Positions 1 through 64,000 of a stretch of DNA of 64,000 bases are shown here, in pieces. The position numbers were made by a program, and so were the translations under genes. The DNA is taken from assembly GCA_051313645.2 (NCBI GenBank), contig JBNRSN020000001.1, positions 420,608,001 through 420,672,000 on the forward strand. The letters are read 5' to 3'. Each line of letters opens with the position of its first letter. Within the stretch, counting starts at the first letter, position 1. The notes beneath the pieces were generated by a model. It searched no databases, was not told the origin of the DNA, and saw only the letters and a program-made list of their open reading frames with translations. This DNA is from Centroscyllium fabricii. Its lineage: Eukaryota.

Positions 1-42
1 TTCTGTCTTGAAACATGACCCCTTTCCTTGAACTCTTGACAG

Positions 43-831
43 ATCAGTTATGCATCATCAGCGGAAGCGCTCAGTGACAAGGCAAGATTTGCATCATTTT
101 TACGGACTGTTCCAAGTGACATCCATCAAACTTTTGCCATGGCTAAACTTGTTGAGCACTTCCACTGGAACTGGGTTGGAGCTATTGGTACTGATGATAC
201 ATATGGACGGGATGGAATAAACAGTTTCATCTCACGGGCAAAAGAGTACAACATATGTGTTGATTTTCAGGAACTGATCCCAGTTTCTAACCATGAACAT
301 CAAAGTGATAAAATCAATGCAATAGCTGAAAAAATTACGGACTCAACTGCGGAAGTTATAATTGCATTTGTAAGGGAACCAGATATCACCAAACTGTTCA
401 CTGTACTGATTCAACGGAATGTAACTAAAACCTGGATTGCCAGTGATGCCTGGTCCACTTCTAGGCAGATTGCCAGAATTAATCATATTGAAAGAATTGG
501 AACTATTTTGGGCTTTACATTCAAAGGAGGAAACATTTCCAACTTTGAAGACTACTTAAAAAATTTGGAGATACATCCCAAAAATGCTAGCAAGCTTCTT
601 AAACAATACTTCAGCAATGCAAATAAAAGTGATACAAATAAACCAACTCAGAATGATAAAAACGCACAGCAAAACGAATCTCAGGCATATTTCAATATAA
701 TTGAAACTATTGATAAACCTGCTAGCTATGCAATATACTTAGCCATCAATGCCACAGTTTATGCTCTCCGGAGGATGCTCAATTGTAGTCAAGAAAAGTG
801 CAATGGAAATTTAAATTTCCCACCATGGCAG
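43..831 (+). CDS. gprc6a-like: Class C GPCR (GPRC6A-like), large Venus-flytrap exon (internal; upstream exons lie outside the window)
   Basis: Acceptor ttgacag at 36-42, then in-frame ISYASSAEALSDKARFASFLRTVPSD...HFHWNWVG...DDTYG...WIASDAW...FPPWQ, donor CAG|gtaaaa at 831/832. 789 nt, phase 0-0, same boundaries as the corresponding GPRC6A/CaSR exon. Confidence 0.9.
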
Positions 832-1149
832 GTAAAATATGTCAAGATTCTTTCTATATTACCCAGGCACTTCCAGAACATTGAGAGCCTACTCATCTCC
901 CTCATCCCCATGCCTTTATCTTCCCAAGACTTGATTTCTCAAACTCTTTCATTACAGGCACTCCTCCTCACCCTTCACAGCTTCTTTCCTATTCCAAACA
1001 AAGTCTTGTATGCACTGTCCTCATCTTCAAATTCCTCCATCACCTCACTCAATTCCACCTCTACAGTCTTCTTCATATCTATGCTCCAAATATACACTCC
1101 AGTCTTCTGCCTCTGGTCGATTCCACCATTAGTGACAAAGCTACCGGCT

Positions 1150-1628
1150 TCTCTTCTTCTTAGGCAGTCCCTCAGAACCGAGGATGAATTGCTTTCACAT
1201 TAAAAATGAGTTTGCAGGTGACTGATGAGTCCAATGCAGTGCCTACAGTCTCTTTCACAGGTGGGGCAGACGGGGGTTGAAGGGGCGGGTGGGTGGGGTG
1301 CTTGGGTTGACGTGTGCTCCTTGCGTTGCTTGCGCTTGGCTTCCGCTTGCTTCTGGCAAAGAGACTCGAGGTGTTCGGCGCCTTCCCGGATGCTTCTCCT
1401 CAACTTTGTGCGGTCTTGGGCCAGGGATTTCCAGGTGTTGGTGAGGATGTCACACTTTTTCAAGAAGGTTTTGAGGGTGGCCTTGAAGCGTTTCCTCTGC
1501 CCACCTGGGGCTCTCTTGCCGTGCTGGAGCTCCGAGTGGAGTGCTTGTTTTGGGAGTTTCGTATCGGGCATGCGGACAATGTGACCCATCCATCAGAGCT
1601 GATCGAGCGTGGTCAAAGCTTTGATGCT
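1150..1628 (-). mobile_element. RTE-clade LINE, 5'-truncated 3' end
   Basis: ORF GHIVRMPDTKLPKQ...GKRAPGGQRKRFK...CxxC...HLQTH; 3' end GAGGGACTGCCTAAGAAGAAG; 14-bp TSD CAAAGCTACC(G/A)GCT at 1136-1149 and 1629-1642. Confidence 0.85.
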
Positions 1629-1888
1629 CAAAGCTACCAGCTACCTCTCTCCTCATAAGCCTTCACAAAGTTTAACTCTTTGGTGGTAATTTTAACTTTT
1701 ATCACTGTGCATGAAATAGGCGTTAGCAAACCAACCACTCATTTTTGCAGTACCTTCCCCCCACAATTTTCTTCTCATGGATGTAAAACAGGTGACTGAT
1801 TTGCTATTGCCCGTGTATTGCCAGGTGATAAAAGTTACAATTATCTCCTTTTCTTCCCTAACCTCTTCTGCTTTCTTACTCAGTGTCT

Positions 1889-4800
1889 AGGGGAATGGTA
1901 GCATAGTGGTAATGTTACTGGACCAATAATCCAGTAATGATCTGGAGACATGAGTTCAAATCCCACCACAGCAGCTGGGGAATTTAATTTCAGTCAATTA
2001 ACTAAATCTAGAATTTAAAAATAAACTACCTTAAAAACCCAACCCATCTGGTTCACTAAGGTCCTTTGCAGAAGGAAATCTGCTATCCTTACTCCAGACC
2101 CACAGCAATGACACTTAACTGCCCTCTGAGGTAGCAAACCACTCAGTTATAACAATCTGCTGCAAGAAATAAGAATAAATCCAGACAGTCCCCAGCACAC
2201 CCAGCCCAGTTCAACCCTGCAAAGTCCTCCTCACCAACATCTGGGGACTTGTGCCAACAGTGGGAGAGCTCGTCAAGCAACAGCCTGACACAGTCATATG
2301 CACAGAATCATACCTTTCAGCCAATGTCCCAAACTCCTCCAGCCCCTGGGTATACAGTCTGGGAGTCCTGAACATTGACTCTGGACCCCATGGCTTCATT
2401 CCAACCTCCCTCCCTCAGCTGATGAATCAGTACTCCTCCATGTTGAAGAAGCACTGAGAGTAGCAATGGCAGTCCAAGCCTGTGACAGGTGGTGAGAGAA
2501 CCAACACAAGGGGGAAAAAAACTACTTGACCTCGTCCCCACCAATCTAACATCGCAGATCAATGCCCATGACAGTATTGGTCGCAATGACCACCACACAG
2601 TCATTGTGGAGACAAGGTTCCATTTTCACACTGAGGACACCCTCCTGCTAAATGGGATAGATTAAAAACAAATCGAGCAGCTCAAAACTGGGCATCCATG
2701 AGGCGCCATGGGGCAGCAGCAGCAGAATTGTATTCCACCACAATCTGTAGCCTCATGGCCTGGCATTTCCCTCACTCTACCATTACCATCAAGGCCAGGG
2801 GACCAACCCTGGCTCAATGAGGAATGTACAGGAGCAGCACCAGACGTACTTAAAACTGAGGTGCCAACCTGGGGAAGCTGCAACACAGGACTACATGCAT
2901 ACTAAAAAGCATAAGCAGCATGGTATAGACAGGGCTAAGCGATCCCACAATCAGTGGATCAGATCAAAGCTCTGCAGTCCTGCCAAATCCAGTCATGAAT
3001 AGTGGTGGACCATTAAACAATTAATGGGAGGAGGAGGCTCCATGAATATCCCCATCCTCAATGATGGTGGAACTCAGCACGTGAGTGCAAAAGACAAGGC
3101 TGGAGCATTTGCAACTATCTTCAGCTAGAAGTGCTGAGTGGATGATCCATATCGGCCTCCACCTGAGGTCCCCAGCATCACAGAAGCCAGTCTTCAGCCA
3201 ATTCGATTCACTCCATGTGATATCAAGAAACAGCTGAGCGCACTGGATACAGCAAAGGTTATGGGTCCCAGCTGTCGTGCTGAAGACTTGTGCTCCTGAA
3301 CTAGCCGCACCTCAAGCCAAGCTGTTCCAGTACAGCTACAACACTGGCATCTATCTGACAATATGGAAAACTGCCCAGGTATGCCCTGTCCACAAAAACC
3401 AGGACAAATCCAATCCGGCCAAATACTGCGCCATCAGTCTACTCTCAATCATCAGCAAAGTGATGGAAGTTGTCATCGACAGTGCTATCAAGTGGCACTT
3501 ACTCACCAATAACCTGCTCACTGATGCCCAGTTTGGGTTCTGCCAGGTCCACTCGGCTCCAGACCTCATTACAGCCTTGGTCCAAACATGGGCAAAGAAC
3601 CTGAATTCCAGAGGTGAGGTGAGAGTGACTGCCCTTGACATCAAGGCAGCATTTGACCAAATGTGGCATCAAGGAACCCTAGTAAAACTGAAGTCAATGG
3701 GAATCGGGGGGGGGGAAAACTCTCCACTGGCTGAAGTCATACCTATTTTAAAGGAAGATGGTTGTGGTGGTTGGAGGTCAATCATCACAGTCCCAGGACA
3801 TCGCTGCAGGAGTTCCTCAGGGCAGTGTCCTAGGCCCAACCATCTTCAACTGCTTCATCAATCACCTTCCCTCCAACATAAGGTTAGAAATGCGAATGTT
3901 CACCGATGACTGCACAGCGTTCAGTGCCATTTGCAACTCCTCAGATAATGAAGCAGTCCATGCCCACATGCAACAAGACCTGGTCAACATTCAGGCTTGG
4001 GGCTGATAAGTGGCAGGTAACATTTGCGCCACGCAAGTGCCAGGCAATGGCAATCTCCAACAAGCGAGAGTCTGACCACCATCCCTTGACATTCAATGCC
4101 ATTACCATCACCGAATCCACCACCATCAACATCCTGGGGGTCACCATTGACCAGAAACTTAACTGGATCAGCCACATAAATACTGTGGCAACAAGAGCAG
4201 GTCAGAGGCTAGCTGTTCTGCAGTGAGTGTCTCACCTCCTGACTCCCTGACGTATCGTCAGTTAACTCAATAAAGCCAAAGACGAGTAGTGACCTTAACT
4301 ACAGGCTTTTATTGACTTACATAGGAGCTATACTCCGAACGAACAACAGGTACAGAATGGACGGGGTCTGGTCAGTCCTCACCTATAAAGGGCCTCACCT
4401 GGGGGAGGAGTTAGAGGTGTGGCTGACCTGGCCCCACGACAGTGTCGCAACATCTCATGCACCCGACCGCTATGCACACTAGTAATATTGGCACCAATAT
4501 TACGGTGGTAATTTATACATATACGGTTACCACACTCCCCAAAGCCTTTCCTCCATCTACAAGGCACAAGTACGGAGTGTGATGGAATACTCTCTACTTG
4601 CTTGGATGAGTGCCGTCCCAACAACACTCAAGAAACTCGACACCATCCAGGACAAAGCGGCCCGATTGATTGGCTCCCCATCCACCACTGGCGTACTGTA
4701 GCTGCAGTGTGTACCATCTACAAGATGCACTGCAGCAACTCGCCAAGGCTTCTTCAACAGTACATCTTAAACCCATGACTTCTACCACCTAGAAGGACAA

Positions 4801-5048
4801 GGGCAGCAAGCACATGGGAACACCACCACCTCCAGGTTCCCCTGCAAGTCACACACCATCCTGACTTGGAAATATATCGCCGTTCCTTCATCGTCGCTAG
4901 GTCAAAATCCTGGAACTCCCTCCCTAACAGCACTGTGGGAGTATCTTCACCACATGGACTGCAGCTCACCACCAACTTCTCGGGAGCAATTAGGGATGGG
5001 CAATAAATACTGGCCATGCTAGCGATGCCCAGATCCCAAGAACAAATT
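1889..5048 (+). mobile_element. Degenerate CR1/L2-group LINE (APE endonuclease + RT) preceded by a tRNA-like Pol III head
   Basis: Box A TAGCATAGTGG at 1899-1909, box B GTTCAAATCC at 1954-1963; EN remnant VLLTNIWGLV...TESYL; RT QFGF...ALDIKAAFD, GVPQGSVLGP, FTDD; many stops and frameshifts. Confidence 0.8.
4248..4534 (-). mobile_element. Solo LTR related to the Gypsy LTR at 60607-60905
   Basis: TG...CA ends; 5-bp TSD CTCCC at 4243-4247 and 4535-4539; reverse complement aligns along its length to 60607-60905. Confidence 0.9.
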
Positions 5049-5337
5049 TGATAAGAACTCTCCCTGTAAGCTCCCATCTAGCTCAGGAGCAGATATCAGA
5101 TGGCAGTGTGATAACTAATCTCAGCATCCTGTAGGATAAGAAGTGCAGAAGACAGCCTTCTGCAGAAAAAACCTCATACTCCACAAAAATCTTAAGTTCA
5201 CTCACCTGCTTCACTAAACTTATAACTATCTCCTGACACTTGCAACAGGTGAACTACTTGTAACACTGGGAACCCCCTGCTTTCCAAAGTTAGCTGAAAT
5301 GTATACGTGAAATGTATAAGAAACACAAATGAAACCC

Positions 5338-5435
5338 AGTTCTGATGAAGGGTCATCGACCTGAAACGTTAACTCTGTTTCTCTCTCCACAGATGCTGCC
5401 TGACCTGCTGAATATTTCCAGCATTTTCTGTTTCT
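5338..5435 (+). ncRNA. Penelope-like element terminal fragment with a minimal type I hammerhead ribozyme motif
   Basis: agtt-CTGATGA-a-gggtc/atc/gacct-GAAA-CG-TT-aact: stem I agtt/aact, stem II, palindromic AACGTT stem III; followed by the typical ctctccacagatgctgcctgacctgctga tail. Confidence 0.7.
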
Positions 5436-5787
5436 ATTTAACATAGAGGAACTTGTTCTTTGGAAGTGCTGGCAGTCATAGTCCTCCTCTGAAGTTCCCT
5501 CTTTGGTACCTGAAATGATAAAGCAAGAAAGTAAAAATGAAACGAAACTGTACGAAACTGTATGGCCGTTAACTATAATATCTAACCCTAACTTGCCACA
5601 GCACAACTCCCTCAGTCACAATGCCATTGTTGTAAAACTCTCTCCTGCTGCCCAAGTCTTACTCTACCTGAAGTCTGTTAGTGTACTATTACATACCTTA
5701 GCATTCACAATGAAAATCAGGTATTCTTTGTGTGTTCAACATATTACTGTATAACCTTCCAATAACTGAATAATGTTTTATTTGCAG

Positions 5788-5988
5788 TTGTTCAATGAAT
5801 TGAAGACCGTTAGCTTTAAGACAGAACATGGGCAATTTCAATTTGACAGTTCAGGAGATTCCTCAAATGGATATGACATAATCAGCTGGACAATGGTGAA
5901 AGGTTCAATAGAGTATGTCACAGTTGGGGGCTACGATGTGATAAAGAAAATGATAAGTATCAAGGATTACTTCAGGAACACCACAAAG
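5788..5988 (+). CDS. gprc6a-like: Class C GPCR exon, end of Venus-flytrap domain
   Basis: tttgcag|TTG acceptor; LFNELKTVSF...FDSSGDSSNGYDIISW...VGGY...NTTK; donor AAG|gtgatc; 201 nt, phase 0-0. Confidence 0.88.
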
Positions 5989-6479
5989 GTGATCTATTTA
6001 AAACAATTCAAGAATTGGTGTTTGAGTTCTACATTTTTCAGTGCAGAAGTTTTTTTAAATATCTAATATAAAACAATTTGGGCTAGAATTGGATTTCTTT
6101 ATAGTATAAAGTTTTGCAATGGTGTTAAGTTTACTTTGAAAAGTCACTGTTCCAGGTAAAAGTTACAGACGAGTGTTTAAGTTGTGATTGGTTCTTGTTG
6201 TTCCTCAATATCTTCCATCTACCTTTCAGTGGGGAATGAAAATCTTCTTCTTTCAATTCTTCAGACTCAATGGGCCAGTGCTTCAGGCGCCAGGGTCTGT
6301 ATTAATGGACATAGAAGCCTGAGGCCTACTCTGCTCACAATAAGCTCCATGCACCCAATGCAGGCAAGCGGAACCGAGTGTGCTAGCAACCTGCACTTTG
6401 ACATAACGATGATCAATACCCCAGAAATTATTTATATTAGGGGGTCTCCGAATAATGTAGCTGAAGTGCCTAAACAGCA

Positions 6480-7230
6480 TTATATGGGCGGGGTGGGGGG
6501 GGGGGGGGGTTGGAGGGCCGTGAGGGTAGGTTTCTGGTGGGGCGGGGTTTAAAATCCCCAAATACGGGGGGCTCCTGACCTCTCCCGCCGGATCACCGCC
6601 GCTTTGCGGTTTTCGGGCGGCATGTCCAGCCGACTCGAATCTTGCCCACCCACAACCGGCGGGGTTGATCGTTGAGGTAATTAGGAGCCCTTAATTGACA
6701 TGGTTAATCTCATTTTAAGGGCCCCTCACAATTTTGAAGCCCTTCCCACCCAGTCCCCGCTATCCTTAAACCCTGCCGGTGAAACCCAGCGGGATCACAG
6801 TCGGCTTGGTCACTTTCACCTTCAAGGCATTGAAGGACCTACAGCAGAATGCTTTCCAGGCCTTCAACACCCTGAAGGTTTAAGTGACGCCCTTAGGTGA
6901 AGACCAGCTGTGAAGAAAACACTCAAATCACTTACCTTGACAGATGCAGCAGAGACAGCCCCTCACTGTGAAAGCTTTGCAGCATGTCCTTAGACCTGTC
7001 ACTCAACCCACTTGGGCTTTGAGATTGGTTGCACTCCATTGTGATGTCACAATGGACTGTTTCCATAGAAACTAACAACACACAGCCGCTAGAACTGCCA
7101 ATCAAACCTGCGGCTGTCAACTCCAGCCGGCTGCTTTCTGACTGGAAATTGTGTATTGGCAAGGGCTTCCCACATGCAGGCAATTAATTGGCCAGTTAAG
7201 TCAAACTTGCGTGGGGTTCCCAGGCCCTCA
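6480..7230. repeat. GC-rich non-autonomous DNA-transposon-like repeat with short internal hairpins
   Basis: Internal palindromes CCTTCA...TGAAGG (twice) and CAATTAATTG; similar in style to 35800-36644; boundaries uncertain. Confidence 0.35.
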
Positions 7231-8004
7231 AACATTCATGTCAGAAAACTGACATGTCCAAAACACACCATCTTCCCACACCTTTGCAAAAATCCCCCCC
7301 TCTATCACCGAGTGCTCATATCCAACAGGTACTGAAGGGAAAATCTGCCTAAAAAAATCTAAGTTTTGTTTCAGGGTGCTATTTAATGTTACACCTTTAC
7401 TTAATGCCCCACCTTTGTCCATGCCTCAAATGATAAATTCTTCAATAGGACTTTGTGCTCCAGGGCATTTAAATCAAAGCATTACCATACGGGCAACCAT
7501 CAACTATTCTATTGCTGTTGGAACCCACCTTTTAGCCCCAACCACCTGTGTTGCTCTCAGCATGCCATGCAACACTAAATTATCTTAATGAGCTGACCTT
7601 GTATTATCAAGCAAGTTCAGCTTATTTTCACTTTATTTTAGGACCTAATTTTTGGCCACATTTTCTCAAGGTCTTTCACAAGTCCAAACAACGGCTACTA
7701 TCTCTTACCTTGATGGAAACACTCAGCCCTTCCTCATCTATTGATATTCTTAGCTTCACTCACTCCTCTGATCTCAACTTGAACTTTCACATCTCCTTTA
7801 CTGCTAAAGTTGGCTCCAAGAATCTTTTTTTGTGCCAAACTTCTTTTCCTCTCAGTAACTATTTGAGTCTCAGTTCCATTAACACTGCACCAATACCTGG
7901 AGAGATTCTTCTAGCAACTCTACTTACATTCCTGCCATTTAATGAGATCATGGATGATCATCCAAATTCAGTACCCTGTCCCTGCTTTCTCCCCATATCC
8001 CAGA

Positions 8005-8885
8005 AGTAGAGACCTCCCAGATGCAGTGATGGACGACGAACTGCGAAATGTTAGCTATGTCTCTGGCGAAGAAATTGAGGGTGACGGTGACCTTGACTAC
8101 CACTGAGAGAGTCGTGGTCACCCTGGTCTGAGGCTGGAGGTCTGGTTGCAGCAGTTGGCAGAGTTCTGTGGTCACCTCCTTGGTGAAGTGGAGTCTTCTA
8201 ATGTAATGCTCCTCGCTTAATTGGAGGTAGGAGAAGTGCTCTTGAATACCCTTGGAGGGTAAGGCCACCTGCTGAGAGCACTGTTGGCCCTCCTCTTCAA
8301 TCTGGCCACATGTTCCAATCTTTCTCGCTGCCTTTGCTCCCTCTGCCGTAGATCCTGGAGGGTGAGGTACAGCCCCCATTAATGTAACCAAGTGTAGCAG
8401 TTGATTTTTTAAAGAATAAATGTAGCTACTTTTCAGTTGCCACAACACTCCTGATATTAAATAACTTTGAAATTACGGAATTAAATTGTTGGACAATGTG
8501 AAACTGACAAGAAATCATTGAAACTCCACTAACCTATAGCTGTGACTCATTACGGATGATCCCGTTAAATAACGTCCCTGGACCTGGCTTCCTGGTGCTT
8601 CACACCAGCTCTCTCTGTCACTGTTCACTCCAGGCGCTAAGGTAGGTGGTGACAATCAATTTCACAGATCGGGAAGTCAGTGAGCATTGCACACTCACTG
8701 TCCTCATGATCCACCTGGCATGGAGGCTCCCGACTTTAACTGTTAGCGGCGTCACTGCAGGTGGGGGGGCGGAATTTGACGTGCCATTGGATTTGCCTCA
8801 CGCCGGCAATAATGCTCTAGTGCCCAGTTAGCGTCATCTGCTGGCACTAACTGGAGGTGCTAAGATAATGAACTTTTCCCCCCAA
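8005..8885 (-). mobile_element. PIF/Harbinger transposon remnant (HARBI1-like nuclease N-terminus)
   Basis: Translation LSEEHYIRRLHFTKEVTTELCQLLQPDLQP...VKVTVTLNFF...DIANISQ resembles Harbinger DDE transposases; truncated. Confidence 0.7.
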
Positions 8886-9102
8886 AACTCTGGAATGACT
8901 TACCATTCTCATTGTTCTCCTCCCCCTATAATCTACCAGCCTTTAAAACTCAACCTTTGCATTGCATAATCATTAATTCTTCATTTATCCCATCTTCTCC
9001 CTTATTCTTTTCAAACTTGGTGGTATCCTGAACTATGGGTCTTGGCACCTTATTTGTATTTCTCAACAGTAAAACAAAATCATTGCTGGATCACCATGAA
9101 TC

Positions 9103-12100
9103 TTGAGGGGGGAAGGGGACCAGGTAGAAGTTGTGGTCCACATTGGCACTAACGACATAGGAAAAAAGGGGGTCGAGGTCCTGCAAAAAGAATTTAGGGA
9201 GCTAGGTAACAAGCTAAAAAGCAGGACCCCAAAGGTTGTAATCTCTGGATTACTCCCAGTGCCACGGGCTAGTGATTATAAGAACCGTAAGATAGAGCAG
9301 CTTAACTCGTGGCTAAGAAGTTGGTGTAAGGGGGAGGGTTTCAGCTTTTTGGATAATTGGTCCCGCTTCTGTGGAAAGTGGAACCTATACATGCCCGACG
9401 GATTGCACCTGAACCGGAAGGGGACCAATATCCTTGCAGGAAGGTTTGCTAGCCGGGTTGGGGTGGGTTTAAACTAATTTGGCAGGGGGAGGGGACCCAG
9501 AGTGAAGGTAAAATGGATAGGGGAACACAACCAAATAAAGGAAAGCAGACTAGACAGCAAAACAAGGTAGTTTTAGGACAGAGAATGAAGGGTATATACT
9601 TTAACGCAAGAAGTCTGACTAACAAGGTGGATGAGTTAAAGGTATTGGTTGACTCATGGGATTATGATATAGTAGCTATCACGGAGACGTGGCTGAAAGA
9701 GGGGCAAGAATGGCAGCTAAATATTCCGGGGTATAGAATTTTCAGGCGAGACAGAGACGAGGGAAAAAGGGGAGGGGGGGTAGCAATACTGATTAAGGAG
9801 TCAATCACAGCCATTAGGCGGGTCGACCTAATGGACGATTCCTCAAACGAGGCACTATGGGTGGAGGTAAAAAATAAAAAGGGGGGCGGCACCTTACTGG
9901 GAGTTTATTATAGACCACCAAACAGTAAAGGGGAGGTAGAGGATAAGATATGTGAACAAATCACGAAGATAAGTGAAAATAATAAAGTAACAATACTAGG
10001 GGACTTTAATTTCCCCAATATCAACTGGGAGAATCAAAGTGTGAGGGGCACGGATGGTTCAGCATTCTTACAATGCAGCCAAGATAATTTTTTGAAACAA
10101 TATGTTGGGTCACCTACAAGGGGGGGGGCGGTACTAGACCTAATACTTGGGAACGAGGACGGGCAGATAGAGGAGGTAACAGTGGGGGAGCACTTCGGGG
10201 ATAGCGACCACAATTCAGTTAGTTTCAAAATTGTAATGGAGAAAGATAAAAATGGACCAGGGGTAAAAATACTAAACTGGGGGAAGGCGGATTTCAATAA
10301 AATTAGGAACGATGTAACCGCAGTAGATTGGGGCCATCTCCTCAGAGGAAGATCTGCATCAGAGCAGTGGGAGGCCTTCAGAGGGGAAGTCGGGAAGATA
10401 CAGGAGGAACATGTTCCTGCAAAAATTAAGGGTGGGGGAGACAAACAAAGGGAACCTTGGATGTCTAGGGATATATGTAAATTAATGAAAAAAAAAAGGG
10501 GGGCTTTTAATGAATATAAACGGCTAAAAACTGAGGAGGCACTAGGGGAGTATAAGAAATATAGGGGTGATTTAAAGAAGGAGATAAGAAAAGCCAAGAG
10601 AGGTCATGAGATTACAATGGCCGGTAAAATCAAGGATAACCCTAAGGCATTTTATAGTTATATAAAAAACAAAAGGATCACGAGGGAAAGAGTGGGGCCC
10701 ATTAAAGACGATAGCGGAAAGCTGTGCGTCGAGCCTGAGGAGGTGGGGGAGGTACTAAATGAATTCTTCTCTTCAGTATTCACAAGAGAGAGGGACGATA
10801 CCGACATCGAAATCGGACAGAGTGTAGGGGGGGTAATTGAGGATATTACCATTACAAGGGAAGAAGTTCTAGAAATCCTGGGAGGCTTAAAGGTGGACAA
10901 ATCACCAGGGCCGGACGCAATGTTCCCCAGGCTGCTGTTCGAGGCCAGGGAGGAGCTTGCGGGCCCCCTGTCTCAAATCTTCAGGACCTCTCTCGCGTCA
11001 GGGGATGTACCTGAGGACTGGAGAACGGCTAATATAGTACCCCTGTTTAAAAAGGGTAGTAGGGACAAACCGGGTAACTACAGGCCAATCAGTCTTACAT
11101 CTGTAGTGGGGAAAGTAATGGAAAAAATTCTGAGGGATAAAATCAGTTCGCATTTGGACAAACAAGGTCTAATAAGAGACAGTCAGCATGGCTTCGTCAA
11201 AGGTAAGTCGTGCCTGACCAATCTGTTGGAATTCTTTGAGGAGGTAACAAAGAGGGTGGATGAAGGGAGTACTGTGGACGTAGTGTATATGGACTTTAGC
11301 AAAGCTTTTGATAAAGTCCCACATAGGAGACTAATAACAAAGGTTAGAGCGCACGGGATACAGGGTAACTTGGCACAGTGGATCGAAAATTGGCTGGGGG
11401 ATAGGAGACAAAGGGTAATGGTAGAGGGCTGCTTCTGTGACTGGAAACCAGTAACCAGTGGCGTCCCCCAAGGATCGGTTTTGGGACCCTTACTGTTTCT
11501 AGTATACATCAACGATTTGGATATGGGAGTAGGGGGTATGATCAGCAAATTCGCTGATGATACAAAAATCGGAAGGGTGGTAAACAACGATGAGGATAGT
11601 AAGGGGCTTCAGGAGGATATAGATATAATGGTTAATTGGGCGGAAAAATGGCAAATGGAGTTCAACCCAGAGAAATGCGAGGTCATACAATTCGGTAGAC
11701 CAAATGGGGTAAGGGAATATACCATGAACAACAAAACGTTAAGTAGGACCGAGGAACAGAGGGACCTTGGGGTACAGGTGCACAGCTCCCTGAAGGTTGC
11801 TGGACACGTTAACAAGGTGGTTAAGAAGGCATACGGAATTCTCGCCTTTATTAACCAGGGCATAGTATACAAAAGTAGGGAGGTAATGTTAAACTTGTAT
11901 AACACACTGGTGAGACCTCAGCTGGAGTACTGTGTGCAGTTCTGGTCACCGCACTTCAGGAAGGATGTGGTTGCCCTGGAAAGGGTGCAGAGAAGGTTTA
12001 CCAGGATGATACCTGGTCTGGGGGACTTATGCTACGAAGAAAGGCTGGACAGGCTGGGGTTGTTTGCCTTGGAGAAGAGAAGGTGGAGGGGTGACATGAT

Positions 12101-12479
12101 TGAGGTGTACAAGATCATGAGGGGACACGATAGGGTAGACAAAGGGGCATTGTTTCCCCTGGTGGGAGAGTCAAGTACTAGGGGACATAGATTCAAGATC
12201 AGGGGGGGGAGGTTTAGGGGGGAGGTAAGGAGAAATTTCTTTACCCAGAGGGTGGTGGAAGTCTGGAACTCCCTGCCTGTGAGGGTGGTGGAGGCAGGAA
12301 CCATCACAACATTTAAAAAATACTTGGACCAGCACATGAAGGACCATAACATACAGGGTTATGGGCCAGGTGCGGGCAACTGGGGTTAATACAGTGAGGA
12401 GTTTTTCTGGGCCGGTGCGGACTGGATGGGCCGAATGGCCCTTATCCGCACTGTAAAATTTCTATGATTCTATGATTCT
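9103..12479 (+). mobile_element. Young CR1 LINE, truncated within ORF1
   Basis: ORF1 SGNH-esterase end (GTND, DGLH) at 9103-9477; uninterrupted ORF2; (TTCTATGA)n tail; TSD ATGAATC at 9096-9102 and 12480-12486. Confidence 0.95.
9513..12389 (+). CDS. CR1 ORF2, APE endonuclease + reverse transcriptase (958 aa, no stops)
   Basis: NARSL, ITETW, GDFN, SDHN (EN); SQHGF, DFSKAFD, GVPQGSVLGP, FADD (RT). Confidence 0.93.
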   Translation: MDRGTQPNKGKQTRQQNKVVLGQRMKGIYFNARSLTNKVDELKVLVDSWDYDIVAITETWLKEGQEWQLNIPGYRIFRRDRDEGKRGGGVAILIKESITAIRRVDLMDDSSNEALWVEVKNKKGGGTLLGVYYRPPNSKGEVEDKICEQITKISENNKVTILGDFNFPNINWENQSVRGTDGSAFLQCSQDNFLKQYVGSPTRGGAVLDLILGNEDGQIEEVTVGEHFGDSDHNSVSFKIVMEKDKNGPGVKILNWGKADFNKIRNDVTAVDWGHLLRGRSASEQWEAFRGEVGKIQEEHVPAKIKGGGDKQREPWMSRDICKLMKKKRGAFNEYKRLKTEEALGEYKKYRGDLKKEIRKAKRGHEITMAGKIKDNPKAFYSYIKNKRITRERVGPIKDDSGKLCVEPEEVGEVLNEFFSSVFTRERDDTDIEIGQSVGGVIEDITITREEVLEILGGLKVDKSPGPDAMFPRLLFEAREELAGPLSQIFRTSLASGDVPEDWRTANIVPLFKKGSRDKPGNYRPISLTSVVGKVMEKILRDKISSHLDKQGLIRDSQHGFVKGKSCLTNLLEFFEEVTKRVDEGSTVDVVYMDFSKAFDKVPHRRLITKVRAHGIQGNLAQWIENWLGDRRQRVMVEGCFCDWKPVTSGVPQGSVLGPLLFLVYINDLDMGVGGMISKFADDTKIGRVVNNDEDSKGLQEDIDIMVNWAEKWQMEFNPEKCEVIQFGRPNGVREYTMNNKTLSRTEEQRDLGVQVHSSLKVAGHVNKVVKKAYGILAFINQGIVYKSREVMLNLYNTLVRPQLEYCVQFWSPHFRKDVVALERVQRRFTRMIPGLGDLCYEERLDRLGLFALEKRRWRGDMIEVYKIMRGHDRVDKGALFPLVGESSTRGHRFKIRGGRFRGEVRRNFFTQRVVEVWNSLPVRVVEAGTITTFKKYLDQHMKDHNIQGYGPGAGNWG

Positions 12480-12659
12480 ATGAATCAGGTATGGACTGCT
12501 AGTTACCATTATCTGAAATTTATTTTATATGTGTTGATGTACTTTATATAATGGGGAAAAAAGATATAAACAAATATAAGCATGTATTTGTTTGCTGTTG
12601 GCACCAATCACAGATCATGCCCAGTCACCTACAATCAACCACAATATTGGGGATCGAAA

Positions 12660-15600
12660 CATGGAAACAAGCCTGCTCCGCCATTTAATGAGATCATGGC
12701 TGATCATCCAAATTCAGTACCCTGTCCCTGCTTTCTCCCCATATCCATTGATCCCTATAGCCTTAAGAAATATATCTAACTCCTTCTTGAATATATTTAA
12801 TGAATTGGCTGATGGCTTATCAATAACTTTAGAGATGAGAAGTTGAGGAGTGAACTAAAGGCTTTTATTCACTAAGACATGAGCATGCCCCAGCTAGTCG
12901 ACTGATCCCAGAATGATTGGGGGAGGGAGACAGTCGCCTTTATACCTGGGTCTGGGGAGGAGGAGCCACAGGCGGGGTCAGAACAGGCATGCCCGGACAA
13001 GCTATACATGAAAGACTATGTACAAACAGTAGAGGTCACACACACAATGCATACAGATACAAACATATATATACAGTGGTTTACCACATTCACCCCTTGT
13101 TTAAAATAAAGTCCGGCGGGGTAATGTTGGGCAACCATCAAAGGTTCAGTCTCTCGGGCGGTTTGGTCTGCCCTGTAGAGCGGCGTACAGTTGGCGGTGG
13201 AGTCGGCGGCGGCAGAATCGGCGGCGGTGCTTGCTCCGACGCGGGGCCCCTTACGGTTACGGTCACTGGCGCGCTCTCCCACTCGTCGTCCGGCCAGCGG
13301 GTGTGTAGGTTTGGGGGCCATACCGTGCTGCCTGCAGGTGCTGGGTGGGCGTACCGTGGTGCTGGTGCCTCGAGGTGGATGACGTACCGTGGCGCTGGTG
13401 CCCCGAGGGTGGCAGTGGGGGGGTGGGGTGCGGGCTGGTGGGTCGTGGTGGTCTCGGGGGCACCCGAGGGTTCCAGGTCCTTGATGGACACCATGTCCTC
13501 CCGCCCTTCAGGGTACGCCACGTAGGCGTACTGGGGGTTGGCGTGGAGGAGGTGGACCCGTTCGACCAGGGGGTCCGACCTATGGCCCCTCACGTGCTTC
13601 CGGAGCAGGACAGGTCCTGGGGACGATAGCCAAGACGGCAGCGAGGTCCCTGAAGCCGACTTCCTGGGGAAGGCAAAAAGTCGCTCGTGAGGGGTGGCGT
13701 TAGTGGCCATACACAGAAGTGACCTAATGGAGTGGAGCGCTTCGGGGAGGACGGCCTGCCAGCGGGAGACTGGGAGGCCCTTAGACCGCAGGGCTAATAG
13801 GATGGCCTTCCAGACGGTGGCGTTCTCCCTCTCCACCTGTCCGTTCCCCCGGGGGTTATAGCTGGTAGTCCTGCTCGTGGTAATGCCCTTGGCAAGCAGA
13901 AACTGACGCAGCTCGTCACTCATAAAAGAGGTGCCCCGGTCGCTATGGATGTAGCTGTGGTACACGAACAGGGAAACGGTGCTGTGCAGTGCCCTAATGA
14001 CCGTGGAGGAGGTCATGTCTGGGCAGTGGATGGCGAAGGGGAAACGTGAGTACTCATCAATGACATTGAGGAAGTACACGTTGCGGTTAGAGGAGGGGAG
14101 GGGCCCTTTAAAGTCGACGCTGAGTCGCTCAAAGGGGCGGGTGGCCTTGATCAGGTGTGCCCGGTCCGGCCGGAAGAAGTGCGGCTTGCACTTTGCACAG
14201 ACCCGGCAGTTCTTGGTCATGGTCCTGACCTCCTCGATGGAGTAAGGGAGGTTGCGGGACTTAATAAAATGGACGAACCTGGTGACCCCCGGGTGGCAGA
14301 GGTCGTTGTGCAGGGTCTGGAGACGGTCCACTTGTGCACTGGCACATGTACCGCGGGACAGGGCATCTGGGGGCTCATTGAATTTCCCGGGCCGGTACAA
14401 GATATCGTAATTGAAAGCGGAGAGTTCGATTCTCCACCTCAATATCTTGTCATTCTTGATTTTGCCCCGCTCTTTGTTGTTGAACATAAAAGCGACTGAG
14501 CGTTGGTCAGTCAGCAGGGTAAATCGTTTGCCGGCCAGGTAGTGCTTCTAGTGTCGCACTGCTTCAACAATGGCCTGGGCCTCCTCCTCAACGGAAGAGT
14601 GTCGGGTCTCGGGGCCCTGGAGGGTGCGCGAGAAGAAGGCCACGGTTCTGCCCGCCTGGTTAAGGGTGGCGGCCAGGGCGAAGTCGGACGCATCGCTCTC
14701 CACCTGGAACGGGTTGGATTTGTCCACTGCGTGCATCGCGGCCTTTGCGATGTCCTGTTTTATGTCGCTGAAGGCCATGCGGGCCTCTGCCGACAGGGGA
14801 AAAGAGGTCGATTTGATGAGTGGGCGGGCCTTGTCCGCGTAGTTGGGGACCCACTGGACATAATAGGAAAAGAACCCCGGGCACCTTTTCAGGGCCTTGA
14901 GGGAGTGGGGGAAGGGGAGCTCCAGGAGGGGGCGCATGCGGTCCGGGTCGGGACTGATGACCCCATTCTCCACAACACAGCCGAGGATGGCGAGGCGGGT
15001 TGTCCTGAACACACATTTGTGTTATATGTCAGGTTCAGGGTTTTGGCAGTGTGGAGAAATTTCTGGAGGTTGGTGTCGTGGTCCTGATGGTCGTGGCCGC
15101 AGATGGTAACATTATCGAGGTACGGAAAGGTGGCCCGCAGTCCGTACTGATCTACCATTCGGTCCATCTCCCGTTGGAAGACCGAGACCCCGTTAGTGAC
15201 ACCAAATGGAACCCTGAGGAAGTGATAGAGGCGGCCGTCTGCTCGAAGGCAGTATAGTGGCGGTCCTCTGGGCGGATGGGGATACGCAGATTTTAAATCG
15301 ATGGTCGAGAAGACCCGATACTGCGCGATCTGGTTCACCATGTCCGCTATGCGGGGGAGGGAATACGTGTCCAGTTGCGTAAACCGATTAATGGTCTGAC
15401 TGTAGTCAATGACCATTCGGTGCTTGGCTCCGGTCTTTACAACTACTACCTGGGCCCTCCTGGGGCTATTACTGGCCTCGATGACCCCTTCCCTCAGGAG
15501 CCGTTTCACCTCCGACTTAATAAAGTCTCTGTCCCCGGTACTGTAGCGCCTACTTTTGGTGGCGACGGGCTTGCAGTCTGGGGTGAGGTTGGCGAAGAGT

Positions 15601-18600
15601 GAGGGAGGGGCGATCTTAAGGGTCGAGAGGCCACAGGTAGCGGGCTGTGGGCACTGTGCGGAGCGCTGGTTGCTGACCGTGAGCGGGGGAAGGGGCCCAC
15701 CATACGCCATTGTCACGCTCTGGAGATGGCATTGGAAATCAAGACCCAGCAGTAGGGGAGCGCAGAGCTGCGGCAGCACGAATAGCTTAAAATTTTGGAA
15801 GTGTACGCCCCGCACTGTCAGGGTCACTACGCAGCAACCGCAGACATCCGCTGATTCGGACCTCGTAGCCATAGAGATTTTTTGGCTTGACGGTGTTACT
15901 CTTAGTGAGAAGCGCTTTACCGTATTGGGGTGTACAAAGCTCGCCGTACTCCCGCTGTCGAAAAGGCAGTCTGTAGTTCGGCCGTTCACCTGCACCGACA
16001 TCATCGACTTGCTTAGCGGTTGACTCTTGTCTTGGTCGAGGGTGATTGAGGCCAGGATCGGGTCCGTCGGGTCAGTGGAGAGGTCAGGGGCCTGGTCCCA
16101 AGATGGCTGCCCCCACGCGGCGGGCTGTGTGGAAGATGGCTGTGTCCAAGATGGCGTGGCTGGCTGAGTCCAAGATGGCCTCTGCCCCCACGCGGCAGGC
16201 TGTGTGGAAGATGGCTGTATCCAAGATGGCGCTGCCCGCTGTGTCCAAGATGGCGGCCCCCACGGGCCACACGCGGCGCTGCTGGGTTTGGGGGTCGATT
16301 GCGCTGCCGCTCTGCATACCTTGGCGTATGGCCCTTCTTCCCGCACTTGGAACAGGTCGCGTCCTTTGCCGGGCAATTCCATCTGGGGTGCTGGGCCTGG
16401 CCGCAGAAATAACATTTTGGGCCTTTCGAGTTTGTAGCCGCGGTCAGCTCGTCCATGGGTCGCAATGCGGCCGGCTGCATCCAAGATGGCGGCGTCCGCG
16501 ATGTGCCTGCATGGTCAGAGTTGTAGGCGGCCTTATTGTGGGACGCCAGGTCCAGTGAGTTCGCAAGCTCTGCTGTCGCCTGCAGGTCCAGGCCATCCTT
16601 CTCCAACAGTCTCTGCCTGATATAGTCTGACCTGAGGCCGGCGACGTAGGCGTCCCTGATGAGACTTTCAGCGTGCACAACGGCCGTCTGTGCTCTACAA
16701 TTGCATGCCCGGCAGAGGACTCTCAGCGCTCGCAGGAACTCCATGCTCGATTCCCCGGGTTGCTGCTTTCGGGTGGCCAGGAGGTGTCTGGCGTAGACCA
16801 CGTTAGGTGCCCGGGTGTATTCACTCTTCAAGATTCTGACCGCCTCGGTGTAGGACGTAGCGTCCGCGATGATCGAGTATACCTGAGGGCCCACCTGGGC
16901 GTTGAGGAGGCGCAGTTTGTCCCTGTCCGCCTGGTCGATCGCGGCGGAGGCTTCGAGGTACGCCTCAAAGCAGTTGAACCAGTGCGTAAAAGTGTTAGAG
17001 GCACCTGGCGCTTGGGGATCTAGTTCTAACGTCGCGGATTTCAGCATTTGCTCCATGATGAAAACTTAGTGAATAAAATTGATGCCTAATCAATAACTTC
17101 AGAAACGAGAAGTTGAGGAGTGAACTAAAGGCTTTTATTCACTAAGACATGAGCATGCCCCAGCTAGTCGACTGATCCCAGAATGATTGGGGGTGGGAGA
17201 CAGTCGCCTTTATACCTGGGTCCGGGGAGGAGGAGCCACAGGCGGGGTCAGCACGGGCATGCCCGGACAAGCTATACATGAAAGACTATGTACAAACAGT
17301 GGAGGTCACACACACAATGCATACAGATACAAACATATATATACAGTGGTTTACCACATTGGCCTCAACTGCCTTCTGTGGTAGAGAATTCCATAGGTTA
17401 ACCACTCTCTGGGTGAAGAAATTCCTCCTCATCTCTGTCCTAAATGGCTTACCCCTTATCCCTAGACCATGACCCCTGGTTCTGGACTCCCGGCCATTGG
17501 GAACATCCTTCCTGCATCTAGTCTGTCTATTCCTGTTAGAATTTTATAAGTTTCAATGAGATCCCCTCTCATTCTTCTAAACTCTAGCGAATATAAGCCG
17601 AATCGACCCAATCTCTCTCCATACATCATTCCTGCCATCCCAGGTATCAGTGTGGTGAATCTTCGCTGCACTTCCTCCGTGGCAAGAACATCCTTCCTCA
17701 GATAAGGTGACCAAAACTGCACACAATATTCAAGGTGTGGTCTCACCAAAGCCCTGTACAACTGCAGAAAGACATCCTTGCTCCTGTACTCTAACCCTCT
17801 CGCTATGAAGGCCAACATACCACTTGTCTTCTTAACTGCCCTGCTGCACTTGCATGCTTACTTTCAGCGACTGGTGTACAAGGACACTCAGGTCTCGTTG
17901 CACTTCCCCTTTTCCCACTCTATTGCTGTTCAGATAATAATCTGTCTTCCTGTTTTTGCCACCAAAGCGGATAACCTTGCATTTATCCACATTATACTGC
18001 ATCTGCCATACATCTGCCCAATCACCCAACGTGTCCAAATCATACAGGAGTTTCTCTGCATCCTCCTCACAGCACATACGCCTACCCAGCTTTGTGTCAT
18101 CTGCAAACTTGGAGGTATTACATCTAGTTCCCTCATATAGATCATTAATATATATTGTGATTAGCTGGGGTCCTAGCACCGATCCCAGCGGTACCCCACT
18201 AGTCACTGCCTGCCACTTGGAAAAAGACCCGTTTATTCCAACTCTTTGCTTCATGTCTGCCAACCAGTTCTCTATCCAAGTCAGTACCTTACCCCCAATT
18301 CCATGTGCTTTTACTTTACACGCTAATCTCTGATGCGGGAACTTATCAAAAATCTTCTGAAAGTCCAAATACACCACATCTACTGGTTCTCCCCTATCTA
18401 TTTTACCAGTTACATCCTCAAAAAATTCCAGTAGATTAGTCAAGCAGGATTTACCTTTTGTAAATCCATGTTGACTTTGTCCGATCCTGTCACTGTTTTC
18501 CAAGTGCTCTGCTATTACATCTTTTATAATGGACTCTAGCATTTTCCCCACTACTGATGTCAGGCTTACCCGTTTTCTCTCTACCACCTTTTTTAAATAG

Positions 18601-18850
18601 TGGGGTTACATTAGCTACACTCCAATCCATCAGAACTGTTCCAAAGTCTATAGAATGTTGGAAGATGACCGTCAATGCATCTACTATCTCTAGGACCACT
18701 TCCTTAAGTACCCTAGGATGTAGATTATCAGGCCCTAGGAATTTGTCGGACTTCAATCCCGTCAATTTTCTGAACACCATTTCCCTACAATTACTGATTT
18801 CATTCAGTTCCTCCCTCTCATTAGCCCCTATGTTCCCCGACATCTCCTTT
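12660..18850 (-). mobile_element. Degenerate CR1 (RT to 3' tail), split by the Gypsy at 12810-17358
   Basis: RT fragments at 17462-18894 (FADD, PHLEYCVQFW); 3' UTR at 12660-12809; sequence is contiguous across TSD TTGGC. Confidence 0.88.
12810..17358 (-). mobile_element. Full-length Gypsy LTR retrotransposon (YLDN-RT lineage), frameshifted
   Basis: 279-bp LTRs at 12810-13088 and 17080-17358 (about 10 differences); TSD TTGGC; gag CCHC, PR DSGS, RT YLDN, RH ESDAS, IN HHCC and DDE; PPT AAGGGGTGAA; no tRNA PBS. Confidence 0.95.
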
Positions 18851-19189
18851 GTGAAGCCAGAACCTATCGAATGATAGAACATGAAAAATGACAATTTGGA
18901 AATTAAACTTCTGTAAATGTTATATGGCCCTTGGGGAAGTCATGCAACCTTCAAATTTCAAATGATCAAACATAGAAAAATCAAGGAAGGAAACAGAAAT
19001 GAAACAATAAGGCAAGAATAACGTTAAAAATCCAAGCATGGCACTGCAATAAATGGAATAGGCTGCCAATCACCAGTAACAAAGGTTTATTACCCCATGC
19101 AATTAAACAAATTAACTATCTACATAATCTGAATCATATATCTGGTATAATCTAACATATTAAGTGATTTGTACCCTCTAATAACTTAT

Positions 19190-19742
19190 ATTAGAGGGGA
19201 TAGGGTGGGATATGTGTCAGTGCAGGCTCAATAGGGATCGAGGGATATGGGGAGAGGGCAGGGGCGGGGTGCTGGGTTTGGATGATCAGCCATGATCTCA
19301 TTGAATGGCGGAGCAGGCTCGAAGGGCCGAATGGCCTACTCCTGCTCCTATCTTCTCTGTTTCTATGTTTCTATATATGGACGACACGGTGGCACAGTGG
19401 TTAGCACTGCTGGCTCGCAATAAGGAGCTCCTTGGTTCGAATCCTGCTTGGCCCGGGATTTCTCTGCGTGGAGTTTGCATGTTCTCCCCGTGTTCGTGTG
19501 GGTTTCCGCCGAGTACTCCGGTTTCCTCCCACCACCCAAAGACATGCACATTAGGTGAATTGGAGATTCTAAAAAGTGCCCATGACTTTGTGTGTGAGAT
19601 ATAGTTCTTAGTGTCGGGGGATATGGGGAGAGGGTAGGAGGGGGGTGCTGAGTTTGGATGATCAGCCATGATTTAATCAAAATGGCAGAGCAGGCTCAAA
19701 GGGCCGAATGGCCTACTCCTGCTCCTATCTTCTGTATTTCTG
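19190..19742 (+). mobile_element. Two tandem HE1-like V-SINEs (a 3' fragment plus a near-complete copy)
   Basis: tRNA-like head CACGGTGGCACAGTGGTTAGC...GGTTCGAATCC; V-domain GTGGAGTTTGCATGTTCTCCCCGTG; CR1-type tail GAAGGGCCGAATGGCCTACTCC. Confidence 0.85.
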
Positions 19743-20445
19743 TACAACACAAATCTGCAAGTCAAGCCTAAATACTGCAAGTAGCCCGAGTGAAAGAAAA
19801 TGTTACAAGTTGTTGTACGCTGCTTTCCTGCTGTTTCGAGAGATGTATATTGCCTCTGTCTCCCTCTCTGCCAGTCCCAACAGTTGGTGCTTCAGCCTAG
19901 TTCTTCATCAGGTTTGCCTTTACCATATTTGCTGCTCAAGCCTTTAGAACCTCTCTCCAGCCAATTTTAGTTCTGATTGCTGGAGTTGCTCAGGAAAAGA
20001 GACAAAAAGAAAAAGACAGGATTGTTGCTTACAGCTTTCCCCATATTATCTGTTATTCCATCTCAACAATGTGCTTTAATGCTGATGTCAATATTTACAT
20101 TCCCAACGCAATATTTTCCAAGCTAGAAATTTTACCAGTTTGCCTGGTTGAGCTTGCTTCTAAATGACTGTTAAAGGGAAGAACCTTTCATTCTATTTGC
20201 CTGAGAATGATTTAATTCCTGCTACCATGATTGAAACTAAGGTTTTCCTATCCACTGTATCAGCAGATTTCCCCACTCCCCAACCCCTCTCCCATTACCA
20301 TTTTGTTTTTCACTACTTTGCTAGTGTTGCATTTAGTCTTTCTTCTCCTGGGCTGGTTGTAGTGGTGACTTGAGGCGGTAGCTTAAGAGAAACACTGTTA
20401 ACAAAATCTAGTTACTCGTGTATTTTCATGTTATGTTTCTCATAG

Positions 20446-20566
20446 ATTGTAGCGTCTAATTGCTCACGAACCTGTAGACCTGGAGAAAGGAAGAAAACAT
20501 CACTTAAAAACAATTGTTGTTATACTTGTAGTAACTGCCAAAGAGGATTTTACTCTGAAATAAATG
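20446..20566 (+). CDS. gprc6a-like: Class C GPCR exon, cysteine-rich domain (too short for the ORF track)
   Basis: tttctcatag|ATT acceptor; IVASNCSRTCRPGERKKTSLKNNCCYTCSNCQRGFYSEIN+G; donor G|gtaggt; 121 nt, phase 0-1, matching the phase of the last exon. Confidence 0.9.
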
Positions 20567-20817
20567 GTAGGTATCAAGCATGAGATGGCAGGGAGAAAAT
20601 CTAACATAATTTGTTCCAGATACAAAGGTATATACAAACAAAAGACTGAATATGTGGTTGGACTTCCAGTTTGTAAAGTTACTTAGAATTTTTAGTACCA
20701 TTTACAATGCTGTAATCTAATCAAAGTCTCCAAATAAGTATAAACCATAACAACAAAAATTGAGTAGTTTGATTGTAGTAATAAATTTTAGTAATAAAGT
20801 AATATAAGGGTTAAGTC

Positions 20818-21762
20818 ATGGCAGGAGATCTCGGACCCGTGTCGTGCTCCTCCTGTGCCATGTGGGAAGTCAGGGACACTTCCAGGGTCCCTGACAACTA
20901 TGTGTGCAGGAAGTGCGTCCAGCTGCAGCTCCTGACGGACCGCATGGCGGCACTGGAGCTGCGGATGGACTCACTCTGGAGCATCCGCAATGCCGAGAAC
21001 TTTGTGGATTACTCATTTAGTGAGTTGGTCACACCGCAGGTAAAGGCTAGGTCAGATAGTAAATGGGTGACCAAGAGGCAGGGCAATATCAGGAAGGTAG
21101 TGCAGGAGTCCCCTGTGGTCGTCTCCCTCCAAAACAGATATACCGTTTTGAATACTGTTGGGGGAGATGACCTACCAGGGGAAGGCACCAGCAGCCAGGT
21201 TCATGGCACCATGGCTGGCTCTGCTGCACAGCAGGGTGGGAAAAAGAGTGGTAGAGCTATAGAGATAGGGGACTCAATTGTAAGGGGAATAGACAGGAGT
21301 TTCTGTGGCTGCAACCGAGATTCCAGGATGGTATGTTGCCTCCCTGGTGCAAGGGTCAAGGATGTCTCGGAGCGGCTGCAGAACATTCTGGAGAGGGAGG
21401 GTGAACAGCCAGCTGTCGTGGTGCATGTAGGTACCAACGATATAGGTAAAAAGCGGGAAGAGGTCCTACAAGCAGAATTTAGGGAGATAGGAGCTAAATT
21501 GAAAAGTAGGACCTCAAAGGTAGTAATCTCTGGATTGCTACCAGTGCCACGTGCCAAACAGAGTAGGGAGAACAGGATAGCGAGATTAAATACATGGCTT
21601 GAGCAGTGGTGCAAGAGGGAGGGATTCAAATTCCTGAGGCATTGGAACCAGTTCTGGGGGAAGTGGGACCTGTACAAAAGGGATGGTCTGCACTTGGGCA
21701 GGACTGGAACCGATGTCCTCGGGGTAATATTTGTTCAGGCAGTTCGGGAGGATTTAAACTAA
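20818..21762 (+). CDS. CR1 ORF1p (zinc finger/leucine zipper + SGNH esterase)
   Basis: CSSC...CRKC, coiled coil, GDSIVR, HVGTND, DGLH; open from ATG to stop. Confidence 0.88.
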   Translation: MAGDLGPVSCSSCAMWEVRDTSRVPDNYVCRKCVQLQLLTDRMAALELRMDSLWSIRNAENFVDYSFSELVTPQVKARSDSKWVTKRQGNIRKVVQESPVVVSLQNRYTVLNTVGGDDLPGEGTSSQVHGTMAGSAAQQGGKKSGRAIEIGDSIVRGIDRSFCGCNRDSRMVCCLPGARVKDVSERLQNILEREGEQPAVVVHVGTNDIGKKREEVLQAEFREIGAKLKSRTSKVVISGLLPVPRAKQSRENRIARLNTWLEQWCKREGFKFLRHWNQFWGKWDLYKRDGLHLGRTGTDVLGVIFVQAVREDLN

Positions 21763-22888
21763 TATGGCAGGGGAATGGGAAACCATGTAGCGAAACGGGG
21801 AAGTAATATGCAGTCAGAAACAAATATTAGAAGAGTGAGAAACAATAGGGGAAGGCCGAGTAAACAAAGGCAAGAAACACAAAGGGCCATAATAAATCAT
21901 AAGTCTAAAAGGGCAAAGGGTGTTAATAAAACAAGCCTAAAGGCTCTGTGTCTTAATGCAAGGAGTATCTGTAATAAGGTGGGTGAATTGACTGTGCAAA
22001 TCGATGTTAACGGATATGATGTGATTGGGATTACAGAGACATGGCTCCAGAACAATCAAGGCTGGGAACTGAACATCCAGGGGTATTCAACATTCAGGAA
22101 GGATAGAATAAAAGGAAAAGGGGGTGGGGTAGCATTGCTGGTTAAAGAGGAGATTAACGCAATAGCTAGGAAGGACATTAGCTTGAAGAATGTGGAATCA
22201 TTATGGTTTGAGCTGCAGAACACCAAAGGGCAGAAAACCTTATTGGGAGTTGTGTACAGACCTCCAAACAGTAGCAGTGAAGTGGGGGAGGGTATGAAAC
22301 AGGAAATCAGAGATGCGTGCAAAAAAGGCACAGCAGTTATCATGGGTGACTTTAATATGCATATAGATTGGGCTACTCAAACTGGAAGCAATACGGTGGA
22401 GGAGGATTTCCTGGAGTGTTTAAGGGATGGTTTCCTAAACCAATATGTTGAGGAACCAACTAGAGGGGAGGCCATCCTGGACTGGGTGTTATGTAATGAG
22501 GAAGGACTAATCAGCAATCTTGTGGTGCGAGGCCCCGTGGGGAAGAGTGACCATAGTATGGTGGAGTTCTACATTAGGATGGAGAAGGAAACAGTTAATT
22601 CAGAGACCATGGTCCAAAACTTAAATAAGGGCAACTTTGAGGGTATGAGGCGTGAATTGGCGAGGTTAGATTGGCAAGCGATATTTAAGGGGTTATCAGT
22701 GGAAGGGCAATGGCAGACATTTAGAGAATGCATGGATGAACTACAACAATTGTACATCCCTGTCTGGCGTAAAAATAAAAAAGGGAAGGTGGCTCAACCA
22801 TGGCTAACAAGGGAAATCAGGGATAGCATTAAAACCAAGGAAGTGGCATACAAATTGGCCAGAAGTAGCAGCAAACCCGGGGACTGGG

Positions 22889-25800
22889 TGTAAGGGATCG
22901 GTTTAGGACCCAAACGCAGAAACACCGGAAGTCCGTAAACAGACACAAAATACCTTTATTCCCAGGACAAAATCTATATATATATATATATATATAACGA
23001 TATGATAACCACAGTGTAATAAACAATGAATGAATATAGTCAATCACAAAGAAAGCAATAGTCCAATGTCCCGAGAGCCGGTAAGCAGGAGCTCAACAAT
23101 CCAAACCCTAAGTGTTGGTAGTTGAAAAGCAAGGCCCAAAATCTGGTGCAGAAGTACTTCCAGTCCCAACAGTCCAGGGAAGATGGCTCCTGTTGTGAAC
23201 ACAGCAAGTAATCCAACTTGACCGAAACAGGCAGTCCAAAAGCAAACTCGAATAGAAACTTAACAGTAATATATAACAAAATAACAGGATGAAGAAAACA
23301 ATAGAACACTCCTACTCTCACAGCACCAGAAACCAAAACGAACTGGCAATGAACAGGTGAAGACTGGAGGCTAATAACCCTCTCCAGCTAATTGTATAAT
23401 AGGGGCTAACCAATCCAGAGAAGGACATGATAATTGGAGTAACGACTCAATAAGCTGAAAAGAACCCCTATGAACTTAAAGGGACAGTCCCAAAACCCTA
23501 AAGAAACCTCTATAAACTAAAAGGGACAGTCCACCCCATGACAGAACCCCCCCCTCAAGGGGGCGACTCCTGACGTCCCAAAGCCTCAAATGCCGGATCA
23601 GGCGGGTAAAGAAGTGTGGAGGGGAACCAATAGTCCTCGAAACACTCCTCTATGTCCGTCTCGTAATCTGACTGAGAAGAATCCTCTTCGTCTGCAGATT
23701 CCCACTCATCATCAGGTTCCTCCTCCTTGGTCAGGCTCTCCTGTAACTGAATGGCTCCGATGACTTGGCTAGATCTCTCAAGAGTCGAAGTCTCCTTGTC
23801 TGGCTGATCAAGGTGGCTCGAATGGGAGTCGCTAATGGGTTGCGTTTCCCCTATATCTTGAGTAGGACACGAAAACCTCTCCGCTGGGTCAAACTCCCTC
23901 TGCCCAACCTGTCTCTCTGGAGACCCAGAACGACTATAGTTGGCAGCAGGCGGGTCTTGGTCCGTCGCGCGAAGGCCAGAAATCTGAGCCCGTCTCAGAC
24001 AGCCCTGGTGACAGGAAAGGCTCCAGCCCAGAATATCTCCAGTGTTCCAATCAATGTGCGGGTTGTGGCGACGAAGCCAAGCGTGTCCAAGAATCAACGG
24101 AATCTGTGGTGATCGTAAAATGTGGAACTGGATACTCTCCTGATGGTCTCCAGACATCAGCATCAGCACAGGTGAGGTCTGGTGTGTCACCGTTCCCAAA
24201 AGATGACCATCAAGGGCATGGACAGGATACGACTGTGGTAGTGGCTCCTGGTCAATCCCCAGTTGCGTGACCAGATCCTCATCAATTATATTCATGTCCG
24301 CTCCAGAGTCAATACATATAATGATGCTCTGGGATCCCCTGGGGAGAAGAAATCTTGCTTGACACAAGGGTCGTGGGTTGGAAGAGAAGCCATCAGGAGC
24401 TCGGCTCATCATAACGACTCCATTGGTAGGTGAGTGCGGTCCCTTATACCTTGCTGGCCGAAACCCGGTGCGGCCCAACTGCATAGGCTCAGGACCCCCT
24501 GGCTCTACCCCTGCTGCAACCGTCTCTCTGGATGGCCCGAATCTTCCTTGGTTGCGACCCCATTGCATTGATTCGGGGGCCACTCGCTCAGGCCTAGCAG
24601 TCGCAGTCCCCCTGGGTGTCATGAATACCTCTGGAGTTTGACTAGGAGGATGTCGACCAGACCCTCCCAGACGTCTCTCACGTCGACGCGCCTGGATGCG
24701 AAGATCGATCCGGGTGGTCAGATAAATGAGTTCATCTAGGGTGGGGGGAAGGTCGTAGGAGACTAGGTCATCCTTGATATACTCGGACAGGCCATGAATA
24801 AACACCTCCCTTAAAGCGGCCTGATTCCACTCACTCCGACGAGCCCTGATACGAAAATCTATAGCGTAATTCGCCACCGTATCGTTTCCCTGGCTTAGAC
24901 TCATGAGTCCCTGGGCTGCTTCAGAGTCGAATCTCACCCTGCCAAACACCCTTCTCAATTCAGTGGAGAACGCCTCGAAAGAAAAACAAGCCTGAGTATT
25001 TCTCTCCCACTCGGCGGTTCCCCAAAGCCGGGCTCTATCCGTGAGGTGATTAATTACGAAAGCTACTCTTGTCCTCTCATTGGCAAAGGTGTGGGGCTGT
25101 AATGAAAAAAGTATGGAGCAGCTGGTGAGAAAAGGCTCACACTGCTCGGGATCACCGGCATATCGCTCTGGTACCCCGACACGGGGTTCGAGTGCGGGAG
25201 CTATTAGTTGATGCATGGGTGCTAGCCCCCCCTCTGAATCCGTGTGTGGTGGAAGCGAGACCCCTGCCGACTCCGACACTTCCCGCTGGCTCCAGGCGGT
25301 AGTCAACCCCTCTATCTTGGAAATAACTTCCCCCAAGGCCAGACCTTGGTGTGCCAGGGCCCCCTCCACATGTATCAGACGTTTCAGTGCCTCTGCTGGG
25401 TCCATGGTGGCCAGTTCGTTCTGTAAGGGATCGGTTTAGGACCCAAACGCAGAAACACCGGAAGTCCGTAAACAGACACAAAATACCTTTATTCCCAGGA
25501 CAAAATCTATATATATATATATATATATAACGATATGATAACCACAGTGTAATAAACAATGAATGAATATAGTCAATCACAAAGAAAGCAATAGTCCAAT
25601 GTCCCGAGAGCCGGTAAGCAGGAGCTCAACAATCCAAACCCTAAGTGTTGGTAGTTGAAAAGCAAGGCCCAAAATCTGGTGCAGAAGTACTTCCAGTCCC
25701 AACAGTCCAGGGAAGATGGCTCCTGTTGTGAACACAGCAAGTAATCCAACTTGACCGAAACAGGCAGTCCAAAAGCAAACTCGAATAGAAACTTAACAGT

Positions 25801-26076
25801 AATATATAACAAAATAACAGGATGAAGAAAACAATAGAACACTCCTACTCTCACAGCACCAGAAACCAAAACGAACTGGCAATGAACAGGTGAAGACTGG
25901 AGGCTAATAACCCTCTCCAGCTAATTGTATAATAGGGGCTAACCAATCCAGAGAAGGACATGATAATTGGAGTAACGACTCAATAAGCTGAAAAGAACCC
26001 CTATGAACTTAAAGGGACAGTCCCAAAACCCTAAAGAAACCTCTATAAACTAAAAGGGACAGTCCACCCCATGACA
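22889..26076 (-). mobile_element. Non-autonomous Tf1/sushi-type Gypsy element with apparently identical LTRs
   Basis: 655-bp LTRs at 22889-23543 and 25422-26076; TSD CTGGG; PPT GAGGGGGGGG; 11-nt self-complementary PBS; single internal ORF. Confidence 0.95.
23555..25405 (-). CDS. Sushi/PEG10-like Gag + aspartic protease fusion with acidic tail (616 aa); no RT, RNase H or integrase
   Basis: Kozak gccaccATGG; PERYAGD...FSLQPHTF...LSQGNDTVANYAIDF...EPMQLG; protease IDSGA...ILGHAWLRRHNPHIDW; Asp/Glu-rich tail; stop adjacent to the PPT. Confidence 0.9.
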   Translation of the reverse strand: MDPAEALKRLIHVEGALAHQGLALGEVISKIEGLTTAWSQREVSESAGVSLPPHTDSEGGLAPMHQLIAPALEPRVGVPERYAGDPEQCEPFLTSCSILFSLQPHTFANERTRVAFVINHLTDRARLWGTAEWERNTQACFSFEAFSTELRRVFGRVRFDSEAAQGLMSLSQGNDTVANYAIDFRIRARRSEWNQAALREVFIHGLSEYIKDDLVSYDLPPTLDELIYLTTRIDLRIQARRRERRLGGSGRHPPSQTPEVFMTPRGTATARPERVAPESMQWGRNQGRFGPSRETVAAGVEPGGPEPMQLGRTGFRPARYKGPHSPTNGVVMMSRAPDGFSSNPRPLCQARFLLPRGSQSIIICIDSGADMNIIDEDLVTQLGIDQEPLPQSYPVHALDGHLLGTVTHQTSPVLMLMSGDHQESIQFHILRSPQIPLILGHAWLRRHNPHIDWNTGDILGWSLSCHQGCLRRAQISGLRATDQDPPAANYSRSGSPERQVGQREFDPAERFSCPTQDIGETQPISDSHSSHLDQPDKETSTLERSSQVIGAIQLQESLTKEEEPDDEWESADEEDSSQSDYETDIEECFEDYWFPSTLLYPPDPAFEALGRQESPP

Positions 26077-29000
26077 CTGGGAGAACTTTAAAACTCAACA
26101 GAGGAGGACGAAGGGTTTGATTAGGACAGGGAAAATAAAATATGAAAGGAAGCTTGCAGAGAACATTAAAACGGACTGCAAAATATGTAAAAAGAAAGAG
26201 GTTAGTAAAAACAAACATAGGTCCCCTGCAGTCAGAAACAGGGGAAGTCATAATGGGGAACAAAGAAATGGCAGATCAATTGAATAAGTACTTTGGTTCG
26301 GTGTTTACTGAGGAGGACACAAACAACCTTCCGGAAATAAAAGGGGTCAGAGGATTTGGTAAGAGGGAGGAGCTGAGGGAAATCCTTATTAGTCGGGAAA
26401 AGGTGTTGGGGAAATTGATGGGACTGAAGGCTGATAAATCCCCAGGGCCTGATGGTCTGCATCCCAGAGTACTTAAGGAGGTGGCCTTGGAAATAGTGGA
26501 TGCATTGACGATCATTTTCCAACATTCCTTAGACTCTGGATCAGTTCCGATGGAGTGGAAGGTGGCTAATGTAACCCCTCTTTTTAAAAAAGGAGGGAGG
26601 GAGAAAACAGGGAATTATGGACCGGTCAGCCTGACATCGGTGGTGGGTAAAATGATGGAATCAATTATTAAGGATGTCATAGCAGACCATTTGGAAAGTG
26701 GCGACATGATAGGTCCAAGTCAGCATGGATTTGTGAGAGGGAAATCATGCTTTACAAATCTTCTGAAATTTTTTGAGGATGTTTCCAATAGGGTGGACGG
26801 GGGGCAACCAGTAGATGTGGTGTATTTGGACTTTCAGAAGGCTTTCGATAAGGTCCCACACAAGAGATTGGTGTGCAAAGTTAAAGCACATTGGATTGGG
26901 GGTAATGTGTTGAAGTGGATTGAGAACTGGTTGGCACACAGGAAACAAAGAATAGGAGTAAATGGGTACTTTTCAGAATGGCAGGCAGTGACCAGCGGGG
27001 TACCGCAGGGTTCGGTGCTGGGGCCCCAGCTGTTTACATTATATATTAATGATTTGGACGAAGGGATTAATTGTAGTATCTCCAAATTTGCGGATGACAC
27101 TAAATTGGGAGGCAGTGTGAACAATGAGGAGGATGCTAGGAGGCTACAGAGTGACTTGGACAGGTTGGGTGAATGGGCAAATGTATGGCAGATGAAGTAC
27201 AATGTAGATAAATGTGAGGTTATCCACTTTGGTGGTAAAAATAGAGAGGCAGACTATTATCTGAATGGTGGCAGATTAGGGAAAGGGGAGGTGCAACGAG
27301 ACCTGGGCGTCATGGTACATCAGTCACTGAAGGTGAGAATGCAAGTGCAGCAGGCAGTCAAGAAAGCAAATGGCATGATGGCCTTCATAGCAAGGGGATT
27401 TGAGTACAGGAGTAGGGAGGTGATGCTACAGTTGTACAGGGCCTTGGGGAGGCCACACCTGGAGTATTGTGTGCAGTTTTGGTCTCCTAACTTGAGGAAG
27501 GACATTCTTGCTATTGAGGGAGTGCAGCGAAGGTTCACTAGATTGATTCCTGGGATGGCCGGACTGACATATCAAGAAAGACTGGATCAACTGAACTTGT
27601 ATCCTCTGGAGTTCAGAAGAATGAGGGGGGATCTTATAGAGACGTTTAAAATCCTGACTGGTCTAGACAAGTTAGATGCGGGCAGAATGTTTCCAATGTT
27701 AGGGAAGACTAGAACCAGGGGTCACAGTCTAAGGATAAAGGGGAGGCCATTTATGACTGAGATGAGGAGGAACTTCTTCACCCAGAGAGTGGTGAATCTG
27801 TGGAATTCTCTGCCACAGAAGGTTGTTGAGGCCAGTTCGCTAAATATATTCAAAAGGGAGTTAGATATAATACTCACAACTAGGGGGATCAAAGGGTATG
27901 GTGAGAAAGCAGGAATGGGGTACTGAGGTAGCATGTTCAGCCATGAACGCATTAAATAGCGGTGCAGGCTCGAAGGACCGAATGGTCTACTCCTGCACCT
28001 ATTTTCTATGTTTCTATGTAATCCGAACTCCAAAGGTAGACTTCAGTCTTAAAATCATTACTTATGTCTGTTACTTTTACAGTGTATGTACAGTGAGCCA
28101 GAGGTTATGCGGTTACAAGGGGGAATATTAGGCTGTAGATTTGGAATGGGGTAGACCCTCCACTAATAGGGTATGGAAAGAAGTTTGTAAGAGACCTCTA
28201 AAATACAGTGAATTCATTTTTTAATTGGTTCTGGAAAATAATAGGCTGGGGCTTACAAGCAGCAAGTCCTAGCTTGCATGGCCTGTGAACAGCGCTTCTT
28301 GCTGTCAATGATAAAACAAATTCTGAGAGTTATAGACACTCTGCCTGCAGAAAGCTGTGGTCTACCACCTTGTTGAGCCTTTCAGTCTACAGTGAAAGGT
28401 TTGCAAAGCCCCAAGAACTCAAGCATCAGTCTTTTCAGCGAGGCACAGAGAATCCTATTGCACAGATAAATATGATCATTTTCTTAAAATGTTGTATTTT
28501 TTTAATGGATTCGTCCTGTTACAAACTTATTTTCAGTACAGGTACTACGTATCCCACCATAGTGACAGCTACAGAGGGTTGTTGAAAGGATTTAAAAAAA
28601 ACAAAATGATTGATGACCTTTTTTCAGCATTTTACATTTCAATTTTAGATTTCCAGCATCCACAGGATTTTTCTTTTGAAATGATTTGATTGGATCCCCT
28701 TCTTTATATTATTGGTAGCGTTTGATGACTGCTCATTGTTGATTGCTTGTTTTTATATATACTTCCAAGTTTTTTTAATCGGCTTCTCATTGACATGTTC
28801 CTTTACCAGTCAATTAGTTTTTTTTCTGTTTTACAGATATGAATTTCTAGCCAATATGTGTGTGAATAATGGAAAAAAGTGTGTCTGAGGTGTAATGGAA
28901 AATGCGAGACCTTTATACTTCTATTTGTGTCGTATAAAAAATTAGAAATGTTTCAGTTGTCTGTGGAGGTTTTGTTCTGTTTTAGTCAGCTCCCAACTAC

Positions 29001-29496
29001 GAACTAAGTGCAGCTATCAGGGGGTTAAATGTCAGTGCAGTCCATGCACTTGATACATGCCAAAATTTAGAAAAGTGATTAATAAATGTGGATCACTACT
29101 TCAGATTTATCAACATTTAAGGGTAAATTCACCTGATCCTGTACTCCACGGAGCAGGGTCAGAAAGTCAGTGCTACAGTGTTGCAGACCTATCTCTGTTC
29201 CAAGCTCCCTTTAAGAGCAGCTTCCTACTGGGAGTGCAGGATTGGTGAATGTACCCTGTAGTTTGTTTGAACATTTATGTCTTTCATCTGTTTAGAACAA
29301 TTTTACAAATTGTTGCTATCTGCGCAAAAGCCTCGCCTGCCAGGAGAGCCTTTCAGGAATGTTAGTGCATCCCCAAATTCTGAAGATACACTTCGAGTGG
29401 ATGAGGCTTCACACTGGTCACACAAACTCATAAATCTACCCCCCATAATATCAAAATATTTAGTTTCAGAATTTCACTGCACCCCTTTCATGATAT

Positions 29497-32400
29497 TGTA
29501 GCGCCGGCAGGCCTAGGAACCACACGTGAGCCAGAGCTAGAGAAAACACAGATTTATTACACCAAGTAAAACAAGAAAGAGAGTGAACCACTCGCAGCAA
29601 TCGTATTTAAACAGTCCCGCGGTTGGTGACGTCGTCACGTCACCCGGATGAGCGGTGCTTTGCTCCGCGGAGTCCCCGTGGCGGATTAGATGTCTCAGTG
29701 GGCGTGCCGCCACACAGCTCCCCCCAGAATCCGTCCGGGAGGAATAGTGACAGAGTCTATGTTGTGCCGTTGGGGTGGCCGGATGATGCGGCCGGACCGT
29801 GTTGTTCGTTGCTCCTGGTTCTGCGGTGGAGTGTGGGCGGGTTTTGTTGCGGGAGGGCGACCGCGTTGTGGTGGTTGTGCGGGGACCGTGGTCTCACCCG
29901 CTATCACATGTGCCGGCTTGAGCCGGTCTATTGTCACAGTGTCAGTCCTGTTGCCCATTTGTAACTCGAAAGCTTTAGCTCCCGCCCGAAGCACTCTGTA
30001 GGGGCCATCGTAAGGTGGCTGTAGTGGAGATCGGTGTCCGTCGCGCCGGACGAACACGAATTTCGCGTTTTTACTGTTGTCCGGCACCCGAGCTGCCGGC
30101 TCTCCGTGCCGGGCCACTGGTAGTGGCTGGAAAGCTCGTGCCGGGTTGGCGAAATCTTTTAAATACTGGTCGGCTGACCAGGGTGCATTGGGCTCAGCCA
30201 GGAACTCGACTGGCACCGTTAAAGTTTGGCCGTAGACGAGCTCCGCTGCCGAGGCGTTGAGGTCTTCTTTGACTGCCGAGCGCAGCCCGAGGAGGACCCA
30301 TGGAAGGCGGTCGGTCCACGATGCTTCTTTTAGTGTGGCCCGTAGTGATGCCTTCATCGAGCGGTGGAACCGTTCACATAGGCCGTTCACCTGTGGGTGG
30401 TATGCGGTGGTTCGGTGTAGTGTCACCCCGAGGTCACGGGCGATGGCCGCCCATAATGCCGACGTAAATTGGGGTCCTCTGTCGGAGGTGATGTCTGTGG
30501 GCACGCCGAAGCGGGCGACCCAGGTGGCGATGAACACCCTGGCCAAGTCCGTGGTGCCGGTGGCGGTGAGGGGGACTGCTTCTGGCCAGCGAGTGTTGCG
30601 GTCGACCATGGTCATTAGGTGCGTGTGGCCCCGGGATGGCGGTAGTGGCCCGACGAGATCGATGTGGACATGGTCAAAACATCTGGCCGGCACTTTAAAA
30701 TTTTCCAGCAGTGCCCTGATGTGCTTATGCACTTTGGAGCGCTGGCAGGCTATGCAGGAGCTGGCCCAGGCGCGGATGTCCTTGCGCAGGCCACACCATA
30801 CGAATCGGGCCGATATTAATTTAATGGACGCGCGGGCGCCGGGGTGGGACAGGCCATGGAGGGTACTAAATATGTGTCGCCTCCAAGCGTGGGGTATGAC
30901 TGGCCTGGGTTGCGGCAAGGATACGTCGCAGCAGACGATGGTGGCAGCGGGGCCGTGCGCGATATTGGCCAAGTGGAGGCCGGGGAGATTGGTTGCTGCA
31001 TTGAGTAGGTCAGGGTCGGCCAGCTGGTCAGCGGCCAGCTGGGCGTAATCGACCGCCATTTGGGCGGCGTTAATGGTGGGGCGTGAGAGGCAGTCAGCGA
31101 CCACGTTGTCGCGGCCGGAAATGTGCTGGATGTCGGTTGTGTAAATTCCGACACGGCCGCGAGTTGGCGCTGCTGCCTGGCCGACCAGGGTTCAGCGACC
31201 TTAGCCATCGCAAACGTGAGTGGCTTGTGGTCGCTGAAGGCTGTGAAGTGGCGGCCCTCCAAGAGGAAACGAAAGTGTCGCACCGCCAGATGGAGAGCGA
31301 GTAGCTCCCTATCAAAGGCGCTGTATTTAACCTCTGGGGGTCGGAGTTGCCGGCTGAAAAAGGCCAGGGGCTGCCACGAGTTGCCGGTCCACTGCTCAAA
31401 TACGGCCCCGACCGCGTGGTCGGAGGCGTCGGTGGTTAGGGCTACTCTGGCATTGGGCCTAGGGTGGGCTAGGAGAGTGGCATTTGCCAGGGCGATTTTA
31501 GTTGCGGTGAAGGCGGTGGCGGCGTCGGCCGTCCACTCGACCGCATCCTTGTTGGACTGGTATAAGGGGGCCATGAGAGCGGCTGCTCCCGGGATAAAGC
31601 GGTTATAAAAATTAACCATGCCTAAGAATTCCTGCAGCCCGTTAATGGAGTGCGGGCGGGGGAATTCTTGTACCGCCTGCACCTTAGAGGGCAGGGGTAT
31701 GGCCCCTGTTTGGGAAATGCGGTGGCCGAGGAAGTCAATAGTCTCGAGGCCAAATTTGCACTTGGTGGGGCTTAAGATAAGGCCGTGATCGGCCAGGCGC
31801 TGGAACAGGGTCCTGAGGTGCAGGAGGTGTTCCTGGGGGGAGGTGCTGGCCACGAGGATGTCGTCTAGATAGACGAAAATGAACTTCAAGTCCCTTAGGA
31901 CTGAGTCCATGAGGCGCTGGAAGGCCTGGGCTGCGTTTTTAAGGCCGAAGGGCATCCTAAGGAACTCGAAGAGTCCGAAGGGGGTAATGACGGCCGTTTT
32001 AGGAATGTCCGCTGGGTGCACCGGAACCTGGTGGTAGCCACGCACCAGGTCGATCTTCGAAAAGATCGTACAGCCCGCTAATCTGGCGGAAAAATCCTGG
32101 ATGTGGGGTACAGGGTACCTATCCGGGGTAGTGGCGTTCTTAAGGCGGCGGTAGTCGCCGCAGGGGCGCCAGCCTCCGTCGGGCTTGGGGGCTATGTGGA
32201 GCGGAGAGGACCAGGGGCTGCTGGAGCGGCGGATAATGCCGAGTTGCTCCATGGTGTGGAACTCGGTGCGCGCGATCTCCTGCTTGGCCGGGTCGAGCCT
32301 ACGGGCGTGGGCATGGACGGGCGCGCCTGTGGTTGTGATAAAATGTTCCACCCTGTGTTTGGCCTTGCGGGCGGTGAACATGGGGTTGGTTAGGGCGGGG

Positions 32401-33840
32401 AACTCTGCCAGGAGTGTGCCATAGGCATCGGAGTCCCTGGAGCGGCATTGGGCTGCCGCGTGGGCCAGGAGTGCGGGCCCTGTGGAGCATGGGATGGTCG
32501 TCATGGTATTTATATTTACCAAGCGGCGCCGAGTTACGTCGACCAGTAGGCCGCAGGCACAGAGGAAGTCTGCCCCGAGGAGGGGTGAGGTGACCTGGGC
32601 CGTTATAAAATCCCAGGTGTACGCGTGGCTTGCAAGGGTAATGGTTAACTTGCGGGTGCCGTACGTTTTTATGTTGGAGCCGTTGGCTGTCGCTAGTGGC
32701 GGGCCCCGGGTGCCTTGTTTGGTTTCTGCAGGGGAGGCTGGCACGATGCTGTGCTGCGCGCCTGTGTCGCAGAGGAACCTGAGGCCTGTGCCGCTGTCTG
32801 TGGCGAAGAGCAGTGCTCCTGTGTGGCCTACAGACATGGTGGGGGCTGGGTTGGGCCGTGGCTTAAACGCGCATGGCTGGACGCAGCGGTGCGCTTTGTG
32901 TTCGAACCGCGTGTGGTAGTAGCACCAGCCGGTGCTAGAGGAACGCGGTTGTCTAGGTGGGCGCGAGGCCCTAGGTTCAGGCGTAAAGTTATGCCTGGGG
33001 GGTGATTGGCTGCGCTCTACCGATGCGGAGTTAGGGTCGCACGTGGTTGAGCGGGTGCGCTGGGCCTCCATGAGCCTGTCGGCTTCCTCTCCGAGCTCGT
33101 CATCGCTCCGATGGCCAAGGGCCGCCAAGGCCGGTCTGATGGCGCAGGGTAGTTTAAGGAGGAAGACGGTGCGGAAGAGGGAGGCCGGGTTGGGTGTGAG
33201 CGCTTGCATCTGACCTAAGAGGTCCGATGGGTCTGCGTCCCCGAGCTCGGGGAGGTCGAGGAGCTGGCAGTCGCGCTCAAATTGGGAGGGGGCCTTAAGA
33301 GTTTCATACTTGCCTGCGACGGGCACGCGCTGTATTTTTGACCACATCCGATCAATCGTCGTCTGTGGAAGGGCTGAGAACACCAGGTCGTAGCGGTCGT
33401 CCCCTTGAATGCCATGTGTGCGGCAGCTGGTCTCGATACACATAAACCAGGCCGCTGGCCGTTGCTCCCAGAACTCGGGTAGAGTTAGTCCACGTCCGGC
33501 GTTCTGTCCAGCTCCTTGCGTTCGTGGAGCTTGGTTTCTTGGGTTTACCATGCTTTCTTAAAAAAGTCTTTGGCTGGTGGTCCCAGATCCTGCGGCAGCT
33601 TTTTCTTCACTGGAAGTCGTTCCAGTTCGGGGTCACCACTGTAGCGCCGGCAGGCCTAGGAACCACACGTGAGCCAGAGCTAGAGAAAACACAGCTTTAT
33701 TACACCAAGTAAAACAAGAAAGAGAGTGAACCACTCGCAGCAATCGTATTTAAATAGTCGTCGCGTCACCCGGATGAGCGGTGCTTTGCTCCGCGGAGTC
33801 CCCATGGCGGATTCGATGTCTCAGTGGGCGTGCCGCCACA
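29497..33840 (-). mobile_element. Full-length CsRn1-clade Gypsy retrotransposon
   Basis: LTRs at 29497-29714 and 33640-33840 (net 17 bp shorter on the right); TSD ATAT; tRNA-Trp PBS TGGTGACCCCG; Gag CHCC (CYYH...C...C), DTGA, YLDD, TDAS, IN with GPY; frameshift near 31140. Confidence 0.95.
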
Positions 33841-33855
33841 ATATTCCATATTCAT

Positions 33856-34305
33856 GCTGGAGCGATTCAGCTATGGAGAGAGTTGGACAGGCTGAGGTTG
33901 TTTTCCTTGGAGCAGAGAAGGCTGAGGGGGGACCTGATAGAGGTGTACAAAATTATGAGGGGCATAGATAAGGTCGATAGAAAGGAACTTTTCCCCTTAG
34001 TAGAGGGGTCAATAACCAAGGGGCATAGTTTCAAGGTAAAGGGCGGGAGGTTTAGAGGGGATTTGAGGAAAAACTTTTTCACCCAGAGGGTGGTTGGAAT
34101 CTGGAACTCACTGCCTGAAAGGATGGTAGAGGCAGGAACCCTCACAAATTCAAGAAGCATTTAAGTGAGCACTTGAAATGCCATAGCATACAAGGCTACG
34201 GACCAAGTGCTGGAAAATGGGATTAGAATAGATAGGGCTTGATGGCAGGTGCGGACACGATGGACTGAAGGGCCTCTTTCTGTGCTGTATAACTCTATGA
34301 CTCTA
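33856..34305 (+). mobile_element. CR1 3' fragment abutting the last splice acceptor
   Basis: LFSLEQRRLRGDLIEVYKI...FFTQRVV; tail AACTCTATGACTCTA ends about 15 nt before exon start 34321. Confidence 0.88.
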
Positions 34306-34320
34306 TTCTTTCCTCTGCAG

Positions 34321-35441
34321 ATTCCAGTGAATGTTTGCAGTGCTCAGAAAACCACTGGTCTGAGGAAGGAAGTTCAATGTGCCAGGATAGAACTAAAGAG
34401 TTTCTTCAATGGAGAGATGCTCTTTCTGTAGTGTTAATCACACTTGCCACCTTAGGAGGACTTATAATATGTATAATAATCATATTGTTCACAAAACATC
34501 TGAGTACACCAGCTGTGAAAGCTGCTGGAGGTTGGATGTGTTACATAATGCTGTTCTCACTGTTATGCTGTTTTGTCAGTGTTGTGTTGTTTTTTGGAGA
34601 ACCGTTTGATTACATTTGTAAAATCCGACAACCACTTTTTGGTATAAGCTTTACACTTTGTGTTTCCTGTATTTTGGTGAAATCTTTTCGGATCATCCTG
34701 GCATTTAGTTTTAATCCAATTATCCGTAAAAAGTTGAAGTATGTCTATAAACCAGTACCCATTATAATTGTTACCACAGGAATTCAAGTGATCATTTGTT
34801 CAACATGGTTATCTTTGAATACTCCAAAACCTGTGCAAAATAGAAACATCCCCAAAATCATTGTGCTGTTATGTGATGAGGGTTCCCATGTAGCATTTGC
34901 TGTAATGTTAGGATACATCATTTTTCTTGCATGTGTCTGCTTTGTTCTTGCTTTTAAGGGTAGGAAGGCTCCAGAAATGTATAATGAGGCAAAATTTATC
35001 ACATTTAGCATGCTCGTTTACTTAATTGTGTGGATTTCTTTTGGGGTTGTTTATAGTAACACAGAAGCTAATAACAGGTATTTTCCAGTGATTGAATCAA
35101 TTGCAATTTTAGCATCAATCTATAGCATTTTATGCTGCCATTTCTTTCCAACGTGCTATATAGTTTTGTTTAAGAAAGAAAGTAATGTTGAGTCAAGTTA
35201 CTTGACACGTGTAAGAGAGCATTTCAAGCAGAGAGGACAGTTTGTGTGTCCAACTGCAAATATAAAAAGAAACTCTGAAATTTCTACTGAAGAACAGCCT
35301 GCCGCCTTGGTACAAGTGAGAGCAGATTCTGAATTTGAATGTCAAGTTAATCAGAAAACGAATCATACAAACCAGATCAAGAATGGCCAGAATCAAACAC
35401 TTGACTCAAACTGCCTGAGAAAAAGAAGTAAAAGCTGGTAA
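34321..35441 (+). CDS. gprc6a-like: Class C GPCR terminal exon, 7TM domain and C-tail
   Basis: tcctctgcag|AT completes codon GAT; DSSECLQCSENHWS...TPAVKAAGG...CKIRQPLFGISFTLCVSCILVKS...AFKGRK...YNEAKFITF; stop TAA at 35439-35441. AFKG and TPxVKxxGG motifs are GPRC6A-like; exact orthology untested. Confidence 0.92.
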
Positions 35442-35581
35442 TTGCTTCTTGCTATCGAGTGAAATACAGAGAAAAAGGAGTTTATTCTTTATTTTGACTA
35501 CTTTGATATTGACATTTATATTGCAATAAGTTTGGACAATATAAAAATCAATCCTTGAAATTATTCTTTGCAATATTAGCA

Positions 35582-35657
35582 AATAAATACATAACATGTT
35601 TGTATAAATATCATTTGTTTGTTATTTTAAAGGCAGCGTTAACTGGGTTAAAATAAA
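35582..35657 (+). terminator. Candidate polyadenylation signals of the GPCR gene
   Basis: AATAAA at 35582-35587 and 35652-35657 in an AT-rich 3' UTR. Confidence 0.4.
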
Positions 35658-35799
35658 TCAGTTAGCACCTCTTAAATTAGAATTCAAAAATGTTCCCCAT
35701 AAACACATTGACCATTTGTACACTAATATTGCACAGTATAATTTCAAGACACAGATTTTCCAAAGGGATTAAGTGACTGTATAGTCTGTCAGACACACT

Positions 35800-36644
35800 G
35801 GGGGGGAATTTTGCCAGCCCTGGGGAGGCGGGTGTAGAGGCGGGACTGCCGGGAAAATGGCAGAAACGGGGAGGGGTTACCGAACCCACTCCCAACCTGC
35901 CTCCGTACCATCGTCCCAGGAGGCGGGTCCCCGAATCGCGCAGGGACCCGTCTCCTCGAGGCAGGAAGTGGATCACAGCCACTTAACTGCCTGTTAAAAC
36001 AAGTAGTTAACAGGCAGTTAAGAAGCTTATCCTCATTTTACCCACACAAGTGCGAGCTCCCCGATGGCTGCGAACCTCGCCAGGGTCAGCAAGGCGAGCA
36101 GTGGGGCTGCAGGGGTGAGAGGGGTCGAAAAGTGCGCTGTGGAGGTGAGCGGTGGGTGCAAGTGAGGAGAGGTAAGTATGAGAGGTGAGAGTAAAGTGTT
36201 AGAAAAAGTTTACTCACCTTTGCTTCTTTCTGCAGGCTTCAACCCTTGGGGATTCAGAGTGCTCCTCATCTCAATGGCAGAGATGACAGAATGGCTGCTG
36301 CATTCTCCAATGCAGCAGCCATCTAATTTCTGCGGAGGAAATAGGTTTTGGTGAGCCTTCAGTAAGGGCTCACCATAAAACAGAGGTTGTCAGTGTTTGA
36401 CAGCTTCACAGAGCTGTCAAACGATGACAATTCATCTGTCAAAAGTTTTTGATGGATGAAATGTCATACACTAACGTCCTCTGACAGCTTTCCCTTAATT
36501 GGCCTGCTGAGCCCGCAGAGTGGGCTTAACAAGGTCAATCAAGGGAAAATAGCGTGGGTTGGCTGGACGTCATTGGGGGCGGGACTAAAACCTGGAAACC
36601 AGCAGTCCTGCCTCCAATGCGCCCCCATTGATAAAGTCCAGCCC
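35800..36644. mobile_element. MITE-like (possibly Harbinger-derived) element with serial hairpins
   Basis: Imperfect terminal inverted similarity (GGGGGGAATTTT...GAGGCGGGACTGC versus GCAGTCCTGCCTC...AAAGTCCAGCCC) and several perfect internal stems. Confidence 0.55.
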
Positions 36645-37888
36645 ACTAGCTCTGATTTGAACTTGGGGTGTGAGTGTGGCGGTGGGAATCACTACTTGGC
36701 CTGTTGGTGGGAGCAGGATTTTGCAGTGCTAAATGCCATTACCGGAGGCCCAAGGGAATGGTCACCGGCACTAAGGTAAGTTGGGGGAGTGGCCCAGAGG
36801 CGATTGGAGCTGGGGTAGTGGACGAGAACCCTGAGGCAGAGAAGGCCTTTGCAATCCTCGTGGGGCCAGGAGGAGCATTCATGAAAACAATAAAAAGATT
36901 CTAAATATAATGTTACAGGAAACAAAACTAAAAAGATGGTACTTTCCTGGCCCTCTTTGCCCACACTACTGCTTGCCGCCAGCTTTCACTGGTGGGTTCG
37001 GCACTGTGTGCAACTTGTGTGACCCGGGGATAACATTGTGTCACGGTCCTAACTGCATCATAGGACTCTTTGGTGGGGGGGGAGGGGGGATTAAAAACAG
37101 GACTGATAGTTTTGCAGCAAATTACTATGTGCATGAATTGAATAACTTAATTGAGAGATGCAACTGCTTGAAGATCGCAGCTATGGGATATATTTTCCTC
37201 TGTAAGATTAAAGATAAAGGAGCTGAACTCCCTCATCCATTCTGCTAGAGTTATGGTGGGAGCCCAGCAGAACAATTTGGAAAAAGGCTGGGATGCAGAT
37301 GTGGCGAATCCAGACAATAGTTTGGAATTGTCCCTCTGACCTTGTAAGGGGTAGTGGTCTGTCTATCCCTTAAATGGCCAAAGAGGGGACAGGGACAGGG
37401 TTTCCCACAATGGGACACCATGAGGGACATGGTGTAACATTGGAGGCCAACACGCTCAGTGACATGAGGCATAATGGTCCTCAGAGGGGCATAAGTAGAC
37501 CCACCCAAGCTATGGAAGCAGTACAGATCCCCCCCAAGAATGGGGAAGTTTAAAAAAATTATAGATTGGCCCCCTTACACAGGTGGGGGGTGGGGGCTGG
37601 TGAGAAGGTGATCAAATGGGATCTCTTTGGGAGGGGCTGGCTTGGGCTACCCCCAGTTTCGATGAACGTCAGAGTTTCTGGCAGAATGGGGCAGGTGGGT
37701 GCTCAAGGTAATGCTGCACCCACCTGCCCCATTTAAACGAGGTGTCTCCCCCAACAACCCTGTCTGTTCCAACAGGGACAGCGCTGTGGAGTCAGCGTTA
37801 CTGCTGGGATCATCACCTGTGGGCTTTCAGAGCACAGCTTTTTTATGAATCCATCATTGATTTATCATGACAGTTTAGTTAAAGGAGT

Positions 37889-40800
37889 TGTGATGAAATA
37901 TTACTTCTGCGGCCAGGACAGGCACTCCAAGCTTCTGTGCCCAGCAAAGGGCACCCCTTGTTTCAAATGCGGGAAGAAAGGCCACTTCAGCAAAGTCTGC
38001 AGAGGGAACCCCGCCTCTAGCTCGTCCACCGCTGCGTGCGCGCCATGGGGGCAGCCATCTTGGATGCCATCTTGCCCCGACTCCTCCAGCTCCTCCACCG
38101 CTGTGTGCGCGCCATGGGGGCAGCCATCTTGGACGCCATCTTGTCCCAACTCCACGGACCCCCAGGACCCAATGGTGGCCTCGATCATGGTGGATCAATC
38201 CAGGTGGCAGCCGTTGTCTAAATCAATGATGGACATAAAAGTAAACGGGAACAAGGTACCAGGGGCGGCACGGTGGCACAGTGGTTAGCACTGCTGTCTC
38301 ACAGCACTGGAGACCCGGGTTCAAATCCAGCTTCGGGTACTATCTGTGTGGAGTTTGCACATTCTCCCCGTGTCTGCGTGGGTTTCCTCCGGGTGCTCCG
38401 GTTTCCTCCCACAGTCCAAAGATGTGCGGGTTAGGTTGATTGGCCATGATAAATTGACCCTTAGTGTTAGGGGGATTGAATGTGTGGGGTTACGGGGAGA
38501 GGGTGGGATATGTGTCGATGCAGGCTCGATAGGGATCGAGGGATGTGGGGGGAGGGCAGGGGTGGGGTGCTGGGTTTGGATGATCAGCCATAATCTCATT
38601 GAATGGCAGAGCAGGCTCGAAGGGCCGAATGGTCTACTCCTGCTCCTAGTTTCTATGTTAAATGCCTGGTTGACTGCGGGAGCACCGAAAGCTTCATCCA
38701 CCCTAGCCTGGTGAAGCGACTTTCACTAACGGTAGTCCCAGCACAGGGCAAACTCGCCATGGCTGACAAGACTCATACCTCCCATATTACAGGTTTTTGC
38801 ATGGTCATGTTATCGGTAAAAGGCAATGATTATAACAAATTTTAAATGTTGGTAATGCCTTATCTCTGTGTGAGCGTGATCTTGGGTCTGGATTTCCAGT
38901 GCCACCACCAAAGTATCATGCTTACCATCGGTGGGTCCCAGCCGCCCCTCACAGTGTGTGGTCTGGCTACCCTGAAAGTCAAGCCGCCCTCCCTGTTTGC
39001 CAATCTCACACCAAACTGTTGCCCCATAGCGACCAAGAGCAGGCGGTACAGCCGGGAGGACAGACGGTTCATTGCGGCGGAAGTGGAAAGACTACAGCGG
39101 GAGGGCATTATTGAATGCAGTACCAGCCCGTGGTGCGCCCAGGTGGTAGTTGGTAGTGGTTAAGGGTAGCGAAAAGAAGCAGATGGTGATAGACTAGCCA
39201 GACGGTTATCTATACACCCAGCTGGATGCCTACCCCCTGCCCTGCATAGCAGATATGGTCAATTAAATCGCTCAATACCAGGTGTTTTCCACCATTGACC
39301 TAAAATCGGCATACCACCAGCTCCCCATTAGGCTGGAGGACCGTCCATATACTGCCTTTGAGGTGAACAGACGCCTCTACCACTTCCTGAGAGTCCCCTT
39401 CGGGATAACGAATGGGGTCTCGGTTTTCCAGAGGGAGATGGACCGCATGGTCGATGAGAACCAGTTAGCGGTCACCTTCCCATACCTTGACAACGTCACC
39501 ACCTGTGGCCACGACCAACAAGACCACGACTCGAACCTCGCAAGGTTCATGAAAACCGCCCACAGGCTCAACCTCACCTATAACGAGGATAAGTGCATCT
39601 TTAACACAACGCACCTCTGTATCCTGGGCTGCGTGGTGGAAAACGGGGTAATCGGTCAAAACCCCGACCGATTGCGCCCCCTACGGGAGCTACCCCTATC
39701 AAGCATCCCCAAGGCCCTGAAAAGGTGCCTGGGATTCTTTTCCTACTATGCCCAATGGGTCCCCAATTACGCAGAAAAGGCCCGTCCCCTCCTGAAATCA
39801 ATGTCCTTCCCGCTCATGGCCGAGGCCCACGCCACCTTCAACAGTATTAAGCTCGATATTGAGAAGGCCGCGCTGCGGGCAGTGGACGAAGACGTCACTT
39901 TCCAGGTGGAAAGCGATGCGTCCAACTTCGCTTTAGCAGTCACCCTCAATCAGGGTGGGCGGCCCGTGGCCTTTTTCTCAAGAACCCTCCAAGGGTCTGA
40001 GACCAGGCACTCTTCAGTAGAGAAAGAGGCCCAGGCTATAGTGGAGGCAGAGTGGCACTGGAGGCACTACCTAGCCGGAAAACGCTTCACCCTGCTTACC
40101 GACCAGCGGTCAGTAGCCTTCATGTTTAATAACAAACAGAGGGGGAAGATTAAAAATGACAAAATCCTCAGGTGGTGGATCGAACTCTCTACGTTCGAGT
40201 TCGACATTATATATAGGCCGGGGACCCTCAACGAATCCCCCGACGCCCTATCACAAGGGATGTGTGCCAGCATCCAGGGAGACAGGCTACAGGCCCTCCA
40301 CAATGACCTCTGCCACCCGGGAGTCACCCGGCTATTCCACCTTATAAAATCCCATAACCTGCCCTACTCCATCGAGGAGGTCCGGTCTATGACCAGGAAC
40401 TGCCGCATCTGTGTGGAATACAAACCCCGTTTTTACAGACCCGACCGAGCCCACCTGATCAAAGCTACACAGCCATTCGAGCGCCTGAGCTTATATTTCA
40501 AGGGACGCCTCCCCTCCACCAATCGCAATATGTACTTTCTCAACATTGTGGATGAGTACTCCCACTTCCCATTTACCTACCCCTACCCAGACATGACCAG
40601 TGCCACGGTCATCAAGTGCCTCGGCAGCCTGTTTTGCATGTTCAGCATGCCAAACTACATCCACTCTGACAGAGGGGCGTCGTTTATGAGCGACGAACTG
40701 CGCCAATACCTGCTGTCAAAAGGGATAGCCATGATTCGGAACACTAGTTATAATCTCTAGGGTAATGGGCAAGTGGAGAGGGAGAACGCGGCAGTGTGGA

Positions 40801-41574
40801 AGGCGGTTACCTTAGCATTACGGTCTAAAGGCCTCCCTGCCTCCCGCTGGCAGGAGGTCCTCCCAGACGTACTCCACTCGATCAGGTCGCTCCTGTGCAC
40901 CGCAACCAATGCCACTCCTAACGAGAAGATGTTTGTGTTTCCCCGCAAATCAACTTCAGGAGTGTTCCTACCTTCATGGCTCTCCACCCCAGGATCTGTC
41001 CTACTACGGCAGCATGTGAGGGGCCACAAAATGGATCCCCTTGTGGAGGCAGTACACCTACTGCACGCGAACCCACAGTACGCGTACGTCAAGCACGCCG
41101 ATGGGCATGAGGACACTGTGTCCATAAAGGACCTTGCCCCAGCAGGAAGTGACGGCATCCCACCCTTACCACCCCCAGAATTACCTGCCACACCCCCAGC
41201 GCATGGGTATGCCCAGGAGGGCACCACAGACACCAGGCTTGAACCCGAGGTACTGTTGCACCAGTCAGGACGGACTATCACACCCCCGGACAGACTAAAT
41301 CTGTAGAAGGGGTGAATGTGATGAAATATATATACTTTCATCAGCCTGTGTTTCTACCTTAGACTTACCTGTAATGTGCGTGTATGTACCGCCCACTTTT
41401 CTATTGTATGTATTGGGCTCCGCCCCCTGTCTTTTGCCATATAAAGGACTCCTGAACTGTATGAGTCATTCAACCTGGAGAACTCAGTGTGGAATCATGT
41501 ACCACAGTTCTTAGCTATTAAAAGCCTATCTTTGAGTCCTCAAACCTCTCATTTGTGTTATTGATGGCCCACCA
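37889..41574 (+). mobile_element. Gypsy (YLDN-RT lineage) with most of the 5' LTR and gag deleted
   Basis: Starts with TGTGATGAAATAT, the first 13 nt of the 3' LTR (41317-41574), fused to the gag zinc knuckle; TSD GGAGT/GGAGG; PR, RT YLDN, RH and IN fragments; PPT GAAGGGGTGAA. Confidence 0.9.
38262..38657 (+). mobile_element. HE1-like V-SINE inserted in the Gypsy protease
   Basis: GGGGCGGCACGGTGGCACAGTGGTTAGC head, box B GGTTCAAATCC, V-domain, CR1-type tail; splits NGNKV|KCLVDCGS. Confidence 0.9.
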
Positions 41575-41872
41575 GGAGGTTTCTTTAGCTTTATACCCAA
41601 AAGAAAATAAGTGACATTATCTGCTACTAAGTGACAGGACATCAAATTCTGATGAAAAAAATCTTTAATGGTTATTTAAAATTTGTGTTTAGAAGGCAGT
41701 TATATTTTGCTCAAAAATGTTACACAAATATTTTAAATCATTATTGCATTAATTTAACTTGGACTTAAATGGCTGATATATATATATATATTTAAGTAAT
41801 ATTGTTTTATTCATTTTTAAAGAAACTTCATAATTTTCAAAATAATTTTTCATGATGTTCATAATAGATGCT

Positions 41873-42129
41873 TGTGGCGGAGACCACATAGGGGCAGTAA
41901 CACAATTCACTATGTACAGCCAATGTTGTTATCGCTCCACGTTATGGACCGAACTTGGTTGGGTTAGCGGGGCAGGGTCCCTTTAAGAGTCGTCGATTGT
42001 GTGATGACATCATAGCCCTGCGACGAGGCCGAGTCCCTCAGTCCGTGCGGAGAGTTAATAAAGCTAACAGGCGTTTTTCTTTGCTGCTACGAAAGTCTCA
42101 CAGTCTGTTTATTTCCAGCGACTCCTACA
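41873..42129 (+). mobile_element. Solo-LTR-like element
   Basis: TGT...ACA ends, AATAAA near 42057, flanked by a 42-bp direct repeat. Confidence 0.7.
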
Positions 42130-42461
42130 TAATTTTCAAAATAATTTTTCATGATGTTCATAATAGATGCTCATAATTTTAAAGTTAGAAAGAAAATGGT
42201 TGAGGGTATGCAAACCCACTTTACAATCGATGGTTTTTAGACACAGAAGTGAAAGGTTAATTCTGCTTTGTATCTCTTAATCATTCATGTATTTGTATTG
42301 CACACATGGTATGTGCATGCCAGCCATTTCATTTATGGAATGACAAATTGAATTCTTAAATAAAGGAACTTTATTTTATAGCATGACTATAATATTCAGA
42401 GTGAGAATGCAATGGAGCTTTTCATAGTAAAATTAAGTAAAATGAAAGTCCATTTACTAGC

Positions 42462-45400
42462 AAATGCAAGAAGTCACACAACACCAGGTTATAGTCCAAC
42501 AGTTTTATTTGAAATCACAAGCTTTCGGAGCGCTGCTCCTTAAGTTCTCTTCTTTCACCTGAGGAAGGAGCAGCGCTCCGAAAGCTTGTGATTTCAAATA
42601 AAAGTGTTGGACTGTAGTGCATGCAGGCCTGAAGAACCACGCGGGAGCCGGTAAGACAGAGAACACTTGTTTATTACATTACAGGGGCCAGGTAGAAAAG
42701 AGACTGATCCACCTGGAGCAGCCTTATTTAAAGGGCCCGCGGTTGGTGACATCACCACGCCGGAAGTCCCGGTGACGTCTTTACGCCGGAAGTCACGGTG
42801 ACGTCATCACGTCACCCGATGGGCGGGGCCGTGCCCTGCAGTACTCCCGAGGCGGATTCGATGCCTTTGGTGGGCGTGTCGCCACACAGCTCCCCCCCAG
42901 AATCTGTGAGGGAGAATAAAGTGAAAATAAAAAATGAGGGAGAATAAAGTAAAAATAAAAAATGAGTCTCAAGCGAGGCGTTGAGGTGGCCGGATGATGC
43001 GGCCGGCACGTGTTGTGCACTGCTCCTTGTTCTGCGGTGGAGTGTGGGCGGGTTTTGGTGCGGGAGGGCGTCCGCGTTTTGGTGGCTGCGCGGGGACTGT
43101 TGTCTCACCCGCTATTACGTGTGCCGGTTTGAGCCGGTCTATCGAGACGGTTTCAGATCTGTTGCCCATTTTGAGTTCGAAAGCCTTAGCTCCCACCCAA
43201 AGCACCCTGTACGGTCCATCATACGGTGGCTGTAGTGGCGTTCGATGTGCGTCGTGGCGGACAAACACATATTTGGCGTTCTTAATGCCGTCCGGTACAC
43301 GTGCTGCCGGCTCTCCGTGCCGGGCCACCGGTAGTGGTTTGAACGCTCGTGCCTGGTTGTTGAAGTCTTTGAGGCACTGGTCAGCTGACCAGGTAGCGTT
43401 AGGTTCTGCGAGGAACTCACCTGGTACGGTTAGGGGTTGGCCGTAGACGAGTTCCGCCGCTGATGCGTGCAGGTCTTCTTTGGCCGCTGAGCGTAGGCCG
43501 AGCATTACCCAGGGCAGGCGGTCTGTCCAAGTTGCGTCCTTCAGACTGGCCCGCAGAGATGCTTTGATGGAGCGGTGGAACCGTTCGCAGAGTCCATTGG
43601 ACTGTGGGTGGTAAGTGGTGGTTCGGTGTAGGGTTACCCCAAGTTCACGGGCGATGGTCGCCCATAGTGTCGACGTGAATTGGGGGTCTCTGTCCGACGT
43701 GATGTCGGTGGGTACGCCGAAACGCGCGACCCAGGTGGCGATGAAAGCCCTGGCCAGGTCCGTGGTGCTGGTAGCGACGAGTGGGACTGCTTCTGGCCAG
43801 CGAGTGCTGCGGTCGACCATGGTCATGACGTGTGTGTGTCCCCGTGATGGAGGTAGTGGTCCGACCAGGTCGATGTGGACGTGGTCGAAGCGTCTAGCTG
43901 GTATGGTGAACATTTCCAGCGGTGCCTTGATGTGCTTGTGCACCTTGGCGCGCTGGCAGGCAGTGCAGGCGTTGGTCCAGGCGCGGACATCCTTGCGCAG
44001 GCCGCGCCAGACGAAACGTGCCGAAATCAGCTTGCTGGACGCGCGGGTGCCAGGGTGGGACAGGCCATGAAGGGTCTGGAAAATGTGTCGCCTCCATGCG
44101 TGGGGGACGACGGGTCTGGGCTGCGGGAGGGAGACGTCGCAGCAGACCGCGGTGGCTGTGGGCCCGTGTGCTACGCTGGCCAAGTGCAGGCCGGGGAGGT
44201 TGGTAGCTGGGTCGAGCAGGTCAGGGTCGGTTAGTTGGTCGGTTGCCAGTTTGGCGTAGTCGACCGCCGTTTGTACGGCGTTGATGGTGGGACGTAACAG
44301 GCAGTCGGCGACCACATTGTCGCGGCCGGCGATGTGTTGTATGTCCGTGGTAAATTCCGACACGGCCGCGAGCTGGCGCTGCTGCCTGGCCGACCAGGGT
44401 TTGGCGATCTTAGCCATTGCGGACACAAGCGGCTTGTGATCAACGAAGGCTGTAAAATGTCGGCCCTCCAAGAGGAAGCGGAAGTGGCGCACTGCGAGGT
44501 AGAGAGCGAGTAGCTCCCTATCGAAGGCGCTATACTTGACCTCTGGGGGCCGAAGTTGCCGGCTGAAAAAGGCCAAGGGTTGCCAGGAGTTGCCGGTCCA
44601 CTGCTCGTAGACCGCTCCGACAGCGTGGTCGGAGGCGTCGGTGGTGAGGGCCACTCTGGCATTGGGCCTAGGGTGGGCTAGGAGCGTGGCATTGGCCAGG
44701 GCGGTTTTGGTTGCTGTGAAGGCTGTGGTGGCTTCGGCCGACCACTCGACCGCAGTTTTGTTGGACTGCCCGCGTGTGGCCTGGTAAAGGGGTGCCATGA
44801 GAGCGGCTGCTCCTGGGATGAAGCTGTTATAAAAATTAACCATCCCTAGGAATTCCTGCAGCCCCTTGATGGAGTGCGGGCGGGGTAATTCCTGGACCGC
44901 CTGCACCTTGGAGGGCAGGGGTATGGCCCCGGTTTGGGAAATGCGGTGGCCGAGGAAGTCGATCGTCTCGAGGCCAAATTGACATTTTGAGGGGCTTAAT
45001 ACGAGACCGTGTTCGGTCAGGCGTTGGAACAGGGTCCTGAGATGGAGGAGGTGTTCCTGGGGGGAGGTGCTGGCCACGAGGATGTCGTCTAGGTAGACGA
45101 ACATGAACTGCAAGTCCCGTAGGACTGAGTCCATGAGGCGTTGGAAGGCCTGGGCCGCGTTTTTCAGTCCGAAGGGCATTCGGAGGAATTCGAATAGTCC
45201 GAATGGGATGATGACGGCTGTCTTAGGGACGTCCGCCGGGTGCACTGGTACCTGGTGGTAGCCCCGTACCAGGTCGATCTTAGAAAAGATCATGCAGCCC
45301 GCTAGCCTGGCGGAGAAATCTTGGATGTGGGGGACAGGGGACCTGTCTGGGGTGGTGGCGTTGTTGAGGCGGCAGTAGTCTCCGCAGGGGCGCCAACCAC

Positions 45401-47236
45401 CACCCGGTTTGGGGGCGATGTGGAGGGGGGAGGCCCAGGGGCTTTTGGAGCGGCGGATTATGCCGAGTTGTTCCATAGTGCGGAACTCGGTACACGCGAT
45501 CTCCAGTTTGGCCGGGTCCAGCCTGCGGGCGTGGGCATGGACGGGAGGGCCGGTGGTGGTGATGAAATGCTCCACCCCGTGTTTGGCCGTGCGGGCTGTG
45601 AAGGTGGGGTTGGTGAGTGCTGGGAACTCCGCGAGGAGCGTGCCGTACATGTCGGAGTTCCGGGCTCGGCAGTGTGCCGCTGCGTGGGCCTGGCGTGCCG
45701 GCCCTGTGGAGCATGGGATGGTCGACATGTTGTGGATGTCGACCAGTCGGCGCCGGGTCATGTCGACCAGGAGGCCGTGGGCGCAGAGGAAGTCTGCCCC
45801 GACGAGGGGTAGTTTGACCTGGGCGGTGATGAAGTCCCAATGGTACATGTGGCCTGCTAGCTTGATGGTGAGCTTGCGGGTGCCGTACGTTTTTATTTTG
45901 GAGCCGTTTGCGGATTCGAGTGGCGGGCCCCGGGTGCCTTATTTGGCTTCTGCGGGGGAGGCTGGCACGATGCTGTGCTGCGCGCCTGTGTCGCAGAGGA
46001 ACCGGAGGCCTGTGCCACTGTCTGTGACGTAGAGCAGTGCTCCAGAGTGGCCTACAGACATGGTGGGGCTTGAGGCAGGTTGGGGTTTGAAAGTGCAGGG
46101 CTGGACGCCGCGTTGCGCTTTGGATTCAAACCGGGTGTGGTAGTAGCACCAGCCGGTGCCCGATGTGCGCGGCCTTTTGCGGGGTCGCGTTGGCCTGGGT
46201 TCAGGCCTGGGGTCGGACTTGGGGTGCGCGTGGCGGGGCTCGGATGCCGTGGCAACGGGCTCGCACGTGGCGGAGTGGGAGCGCTCGGCCGTCATGAGCT
46301 TGTTGGCCTCCTCAGCCAGCTGTTCTCCGCTGTGGTGGCAGAGGGCCTTCAGAGCCGGTCTGACGGAGGGGGGCAGTTTGAGGAGGAACAAGGTGCGCTT
46401 GATGGAGGCTGGGTCTGAGTTCAGCGCTTCCATTTGGGCCCAAAGTTCCGATGGGTCTGCGTCCCCGAGTTCGGGGAGGTTGATGAGCTGGCAGTCGTGC
46501 TCAAATTGGGAGGGGGAGAATTTTTTAAGCAGCGCGGCCTTAAGGAATTCGTACCTGCCTGCTGCTGGTGCACGCTGTAACGTCGGCCACATCCGATCGA
46601 CCGTGGTCTGTGGTAGGGCCGCGAAGAGCAGGTCGTAGCGATCATCCCCCTGGATGCCATGGATGTGGCAGCTGGTTTCGATGCAGAGGAACCAGGCCGC
46701 TGGGCGTAGCTCCCAGAACTCTGGTAGAGTTAATCTGTGGCCGGAGTTCTGGCCCAGTCTTTGAGGTCGCGCAGCTTGGCTTCCTGATGGCATGTTGGTT
46801 GGAAGTGCTCTGAGGCAGCTTGGCCCTCAGTCCTGCAGCAACTGCTTCATTTTTGTTCTCTTGGAAGACGTTCCAAGTACGGGGTCACCACTGTAGTGCA
46901 TGCAGGCCTGAAGAACCACGCGGGAGCCGGTAAGACAGAGAACACTTGTTTATTACATTACAGGGGCCAGGTAGGAAAGAGACTGATCCACCTGGAGCAG
47001 GCTTATTTAAAGGGCCCGTGGTTGGTGATGTCACCACGCCGGAAGTCCCGGTGACGTCATCACGCCGGAAGTCGCGGTGACGTCATCACGTCACCCGATG
47101 GGCGGGGCCATGCCCCGCAGTACTCCCGAGGCGGATTCGATGCCTTTGGTGGGCGTGTCGCCACAGGACTATAACCTGGTGTTGTGTGACTTCTTGCATT
47201 TGTCCACCCCAGTCCAACACTGGCACCTCCACATCA
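42462..47236. mobile_element. Palindromic Penelope-derived hairpin element with a hammerhead motif, split by the Gypsy at 42613-47165
   Basis: Arm 42462-42541 is the reverse complement of 42565-42612 plus 47170-47201; tcac-CTGAGGA-a-ggag/cagcg/ctcc-GAAA-GC-TT-gtga at 42555-42591. Confidence 0.8.
42613..47165 (-). mobile_element. Full-length CsRn1-clade Gypsy with one nonsense codon in the protease
   Basis: 274-bp LTRs at 42613-42886 and 46892-47165 (about 10 differences); TSD GGAC; Trp PBS; gag-PR at 46793-45939, TAA, then in-frame pol to 42969 (YLDD, RH, IN). Confidence 0.95.
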
Positions 47237-47801
47237 CATTTACTAGCAGTTTTCCATTATTTGAATTCAGTCCAGCTGTAATAGAAAGGAACTACAGGCT
47301 AATTATGCAGTCCAGCTGCACATTGCAGGCAGCCGAGCTGTGTGGGCAGGACATCCAGCACAAACCAGCAGCTGTTATAGGGCTGCTTCAAAAAATTAAA
47401 GAGATTCATCCCCTTAAAAGCTGCATATGGGGCCAAAACTAATTTCTACTTTTCTAAACTCTGCAATTTAACCCTGTGGACTCCATAAGGTTTCATTCAA
47501 TAAGAAATAGCACTTAGAACATACTTAGTAAAGACAGACAATAATGACATGTGTCCCTGAAATCAATGTGAGATTCATCGGTCATCAGATGAAGGAACAC
47601 TTGAAATTAACATGAAACTCCAATGTAACAGACTTACTGCAGTGAAAACTAATCCAGTGATGAAATTCAACCACCTGTCAGAGATGATCATACTCAGATC
47701 ATGAAGTCAGAGAATTTTCATTGAAATGTACTAATAGAAAACGAACTGTCTCAAGAGTGAAGAGCAACCTCTCTTCTCAGTCGTACATTGGCTTTATGAG
47801 C

Positions 47802-48040
47802 TTTTTTTCATTCATTCATGGGATATGGGCGTCACTGGCAAGGCCAGCATTTTTTGTCCATCTCTAATTGCCCTTGAGAAGGTGGTGGTGAGCCGCCTTC
47901 TTGAATCGCAGCAGTCCATGTGGTGACGGTACTCCGACAGTGCTGTTAGGGAGGGAGATCCAGAATTTTGACCCAGCTACAGCTGGTAGAGGTCACAGGT
48001 TTGGGAGATGCTGCTGAAGAAGCCTTGCTACAGTGCATCT
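47802..48040 (-). mobile_element. 3' end of the same LINE family as 1889-5048
   Basis: Reverse complement matches 4780-5045 (cagctcaccacc...gggcaattag...cccatatcccatgaatgaa). Confidence 0.75.
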
Positions 48041-48043
48041 TGA

Positions 48044-48384
48044 AACACAGAAACACAGAACATAGGAGCAGGAGTAGGCCATTCGGCCCTTCGAGCCTGC
48101 TCCACCATTTCTTTTGATGAGATCATGGCTGTTCATCCAAACCCAGCACCCCCCTCCTACCCTCTCCCCATATCCCCCGACACCCCCAACTCTAAGAACT
48201 ATATCTCACACATATACTCATGGGCAATTTTTTTGTATCTCCAATTCACCTAACCTGCATGTCTGCGTGGTGGGAGGAAACCGGAGTACCCGGAGGAAAC
48301 CCACAGACGAACATGGGGAGAACATGCAAACTCCACACAGAGAGGTCTCGGGCCAAGCAGGATTCGAACCCAGGAGCTCCTTAT
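48044..48384 (-). mobile_element. HE1-like V-SINE, 5'-truncated
   Basis: Reverse complement of the 19420-19742 subtype (GGAGCTCCTGGGTTCGAATCCTGCTTGGCCCG, V-domain, CR1 tail). Confidence 0.85.
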
Positions 48385-50413
48385 TTCCAATCTATATGTA
48401 GATTAAAGTCACCCATGATGACTGCTGTGCCCTTATTGCACGCATCCCTGATTTCCCTTTTTATGCCATTGTGGCGACACGCCCACCAGCAACATCGAAC
48501 CCGCATCGGGAGCGCTGCAAGACGGTCCCGCCCACCAGGCGGCGTGCTGACGTCACCGCGACTTCCGGCGTGATGACGTCGCCAGGTGGAGACCCGACAG
48601 TGACGTCACCTACCGCGGGACCTTTAATTACCTGGGCTCCAGGTGGCTCAGTCTCTTTTCCACCTGGCCCTAGCTGTAGTAACATTAAATGATAACTTTC
48701 CGACTCATCTGTGTCCAGTGTGGTTCTTCGGCCCTGCATGCCTCTACAGTGGTGACCTCGATACTTGGGATGAATTCCAAGAGAACAATGAAGCAGTCGC
48801 TGCAGGACTGAGGGCCAAGCTGCCTCAGTTGAATCGCAACCACCATGCCAGCAGGGATCGAAACAGCACGCCACCAAAGACGGGGCCAGCACTTCGGCAA
48901 AATCCCAAACCTACCTGAGTTCTGGGAACTCCGTCCAGCGGCCTGGTTCCTCAACACTGAGAACACCTTCCGCATCTATGGCGTGCAGGGGGACGATCGC
49001 TACAGCCTGCTCTTCGCAGCCCTTGCGCAGCCCACAATCGACCGAATGTGGGACTCCATCGAGCAAGAACCAACTGCTGGCAGGTATGAAACGCTTAAGG
49101 CCGCGCTGCTCCAAAAATTTACCCCCCCCATTTTTGAGCGCGACTGCCAGGTCATTAACCTCCCCGACCTGGGTGACGCAGACCCCACCGACCTGTGGGC
49201 CCAATTCGAAGCGCTTAACCCAGATCCGGCCATTCTCAAGCGCGCCTTGTACCTCCTTAAACTGCCCCCCTCCGTCAGACCGGCTCTGACGGTCCTGGAG
49301 CACTACTCGGGCAAACAACTAGCTCAGGAGGCAGACAAGCTGATAAAGGCCGAGCGCACCCGCGCCACCATGCACCGTAATGCTGCCGCTCCACCGGAGC
49401 AGTACTACGCGCACCCCAGGCCCGGGCACAGGCCCCAAGCCAGAGCGGTGCGGACCCACAAAAAAACACGCACTACGGGCCCAGGCTGGTGCTATTACCA
49501 CACCAGGTTCGAAGCCAAAGCGCAGCGCTGCGTCCAGCCCTGCACCTTCAAACCCCAAACCAGCCCAGGCCCCACCATGTCCGTAGGCCGCTCCGGAGCA
49601 CTGCTCTTCGTTACAGACAGTTGCTCAGGCCTCCGCTTCCTCTGCGACACAGGCGCGCAGCACAGCATCGTGCCAGCCTCCCCCGCAGAAACCAAGCAAG
49701 GCACCCAAGGCCCACCACTCGAAGCCGCAAACGGCTCCGAGATAGTTACGTTCGGCACCCGCCAGCTTACCATCAAGCTGGCAGGCCACACGTACACGTG
49801 GGACTTTATCACAGCCCAAGTTAAAATACCCCTACTCGGGGCCGACTTTCTGTGCGCCCACGGCCTCCTGGTCGACGTTACCCGACGCCGCCTGGTCGAC
49901 ATCCACAACATGTCGACCATCCCATGCTCCAAAAGGCCGGCACACCAGGCCCACGCAGCGGCCCACTGCCGAAGCCGGAACTCCGACACGTACGCCACGC
50001 TGCTCGCGGAGTTCCCAGCCCTCACCAACCGTACGACGGACCATTCAGAGTGCTTCGGGCGGGACCCAAAACTTTTCAAATTGAAATGGGCAATAGAGCC
50101 GAGACTGTCTCAATTGACCGGCTCAAACCGGCACACGTAATGGCGGGCGAGACAACAGTCCCCGCACAGCCACCAAAGCGCGGATGCCCTACCGCACCAA
50201 ACCCCGCCCACACTCCTACGCAGAACAAGGAGCACCGCACGACACGTGCTGGCCGCATCATCAGGCCACCTCAGCGCCTCGCCTGAGACGACACGTGCAG
50301 GCTACATCATCAGCCTGCCTCAACATCGCATTTCGGAACATGGAACAGCGCACGACACGTGCGGGCCACACCATCAGGCCACCTCGGCAAACCGCCGGAC
50401 ATTCTATGTTATA

Positions 50414-51278
50414 CAGGTTGAGCACCGTTAATCGGGCACGGGCGGGACCAGGACCGTGCCGGGAAATGGAAAAAACTGGGAGAACGAGTTTGGACACTGC
50501 ACATGCGCACCAGTCAAAATGGCAGCGCGCATGCGCGCAACATTGGTATTGGCTGGCTCGCGCATGCGCAGATCATCCAATATTGGCCGCTGCGAAGTTT
50601 TTTGATGGGCTCAGGCTTTTGTGGCGTTCCGTTTAGGTTTTAGGGCTGTCGGGCAGCAGTGAAAGGCCGGTCTTGCGGGGGTGGCAGGAGGGTGGCGCGG
50701 GTCGGGTCGGAAGGAGGAAGGCGCGGGTCGGGGGGGGGGGAAAGGAGGGTGGCGCGGGTCGGCGGGGGGGCAATTTATCCAATCCCCTGTTTTGCTTTCA
50801 ATTGTAAGAGGTCACACGGCGCCAGGCTGTGGTCCAACGGTTTTAGTTGGGGTCACGGGCTTTCGGAGCGCTGCTTCCCCGTCAGGTGATGGGGGAGCGG
50901 CGCTCCGAAGGCCCGTGATTTCGAGTGGGACTTTTGGACTACAGCCTGGTGCTGTGTGGCTTCTTACAATTGTCCATCCCAGTCCAACACCAGCACCTCC
51001 ACATCATGGCTTCAATTACAGTTATCGATAAAATAACCGGCGGCCGTATTGAATTATCTGCGCATGCGCTAACCTTCCGGCGACGCATGCGCAGATCATT
51101 CAAAACACCCGCAGCTGTTTTGAATGATCTGCACATGCGCTCGGCGCATGCGCAGTTCATTCGTTGAAGCCACGATGGCGGCTGCCATTTTGCGCATGCG
51201 CAGTGCAGTCGGGGCAATTTGTGCCGGCAGACTGAAGCTGCCGGCTATTCGGTTACCGGATTAACGGTGCTCAACCTG
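50414..51278. mobile_element. Tc1/mariner (Tigger/pogo-like) MITE
   Basis: 20-bp perfect TIR CAGGTTGAGCACCGTTAATC at 50414-50433 and 51259-51278; TA TSD on both sides. Confidence 0.88.
50800..51007. repeat. Penelope-derived palindromic hairpin, A>G hypermutated
   Basis: Colinear with 42466-42612 plus 47170-47236, with 23 A>G and 7 T>C changes in the stem. Confidence 0.85.
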
Positions 51279-52869
51279 TACTTGAAAATTTGTGTTTGCT
51301 CTCCTTTATGTCTCCTTCTCCTCTAGGTCTAGCCTCGCTCTCCCTCACGGATTCTGGGGGGGAGCTGTGTGGTGACACGCCCACCAGCAACATCGAACCC
51401 GCATCGGGAGCGCTGCAAGACAGTCCCGCCCACCGGGCGGCGTGCTGACGTCACCGCGACTTCCGGCGTGATGACGTCGCCAGGTGGAGACCCGGCAGTG
51501 ACGTCACCTACCGCGGGACCTTTAAATACCTGGGCTCCAGGTGGCTCAGTCTCTTTTCCACCTGGCCCTAGCTGTAGTAACATTAAATGATAACTTTCCG
51601 ACTCATCTGTGTCCAGTGTGGTTCTTCGGCCCTGCATGCCTCTACACCATCCCCAACCTCAGCATTACTGTTTGGGGGTCTATACACCACTCCCACTAAC
51701 GTTTTCTGCCCTTTGGTATTTCTCAGTTCGACCCATACAGATTCCACATCATCAGAGCCAATGTCTTTTCTTACAGTTGTGTTAATCCCCTCTTTAACCA
51801 GCAATGCTACCCCACCTCCCTTTCCTTTTTGCCTATCTTTCCTGGATATTGAATACCCCTGGATGTTGAGTTCCCAGCCTTGGTCCCCCTGGAGCCATGT
51901 TTCCGTAATTCCAATCATATCATATCCGTTAACCTCTATTTGCGCTGCTAATTCATCCACCTTGTTACGAATGCTCCTTGCATTAAGACACAAAGCCTTC
52001 AGGCTTGTTTTTTTAATGCTCTTAGACCTTTTAGAATTATTATTTACTATGGCCATGTTTAATTTCCACCCTTGATTTCTCTGACTGCCACCTTTATTTC
52101 TCTCCTGCCTGTCTTTTTCTTCGATCCTTGTTTCGCTTTCCTTAGTCTCCCTGCTCAGGTTCCCAACCCCCTGCCATTTTAGTTTAACCTCCCCCCCACA
52201 ACAGTGCTAGCAAACCTCCCGGCAAGTATATTGGTCCCCTTCTGGTTCAGGTGTAAACCGTCCGGCTTGTACAAGTCCCAACTTTCCCAGAAGCAAACCC
52301 AGTGATCCAGGAAACTGAAGCCCTCCCTCCTGCACCAACTCTTTAGCCACACATTAATCTGCTCTATTCTCATGTTCCTATGCTCACTAGCCCGTGGCAC
52401 AGGAAGTAATCCAGAGATCACAACTTTGAAGTCCTGCTCTTTAATCTGGTACCTAGCTCCCTGAATTCTTGCTGCAGGACCTCATCCCTCTTTTCACCTA
52501 TGTCATTTGTACCAATGTGTACCACGACCTCTGACTGTTTTCCCTCCCCCTTGAGAATGCCCTGCAGCCGTTCAGTGACATCCTTGACCCTGCACCAGGG
52601 AGGCAACAAACCATCCTGGAGTCACGTCTTTGGCCACAGAAACACCTATCTGTTCCCCTTACGATTGAATCCCCTACTACTATTGCTCGCCCACTCTTTT
52701 TCCTCCCTTTCTGAGCAGCAGAAGCACCCCCAGTGCTAGGAAGTATGCTGCTACTGCCTTCCCCTGGTAAGTCGTCCCCCTCAACAGTATCCAAATCGGG
52801 ATACCTGTTAGACAGGGGGATGGCCACAGGGGTCCCATGTACTACCTGCCTACCCCTTCTGCTCTGCCT

Positions 52870-53968
52870 GAAGATGATACACACTGCAGCCACAGTGCGC
52901 CAGTGGTGGAGGGAATGAATGATTAAGATGCTCAATGGGGCTGCTTTGTCCTGGATGGCATCGAGCTTTTTGAGTGTTGTTGGAGCTGCACTCATCCAGG
53001 CAAGTGGAGAGTATTCCAACACACTCCTGACCTGTGTCTTGTAGAAGGTGGAAAGGCTTTGGGGAGTCAGGAGGTGAGACACTCACAATTCACAATTCAC
53101 AATTCAAAAAGCTTTATTGGCATGAATGGTATCAACCGTTGTTGCCAAAGCAGTGCAACATACATAAGAATATTACATTAGTAGAGCATTTTAACATACA
53201 TAAGAATAATACATTAGTAGACGTACTACATAGAATAATACATTAGTAGACTTATTGACAACCGTACATTAGTTACGCACACATGTACATTTATACCCGC
53301 ATATAGAGCTTGTATGCTCATCCTAGCTTCAATGTCAATGGTCACTGGTTGTCCCTCTGCTTATGGCAAGCTGTGACGTAGTTTGCCGCTAGTTTTATAC
53401 ATTCCCTCTGTTCCCCTAGTAGGTATGGGAGTTTCTGGTGGTCGGTCAAATTTTTGAATTCAGGGCATGCTGTTGCAAATTTTGGGAAGAAATTTCCCCT
53501 TATTCCCTGATAATTTTCGCAAGTTGTGAGGAAGTGCAGCTCTGTCTCCACCACTCCCTGACTGCAGTGGGAGCACAGCCTTTCCTCTCTGGGCAGCCAA
53601 GTCTTTCTGTGTCTGCCTTTTTCACTCACCGCAGAATACCTAGCCTCTGACCATAGTATTTATGTGACTGGTCCAGTTTAAGCTTCTGGTTAATGGTGAC
53701 CCCCAGGATGTTGATGGCGGGGTTTCGGCAATGATAATCCCATTGAATGTCAAGGGGCAGTGGCGAGACTCTCTCTTGTTGGAGATGGTCATTGCCTGAC
53801 ACCTGTGTGATGCGAATGTTACCAAGCCTGATTGTTGTCCAGGTCTTGCTGCATGCGGGCACGGACTGCTTTATCATCTGAGGAGTTGCGAGTGGAACTG
53901 AACACTGTACAATCATCAGCAAACATCCCCACTTCTGACCTTATGATGGCGGGAAGGTCATTGATGAA
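52870..53968 (-). mobile_element. RT/3' fragment of the LINE family seen at 1889-5048, split by 53087-53622
   Basis: FADDCTVF...; VLEYSPLAWMSAAPTTLKKLD. Confidence 0.8.
53087..53622 (-). mobile_element. Non-LTR retrotransposon 3' end with a C-terminal CCHC (possibly RTEX-like)
   Basis: EKGRH...PREERLCSHC...ETELHFLTTC; AATAAA then (GAATTGT)n tail; TSD CACTCAC at 53080-53086 and 53623-53629; clade assignment tentative. Confidence 0.7.
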
Positions 53969-54395
53969 GGTTAGGGACATCTCAAAACACTTTACAGTCA
54001 GTGAAGTACTTTTTTGAAGTCGAGTTGTTGTTGTAATGTGGGAAACATACAGCATACAGCAAGGTGCTGCAAACAGCAATGTGATAATGACCAGATAATC
54101 TGTTCTTTTGTTGTGTTGGTTGAGGGATAAATATTGGCCAGGACACCAGGGGTAACTTCCCTACTTTTCTTCGAAATAGTGCCATGGAATCTTTTACATC
54201 CACTTGAGAGAGCAGACGCGACCTCGGTTTAACATCTAATCCGAAAGACAGCACCTCCGACAGTGCAGCACTCCCTCAGTACTGCACTGGGAGTGTCAAC
54301 CTAGTTTTACGTGCTCAAATCGTTGGAGTGGGACTTGAACCCACAACCTTCTGACTCAGATATTAGTGTGCCACCCAGTGAGCCACAGCTGACAC
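53969..54395 (-). mobile_element. DeuSINE (SacSINE1/AmnSINE1-like)
   Basis: tRNA head (TGGCTCACTGG, GGTTCAAGTCC) and Deu-domain GTGGATGTAAAAGATTCCATGGCACTATTTCGAAGA...GTCCTGGCCAATATTTATCCCTCA on the minus strand. Confidence 0.85.
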
Positions 54396-54687
54396 GAAAG
54401 GAAAACCTACAAAACTACCCAAGACATTATATTGGTGGACAGACAGCAGGCACTGTCCAACATTGCAAACGGTAATAAGGTCCCAGAAGAAAAGATCGTC
54501 TGTAATTCATAGAGGGAAGCTTGGATAAAGACAAGTTTGTAGGTCACAGAGAGATTGTAATCATAGAGCATTCTTTGCTCAGGAAATTGGATAGCCATGT
54601 TTGTCGTAAGGACAACACCTACAGGACGATGAGCTGTCTACCTGGAGTTGGTGCAGTATATATAGAGGAAAAGTTAGAAGGGATACT

Positions 54688-55550
54688 AAGAACATAAGAA
54701 CATAAGAACATAAGAAATAGGAGCAGGAGTAGGCCAATCGGCCCCTCGAGCCTGCTCCGCCATTCAACAAGATCATGGCTGATCTGATCCTAACCTCAAT
54801 TTTATTTTTACTCTCCACCCCGCCCAGACCAATGTGATCACCTGGGAGAGGCGAAAAACCAGATAAAAAAAACCAGTAGCCAATTTGGGAGAAAAAAAAT
54901 CAGGAAAATTCCTCTCCGACCCATCTAGGCGATCGAAAACTGGTCCAGGAGATCACATGGCTGATCTGAACCTAGCCTCACGTCCACTTACCAGCCCATT
55001 CACCATAACCCCTAATTCCCTTTAATTCCAGGAAACTGTCTATCTCAGTTTTAAATTTATTCAACGTAGTAGCTTCTACAGCTCTCTGGGGCAGCAAATT
55101 CCACAGCCGCACCACCCTCTGAGTAAAGAAGTCCCCCCTCATCTCAGTTTTGAAATGGCAGCCCCTTATTTTAAGATTATGCCCCCTAGTCCTAGTCTCA
55201 CCCACCATTGGGAACATCCTCACCGCATCCACCCGATCAAGCCCTCTCACAATCATATATATTTCAATAAGATCGCCTCTCATTCTTCTGAACTCCAATG
55301 AGTAGAGGCCCAATCTACTCAGCCTCTCGTCATATGTTAGCCCCCTCATCCCCGGAATTAACCTAGTGAACCTTCTCTGCACTGCCTCGAGAGCAAGTAT
55401 GTCCTTTCTTAAATAGGGACACCAGAACTGCACGCAGTACTCCAGGTGTGGTCTCACCAATTCCCTGTACAACTGCAGCAAGACCTCCCTGCTTTTATAC
55501 TCAATCCCCTTAGCAATAAAAGCCAACATTCCGTTGGCCTTCCTTACCAC
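54688..55550 (-). mobile_element. CR1 3' fragment with a structured 3' UTR insert
   Basis: KANGMLAFI...PHLEYCVQFW...FFTQRVV; (TTCTTATG)n tail. Confidence 0.88.
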
Positions 55551-55554
55551 CTGA

Positions 55555-58500
55555 AACGGACAGATAAGGTTTCAGTGGTAGTAATGCATATAGGGGTTAA
55601 TGACATAAGGAGAATTAACATATGGACCTTGAATACCACATATATGATAATTGGTTAAAAACTCAAAGATAGAGGATACTTAATATCTGGTATTTGGGAA
55701 TGAAGGGTAGTTCGGCAAACCATTGAGGAAACTACCAGAATGGTATGAGAAAAACAATAACTGGGAATTCTTCCAGAATAAAATGGGCTGGTACAAAAGA
55801 GATGGAATACATTTTATCCAAATGGGGAAAACAGACTTGTGAGGAACATTGAGAAAGCAATTGAAAACCATTTAAACTAGACAAGTGGTGGTGGGGGTGG
55901 CGGGGGGGGGGGAAGTAAACAGTATCCCAGATGAGATACATAATAGGAAAGAATACAGTCAATAAGTAGGTATGGACACAGATGCTGTTGGAGAGGGTTT
56001 AAACTAGCTTGGCAGGGGGATGGGCACCAGCACATAGGACTAGAAAAGAGGAATAAGGCGCATAAAAGAGTGAGTGTTTTGGAAAGTACTAGAACAGACA
56101 GTAGTACAGGTACACAATCCTTTATCCAAACACCTCGGGACCGGGCGGTCTTCGGTTTTCGGATAATTTCGGTTTTCGGGATGGTGCCCAGTGCGCATGC
56201 GCATTGCCGTGTTGGTGGCCGATTGTGCCTCTGAAATGGTAGGAAATTGTGGGCTAAGAACAGAAAATGCTGGAGAAACTCAGCAGGCCAGGCAGCATCG
56301 GTGGAGAAAGGAGCAGAGTTGACGTTTCAGGTGGAAGACCTTTTTTCATTGACACCGGGGCTCAGGCGCAGCGCTGTTCGAGGGAGGCCGCAGCGGCAGC
56401 TCGCAGAACGGCAGGCCGTCCTTTCCCATTAAAGAGAGGGGTCTAGCGCGGCTGCCGAGGGACCGGGAGCCACAGAACGAGCCCGGTACTCGGGGGGAGT
56501 GCCGGGCTCAGCTGAGGGAGGGCTCACCCCGCAGTTTTTACATTTCCTATCGAGCACAGCAAGGGATGGAATGGGAATGTAATACTTACTACACCGGTAT
56601 GATTCAAATTAGCTTTCAAAACGGGTCAGGTTTGGCACAACTTGGGTCATTTTGAAATTTCGGTTTTTGGAGCTTTTCGGTTTTTGGAGTTGCGGATAAA
56701 GGATTGTGTACCTGTACTAGAGGTGGAAGTAGTACCATATTAGATAGGAACAGACTAAGAAAGACTATGAAAAATTCAAAAATAGGTTTAGAATGCATGT
56801 ATGTAAACACACAAAGTGTGGTGAATAAGGTTGGTGAGCTACAAGCACAATTAGCCGTGTGGCAATAACAAAAATGTGGCTTAAAAACGGTGAGGACTGG
56901 ATACTTAATATTCAAGGGTACAAGGTGTTCAGAAAGATAGGGAAGGAAAAAAGGGAGCTAGGCTGCTGTGCTGTGTTGACTAAGGAAGACATTGTAGCAT
57001 TGGAAAAGGAGGATGTTCTTGAAGGGACAAGGAGAGATCCATTTGGTTAGAGTTGAGGAGAAAATAGAGTATGATCACGCTATTGGGGGTATTCTATAGG
57101 CCTCCAAATAGTGAGAGGGAGGTAGAGGAGCAAATCTGCAGGGAAATCGCAGAGATCTGCAAGAGCGATAGAGTGGTGATATTGGGGGACTTTAATTACC
57201 CAAATATCGATTGGGATAATGCTAGGGTAAAGGGAAAAGAGGGAGAGGAATTTCTGAAATGTGTTCAGGAGAATTTCCTTGACCAGTATGCTCTTGGCCC
57301 AACTAGGAAGGAGGCATTGCTGGATCTGGTGCTGGGGAATGAGGTGGGCCAGGCTGACCAGGTGTCTGTGGGAGAACACTTGGGTACGAGTGATCATCGT
57401 ATCATAAGATTTAGATCAGCAATGGAGAGGAGCAAGGAACAATCTAGAGTGGAACTTCTAAACTGGAATTGGGCTTAACTTCAATGGGATGCAAAATGAT
57501 CCAGCCAGGGTAAAATGGAACCAAAGACTGACAGGAAAAACTGTAACGGAACAATGGGAGATCTTTAAGGAGGAGATGTTCCAAGTACAGGCAAGATACA
57601 TTCCAACAAGAGGGAAGGGTAAGGGAACCAAAGCAAGGGCTCCTTGGATGAAAAGGGAGATAGAGAAGATGATAAAACAAAAAAAGAGGGTGTATGATGA
57701 TTGTCAGGTGAATTCTTCAAGAGAGAACCAGACCAAATACAATAAGTTGAGAGGGGAAATGAAGGTGAAAATAAGATTGGCAAAGAGAGAATATGAGAGT
57801 AGGATGGCGGTTAACATAAAAGGGAACCCAAAAATCTTCTACCGACATGTAAACAGTAAGTGGGCAGTAAGATTTGGGGTGGGGCCTATTAGGAATAAAG
57901 AAGGTGATATATTCTTAGAGGCGCAGGGCAAGGATTTGAATACTTTGTATTGGTGTTTACTAAGGAGGTGGATACTGACAATATCAGTAGAAGTGGAAAA
58001 GGTAGAAGCAGTGGAAGGGGTGAAAATTGATAGACAGGATGTACTAGAAAGGCTGGGTATGTTTAGAGTGGACAAGTCGCCTGGTCCAGGTGGCTTGCAT
58101 CCCAGGTTGCAAAGGGAATTGGGGGAGGAGTTAGAGGAAGGGCTTGCTATAATTTTCCAATCTTCCCTAGATGCGGGGAGGTGCCTGAGAATTGGAAAGT
58201 GGCAAATGTGACACCATTGTTCAAGAAAGGGTGTAAGGACAATCCTAGTAACTACAGGCCAATCAGTTTAACATCAGTGGTGGGTAAAACTTTAGAAACA
58301 ATAATCAAGGAAAAAATTAACGGACACTGGGAGAGATTTAAGATAACTAAGGAGAGCAAACTCAGATTTGTAAAAGACAGATCGTGTTTGACTAATCTAA
58401 TTGAATTTTTTGATGATGTAACAGGGAGGATTGATGAAGAGAATGCAATGGATGTTGTTTACATGGATTTTCGGAAGGCATTTGACAAAGTACCTCATGG

Positions 58501-58645
58501 AAGGCTGGTTAACAAAATTGAGGCTGATGGAATAGGTGGGTCAGTGGCAGCTTGGATAAAGAATTGGCTTAAGGACAGAAAACAGCGAGTTGTGGTAAAT
58601 GGCTGTTTTTCAGATTGGAGGATGGCAGACAGTGGTGTTCCCCAG
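55555..58645 (+). mobile_element. Old degenerate CR1 (ORF1 end, EN, partial RT)
   Basis: GVFYRPPN, GDFN, SDH, NYRPISLTSVVGK, DFRKAFD; many frameshifts. Confidence 0.82.
56107..56714. mobile_element. Tc1/mariner-type MITE containing a reversed Penelope hammerhead-type fragment
   Basis: 21-bp TIR CAGGTACACAATCCTTTATCC / GGATAAAGGATTGTGTACCTG; TA TSD; 56258-56350 is a degenerate reverse copy of 5338-5435. Confidence 0.85.
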
Positions 58646-59149
58646 TGGCGGGCAGGAAAGATTCGGGGCGGACAGACATGGCGGTGGGAAATCGGAAAGT
58701 GGTGGTGATCTGGCGGGAGGGGTCGGGACCCCCCGGTTTTGTGATTTTACACCCCATCCCGCCTGATGGCCCGAGGAAAATTGACCCCATTGACTCTATG
58801 ATATATCCACAGAGAGAGATGAAGCAGAAACCAGCAATTGGTGTACATGGGAGAAATAAGGTGCAAGAACTGGAAGCTGTTACGGCAGTGGGGAACTTTG
58901 GTGGGAATATCAGAAACACGGCTAAATCTAGAGGATAGTAATAAGCATAACATTTAGGGGTATTCAGCATTCAGAAAAGACAGAGTTGACAGAAAAGTAA
59001 ATGGTGTAGCCCTATGTGTCAAGTTTAAAGTATTTGGATCTGTAAATACAGGTCCAGGGGTATTGTTCATGGGGATATAGAACCTTCAGTATTGGTGCAT
59101 CTGCATTCGTACTTCCTCATGAACTAGTCTTCCTCATCTAAATCGTGCA

Positions 59150-60570
59150 ATACAACAACAACAACTTGCATTTATATGGTGTCTTTAATATAGTAAAACG
59201 TCCCAAGGTGCTTCATAGGAACGATTATCAAACAAAATTTGGCACTGATCCACATGAGGAGATATACGGACAGGAAGAGGTAGGTTTTAAGGAGCGTCTT
59301 AATGGAGGAAGAGAGGTAAAGAGGTGGAGAGGCTTAGAGAGGGCATTCTAGGGCCCAGGCAGCTGAAGGCACGGCCGCCAATGGTGGATCAATTAAAATC
59401 AGAAATGCCTAAGAGGCCAGAATTGGAGAAGCGCAGAGATCACAGAGTGTTGTAGAGCTGGAGGAGGACACAGGCATAGATAGGGGCAAGGCCATGGAGA
59501 GATTTGAAAACAAGGATGAGAATTTTTTAATTGATCCATTGCCGGACCAGGAGCCAATGTCGGTCAGCGAGCACAGGGGTGATGGATGAACGGGACTTGG
59601 TGTGATTTAGGATATGGGCAGCAGATTTGGATGAGTTCAAGTCTAAGGATGGTGGACATTGGGAGACCTGCCAGGAGTGCATTGAAATAGTCAAATCTAG
59701 AGGTAACAAAGGCATGGATGAGGGTTTCAGTAGCAGATGACCTGAGGCATGGGTGCAGACGGGTGATGTCACGGAGGTGATGGAACGGATATGGGTCAGA
59801 GGCTCATCTCAGGTCAAATAGGAGGCCAAGGTTGTGAACAGTCTGGATCAGCCTCAGACAGTGATGGAGCATTGGAGTCGGTGTCTCGGCAATAGAGTTT
59901 GTGTTGGGGACCAAAGACAATGGCCTTGTTCTTCCCAATATTTAGTTGAAGGAAATTTCTGCTCATCCAGGACTGGATGTTGAAAAAACAGCATGACAAA
60001 TCAGAGACGGTGGATGGGTCGAGAGGGGAGGTGGTGAGGTAGAGCTGGGTATTGTCAGTGTATGTGTGGAAACTGACGTTGTGTTTTCGAATGATGTCAC
60101 CAAGGTGCCGCATGTAGATGAGAAATAGGAGAGGGTCAAGGACAGATCCTTGGGGAAATAAAGAGGTAAATGTACAGGGGTGGGAAGAGAAGCCATTGCA
60201 AGTGATTCTCTGGCTATGACTGGATAGATAAGAATGGAACCAGGCAAGTGCAGTCTCACCCAGCTGGTTGATGGAGGAGAGGAGTTGGAAGAGGATGGCG
60301 TGGTCATCTGTGTCAAACGATGCAGACTGGTCAAGAAGGGTGAGAAAGGATAGCTTACCATGGTCACAGTCAAATAAGATGTCATTTGTAACTTTGTGGA
60401 GGACCGTTTCAGTGCTGTGGTAGGATGGAAATGTGATTGGAGGGCTTCAAACATGAAGTTGTGGGAAAGACGGGCACAAATTTTGGAGGCAACTCCACGT
60501 TCAAGGACTTTAGAGAAGAAATGGAGGTTAGAGATGGCGGCGGCAGTTTACAAGGACAGAGGAGTCAAGG
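59150..60570 (-). mobile_element. L2-clade LINE 3' part, degenerate
   Basis: (TTG)n tail after ATATAAATGCAAG; FHTYTDNTQLYL (degenerate YADD), WMSRNFLQLN, ITPVLA...HWL. Confidence 0.8.
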
Positions 60571-60606
60571 TAAGTGGTGGAAGATATAGCCAGGCAGGGA
60601 TGCTTC

Positions 60607-63600
60607 TGTGGTAACCGTTGATATACAGTTATTTACCACCATAATATTGTGTCCAATATTATCTGTATGTGTAGCGGTCGGGTGCATGATGCAACTGTCC
60701 TGTGTTGCGACACTGTCGTGGGGCCAGGTCAGCCACACCTCTAACTCCTCCCTCAGGTGAGTGCCTTATAGGTGGGGACTGACCGGCCCCCATTCATTCT
60801 GTACCTGATGTTCGATTGGAGCGTAGCTCCATTGTAAGCTAATAAAAGCCTTGAGTTAAGGTAACTACTCGTCTTTAGTTTTATTAGATTATTGACGATA
60901 CGTCAATTTTATTAGCTTAAAAATTTGAAATGGAGAGCGGCGCTGTGAAACCCGAAAAGCTGGACATTAGTACACAGGACCCAGCCGCCGCCAACACCTT
61001 CGAACACTGGTTCGGCCTCCTGGAGGCCTACATGGACGCCGCCAAGGCTACAACCGAGGGGAACAAGTTACAAGTTCTCCGATCCAGAATCTCCAGCCGG
61101 GTATTCTCTTTCATCCGTGACGCCAAAACGTACCCCGATGCGATGGCTAAACTGAAGAAATGCTACGAGCGCCCAGTCCACTCAGTCTACGCCAGACACG
61201 TGCTCGCGACCAGACCACAACTACCGAGTGAGTCAAATGAGCAGTTCGAGCAGGTGCTCCAAGCCCTGGTCCGTGTCTGTGGCTGCCAACCACGGACGGC
61301 AGAAGAAGAGGCGAACCTCCTCATCCGGGACGCCTATGTAATGGGACTCAGGTCCGCAGAGGCCCGCCAGCGGCTGCTGGAAAAAGACTCTTTGACTTTG
61401 GAGGAGGCGATCTCTATCTCCAACTCTGTGGACGGCGCACGCCGCAAACTGCAGGCGTACGGCGGCCCAAACCCACAAGCTTACGACACGTGGGCAGCCC
61501 CACAACGGGTCGAGACCCCTGCGATGGCAGCGGCAGCTGCGAAACCGCCGGCGGAGAAAAGATGCTACTTCTGCGGCCAGGGACTACACCCACGGGCGAA
61601 ATGCCCAGCAAAGACCGCGACCTGCGAGAGGTGCTCCAAGAAGGGACACTATGCCAAGGCCTGCAGATCAGCCCCGGCGTCCAGCTCCAGGTACAACAGC
61701 GCGGCCTGTGAAAGCTCTCAGGTAAGCTGCAACTGCAGCGCGACCCAGCAACGGTCCGGGGGTAGAGTACAAGCGCCCCCATCTCCCACACTGAGGCGGC
61801 AGAGGCCGGCTGCACCCACGGCACGCCAAACTCAGCCACGGCCGGCCATGCGCGACCCTCCAACGCCAGCATCCCGCCCAGCGCGGCCCGCTGCGTGCGA
61901 ATCACGGGCACCGCCACCGCATCTACAGCGGCCCGCTGCGTGTGAACCACGGGCGCCGCCATCTTGTCCGCAGCGGCCTGCCATGTGCGACCCCCGGCAC
62001 CGCCATCTTGTCTTCAGCGACCAGCCATGTGCGACTCGCCGGCGCCGCCGTTTTGTCCCCAGAGGCCGGCCATGTGCGAACCACGGGCACCGCCATCTTG
62101 TGTACGGCCCCGACCAGCGGAGGGCTCACACACACACTCACACACTTCGGCCTCAGCTATCCCGAAAGTTGATCAGGCTAGGCCGCACACCCAATCAAAT
62201 TCCATGATGGGGATTAAAGTTAATTGCCATGTCACGAACTGCCTGTTCGACACCGGAAGCACAGAGAGCTTTATTCACCCTGATACAGTGCAGCGCTACG
62301 GACTGCAGATCCGGCCCACGCGCTACCAAGTCTCCCTTGCTTCACAGTCCCACACCGCGGACGTCACTGGCTACTGCTCCGTCACGCTCACAGTTAAGGG
62401 CAGCGTGTACTGTAATTTTAAACTGTACATTCTGAAGCAGTTGTGCTCCCCAGTCTTACTCGGACTGGATTTCCAGTGCCACCTTGAGAGCCTGACAATG
62501 GAGTTCGGCGGGACCCTGCCCCCCCTCACCGTCAGTAGCCGGGACAATCCCTTCCCAAAGCGGAGCCCGGCCTGCGGCCTCTCCACCCTGAAAGTCGACC
62601 ACCCCTCACTGTTCGCCAACCTGGACCCCAACTGCAAACCCATTGCTACCAAGAGTCGGCGTTACAGTGCAGGGGATCGGACGTTTATCAGGTCGGAGGT
62701 CGGGCGTATGCTAAAGGAGGGGATAATTGAAGCCAGCACCAGCCCCTGGCGGGCCCAGGTTGTAGTGGTGAAGACTGGCGAGAAACACCGGATGGTTATC
62801 GATTATAGCCAGACCATTAACCGCTACACCGGGCTCGACGCCTACCCCCTCCCCCGCATCTCGGAAATGGTTAACCAGATCGCCCAATATAAGGTGTTCT
62901 CCACAATCGACCTTAAGTCGGCGCATCACCAACTCCCAATCCGGAAAGCCGACCGCCCGTACACCGCCTTCGAGGCGAACGGTCGGCTCTACCACTTCCT
63001 CCGGGTCCCCTTCGGCATGATCAACGGAGTGTCAGTGTTCCAACGGGAGATGGACCGCATGGTTGACCAAAACGGGTTGCAGGCCACCTTCCCCTACCTG
63101 GACAACGTGACTATCTGCGGCCATGACCAGCAGGACCACGATGCCAATCTGGCCAAATTTCTCGACACGGCGAAATGGCTGGATCTCACATACAACAAAG
63201 ACAAGTGTGTCTTTAGTACAGATCGGCTCTCCATCCTCGGATACGTGGTGGAAAACGGGGTCCTCGGCCCCGACCCACAGCGTATGCACCCCTTACAGGA
63301 ACTGCCCCTTCCTCACAACCCCAAAGCCCTGAAGAGATGTCTAGGATTTTTCTCTTATTACGCGCAATGGGTTCCCCAATTCGCGGATAAGGCCAGACCG
63401 CTCCTCAAGGCTGCCGTCTTCCCCCTCTCGGCAGAAGCCCACACGGCGTTCGCCCGGATCAAGGAAGATATCATCAAGGCGACCATGCACGCCGTTGATG
63501 AGTCCATCCCTTTCCAGGTGGAGAGTGACGCTTCGGACTTTGCCCTTGCCGCCACCCTGAATCAGGCAGGCAGGCCCGTACCGTATTTCTCCCGCACCTT

Positions 63601-64000
63601 ACAGGGACCCGAAATTCGCCACTCTGCAGTGGAAAAGGAGGCTCAGGCCATCGTGGAGGCCATGCGCTACTGGCGTCATTACCTGGCCGGTAAGCGTTTT
63701 ACCCTGCTCACCGACCAACGGTCGGTCACGTTTATGTTTAACAATAAACAAAAGGGTAAAATCAAGAATGATAAGATCCTGCGGTGGCGGATCGAGCTCT
63801 CGACTTACGAGTACGACATTCTTTACTGACCAGGCAAACTCAATGAACCCCCGGACGCACTGTCCAGGGGAACGTGCGCCAGTGCCCAGCTAGTCCGGCT
63901 GAAGGAACTCCACGATCGCCTCTGTCACCCGGGTGTCACCAGACTTGCCCACTTCGTAAAATCCCGTAGCCTCCCCTACTCCATCACGGAGATCAAGGCT
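60607..64000 (+). mobile_element. Gypsy (YLDN-RT lineage), running off the window end
   Basis: 5' LTR at 60607-60905; self-complementary PBS; gag ATG at 60930, CCHC, PR DTGS, RT YLDN, RH; 1-nt loss near 61996; CGA>TGA stop at 63827. Confidence 0.93.

Follow-up and report, generated by a model that had tools for sequence, protein, structure and literature searches.

We analysed a window of 64,000 nucleotides of the Centroscyllium fabricii genome and found on its minus strand, at positions 22889-26076, an LTR retrotransposon that is very probably a young copy of a deletion derivative of the sushi/Tf1 group present in about 2,000 copies. The family likely supplies its own capsid and protease, primes its own reverse transcription and borrows the reverse transcriptase (RT), RNase H and integrase of pol-bearing relatives. 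An earlier note on this DNA had described a very young, mobile element, and the copy number and the many copies with identical LTRs bear this out. It had also proposed a mobile parasite that makes its own capsid and protease and borrows RT and integrase: the element is mobile, multi-copy and encodes both proteins without an RT, RNase H or integrase core, while the borrowing is our inference.

The element is delimited by its LTR pair and its target-site duplication. The two 655-bp LTRs (TG...CA) lie on the minus strand, the 5' LTR at 25422..26076 and the 3' LTR, with AATAAA at 22955-22960, at 22889..23543. They had been described as showing no difference, and they are indeed equal at 655/655 nucleotides, with CTGGG on both sides (22884..22888 and 26077..26081, +, by sequence inspection). 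The interior holds a single Gag-protease open reading frame (ORF) of 616 aa (23555..25405, -), identified by translation and Pfam. It reaches, as had been seen, from the primer-binding site (PBS) to the polypurine tract: it starts 16 nt past the 5' LTR in the context GCCACCATGG and ends with a stop that overlaps the polypurine tract (23547..23556, -). Pol-bearing kin have nearly the same tract. The insertion has split a LINE within its ORF2, with the endonuclease on one side and the RT on the other. Pfam matches place the 5' part of this host LINE, with an esterase-type ORF1 and the endonuclease, at 20815..22888 (+), where the insertion cuts it, and the 3' part, with the RT, at 26077..27926 (+). 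The element lies antisense in a stretch of about 33 kb that is dense in LINEs and Gypsy elements, between family-C GPCR exons (ANF_receptor, 7tm_3; V2R/OlfC- or CaSR-like) at window positions 40-820 and 34293-35441 (+). Another LINE ORF2 in the window (9453-12389, +) has an uninterrupted frame of 978 aa and is likely young.

The protein has the composition expected of Gag and protease without the rest of pol. Pfam matches comprise Retrotrans_gag at residues 116-207 (E = 3.9e-10), Ty3_capsid at 85-231 and gag-asp_proteas at 360-446 (E = 3.5e-5, with a score under the curated cut-off). A profile of the protein and eight relatives matches the PEG10 capsid structure 7LGA (E = 1.6e-10). The capsid domain, of PEG10/sushi type, spans residues 73-245 (24671..25189, -), and the aspartic protease, in frame with Gag, spans residues 346-475 (23981..24370, -) with its DSG at 24302-24310. 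Both had been recognised from the sequence as a sushi-type capsid and an in-frame DSGA protease. The Pfam search of the 616-aa protein returned neither an RT, RNase H or integrase family nor a zinc knuckle, in line with what had been claimed. The DSGA occurs in the ORF together with PESMQWGR and PEPMQLGR, and these two motifs, previously noted as a duplicated and putatively cleavage-like motif, lie within a tandem duplication of 28 codons that ends in PxxMQxGR (24470..24604, -). Directly after it the CCHC knuckle of the kin is missing. In the databases the protein is closest to sushi-type proteins of fish, at 45-51% identity, in which a CCHC knuckle directly follows PEPMQLG, whereas the 616-aa protein has none there; our guess is that an Arg-rich stretch after the capsid answers for RNA packaging without a knuckle. 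The catalytic IDSGAD is retained in 65/69 loci of the family. Protease activity, particle formation and cis-preference of the family protein are predictions; an AlphaFold model was poor (mean pLDDT 40.9 with a 9-row alignment) and was set aside.

The last 142 aa are rich in Glu (14%), Ser (13%) and Asp (11%), as the earlier note had observed, but they do not stand in place of pol: they consist of pieces of the integrase C-terminus and a read-through extension. Alignment to pol-bearing kin of the same genome places two stretches in frame. The first is a remnant of the integrase helix that follows the catalytic core (23894..23980, -); the second is the second half of the chromodomain with the acidic end of pol (23630..23893, -), which matches the integrase C-terminus of the kin at 48% over 88 aa (blastp, E = 1e-17; in the divergent copy L080 the identity is 53%). 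The family then runs 24 codons past the stop of its kin, up to the polypurine tract (23558..23629, -). Save for these in-frame C-terminal remnants, RT, RNase H and integrase with its chromodomain are absent from the element. The in-frame alignment rules out that the tail is out-of-frame pol evolving neutrally. We also noticed that another Gypsy integrase tail in the window (13138-14547, -) has PDDEWESA, the same eight residues as in the acidic tail of the element, either by chance or as a shared motif.

The genome holds what appear to be the intermediates of this reduction. Pol-bearing kin are 59-70% identical in the Gag-protease protein and 72-77% in DNA, and they come in three layouts: a gag stop followed by a shifted pol with a knuckle, a single ORF with a knuckle, and a single ORF without one. 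The last of these was found in 3/17 full-length loci and at 190 junction matches genome-wide; it is a young subfamily with one ORF of 1,449 aa (L113, L115, L120). The loss of the knuckle and the in-frame fusion of Gag and protease, which had been singled out in the element, are thus present but not peculiar to it, as a pol-bearing subfamily has them in common. A sister family encodes Gag, protease and a whole chromodomain in a 1,974-nt interior and has the same protease/integrase junction. Its ORF is 623 aa long in 7 of the 12 fetched loci, 595 aa in 1 and broken in 4, and 40/40 scored matches lie at ≥98%. The LTRs of the sister loci (L124, L127-L138, L151, L153, L156, L157) are about 89% like those of a pol-bearing family. 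Of 20 loci drawn from a different class of junctions, 13 are non-coding minis with interiors of 166-170 nt; such TRIM-like minis occur among L139-L158, often in tandem, and some are clustered at a spacing of about 50 kb on contig 1. The genome thus contains a ladder of pol-bearing kin, the Gag-protease-chromodomain sister, this family and non-coding minis. A 629-aa protein (P0001) from one unrelated contig combines a capsid, a knuckle, a protease and a chromodomain and lacks an RT; there the layout may have arisen independently.

Capsid and protease trees (midpoint root, each without one locus) unite this family and its chromodomain-keeping sister in one clade among the pol-bearing kin, with support of 100/99. 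These trees single out no pol-bearing subfamily as the parent and do not place the knuckle-less subfamily as sister, so that descent from the latter is suggested by a deletion of the same size at the same place. The element is a deletion derivative of the Tf1/sushi chromoviral Ty3/gypsy lineage rather than an autonomous member of it. The likely order of the reduction is the loss of the knuckle with in-frame fusion, then the loss of the RT-RNase H-integrase core, the 28-codon duplication, the loss of half the chromodomain and finally the read-through.

The family is large and recent. The exact junction between LTR and primer site occurs 2,033 times genome-wide (2,284 for a shorter pattern). A search with the interior gave 2,947 candidates, and 40/40 scored matches were full-length with a rounded identity of 100%; the interior of this copy is identical to that at five other loci. 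The 616 aa are kept in 29/29 anchorable loci of 30 fetched, a sample biased by its choice of top matches. We therefore give more detail on a position-based sample of 40 loci, which between them contain 42 of the 43 junctions listed first for contig 1 (one locus has three in tandem, and one junction was left out). These loci are colinear with the window copy at 80-99% identity, and 36/40 keep an ORF of 611-620 aa; of the other four, one has a broken frame, one is interrupted, one is truncated and one is a shorter variant in tandem. The 37 resolved copies have interiors of 1,642-1,890 nt. No LTR substitution was found in 23 of them, each with its own target duplication, and the duplications are of 5 bp in 32 copies and 6 bp in 4, with one tandem array. 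No RT was found between the LTRs of family members in this sample, where RT matches lie only outside the LTRs. Copies with the same internal structure, the search for which had been proposed as a check, are hence abundant; the 2,033 junctions and the copies with intact ORFs rule out a single copy made by a post-insertion deletion, and the 23/37 copies without LTR substitution rule out an assembly artefact as the source of LTR identity. Two of the 40 sampled copies (L064, L084) sit inside pol-bearing relatives. Tandem arrays sharing LTRs were seen at L076 and L010, the former being the shorter variant with a 1,642-nt interior and a single PxxMQxGR segment region. Contigs from four other runs span parts of the element, and contig joints that skip it are other copies of the LINE; insertion polymorphism cannot be read from these contigs because the flanks are a common LINE. 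No RNA run was listed among those with the element, which speaks neither for nor against its expression.

Ty1 p22 and Fv1 are restriction factors derived from Gag, a class marked by trans-dominant inhibition of the parent element. Expressed copies might likewise provide a dominant-negative or developmental Gag, with host selection keeping the ORFs. This would fit the retention of the ORF in 90% of the sampled loci and the lack of a stop among 85 private substitutions, and young gag-only Bik elements are described as needed for zebrafish development (PMC12067270). Yet youth by itself predicts high retention when so many copies have identical LTRs, and the ratio of private synonymous to non-synonymous substitutions is compatible with neutrality. 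This copy moreover has both LTRs, lies antisense in a LINE and shares its interior with five loci, and the pol-bearing kin are still abundant and young. We thus regard a role in restriction, or one otherwise useful to the host, as very unlikely. A domesticated gene would be a single immobile locus that no longer moves by its LTRs, and what we found is about 2,000 young LTR-flanked copies. Such a gene would also show purifying selection on the inserted copy and orthology across species; here private mutations are near-neutral but free of stops, and the flanks are repeats. The suggestion in the earlier note of an intermediate towards domestication, or of a dominant-negative factor, is accordingly not indicated by dispersed LTR-flanked copies with near-neutral private mutations and multiplying pol-bearing kin.

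The patterns of substitution suggest selection on the protein during transposition. The comparison of dN/dS along the ORF, which had been proposed as a check, gave low values between subfamilies for capsid (0.08-0.14) and protease (0.10-0.27), higher ones for the linker (0.35-0.49) and only weak constraint for the tail (0.30-0.66; 0.10-0.73 for its last 61 aa), while the N-terminal 72 aa range from 0.66 to 1.81; these are Nei-Gojobori estimates for eight non-independent pairs of subfamilies that look recombinant. All compared subfamilies share the deletions, hence the constraint postdates the loss of pol. The tail is what remains of pol; constraint on it is weak and greatest at the acidic end. 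Among 56 copies with the exact 1,878-nt interior, 30 of which are top matches, shared variants are synonymous in 92 cases and non-synonymous in 91, against 30 and 55 for private ones (Fisher exact test, p = 0.025). The 30 private synonymous substitutions compare with 25.3 ± 4.2 expected under neutrality. None of the 85 private substitutions creates a stop codon, where about 3 were expected, a hint of some constraint on the copies or of sampling bias. Selection thus likely acts during transposition and not on inserted copies. Most simply read, these substitutions would mean that a source element depends on its own protein for making new copies, and that copies decay once inserted. Selection in transposing lineages, and not clearly in inserted copies, implies in turn that the protein acts in cis on behalf of its own RNA, as is reported for mouse IAP 1Δ1. 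It is hardly credible that the ORF is just young and untouched in an element moved entirely by helper proteins. The near-neutral evolution of the first tail piece and of the N-terminus would agree with such a passive remnant, but subfamilies that are 80% identical in DNA all have open frames across three in-frame rearrangements, and once the deletions had become fixed capsid and protease evolved with a dN/dS of 0.1-0.2, which largely refutes it.

The element appears to carry its own primer. The PBS (25410..25420, -) comprises 11 nt, is separated from the 5' LTR by one base and is the exact complement of LTR positions 197-207 (25870..25880, -), the predicted self-primer and RNA 5' end. The site had been labelled simply as a PBS; its match to the LTR makes it one of the self-priming (Tf1/sushi) type, not a tRNA site, and renders tRNA priming superfluous. 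The chance of an exact LTR complement to the PBS is about 1.6e-4, and the complement is retained in 37/40 sampled loci. When the leader is made to start at LTR position 197, where we place the RNA 5' end, primer and PBS fold onto each other with a probability of 0.96-1.0. Five different primer/PBS pairs, each complementary, were found: one in this family, one each in its sister and in the minis, and two among pol-bearing families, of which one is the main kin. The pairs thus co-vary among kin; some individual kin copies lack an exact match. Self-priming is described for the vertebrate Tf1/sushi group (PMC6317226), and in Tf1 it is reported to require RNase H (PMC7175516). This mechanism implies a need for helper RT, RNase H and integrase, and none for a shared primer.

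The helper is plausibly among the young pol-bearing kin, which provide candidates only. The main pol-bearing type has 7,027 junction matches, with pol checked in part of them. The polypurine tract is nearly identical across all families, and LTRs end in TGTCAT...TTACA. The pol-bearing family with the most similar LTR ends is young (26/40 scored matches at ≥98%) and has an integrase core in 11/12 loci. As to the autonomous partner sharing LTR ends that had been proposed as a check, the polypurine tract and terminal motifs are common to several young pol-bearing families, the PBS differs, and along the body of the LTR this best pol-bearing candidate reaches only 67% identity; in gag-protease the kin reach only 70-75%. 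A pattern for a pol-bearing element with the exact LTR start of the family gave 2 matches, which is no evidence of absence because the pattern was too strict and missed a family differing by one base at the LTR start.

In the mechanism that we favour, the RNA would start at LTR position 197 and its first 11 nt would fold onto the PBS. The Gag-protease protein would be made, cleave itself and co-assemble with helper Gag-Pol; helper RNase H would free the primer, and helper integrase would insert the cDNA with a 5-bp duplication. Self-priming would spare the element any primer site in common with its helper. An alternative, which we deem unlikely, is that the family acts as a supplier, its Gag-protease providing in trans the bulk of the capsid to minis and to pol-bearing subfamilies that have no frameshift and make Gag and Pol at 1:1. 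Single-ORF subfamilies with and without knuckle do exist, the latter with 190 junctions, minis are common (13/20 loci, 166-170-nt interiors), and wheat offers a precedent in Sabrina/WHAM and Quinta (PMC9744471, PMC11302176). However, if the benefit were only in trans, this alone would not preserve the ORF of each source element, and youth is also seen in frameshifted kin, which produce an excess of Gag themselves. Supply in trans and action in cis are compatible, and either does not exclude the other. A further reading, likewise unlikely, is a consortium with division of labour: pol-bearing subfamilies that abandoned frameshift and knuckle would depend on this family for the bulk of the capsid, self-priming would let the primers of the tiers drift, and the stepwise in-frame deletions would form a living series that attains the PEG10 layout of capsid and protease without loss of mobility.

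The cis-acting, helper-dependent element that we favour has parallels in other lineages. The wheat Gypsy element RLG_Sabrina_SA has GAG-Pro without RT or integrase and is termed semi-autonomous (PMC9744471). Like it, the family has an intact Gag-protease ORF, no RT or integrase and many copies of the same structure; in contrast to this plant element of 8 kb, it is a 3.2-kb derivative of a vertebrate sushi-type chromovirus, self-priming, knuckle-less and with a tail that stems from integrase. Mouse IAP 1Δ1 is described as non-autonomous and prolific, with a gag-pol fusion ORF made by deletion whose protein acts in cis (PMC6466679). An internal deletion also yielded a novel gag-pol fusion ORF here, but IAP 1Δ1 is a betaretrovirus-like ERV using gag and pol in trans, whereas the family keeps whole capsid and protease. 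The Tf1/sushi chromoviruses, the direct parent lineage present in this genome, likewise have an 11-nt self-priming PBS, this capsid/protease family, a chromodomain-derived end and a 5-bp duplication (PMC6317226, PMC7175516); the family differs in having lost RT, RNase H, the integrase core, the GPY/F region and half the chromodomain. Plant TR-GAG (<4 kb) and RLG_Quinta are described as Gag-only LTR elements mobilised in trans (PMC4350172, PMC11302176) and are, like the family, short LTR elements with one Gag ORF. TR-GAG elements were chosen as lacking a protease, which the family has and conserves, and Quinta has a tRNA-type PBS and LTR termini identical to those of its partner, which the family does not.

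Among vertebrates, zebrafish Bik-2 and Xenopus 1a11/Xretpos are multi-copy LTR elements with a Gag ORF and no RT (PMC12067270, PMC4585706); these sources describe them without any pol homology and report no protease, and Bik is an ERV. PEG10/RTL (SIRH) genes have the same capsid family, as the match to 7LGA indicates, followed by a protease as in this family; PEG10, however, is a single-copy host gene with its protease reached by a -1 frameshift, whereas the family is mobile and multi-copy with its protease in frame (PMC10516033). The literature searched yielded no vertebrate Gag-protease family of sushi type without a knuckle, as far as the accessible text of the sources goes (that of PMC4079200 holds no close precedent), and a prior entry in a repeat catalogue is quite possible. 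The strategy is thus known from plant semi-autonomous Gag-protease elements and mouse IAP 1Δ1; the lineage is new, and the series of intermediates is unusually complete.

These results place the semi-autonomous strategy of plant elements in the vertebrate lineage behind the PEG10/RTL genes, with the intermediates of reduction in one genome. They provide a natural data set on why a non-autonomous element keeps capsid and protease, be it cis-preference or cooperation. They also let one ask if sushi Gag packages RNA when its zinc knuckle is missing, and if selection on the transposon only can produce, ahead of domestication, the layout of capsid and protease seen in domesticated genes.

Follow-up and report, generated by a model that had tools for sequence, protein, structure and literature searches.

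A Gypsy lineage of Centroscyllium fabricii with a primer-binding site complementary to its own LTR, which likely primes reverse transcription with the 5′ end of its own RNA

The element that begins at position 60607 of the window, by which we mean the whole 64-kb stretch of Centroscyllium fabricii DNA analysed, raises the question of what primes its reverse transcription, the sequence after its 5′ LTR being of a non-tRNA type. The element lies on the plus strand, as do all of its features given below, and is preceded by a target-site duplication, GCTTC (60602-60606), that is repeated after the 3′ LTR, past the window edge. The 5′ LTR (TG..CA, 299 bp, 60607-60905) is identical at 294/299 positions to the 3′ LTR (window-equivalent positions 65151-65449), and gag, with two CCHC knuckles, and pro-RT-RNase H occupy 60930-63826, with a frameshift near 62200 and a stop at 63827. 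The presence of a polypurine tract (PPT), the Gypsy domain order (gag, then PR-RT-RH-IN) and TG..CA LTRs with a target-site duplication place the element in Ty3/Gypsy; the best sequence match in the PDB is Ty3 (E 4e-47). The lineage does not carry the TGG-starting complement of a tRNA 3′ end that marks tRNA-primed Gypsy elements. In the window element, the CA that ends the LTR (60905) is followed by one A (60906) and then, without TGG, by the primer-binding site (PBS), TTTTATTAGCTTA (60907-60919), the gag ATG at 60930 lying 10 nt past the PBS. This agrees with the original prediction, as does the finding that the PBS is the exact reverse complement of 13 nt in the same LTR, TAAGCTAATAAAA (60835-60847, hereafter the arm), with AATAAA at 60841-60846.

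Perfect inverted repeats of at least 13 bp with a loop of 20-120 nt occur four times in the 64-kb window, and two of them fall exactly at PBS positions. A second element of the same design is present at 12810-17358 (minus strand, target-site duplication GCCAA), the PBS (17065-17078) and arm (17133-17146) of which are, as had been claimed, exact complements over 14 nt. The arm motif A(A/T)TAAAAGCC, proposed as common to the lineage, is also present in a solo LTR (4248-4534, minus strand, target-site duplication GGGAG, arm TAAGTCAATAAAA) and in the 3′ LTR of a third lineage member (41317-41574, plus strand, ATTAAAAGCC). Minimum free energy (MFE) folds of both window leaders, i.e. those of the 60607 element and of the second element, include the arm-PBS helix, which would close the remaining R and U5 (60848-60905) in a loop for which inner stems are predicted, TTGACG-ATA-CGTCAA at the LTR end among them; a small predicted hairpin, GGAGC-GTA-GCTCC (60818-60830), adjoins the 5′ side of the arm. 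A further complement of the arm, TTTTATTAGATTA (60877-60891), which is imperfect and could compete with the PBS, lies in U5 of both LTRs of the window element, and similar imperfect U5 complements are seen in related families.

Genome-wide, the pattern TAAAAG-N50-75-CAWTTTTA gave 187,911 matches compared with 8,984 for a reversed control; there are ~180,000 self-complementary junctions in the 7.2-Gb genome, and the lineage's gag follows 27 of the first 30 pattern matches. Junctions were sampled from these first 30 matches, from 60/70 further listed places and from the window, and 86 were anchored, 7/150 loci being not anchorable on account of deletions, point changes or a replaced LTR. The search pattern selected pair positions 1-5 of this own-genome sample and left positions 6-13 unselected. 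Pairing over 13 bp is perfect in 66/86 copies, with 18 arm/PBS sequence types, all Watson-Crick; when arms were shuffled against PBSs (2,000 times), on average 4.95 and at most 15 copies were perfect at positions 6-13, versus the 66/86 observed. Four of the 20 imperfect copies had misplaced anchors and are perfect once anchored correctly. Covariation is found at positions 6, 8, 9, 10, 12 and 13 (mutual information 0.4-1.8 bits), with several double transversions, and positions 7, 9 and 11 appear to be sequence-constrained beyond pairing. The claim that sequences differ while pairing is kept thus holds for 18 types among the aligned genome-wide copies, with mutual information at six positions, and the covariation establishes, at the level of sequence, the pairing of the arm with the PBS.

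The boundary of pairing is sharp, position 13 being Watson-Crick in 83/86 copies and position 14 in 29/86 (21.5 expected). The register is invariant in 86/86, with CA/A/TTTT opposite AAAA/G and the duplex beginning one base past the LTR's CA, facing a G.A mismatch; the unpaired 1-nt spacer A, at 60906 in the window element, faces the G after the arm in 86/86 copies (the anchor was selected for CAAT), and the base after the arm is G in 86/86. The PBS starts with TTT in 82/82 correctly anchored own copies, a pattern-selected feature, and likewise in the gag-selected loci shown. Where the 3′ LTR was located (51/58 longer stretches), the PBS complement stands only after the 5′ LTR, barring one tandem copy. 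A host small RNA is rejected as the primer, since the 18 PBS sequences each match their own LTR. Tandem copies sharing an LTR that is followed by the PBS were seen at L116 and at C335:139983538-139984705 of C. fabricii, and are like the tandem Tf1/Tf2 insertions described in the available text of PMC11042837.

The design extends to other animals. Among the best 120 of 1,158 Pol matches, the nearest named proteins are those of a catshark and rays, and relatives with 47-83% identity come from echinoderms, corals, a mollusc, a spider, a crayfish and nematodes. Of 94 metagenome or metagenome-assembled genome (MAG) loci, 54 had a match to the gag N terminus and 50 had enough upstream DNA; these were anchored on gag, with pairing at the anchor not assumed. 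Pairing over 12-18 bp (threshold at least 12; shuffle maximum 11) was found in 37/50 and over <12 bp in 13/50, proportions that are not an unbiased census, as about ten loci represent one family and the gag queries came from loci with the design. CA plus one base precedes the duplex PBS in 32/37 relatives, and GCC or ACC follows the arm in 28/37. That other families might lack the complementarity is, with 37/50 relatives having the design, not borne out. Several bacterial contigs among the MAG contigs (L231-L243) carry complete animal-type Gypsy elements, which are probably host contamination; in viral contigs the self-priming pattern gave 14 matches, none confirmed.

With respect to where the RNA starts, a TATA-like box (60767-60772) has conserved spacing among copies, being placed at −68 to −72 from the arm start in 69/82 copies of both major subgroups, and is followed after ~30 nt by an initiator-like CATTC. 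In the window element ~68 nt separate the box from the arm start and 80 nt separate it from the predicted cut, in place of the ~60 nt of the original prediction. The initiator A (C-A-TTC, 60796), 29 nt past the box, is the putative transcription start and primer 5′ end; that of the second element (17184) is also 52 nt from the arm 3′ end. Covariation, TATA spacing and the over-copied products described below together suggest a self-primer of 52 nt (60796-60847), with a cut at AAAA/GCC between 60847 and 60848 of the window element.

Before the search it was predicted that over-copying of an attached primer would leave an LTR-PBS junction followed by the reverse complement of the upstream LTR. 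Such products number 730 in one subgroup and 400 in the other (1,130), with 0 in reversed controls, amounting to ~0.8% in the first subgroup (730 versus ~94,000 normal junctions). Among 120 examined (the first 90 of one subgroup and the first 30 of the other), 27 endpoints lie at the initiator A or one base on, i.e. 52-54 nt upstream of the arm 3′ end, 34 lie earlier, 4 lie within 2-40 nt beyond and 55 run through U3; the pile-up at the initiator has a crude uniform-null p of 7e-24. In the window element's own family, three products (L297, L309, L376) end at the initiator A, with an extension length of 52. The 27 initiator-ending products rejoin at least 16 different sites, and 25 were mapped inside the element, with acceptor sites 158 to ~4,050 nt past the PBS, three of them antisense. 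Exact microhomology is 0-2 nt at 20/25 mapped junctions, several of which have imperfect homology, and two gag sites that recur, likewise imperfectly homologous, account for 11/27 initiator-ending junctions. At the commonest acceptor site there is a mismatch between acceptor and last copied base, as expected of a run-off end, and 103 copies genome-wide end with GAAT plus a non-template base. The 55 read-throughs comprise 39 that stop at the LTR 5′ end, 10 that enter the PPT and 6 unresolved.

These endpoints coincide with ends of reverse-transcription intermediates, ends that are absent from chromosomal DNA, and their pile-up in the genomic copies argues strongly that the RNA starts at the initiator A. 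A switch of plus-strand DNA onto intact RNA could likewise give rise to the inverted blocks, in which case they map the start and not the identity of the primer. As a separate observation, 39/120 products consist of an LTR and then inverted R and U3 up to the LTR 5′ end; these long palindromic insertions are likely a fold-back of plus-strand strong-stop DNA.

A more Tf1-like geometry would have a primer of only 13 nt, with the RNA starting at the arm or with a second cut trimming the 5′ piece. The sharp 13-bp boundary is consistent with this, as are the arms of some relatives, which begin with an initiator-like TCAGT or TTAGT, and a clear TATA box was not seen in the relatives. In C. fabricii, however, the TATA box is 68-72 nt before the arm, with none ~30 nt before it, and the over-copied products are unbroken through the 39 upstream bases to the initiator, and we regard a 13-nt primer as rather improbable. 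It is very unlikely that the primer is instead the 3′ repeat of genomic RNA, of the same or a partner molecule, with the cut following the AAUAAAA of that repeat. Being part of R, the arm is present in two copies per RNA, and the 10/55 read-throughs that continue into the PPT indicate that the 3′ repeat can also serve as template; nevertheless, 27/65 products other than read-throughs terminate at the initiator A, where the 3′ copy has no end, and 39/55 read-throughs stop at the LTR 5′ end, as self-fold-back of strong-stop DNA predicts. With respect to the over-copy evidence only, we give scant credence to a post-insertional origin of the inverted blocks, by fold-back template switching in host DNA replication, for which a 13-bp inverted repeat ~60 nt apart is a possible substrate and with which the scatter of 34/120 endpoints would fit, given that the initiator A and the U3 start, where 27 and 39 of 120 products stop, are not ends of genomic DNA, and that the acceptor sites are internal to the element, at distances of up to 4 kb and in either orientation.

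Our overall reading is that the lineage lacks a tRNA primer site, pairs its PBS with 13 bases of its LTR and likely primes with a ~52-nt piece of the 5′ end of its own RNA. The self-priming originally proposed draws support from the covariation of 18 types, the invariant register and the same design in distant relatives; the internal geometry, unlike that of Tf1, draws it from the TATA-like box spacing, CATTC and the products ending at the initiator A. In the proposed mechanism, transcription would begin ~30 nt past the TATA box, at the initiator A, and the arm, 39 nt downstream of the start, would pair with the PBS, closing U5 in a loop of 46-62 nt. The RNA would be cut at the duplex end, AAUAAAA/GCC, probably by the element's RNase H as in Tf1, the register being compatible with an RNase H-type cut there. 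From the 3′ end so created, RT would then synthesize across the spacer A and U5, and the first transfer may proceed by a jump to the 3′ repeat through the ~15-nt remainder of R, restoring the arm and the poly(A) signal. Plus-strand strong-stop DNA would normally copy only 13 nt of the primer; in aberrant cases, copying would run on toward the RNA 5′ end and may so give the inverted block. The 13-nt stop is perhaps set by RT active-site spacing or by the predicted hairpin 5′ of the arm; the Ty3 RT active sites are ~13 bp apart in the available text of PMC5371799, a match to the duplex length that is suggestive only.

The idea that copying of the primer templates the PBS and yields compensatory pairs found no support. 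Pair position 11 is unchanged in 92,473 cases, with 451 arm-only, 1,310 PBS-only and 9 double changes (6.4 expected by independence), and purine doubles at pair position 9 number 2; this test is weak because the tested positions appear to be sequence-constrained. Five of the 9 position-11 doubles are Watson-Crick; the 3′ arm is wild-type in L111 and L250, L249 has a different 3′ change, no 3′ LTR was found for L248, and L251 is a real rare family. The PBS side of position 11 has 2.9 times more variants than the arm (1,310 versus 451), the contexts being reverse complements, and 32 PBS-side cases include 29 single substitutions there, 24 of them transversions.

The hexamer in the arm is AATAAA in 49 copies and ATTAAA in 36 (85/86), with the PBS changing in step. 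This toggle supports, for C. fabricii, the proposal that the arm doubles as a putative poly(A) signal, but the proposal is not general: the last six arm bases of relatives are often ATTAAA or AATAAA, but also GTTAAA, TTTAAA, CATAAA, TGAAGA and TAGTAA. Judged from these arms, the overlap with the poly(A) signal is common, not obligatory. A search for poly(A)-tailed retrocopies gave a single genomic copy, with an A-run 16 nt past the hexamer that may partly be flank. In MFE folds the hexamer is paired when the PBS is present and open without it, and it is plausible on this modelling that the duplex masks the 5′ LTR poly(A) signal in C. fabricii. The HIV-1 polyA hairpin is an example of 5′ poly(A)-site masking in retroviral leaders. 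In both cases the hexamer is base-paired in the 5′ copy (here by prediction), whereas here the partner strand is the PBS itself and is present only after the 5′ LTR. That the duplex serves only to hide the 5′ poly(A) signal, another host RNA being the primer, would accord with AATAAA/ATTAAA in 85/86 copies and with the complement standing only after the 5′ LTR, yet is very improbable, given a leader of ~22 nt with no TGG, 18 PBS sequences that follow their own LTR, a fixed register at LTR+2 that would be unneeded and several relatives that keep the duplex without a canonical hexamer.

Self-priming of the kind we propose has precedents. It is described as established for Tf1 and inferred for Tf2, Tj1, Sushi and Tcn1 in the available text of PMC7175516, PMC4600332, PMC5341516 and PMC11042837. 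As in Tf1 and Tf2 of S. pombe, Tj1 of S. japonicus and the Tf1/Sushi/Tcn1 chromoviruses, on what those texts describe, the PBS here comes right after the 5′ LTR and has its complement in the element's own 5′ LTR RNA, with no tRNA, and it covaries with that LTR between families. RNase H cleavage of Tf1 RNA falls between bases 11 and 12 (PMC7175516, available text), giving an 11-nt primer, whereas here the primer would be ~52 nt, with the arm ~39 nt after the putative start and a predicted hairpin upstream. In ~50% of Tf1 products the cDNA ends 3′ in a single-stranded DNA copy of the PBS (PMC11042837, available text). The lineage further differs from Tf1/Sushi in that only 13 nt would normally be copied, the arm overlaps the poly(A) hexamer and the loop is 21-68 nt. 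It also has no detectable chromodomain: one 1,408-aa frame free of interruptions matched no chromo family at E<=0.1, and window 13141-14547 matched none at E<=0.001. We do not file it in Tf1/Sushi, because there the primer is the first ~11 nt of the transcript, whereas here the start appears to be 39 nt upstream of the arm, and because the chromodomain is lacking. The window also holds what looks like the classic Tf1/Sushi-like geometry, in an internally deleted element (22889-25880, minus strand) with a Retrotrans_gag/Ty3_capsid gag, in which an 11-bp self-complement of the post-LTR sequence lies at ~25870-25880, immediately preceded by TCATT and at a distance of 449 nt from the end of the LTR.

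Outside these chromoviruses, self-priming is predicted for the plant Ty1/copia TAR lineage (Houba, Osr-1), in which an LTR region is complementary to the PBS (PMC6317226, available text); that lineage is of plants and the Copia superfamily, whereas the present one is an animal Gypsy. The fungal GalEa Conserved Hairpin Site, the Skipper polypyrimidine site and bivalve TRIMs have no tRNA-type PBS (PMC5445492, PMC5006619, PMC6934838, available text). For GalEa and Skipper no LTR complement is reported in those texts, in contrast with the covarying LTR complement here, and bivalve TRIMs have an internal hairpin, whereas the present lineage carries the complement within its LTR. Full-text literature searches brought up no account of this design; subscription journals, Repbase Reports, GyDB pages and supplements may hold one.

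In a quick RT-RH tree, the relatives, window elements and named proteins form one 70-row group (SH-aLRT 100), apart from the window's TGG element, in a set the rows of which were chosen as nearest relatives of the query, with no named clade references, none from Tf1 or Sushi, and with self-type loci L161, L223 and L225 and TGG outgroups L240 and L243 left out (the last four having matches of <200 aa). Distant outgroups (L236, L240, L243) carry a TGG PBS. The lineage may be linked to Cigr-1, Mag or a MolGy clade. The names Cigr-1, Mag and MolGy are those of clades in the available text of PMC6238403; 'Selfy', a candidate name for the clade, has no occurrence in the available text of related literature, including PMC12440569, and 'Cigr' occurs in literature without a PBS description in the text examined.

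On balance we favour, though with less confidence than self-priming as such, a broader interpretation in which a large, chromodomain-less, animal-wide Gypsy clade acquired self-priming independently of Tf1, with an internal cut at a conserved AAA/GCC, a capped ~52-nt primer and, in many members, a duplex hiding the 5′ poly(A) signal; one helix would set priming, the plus-strand stop and 3′-end choice, with over-copies recording the start. In the available literature self-priming is tied to chromoviruses of the Tf1/Sushi type and to a single lineage of plant copia elements; this would add a Gypsy group widespread among animals, with Pol relatives spanning sharks, rays, echinoderms, corals, molluscs, arthropods and nematodes (best 120 of 1,158) and ~180,000 junctions in one genome. 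It bears on the order of tRNA priming and self-priming and on the frequency of switches, matters raised in the available text of PMC3601003, and would supply a second substrate for RNA-duplex cleavage, one that differs in geometry and for which the cut is precisely predicted. Self-priming would make the element independent of tRNA supply and spare it silencing by tRNA fragments, and the tRNA-free PBS accounts for the failure of PBS-based annotation to pick up such elements. In a large genome, moreover, aberrant copies can serve to map a start site and primer without RNA.

The surroundings of these insertions include other Gypsy elements, with a DUF7041 gag (window 42611-47165, 29695-33557 and 48470-51646), which fall outside the self-priming group in the quick RT-RH tree; a PBS of the TGG type is present in those at 42611 and 48470. 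A search of the 64-kb window with Rfam at gathering thresholds gave no match, including at 42503-42603, where there is a 39-bp perfect inverted repeat that resembles Penelope-type termini. Exons of a family C GPCR gene (ANF_receptor, 7tm_3) at 40-1203 and 34293-35441 reveal a host gene around the insertions.

Follow-up and report, generated by a model that had tools for sequence, protein, structure and literature searches.

A natural asparagine in place of the last aspartate of the reverse transcriptase YxDD motif in an abundant Ty3/gypsy-like retrotransposon lineage of Centroscyllium fabricii

The third aspartate of the reverse transcriptase (RT) active site, the last residue of the YxDD box in motif C, is treated as essential in vivo. 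A change from DD to DN at this place has been used to call RTs dead. An example is the G2L5 group of bacterial group II-like RTs, where the conserved change was read as a loss of activity (Simon and Zimmerly 2008, PMC2602772). Three copies of an LTR retrotransposon lineage with YLDN in this box lie within 64,000 nucleotides of the Centroscyllium fabricii genome (GenBank assembly GCA_051313645.2, contig JBNRSN020000001.1, positions 420,608,001 to 420,672,000 of the forward strand), a stretch referred to below as the window. They raise the question of whether an RT can naturally do its work with asparagine at the third position.

The substitution itself is already known from BEL/Pao elements and from G2L5. 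The nematode BEL/Pao elements Cer7-Cer12 of C. elegans have YVDN, and the 2005 paper describing them states that their activity awaits a biochemical test (PMC554778). YVDN is also reported for the Ancylostoma Atlas virus and its relatives, which belong to BEL/Pao as well (PMC9094657). These are LTR retroelements with a natural asparagine at the last YxDD position, as in the lineage studied here. They are intact elements of a separate superfamily, whereas the present lineage is Ty3/gypsy-like. G2L5 shares the DD to DN change, but it is bacterial and not an LTR element. In the literature covered, with Repbase, GyDB and most subscription papers outside that coverage, we found no description of YxDN for a Ty3/gypsy lineage.

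The same swap at the same residue has been engineered in two LTR retrotransposons. In Ty3, D214N is reported to retain polymerase activity with lower processivity, while D151N and D213N abolish polymerisation; none of the triad mutants transposes, and the proposed part of D214 is an assisting one, not the binding of the essential metal (PMC5371799). In Ty1, PMC2148107 describes a D211N enzyme that polymerises with kpol decreased 223-fold, prefers Mn2+ and supports no transposition; second-site suppressors in the RNase H domain bring back 5-10% of it. The initial annotation of the window had stated that this replacement strongly impairs retroviral RT and blocks Ty1 transposition. The block agrees with these reports; the annotation had missed that both mutants still polymerise in vitro and that YVDN is a precedent. 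Since the mutants polymerise, a two-aspartate RT of an LTR element is plausible. The mutants are nevertheless slow, less processive and unable to transpose, in contrast to the natural lineage, which has grown to some 190,000 copies.

The three YLDN motifs, each within FPYLDNVT, are encoded exactly as first annotated: TAC CTG GAC AAC at 63095-63106 of the plus strand (copy A), TAC CTT GAC AAC at 39483-39494 of the plus strand (copy C), and TAC CTC GAT AAT at 15122-15111 of the minus strand (copy B). The two neighbouring Gypsy elements, putatively of the CsRn1 type, have YLDD as had been claimed; they are distinct from the YLDN lineage, with about 32% identity to it. With a 416-residue RT-RNase H query from copy A, phmmer gave Ty3 RT as the best match (PDB 4ol8, E 8.7e-46), the closest solved sequence to the lineage, and the YLDN of copy A aligns opposite its YLDD. 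An AlphaFold model of the RT, built on an alignment of 99 sequences (mean pLDDT 92.3), places motif C on the palm beta-hairpin, with strand 170-173, a turn and strand 176-181. The best Foldseek matches of this model are the RTs of CaMV and Ty3.

Copy A begins at 60607 on the plus strand and continues past the window end at 64000. Its 5' LTR (60607..60905, 299 bp, TG...CA) is 98.3% identical to the 3' LTR, which lies beyond the window at window-equivalent positions 65151-65449, and the element is flanked by the 5-bp target duplication GCTTC. The gag ATG is at 60930. An open frame at 61946..63829 covers protease, RT and RNase H (PF13975, PF00078 and PF17917), with the motif A aspartate, D111 of the query, at 62909..62911. 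Copy A is broken, as gag and pol are out of frame in a repeat region near 61950-62200 and a stop occupies 63827-63829. Copy B is outlined in full length on the minus strand (12810..17358). Its 279-bp LTRs at 17358-17080 and 13088-12810 are 96.4% identical, the target duplication is GCCAA (5 bp), and the gag-PR-RT-RH-IN region is disrupted by frameshifts and stops. Copy C on the plus strand (37890..41574, with an approximate start) is 5'-truncated and broken. It has a 3' LTR at about 41317-41574 and lacks the 5' LTR and most of gag; the primer-site region of this family was seen only in another member, L128.

Pfam matches on the window frames give the domain order gag-PR-RT-RH-IN, with one CCHC box in gag and no env, and genomic copies hold single frames of 1,270-1,510 amino acids. 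A purine tract precedes the 3' LTR in copies A and B. The integrase, placed after RNase H, is of the D-D-35-E type (HSDRG...NGQVE, a D-to-E spacing of 35 as read from the sequence); no chromodomain was found in the integrase frame of copy B. The lineage thus combines TG...CA LTRs, 5-bp target duplications, a polypurine tract, this domain order and a Ty3-like RT, and we place it in Ty3/gypsy on the strength of its best phmmer and Foldseek matches. BEL/Pao elements are described as having a triple Cys-His box in gag and an integrase of the form D-D(45-53)-E (PMC554778), so the single CCHC box and the spacing of 35 residues show that the lineage is not BEL/Pao. No matching sequence from named Gypsy clades was present in the searched supplement files of PMC6238403 and PMC8556966, a scan of IMG/VR returned no relatives, and NCBIfam gave no matches.

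Could the asparagine be a product of decay after insertion, or of chance? All three window copies are broken elsewhere, and copy A even has a private change of tyrosine to histidine in motif A. The window copies are, however, old and well separated: their pairwise DNA identity is 72.5-73.4%, and in the RT core pS is 0.74-0.78, near saturation, against a pN of 0.14-0.20, so that they represent distinct old families. In the whole genome of 7.21 Gb, one degenerate 32-nt context matched 191,091 copies with YLDN and 236 with YLDD; these are exact-pattern matches, which miss diverged copies. Single A>G controls in the same context gave 370 matches for YLDS and 682 for YLGN. At motif A an independent one-step control, a T>C change, was matched 659 times against 178,994. 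The latter is the histidine of copy A, which we had considered as a second oddity of the lineage and rejected as sporadic. YLDD, at 0.12%, therefore stands at or below the point-mutation floor of 0.19-0.37%. Asparagine is encoded both by AAC (136,438 copies) and by AAT (54,653 copies, a number inflated by CpG decay).

Searches of other designs agree with these counts. A query ending before the motif recovered AAY in 29 of 29 copies; a protein search with the motif inside the query, which is biased for this reason, gave YLDN in 30 of 30. In a DNA tree of copies from the same genome several older families look YLDD-only because only YLDD copies had been picked from them, and the YLDD-targeted stretches L113 and L130 are represented by an adjoining YLDN copy. 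Two such older families were counted directly by a pattern that put no constraint on the codon's first base; 99 copies of one and 98 of the other, among the first 100 listed in each case, have AAY, so that these families are 98-99% asparagine. Asparagine is also the state in 85 of the 120 best of 1,232 homologues from other genomes. Post-insertion decay or chance is thereby already refuted, and we give it practically no probability. By all these counts asparagine at the last YxDD position is inherited in this lineage.

An inherited asparagine could still belong to an RT that is inactive or otherwise employed, in elements that rely on a YxDD partner for copying in trans. Elements with YLDD, from another clade, do adjoin the copies in the window, and the G2L5 precedent takes the same change for a loss of activity. 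A passenger RT would be expected to decay, and this is not what is observed. Within one family pN/pS is 0.17 (1,653 pairs of 58 close copies). Between families the median is 0.18 for the RT core and 0.12 for RNase H (36 pairs of nine natural copies), values that are uncorrected and so conservative at saturation. Among 99 aligned proteins the motif A aspartate D111 and the first motif C aspartate D175 are the only invariant columns. The third position departs from the canonical triad, with 72 asparagines and 27 aspartates. Two invariant aspartates and purifying selection are not, in our view, what a passenger enzyme dependent on a helper would show.

The youngest copies point in the same direction. 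We examined 60 hand-picked stretches (20 long-frame matches, 20 YLDN copies selected to span many families and 20 YLDD copies), and 32 of the 60 had clean LTR pairs. The three copies with identical LTRs among these 32 all carry YLDN, and so do the three in which all 12 checked enzyme motifs lie in one frame; complete gag-pol frames with every motif thus carry asparagine. The eight YLDD copies among the 32 have LTR identities of 91.9-98.3% and broken frames of 255-860 amino acids, and same-lineage YLDD copies are only 0.12% of the total in the genome. Copying in trans by a YxDD partner is therefore very improbable in our estimation. The youngest sampled copies carry asparagine rather than YLDD and nothing points to a helper. 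The copy counts, the young copies and the purifying selection thus bear out the earlier view that the asparagine is not decay, and make the natural two-aspartate RT it had proposed very likely to be functional, acting in cis. That the RT of this lineage works with only two catalytic aspartates is, on this sequence evidence, highly probable. The lineage argues against the default reading of DN as the mark of a dead RT.

How widespread is the asparagine form? The 120 best homologues mentioned above (47-81% identity) include sequences from cnidarians, a sea slug, a spider, flatworms, Trichinella, rays and a catshark. Apart from the 85 with asparagine, 33 have aspartate and two have another residue; the ranking used an asparagine-bearing query and may favour asparagine slightly. 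A control clade, retrieved with one of the YLDD neighbours in the window as a query, had 117 aspartates, one asparagine and two other residues among its best 120. Of 80 metagenome loci, 35 had DN and 28 had DD; another 15 had decayed in some other way or were misaligned, and two were not covered. Judging by the encoded residues, the last position of motif C in this lineage is aspartate or asparagine across animals, and almost nothing else.

The two states have replaced each other many times. With the motif column left out, a FastTree phylogeny of 115 rows and two outgroup sequences requires at least 20 changes between aspartate and asparagine, and a quick IQ-TREE phylogeny of 99 rows requires at least 19. 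Shuffled states on the FastTree phylogeny gave a mean of 29.6 and a minimum of 22 in 1,000 replicates. The number of changes is thus lower than in shuffled data and yet large: subclades pass the state on in part, but it is labile; the weak support of deep nodes means that gains and reversions cannot be ordered. Such switching within one lineage, together with the evidence of function from copy counts, distinguishes this case from the YVDN of BEL/Pao.

It had also been proposed that asparagine co-evolved with tRNA-independent priming from a hairpin just after the 5' LTR. No TGG-type tRNA primer site is present behind the 5' LTR. Instead, 12-15 nt at this place pair with a stretch within the LTR that lies over the poly(A) signal. 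In copy A the 5' arm is at 60835..60847, inside the LTR over AATAAA, and the 3' arm is at 60907..60919, at the primer-binding position and lacking a TGG start; in copy B the arms are at 17146-17133 and 17078-17065 of the minus strand. Pairing of at least 12 nt was found in 23 of 26 copies from the same genome, while shuffled sequences gave a mean of 6-7 nt. Among 28 copies picked for showing the hairpin there are 22 distinct arm pairs. Twenty of these have no mismatch in 12 bp, and at 9 of the 12 positions the two arms have changed in step. These matched changes indicate that the hairpin is real and selected.

The role of the hairpin is a separate matter. Tf1, Tf2 and Tj1 likewise have no tRNA-type primer site and pair a sequence after the 5' LTR with one inside the LTR, but for Tf1 and Tj1 this partner sequence is reported to form the 5' end segment of the transcript (PMC4600332 and PMC6317226), whereas in the present lineage it is the region of the poly(A) signal. 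The LTR arm lies about 70 nt past a TATA-like box, over AATAAA, and not at the expected 5' end of the RNA. Self-priming by the hairpin is only inferred from sequence, and masking of the 5' poly(A) signal would be an equally simple role.

The link with asparagine fares worse. In its favour, copies sampled from the C. fabricii genome carry both traits, and on a weakly rooted tree the two could still have arisen together early in the lineage. Against it, the hairpin is also present in aspartate members: L187 (YLDD, LTRs 97% identical), L174 (YLDD) and L154/L191 (YHDD as read from DNA). The subclade of L187 and L154/L191 comprises 16 loci with 14 DD, one DG, one DS and no DN (FastTree support 0.997). 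A scan of 46 metagenome loci that extend 2 kb or more upstream found the hairpin in 9 of 24 with DN, 2 of 12 with DD and 8 of 10 with other residues, misses including loci with no LTR in range. Of the loci classed as having other residues, one is L154, whose DNA encodes YHDD, and another, L212, resembles a tandem-repeat artefact. The hairpin was found in 0 of 33 downstream controls, which are the valid control here, because the hairpin is symmetric and a reverse-complement control is uninformative. Aspartate and asparagine also switched repeatedly inside the lineage, and YVDN occurs in a separate superfamily. An obligate link between asparagine and self-priming is largely refuted by these observations, and a co-evolution of the two appears improbable.

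If the asparagine RT works, something must compensate for the change, since the Ty1 and Ty3 mutants fail to transpose. We suppose that the motif A aspartate and the first aspartate of motif C hold both metals, as in Ty3 RT, and that the third position would be only auxiliary, so that an amide could fill its role. Less firmly, we propose that active-site changes shared by the whole lineage made the site permissive once, and that aspartate and asparagine were then swapped repeatedly at little cost. Fifteen sites are conserved yet different between the lineage and the single control clade that was compared. They include Thr178 for Leu, Gly181 for Ser, Ser77 for Arg, Ala59-Gln60 for Ser-Pro and, in motif B, VTxGV for LKxAA (Val147-Thr148 and Gly150-Val151). 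The threonine two residues past the variable position is found in 80 of 85 asparagine and 29 of 33 aspartate members, and leucine in 98% of the control clade. In the AlphaFold model Thr178 should face the same way as Asn176, which lies on the same strand. No column tracks asparagine itself (the best p of 924 tests was 7e-5, not below the Bonferroni threshold of 5e-5), and no residue co-varying with asparagine passed an independent-pairs test.

That remodelling of the palm is the reason why asparagine is tolerated has, in our judgement, a little under an even chance. With slightly less confidence still, we suggest tentatively that the third aspartate is optional in this lineage with both residues about equal, that the asparagine form drove one of the large repeat expansions of this genome, and that Thr178 and the other shared palm residues act as natural suppressors of the defect of Ty1 D211N and Ty3 D214N.

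Another explanation is that the polymerase is slow with asparagine, and that this is offset by the small size of the element together with an adjusted RNase H rather than by a remodelled polymerase site. It opposes only the permissive step in the palm and not the function in cis. The suppressors of Ty1 D211N do lie in RNase H (PMC2148107), and the elements are short, about 4.0-5.1 kb. The RNase H catalytic residues are nevertheless conserved (D317 in 114 of 117 sequences, E354 in 113 of 114, D379 in 106 of 111). Moreover, a 200-fold handicap should let the reversion from asparagine to aspartate, which is one transition away, sweep through the copies; YLDD stays at 0.12%, and the sample contains no expanded YLDD subfamily. 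We regard this explanation as unlikely, though less so than a co-evolution with priming, and a permissive palm remains our preferred reading.

A Gypsy lineage with an apparently optional third aspartate, together with strong population evidence that the asparagine form functions, is what is new here. Whether asparagine can stand in for this residue was left open for the YVDN of BEL/Pao elements in 2005, and the evolution of the present lineage speaks strongly for it. Natural pairs of aspartate and asparagine members in one sequence background, with a few residues proposed as permissive, make the question directly testable, and the answer bears on the role of the third carboxylate in two-metal catalysis and translocation. 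For the annotation of genomes the consequence is practical. A very abundant lineage of repeats would be misjudged wherever YxDD is required of an RT: at 4.5-4.9 kb each, the 191,091 matches would amount to up to about 0.9 Gb of the 7.2-Gb genome, if all were full length.

In the YLDN lineage, i.e., Ty3/gypsy LTR retrotransposons with Asn at the last position of the RT YxDD motif, a stretch of the LTR pairs with the sequence directly behind the 5' LTR to form a hairpin at the primer-binding position. In copy A the arms are at 60835-60847 and 60907-60919 (plus strand), and in copy B at 17146-17133 and 17078-17065 (minus strand). The LTR arm included a poly(A) signal (AATAAA, ATTAAA or GTTAAA) every time, both in copies A and B and in the loci L073-L131 and L134-L207, and its pairing partner is present behind the 5' LTR only. 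Therefore, the hairpin could mask the 5' poly(A) signal, either besides or in place of supplying a primer. The loop is 38-66 nt long, and the three terminal A:T pairs were unchanged across 22 distinct arm pairs, which were taken from copies picked for showing the hairpin. In own-genome copies the gag ATG mostly lies within about 25 nt after the hairpin, and thus there is mostly no space for a tRNA site in these copies.

The stretch that separates the CCHC box from the protease carries arrays of 45-nt and 75-nt repeats, variable in copy number (61840-62130, plus strand, in copy A; 16084-16264, minus strand, in copy B). The frame loss in both copies falls in these arrays. The protease region of copy C is split by an insertion at about 38264-38660 (plus strand), which resembles a tRNA-derived SINE.

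The window also holds three elements of another Gypsy clade (30816-33557; 42969-45938, minus strand; 48833-50140, plus strand). Both RT-bearing elements among them have YLDD and were used as a control for the YLDN lineage. In the database search their homologues came from fishes, a tunicate, sea slugs and a nematode (53-74% identity). The window also includes numerous LINE frames with FADD motifs (9453-12389 and 26139-27926, both plus strand, and others), which we take to be CR1-like. Two exon-like frames (40-1203 and 34293-35441, plus strand), which we take to encode the Venus-flytrap and 7-TM parts of a class C G-protein-coupled receptor, flank copy B and further repeats; these repeats are probably intronic.

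Among the best 120 of 1,232 database homologues of the YLDN RT (47-81% identity), the named ones belong to corals, a sea anemone, a sea slug, a spider, a liver fluke, a tapeworm, Trichinella, rays and a catshark, the nearest being those of the catshark and two rays (65-79%), which points to a cartilaginous fish as host. The motif of the lineage was matched exactly at least 191,091 times in the whole 7.2-Gb genome of C. fabricii, about once per 38 kb, and some copies have identical LTRs. Judging by these two observations, the expansion of the YLDN lineage is very large and recent.
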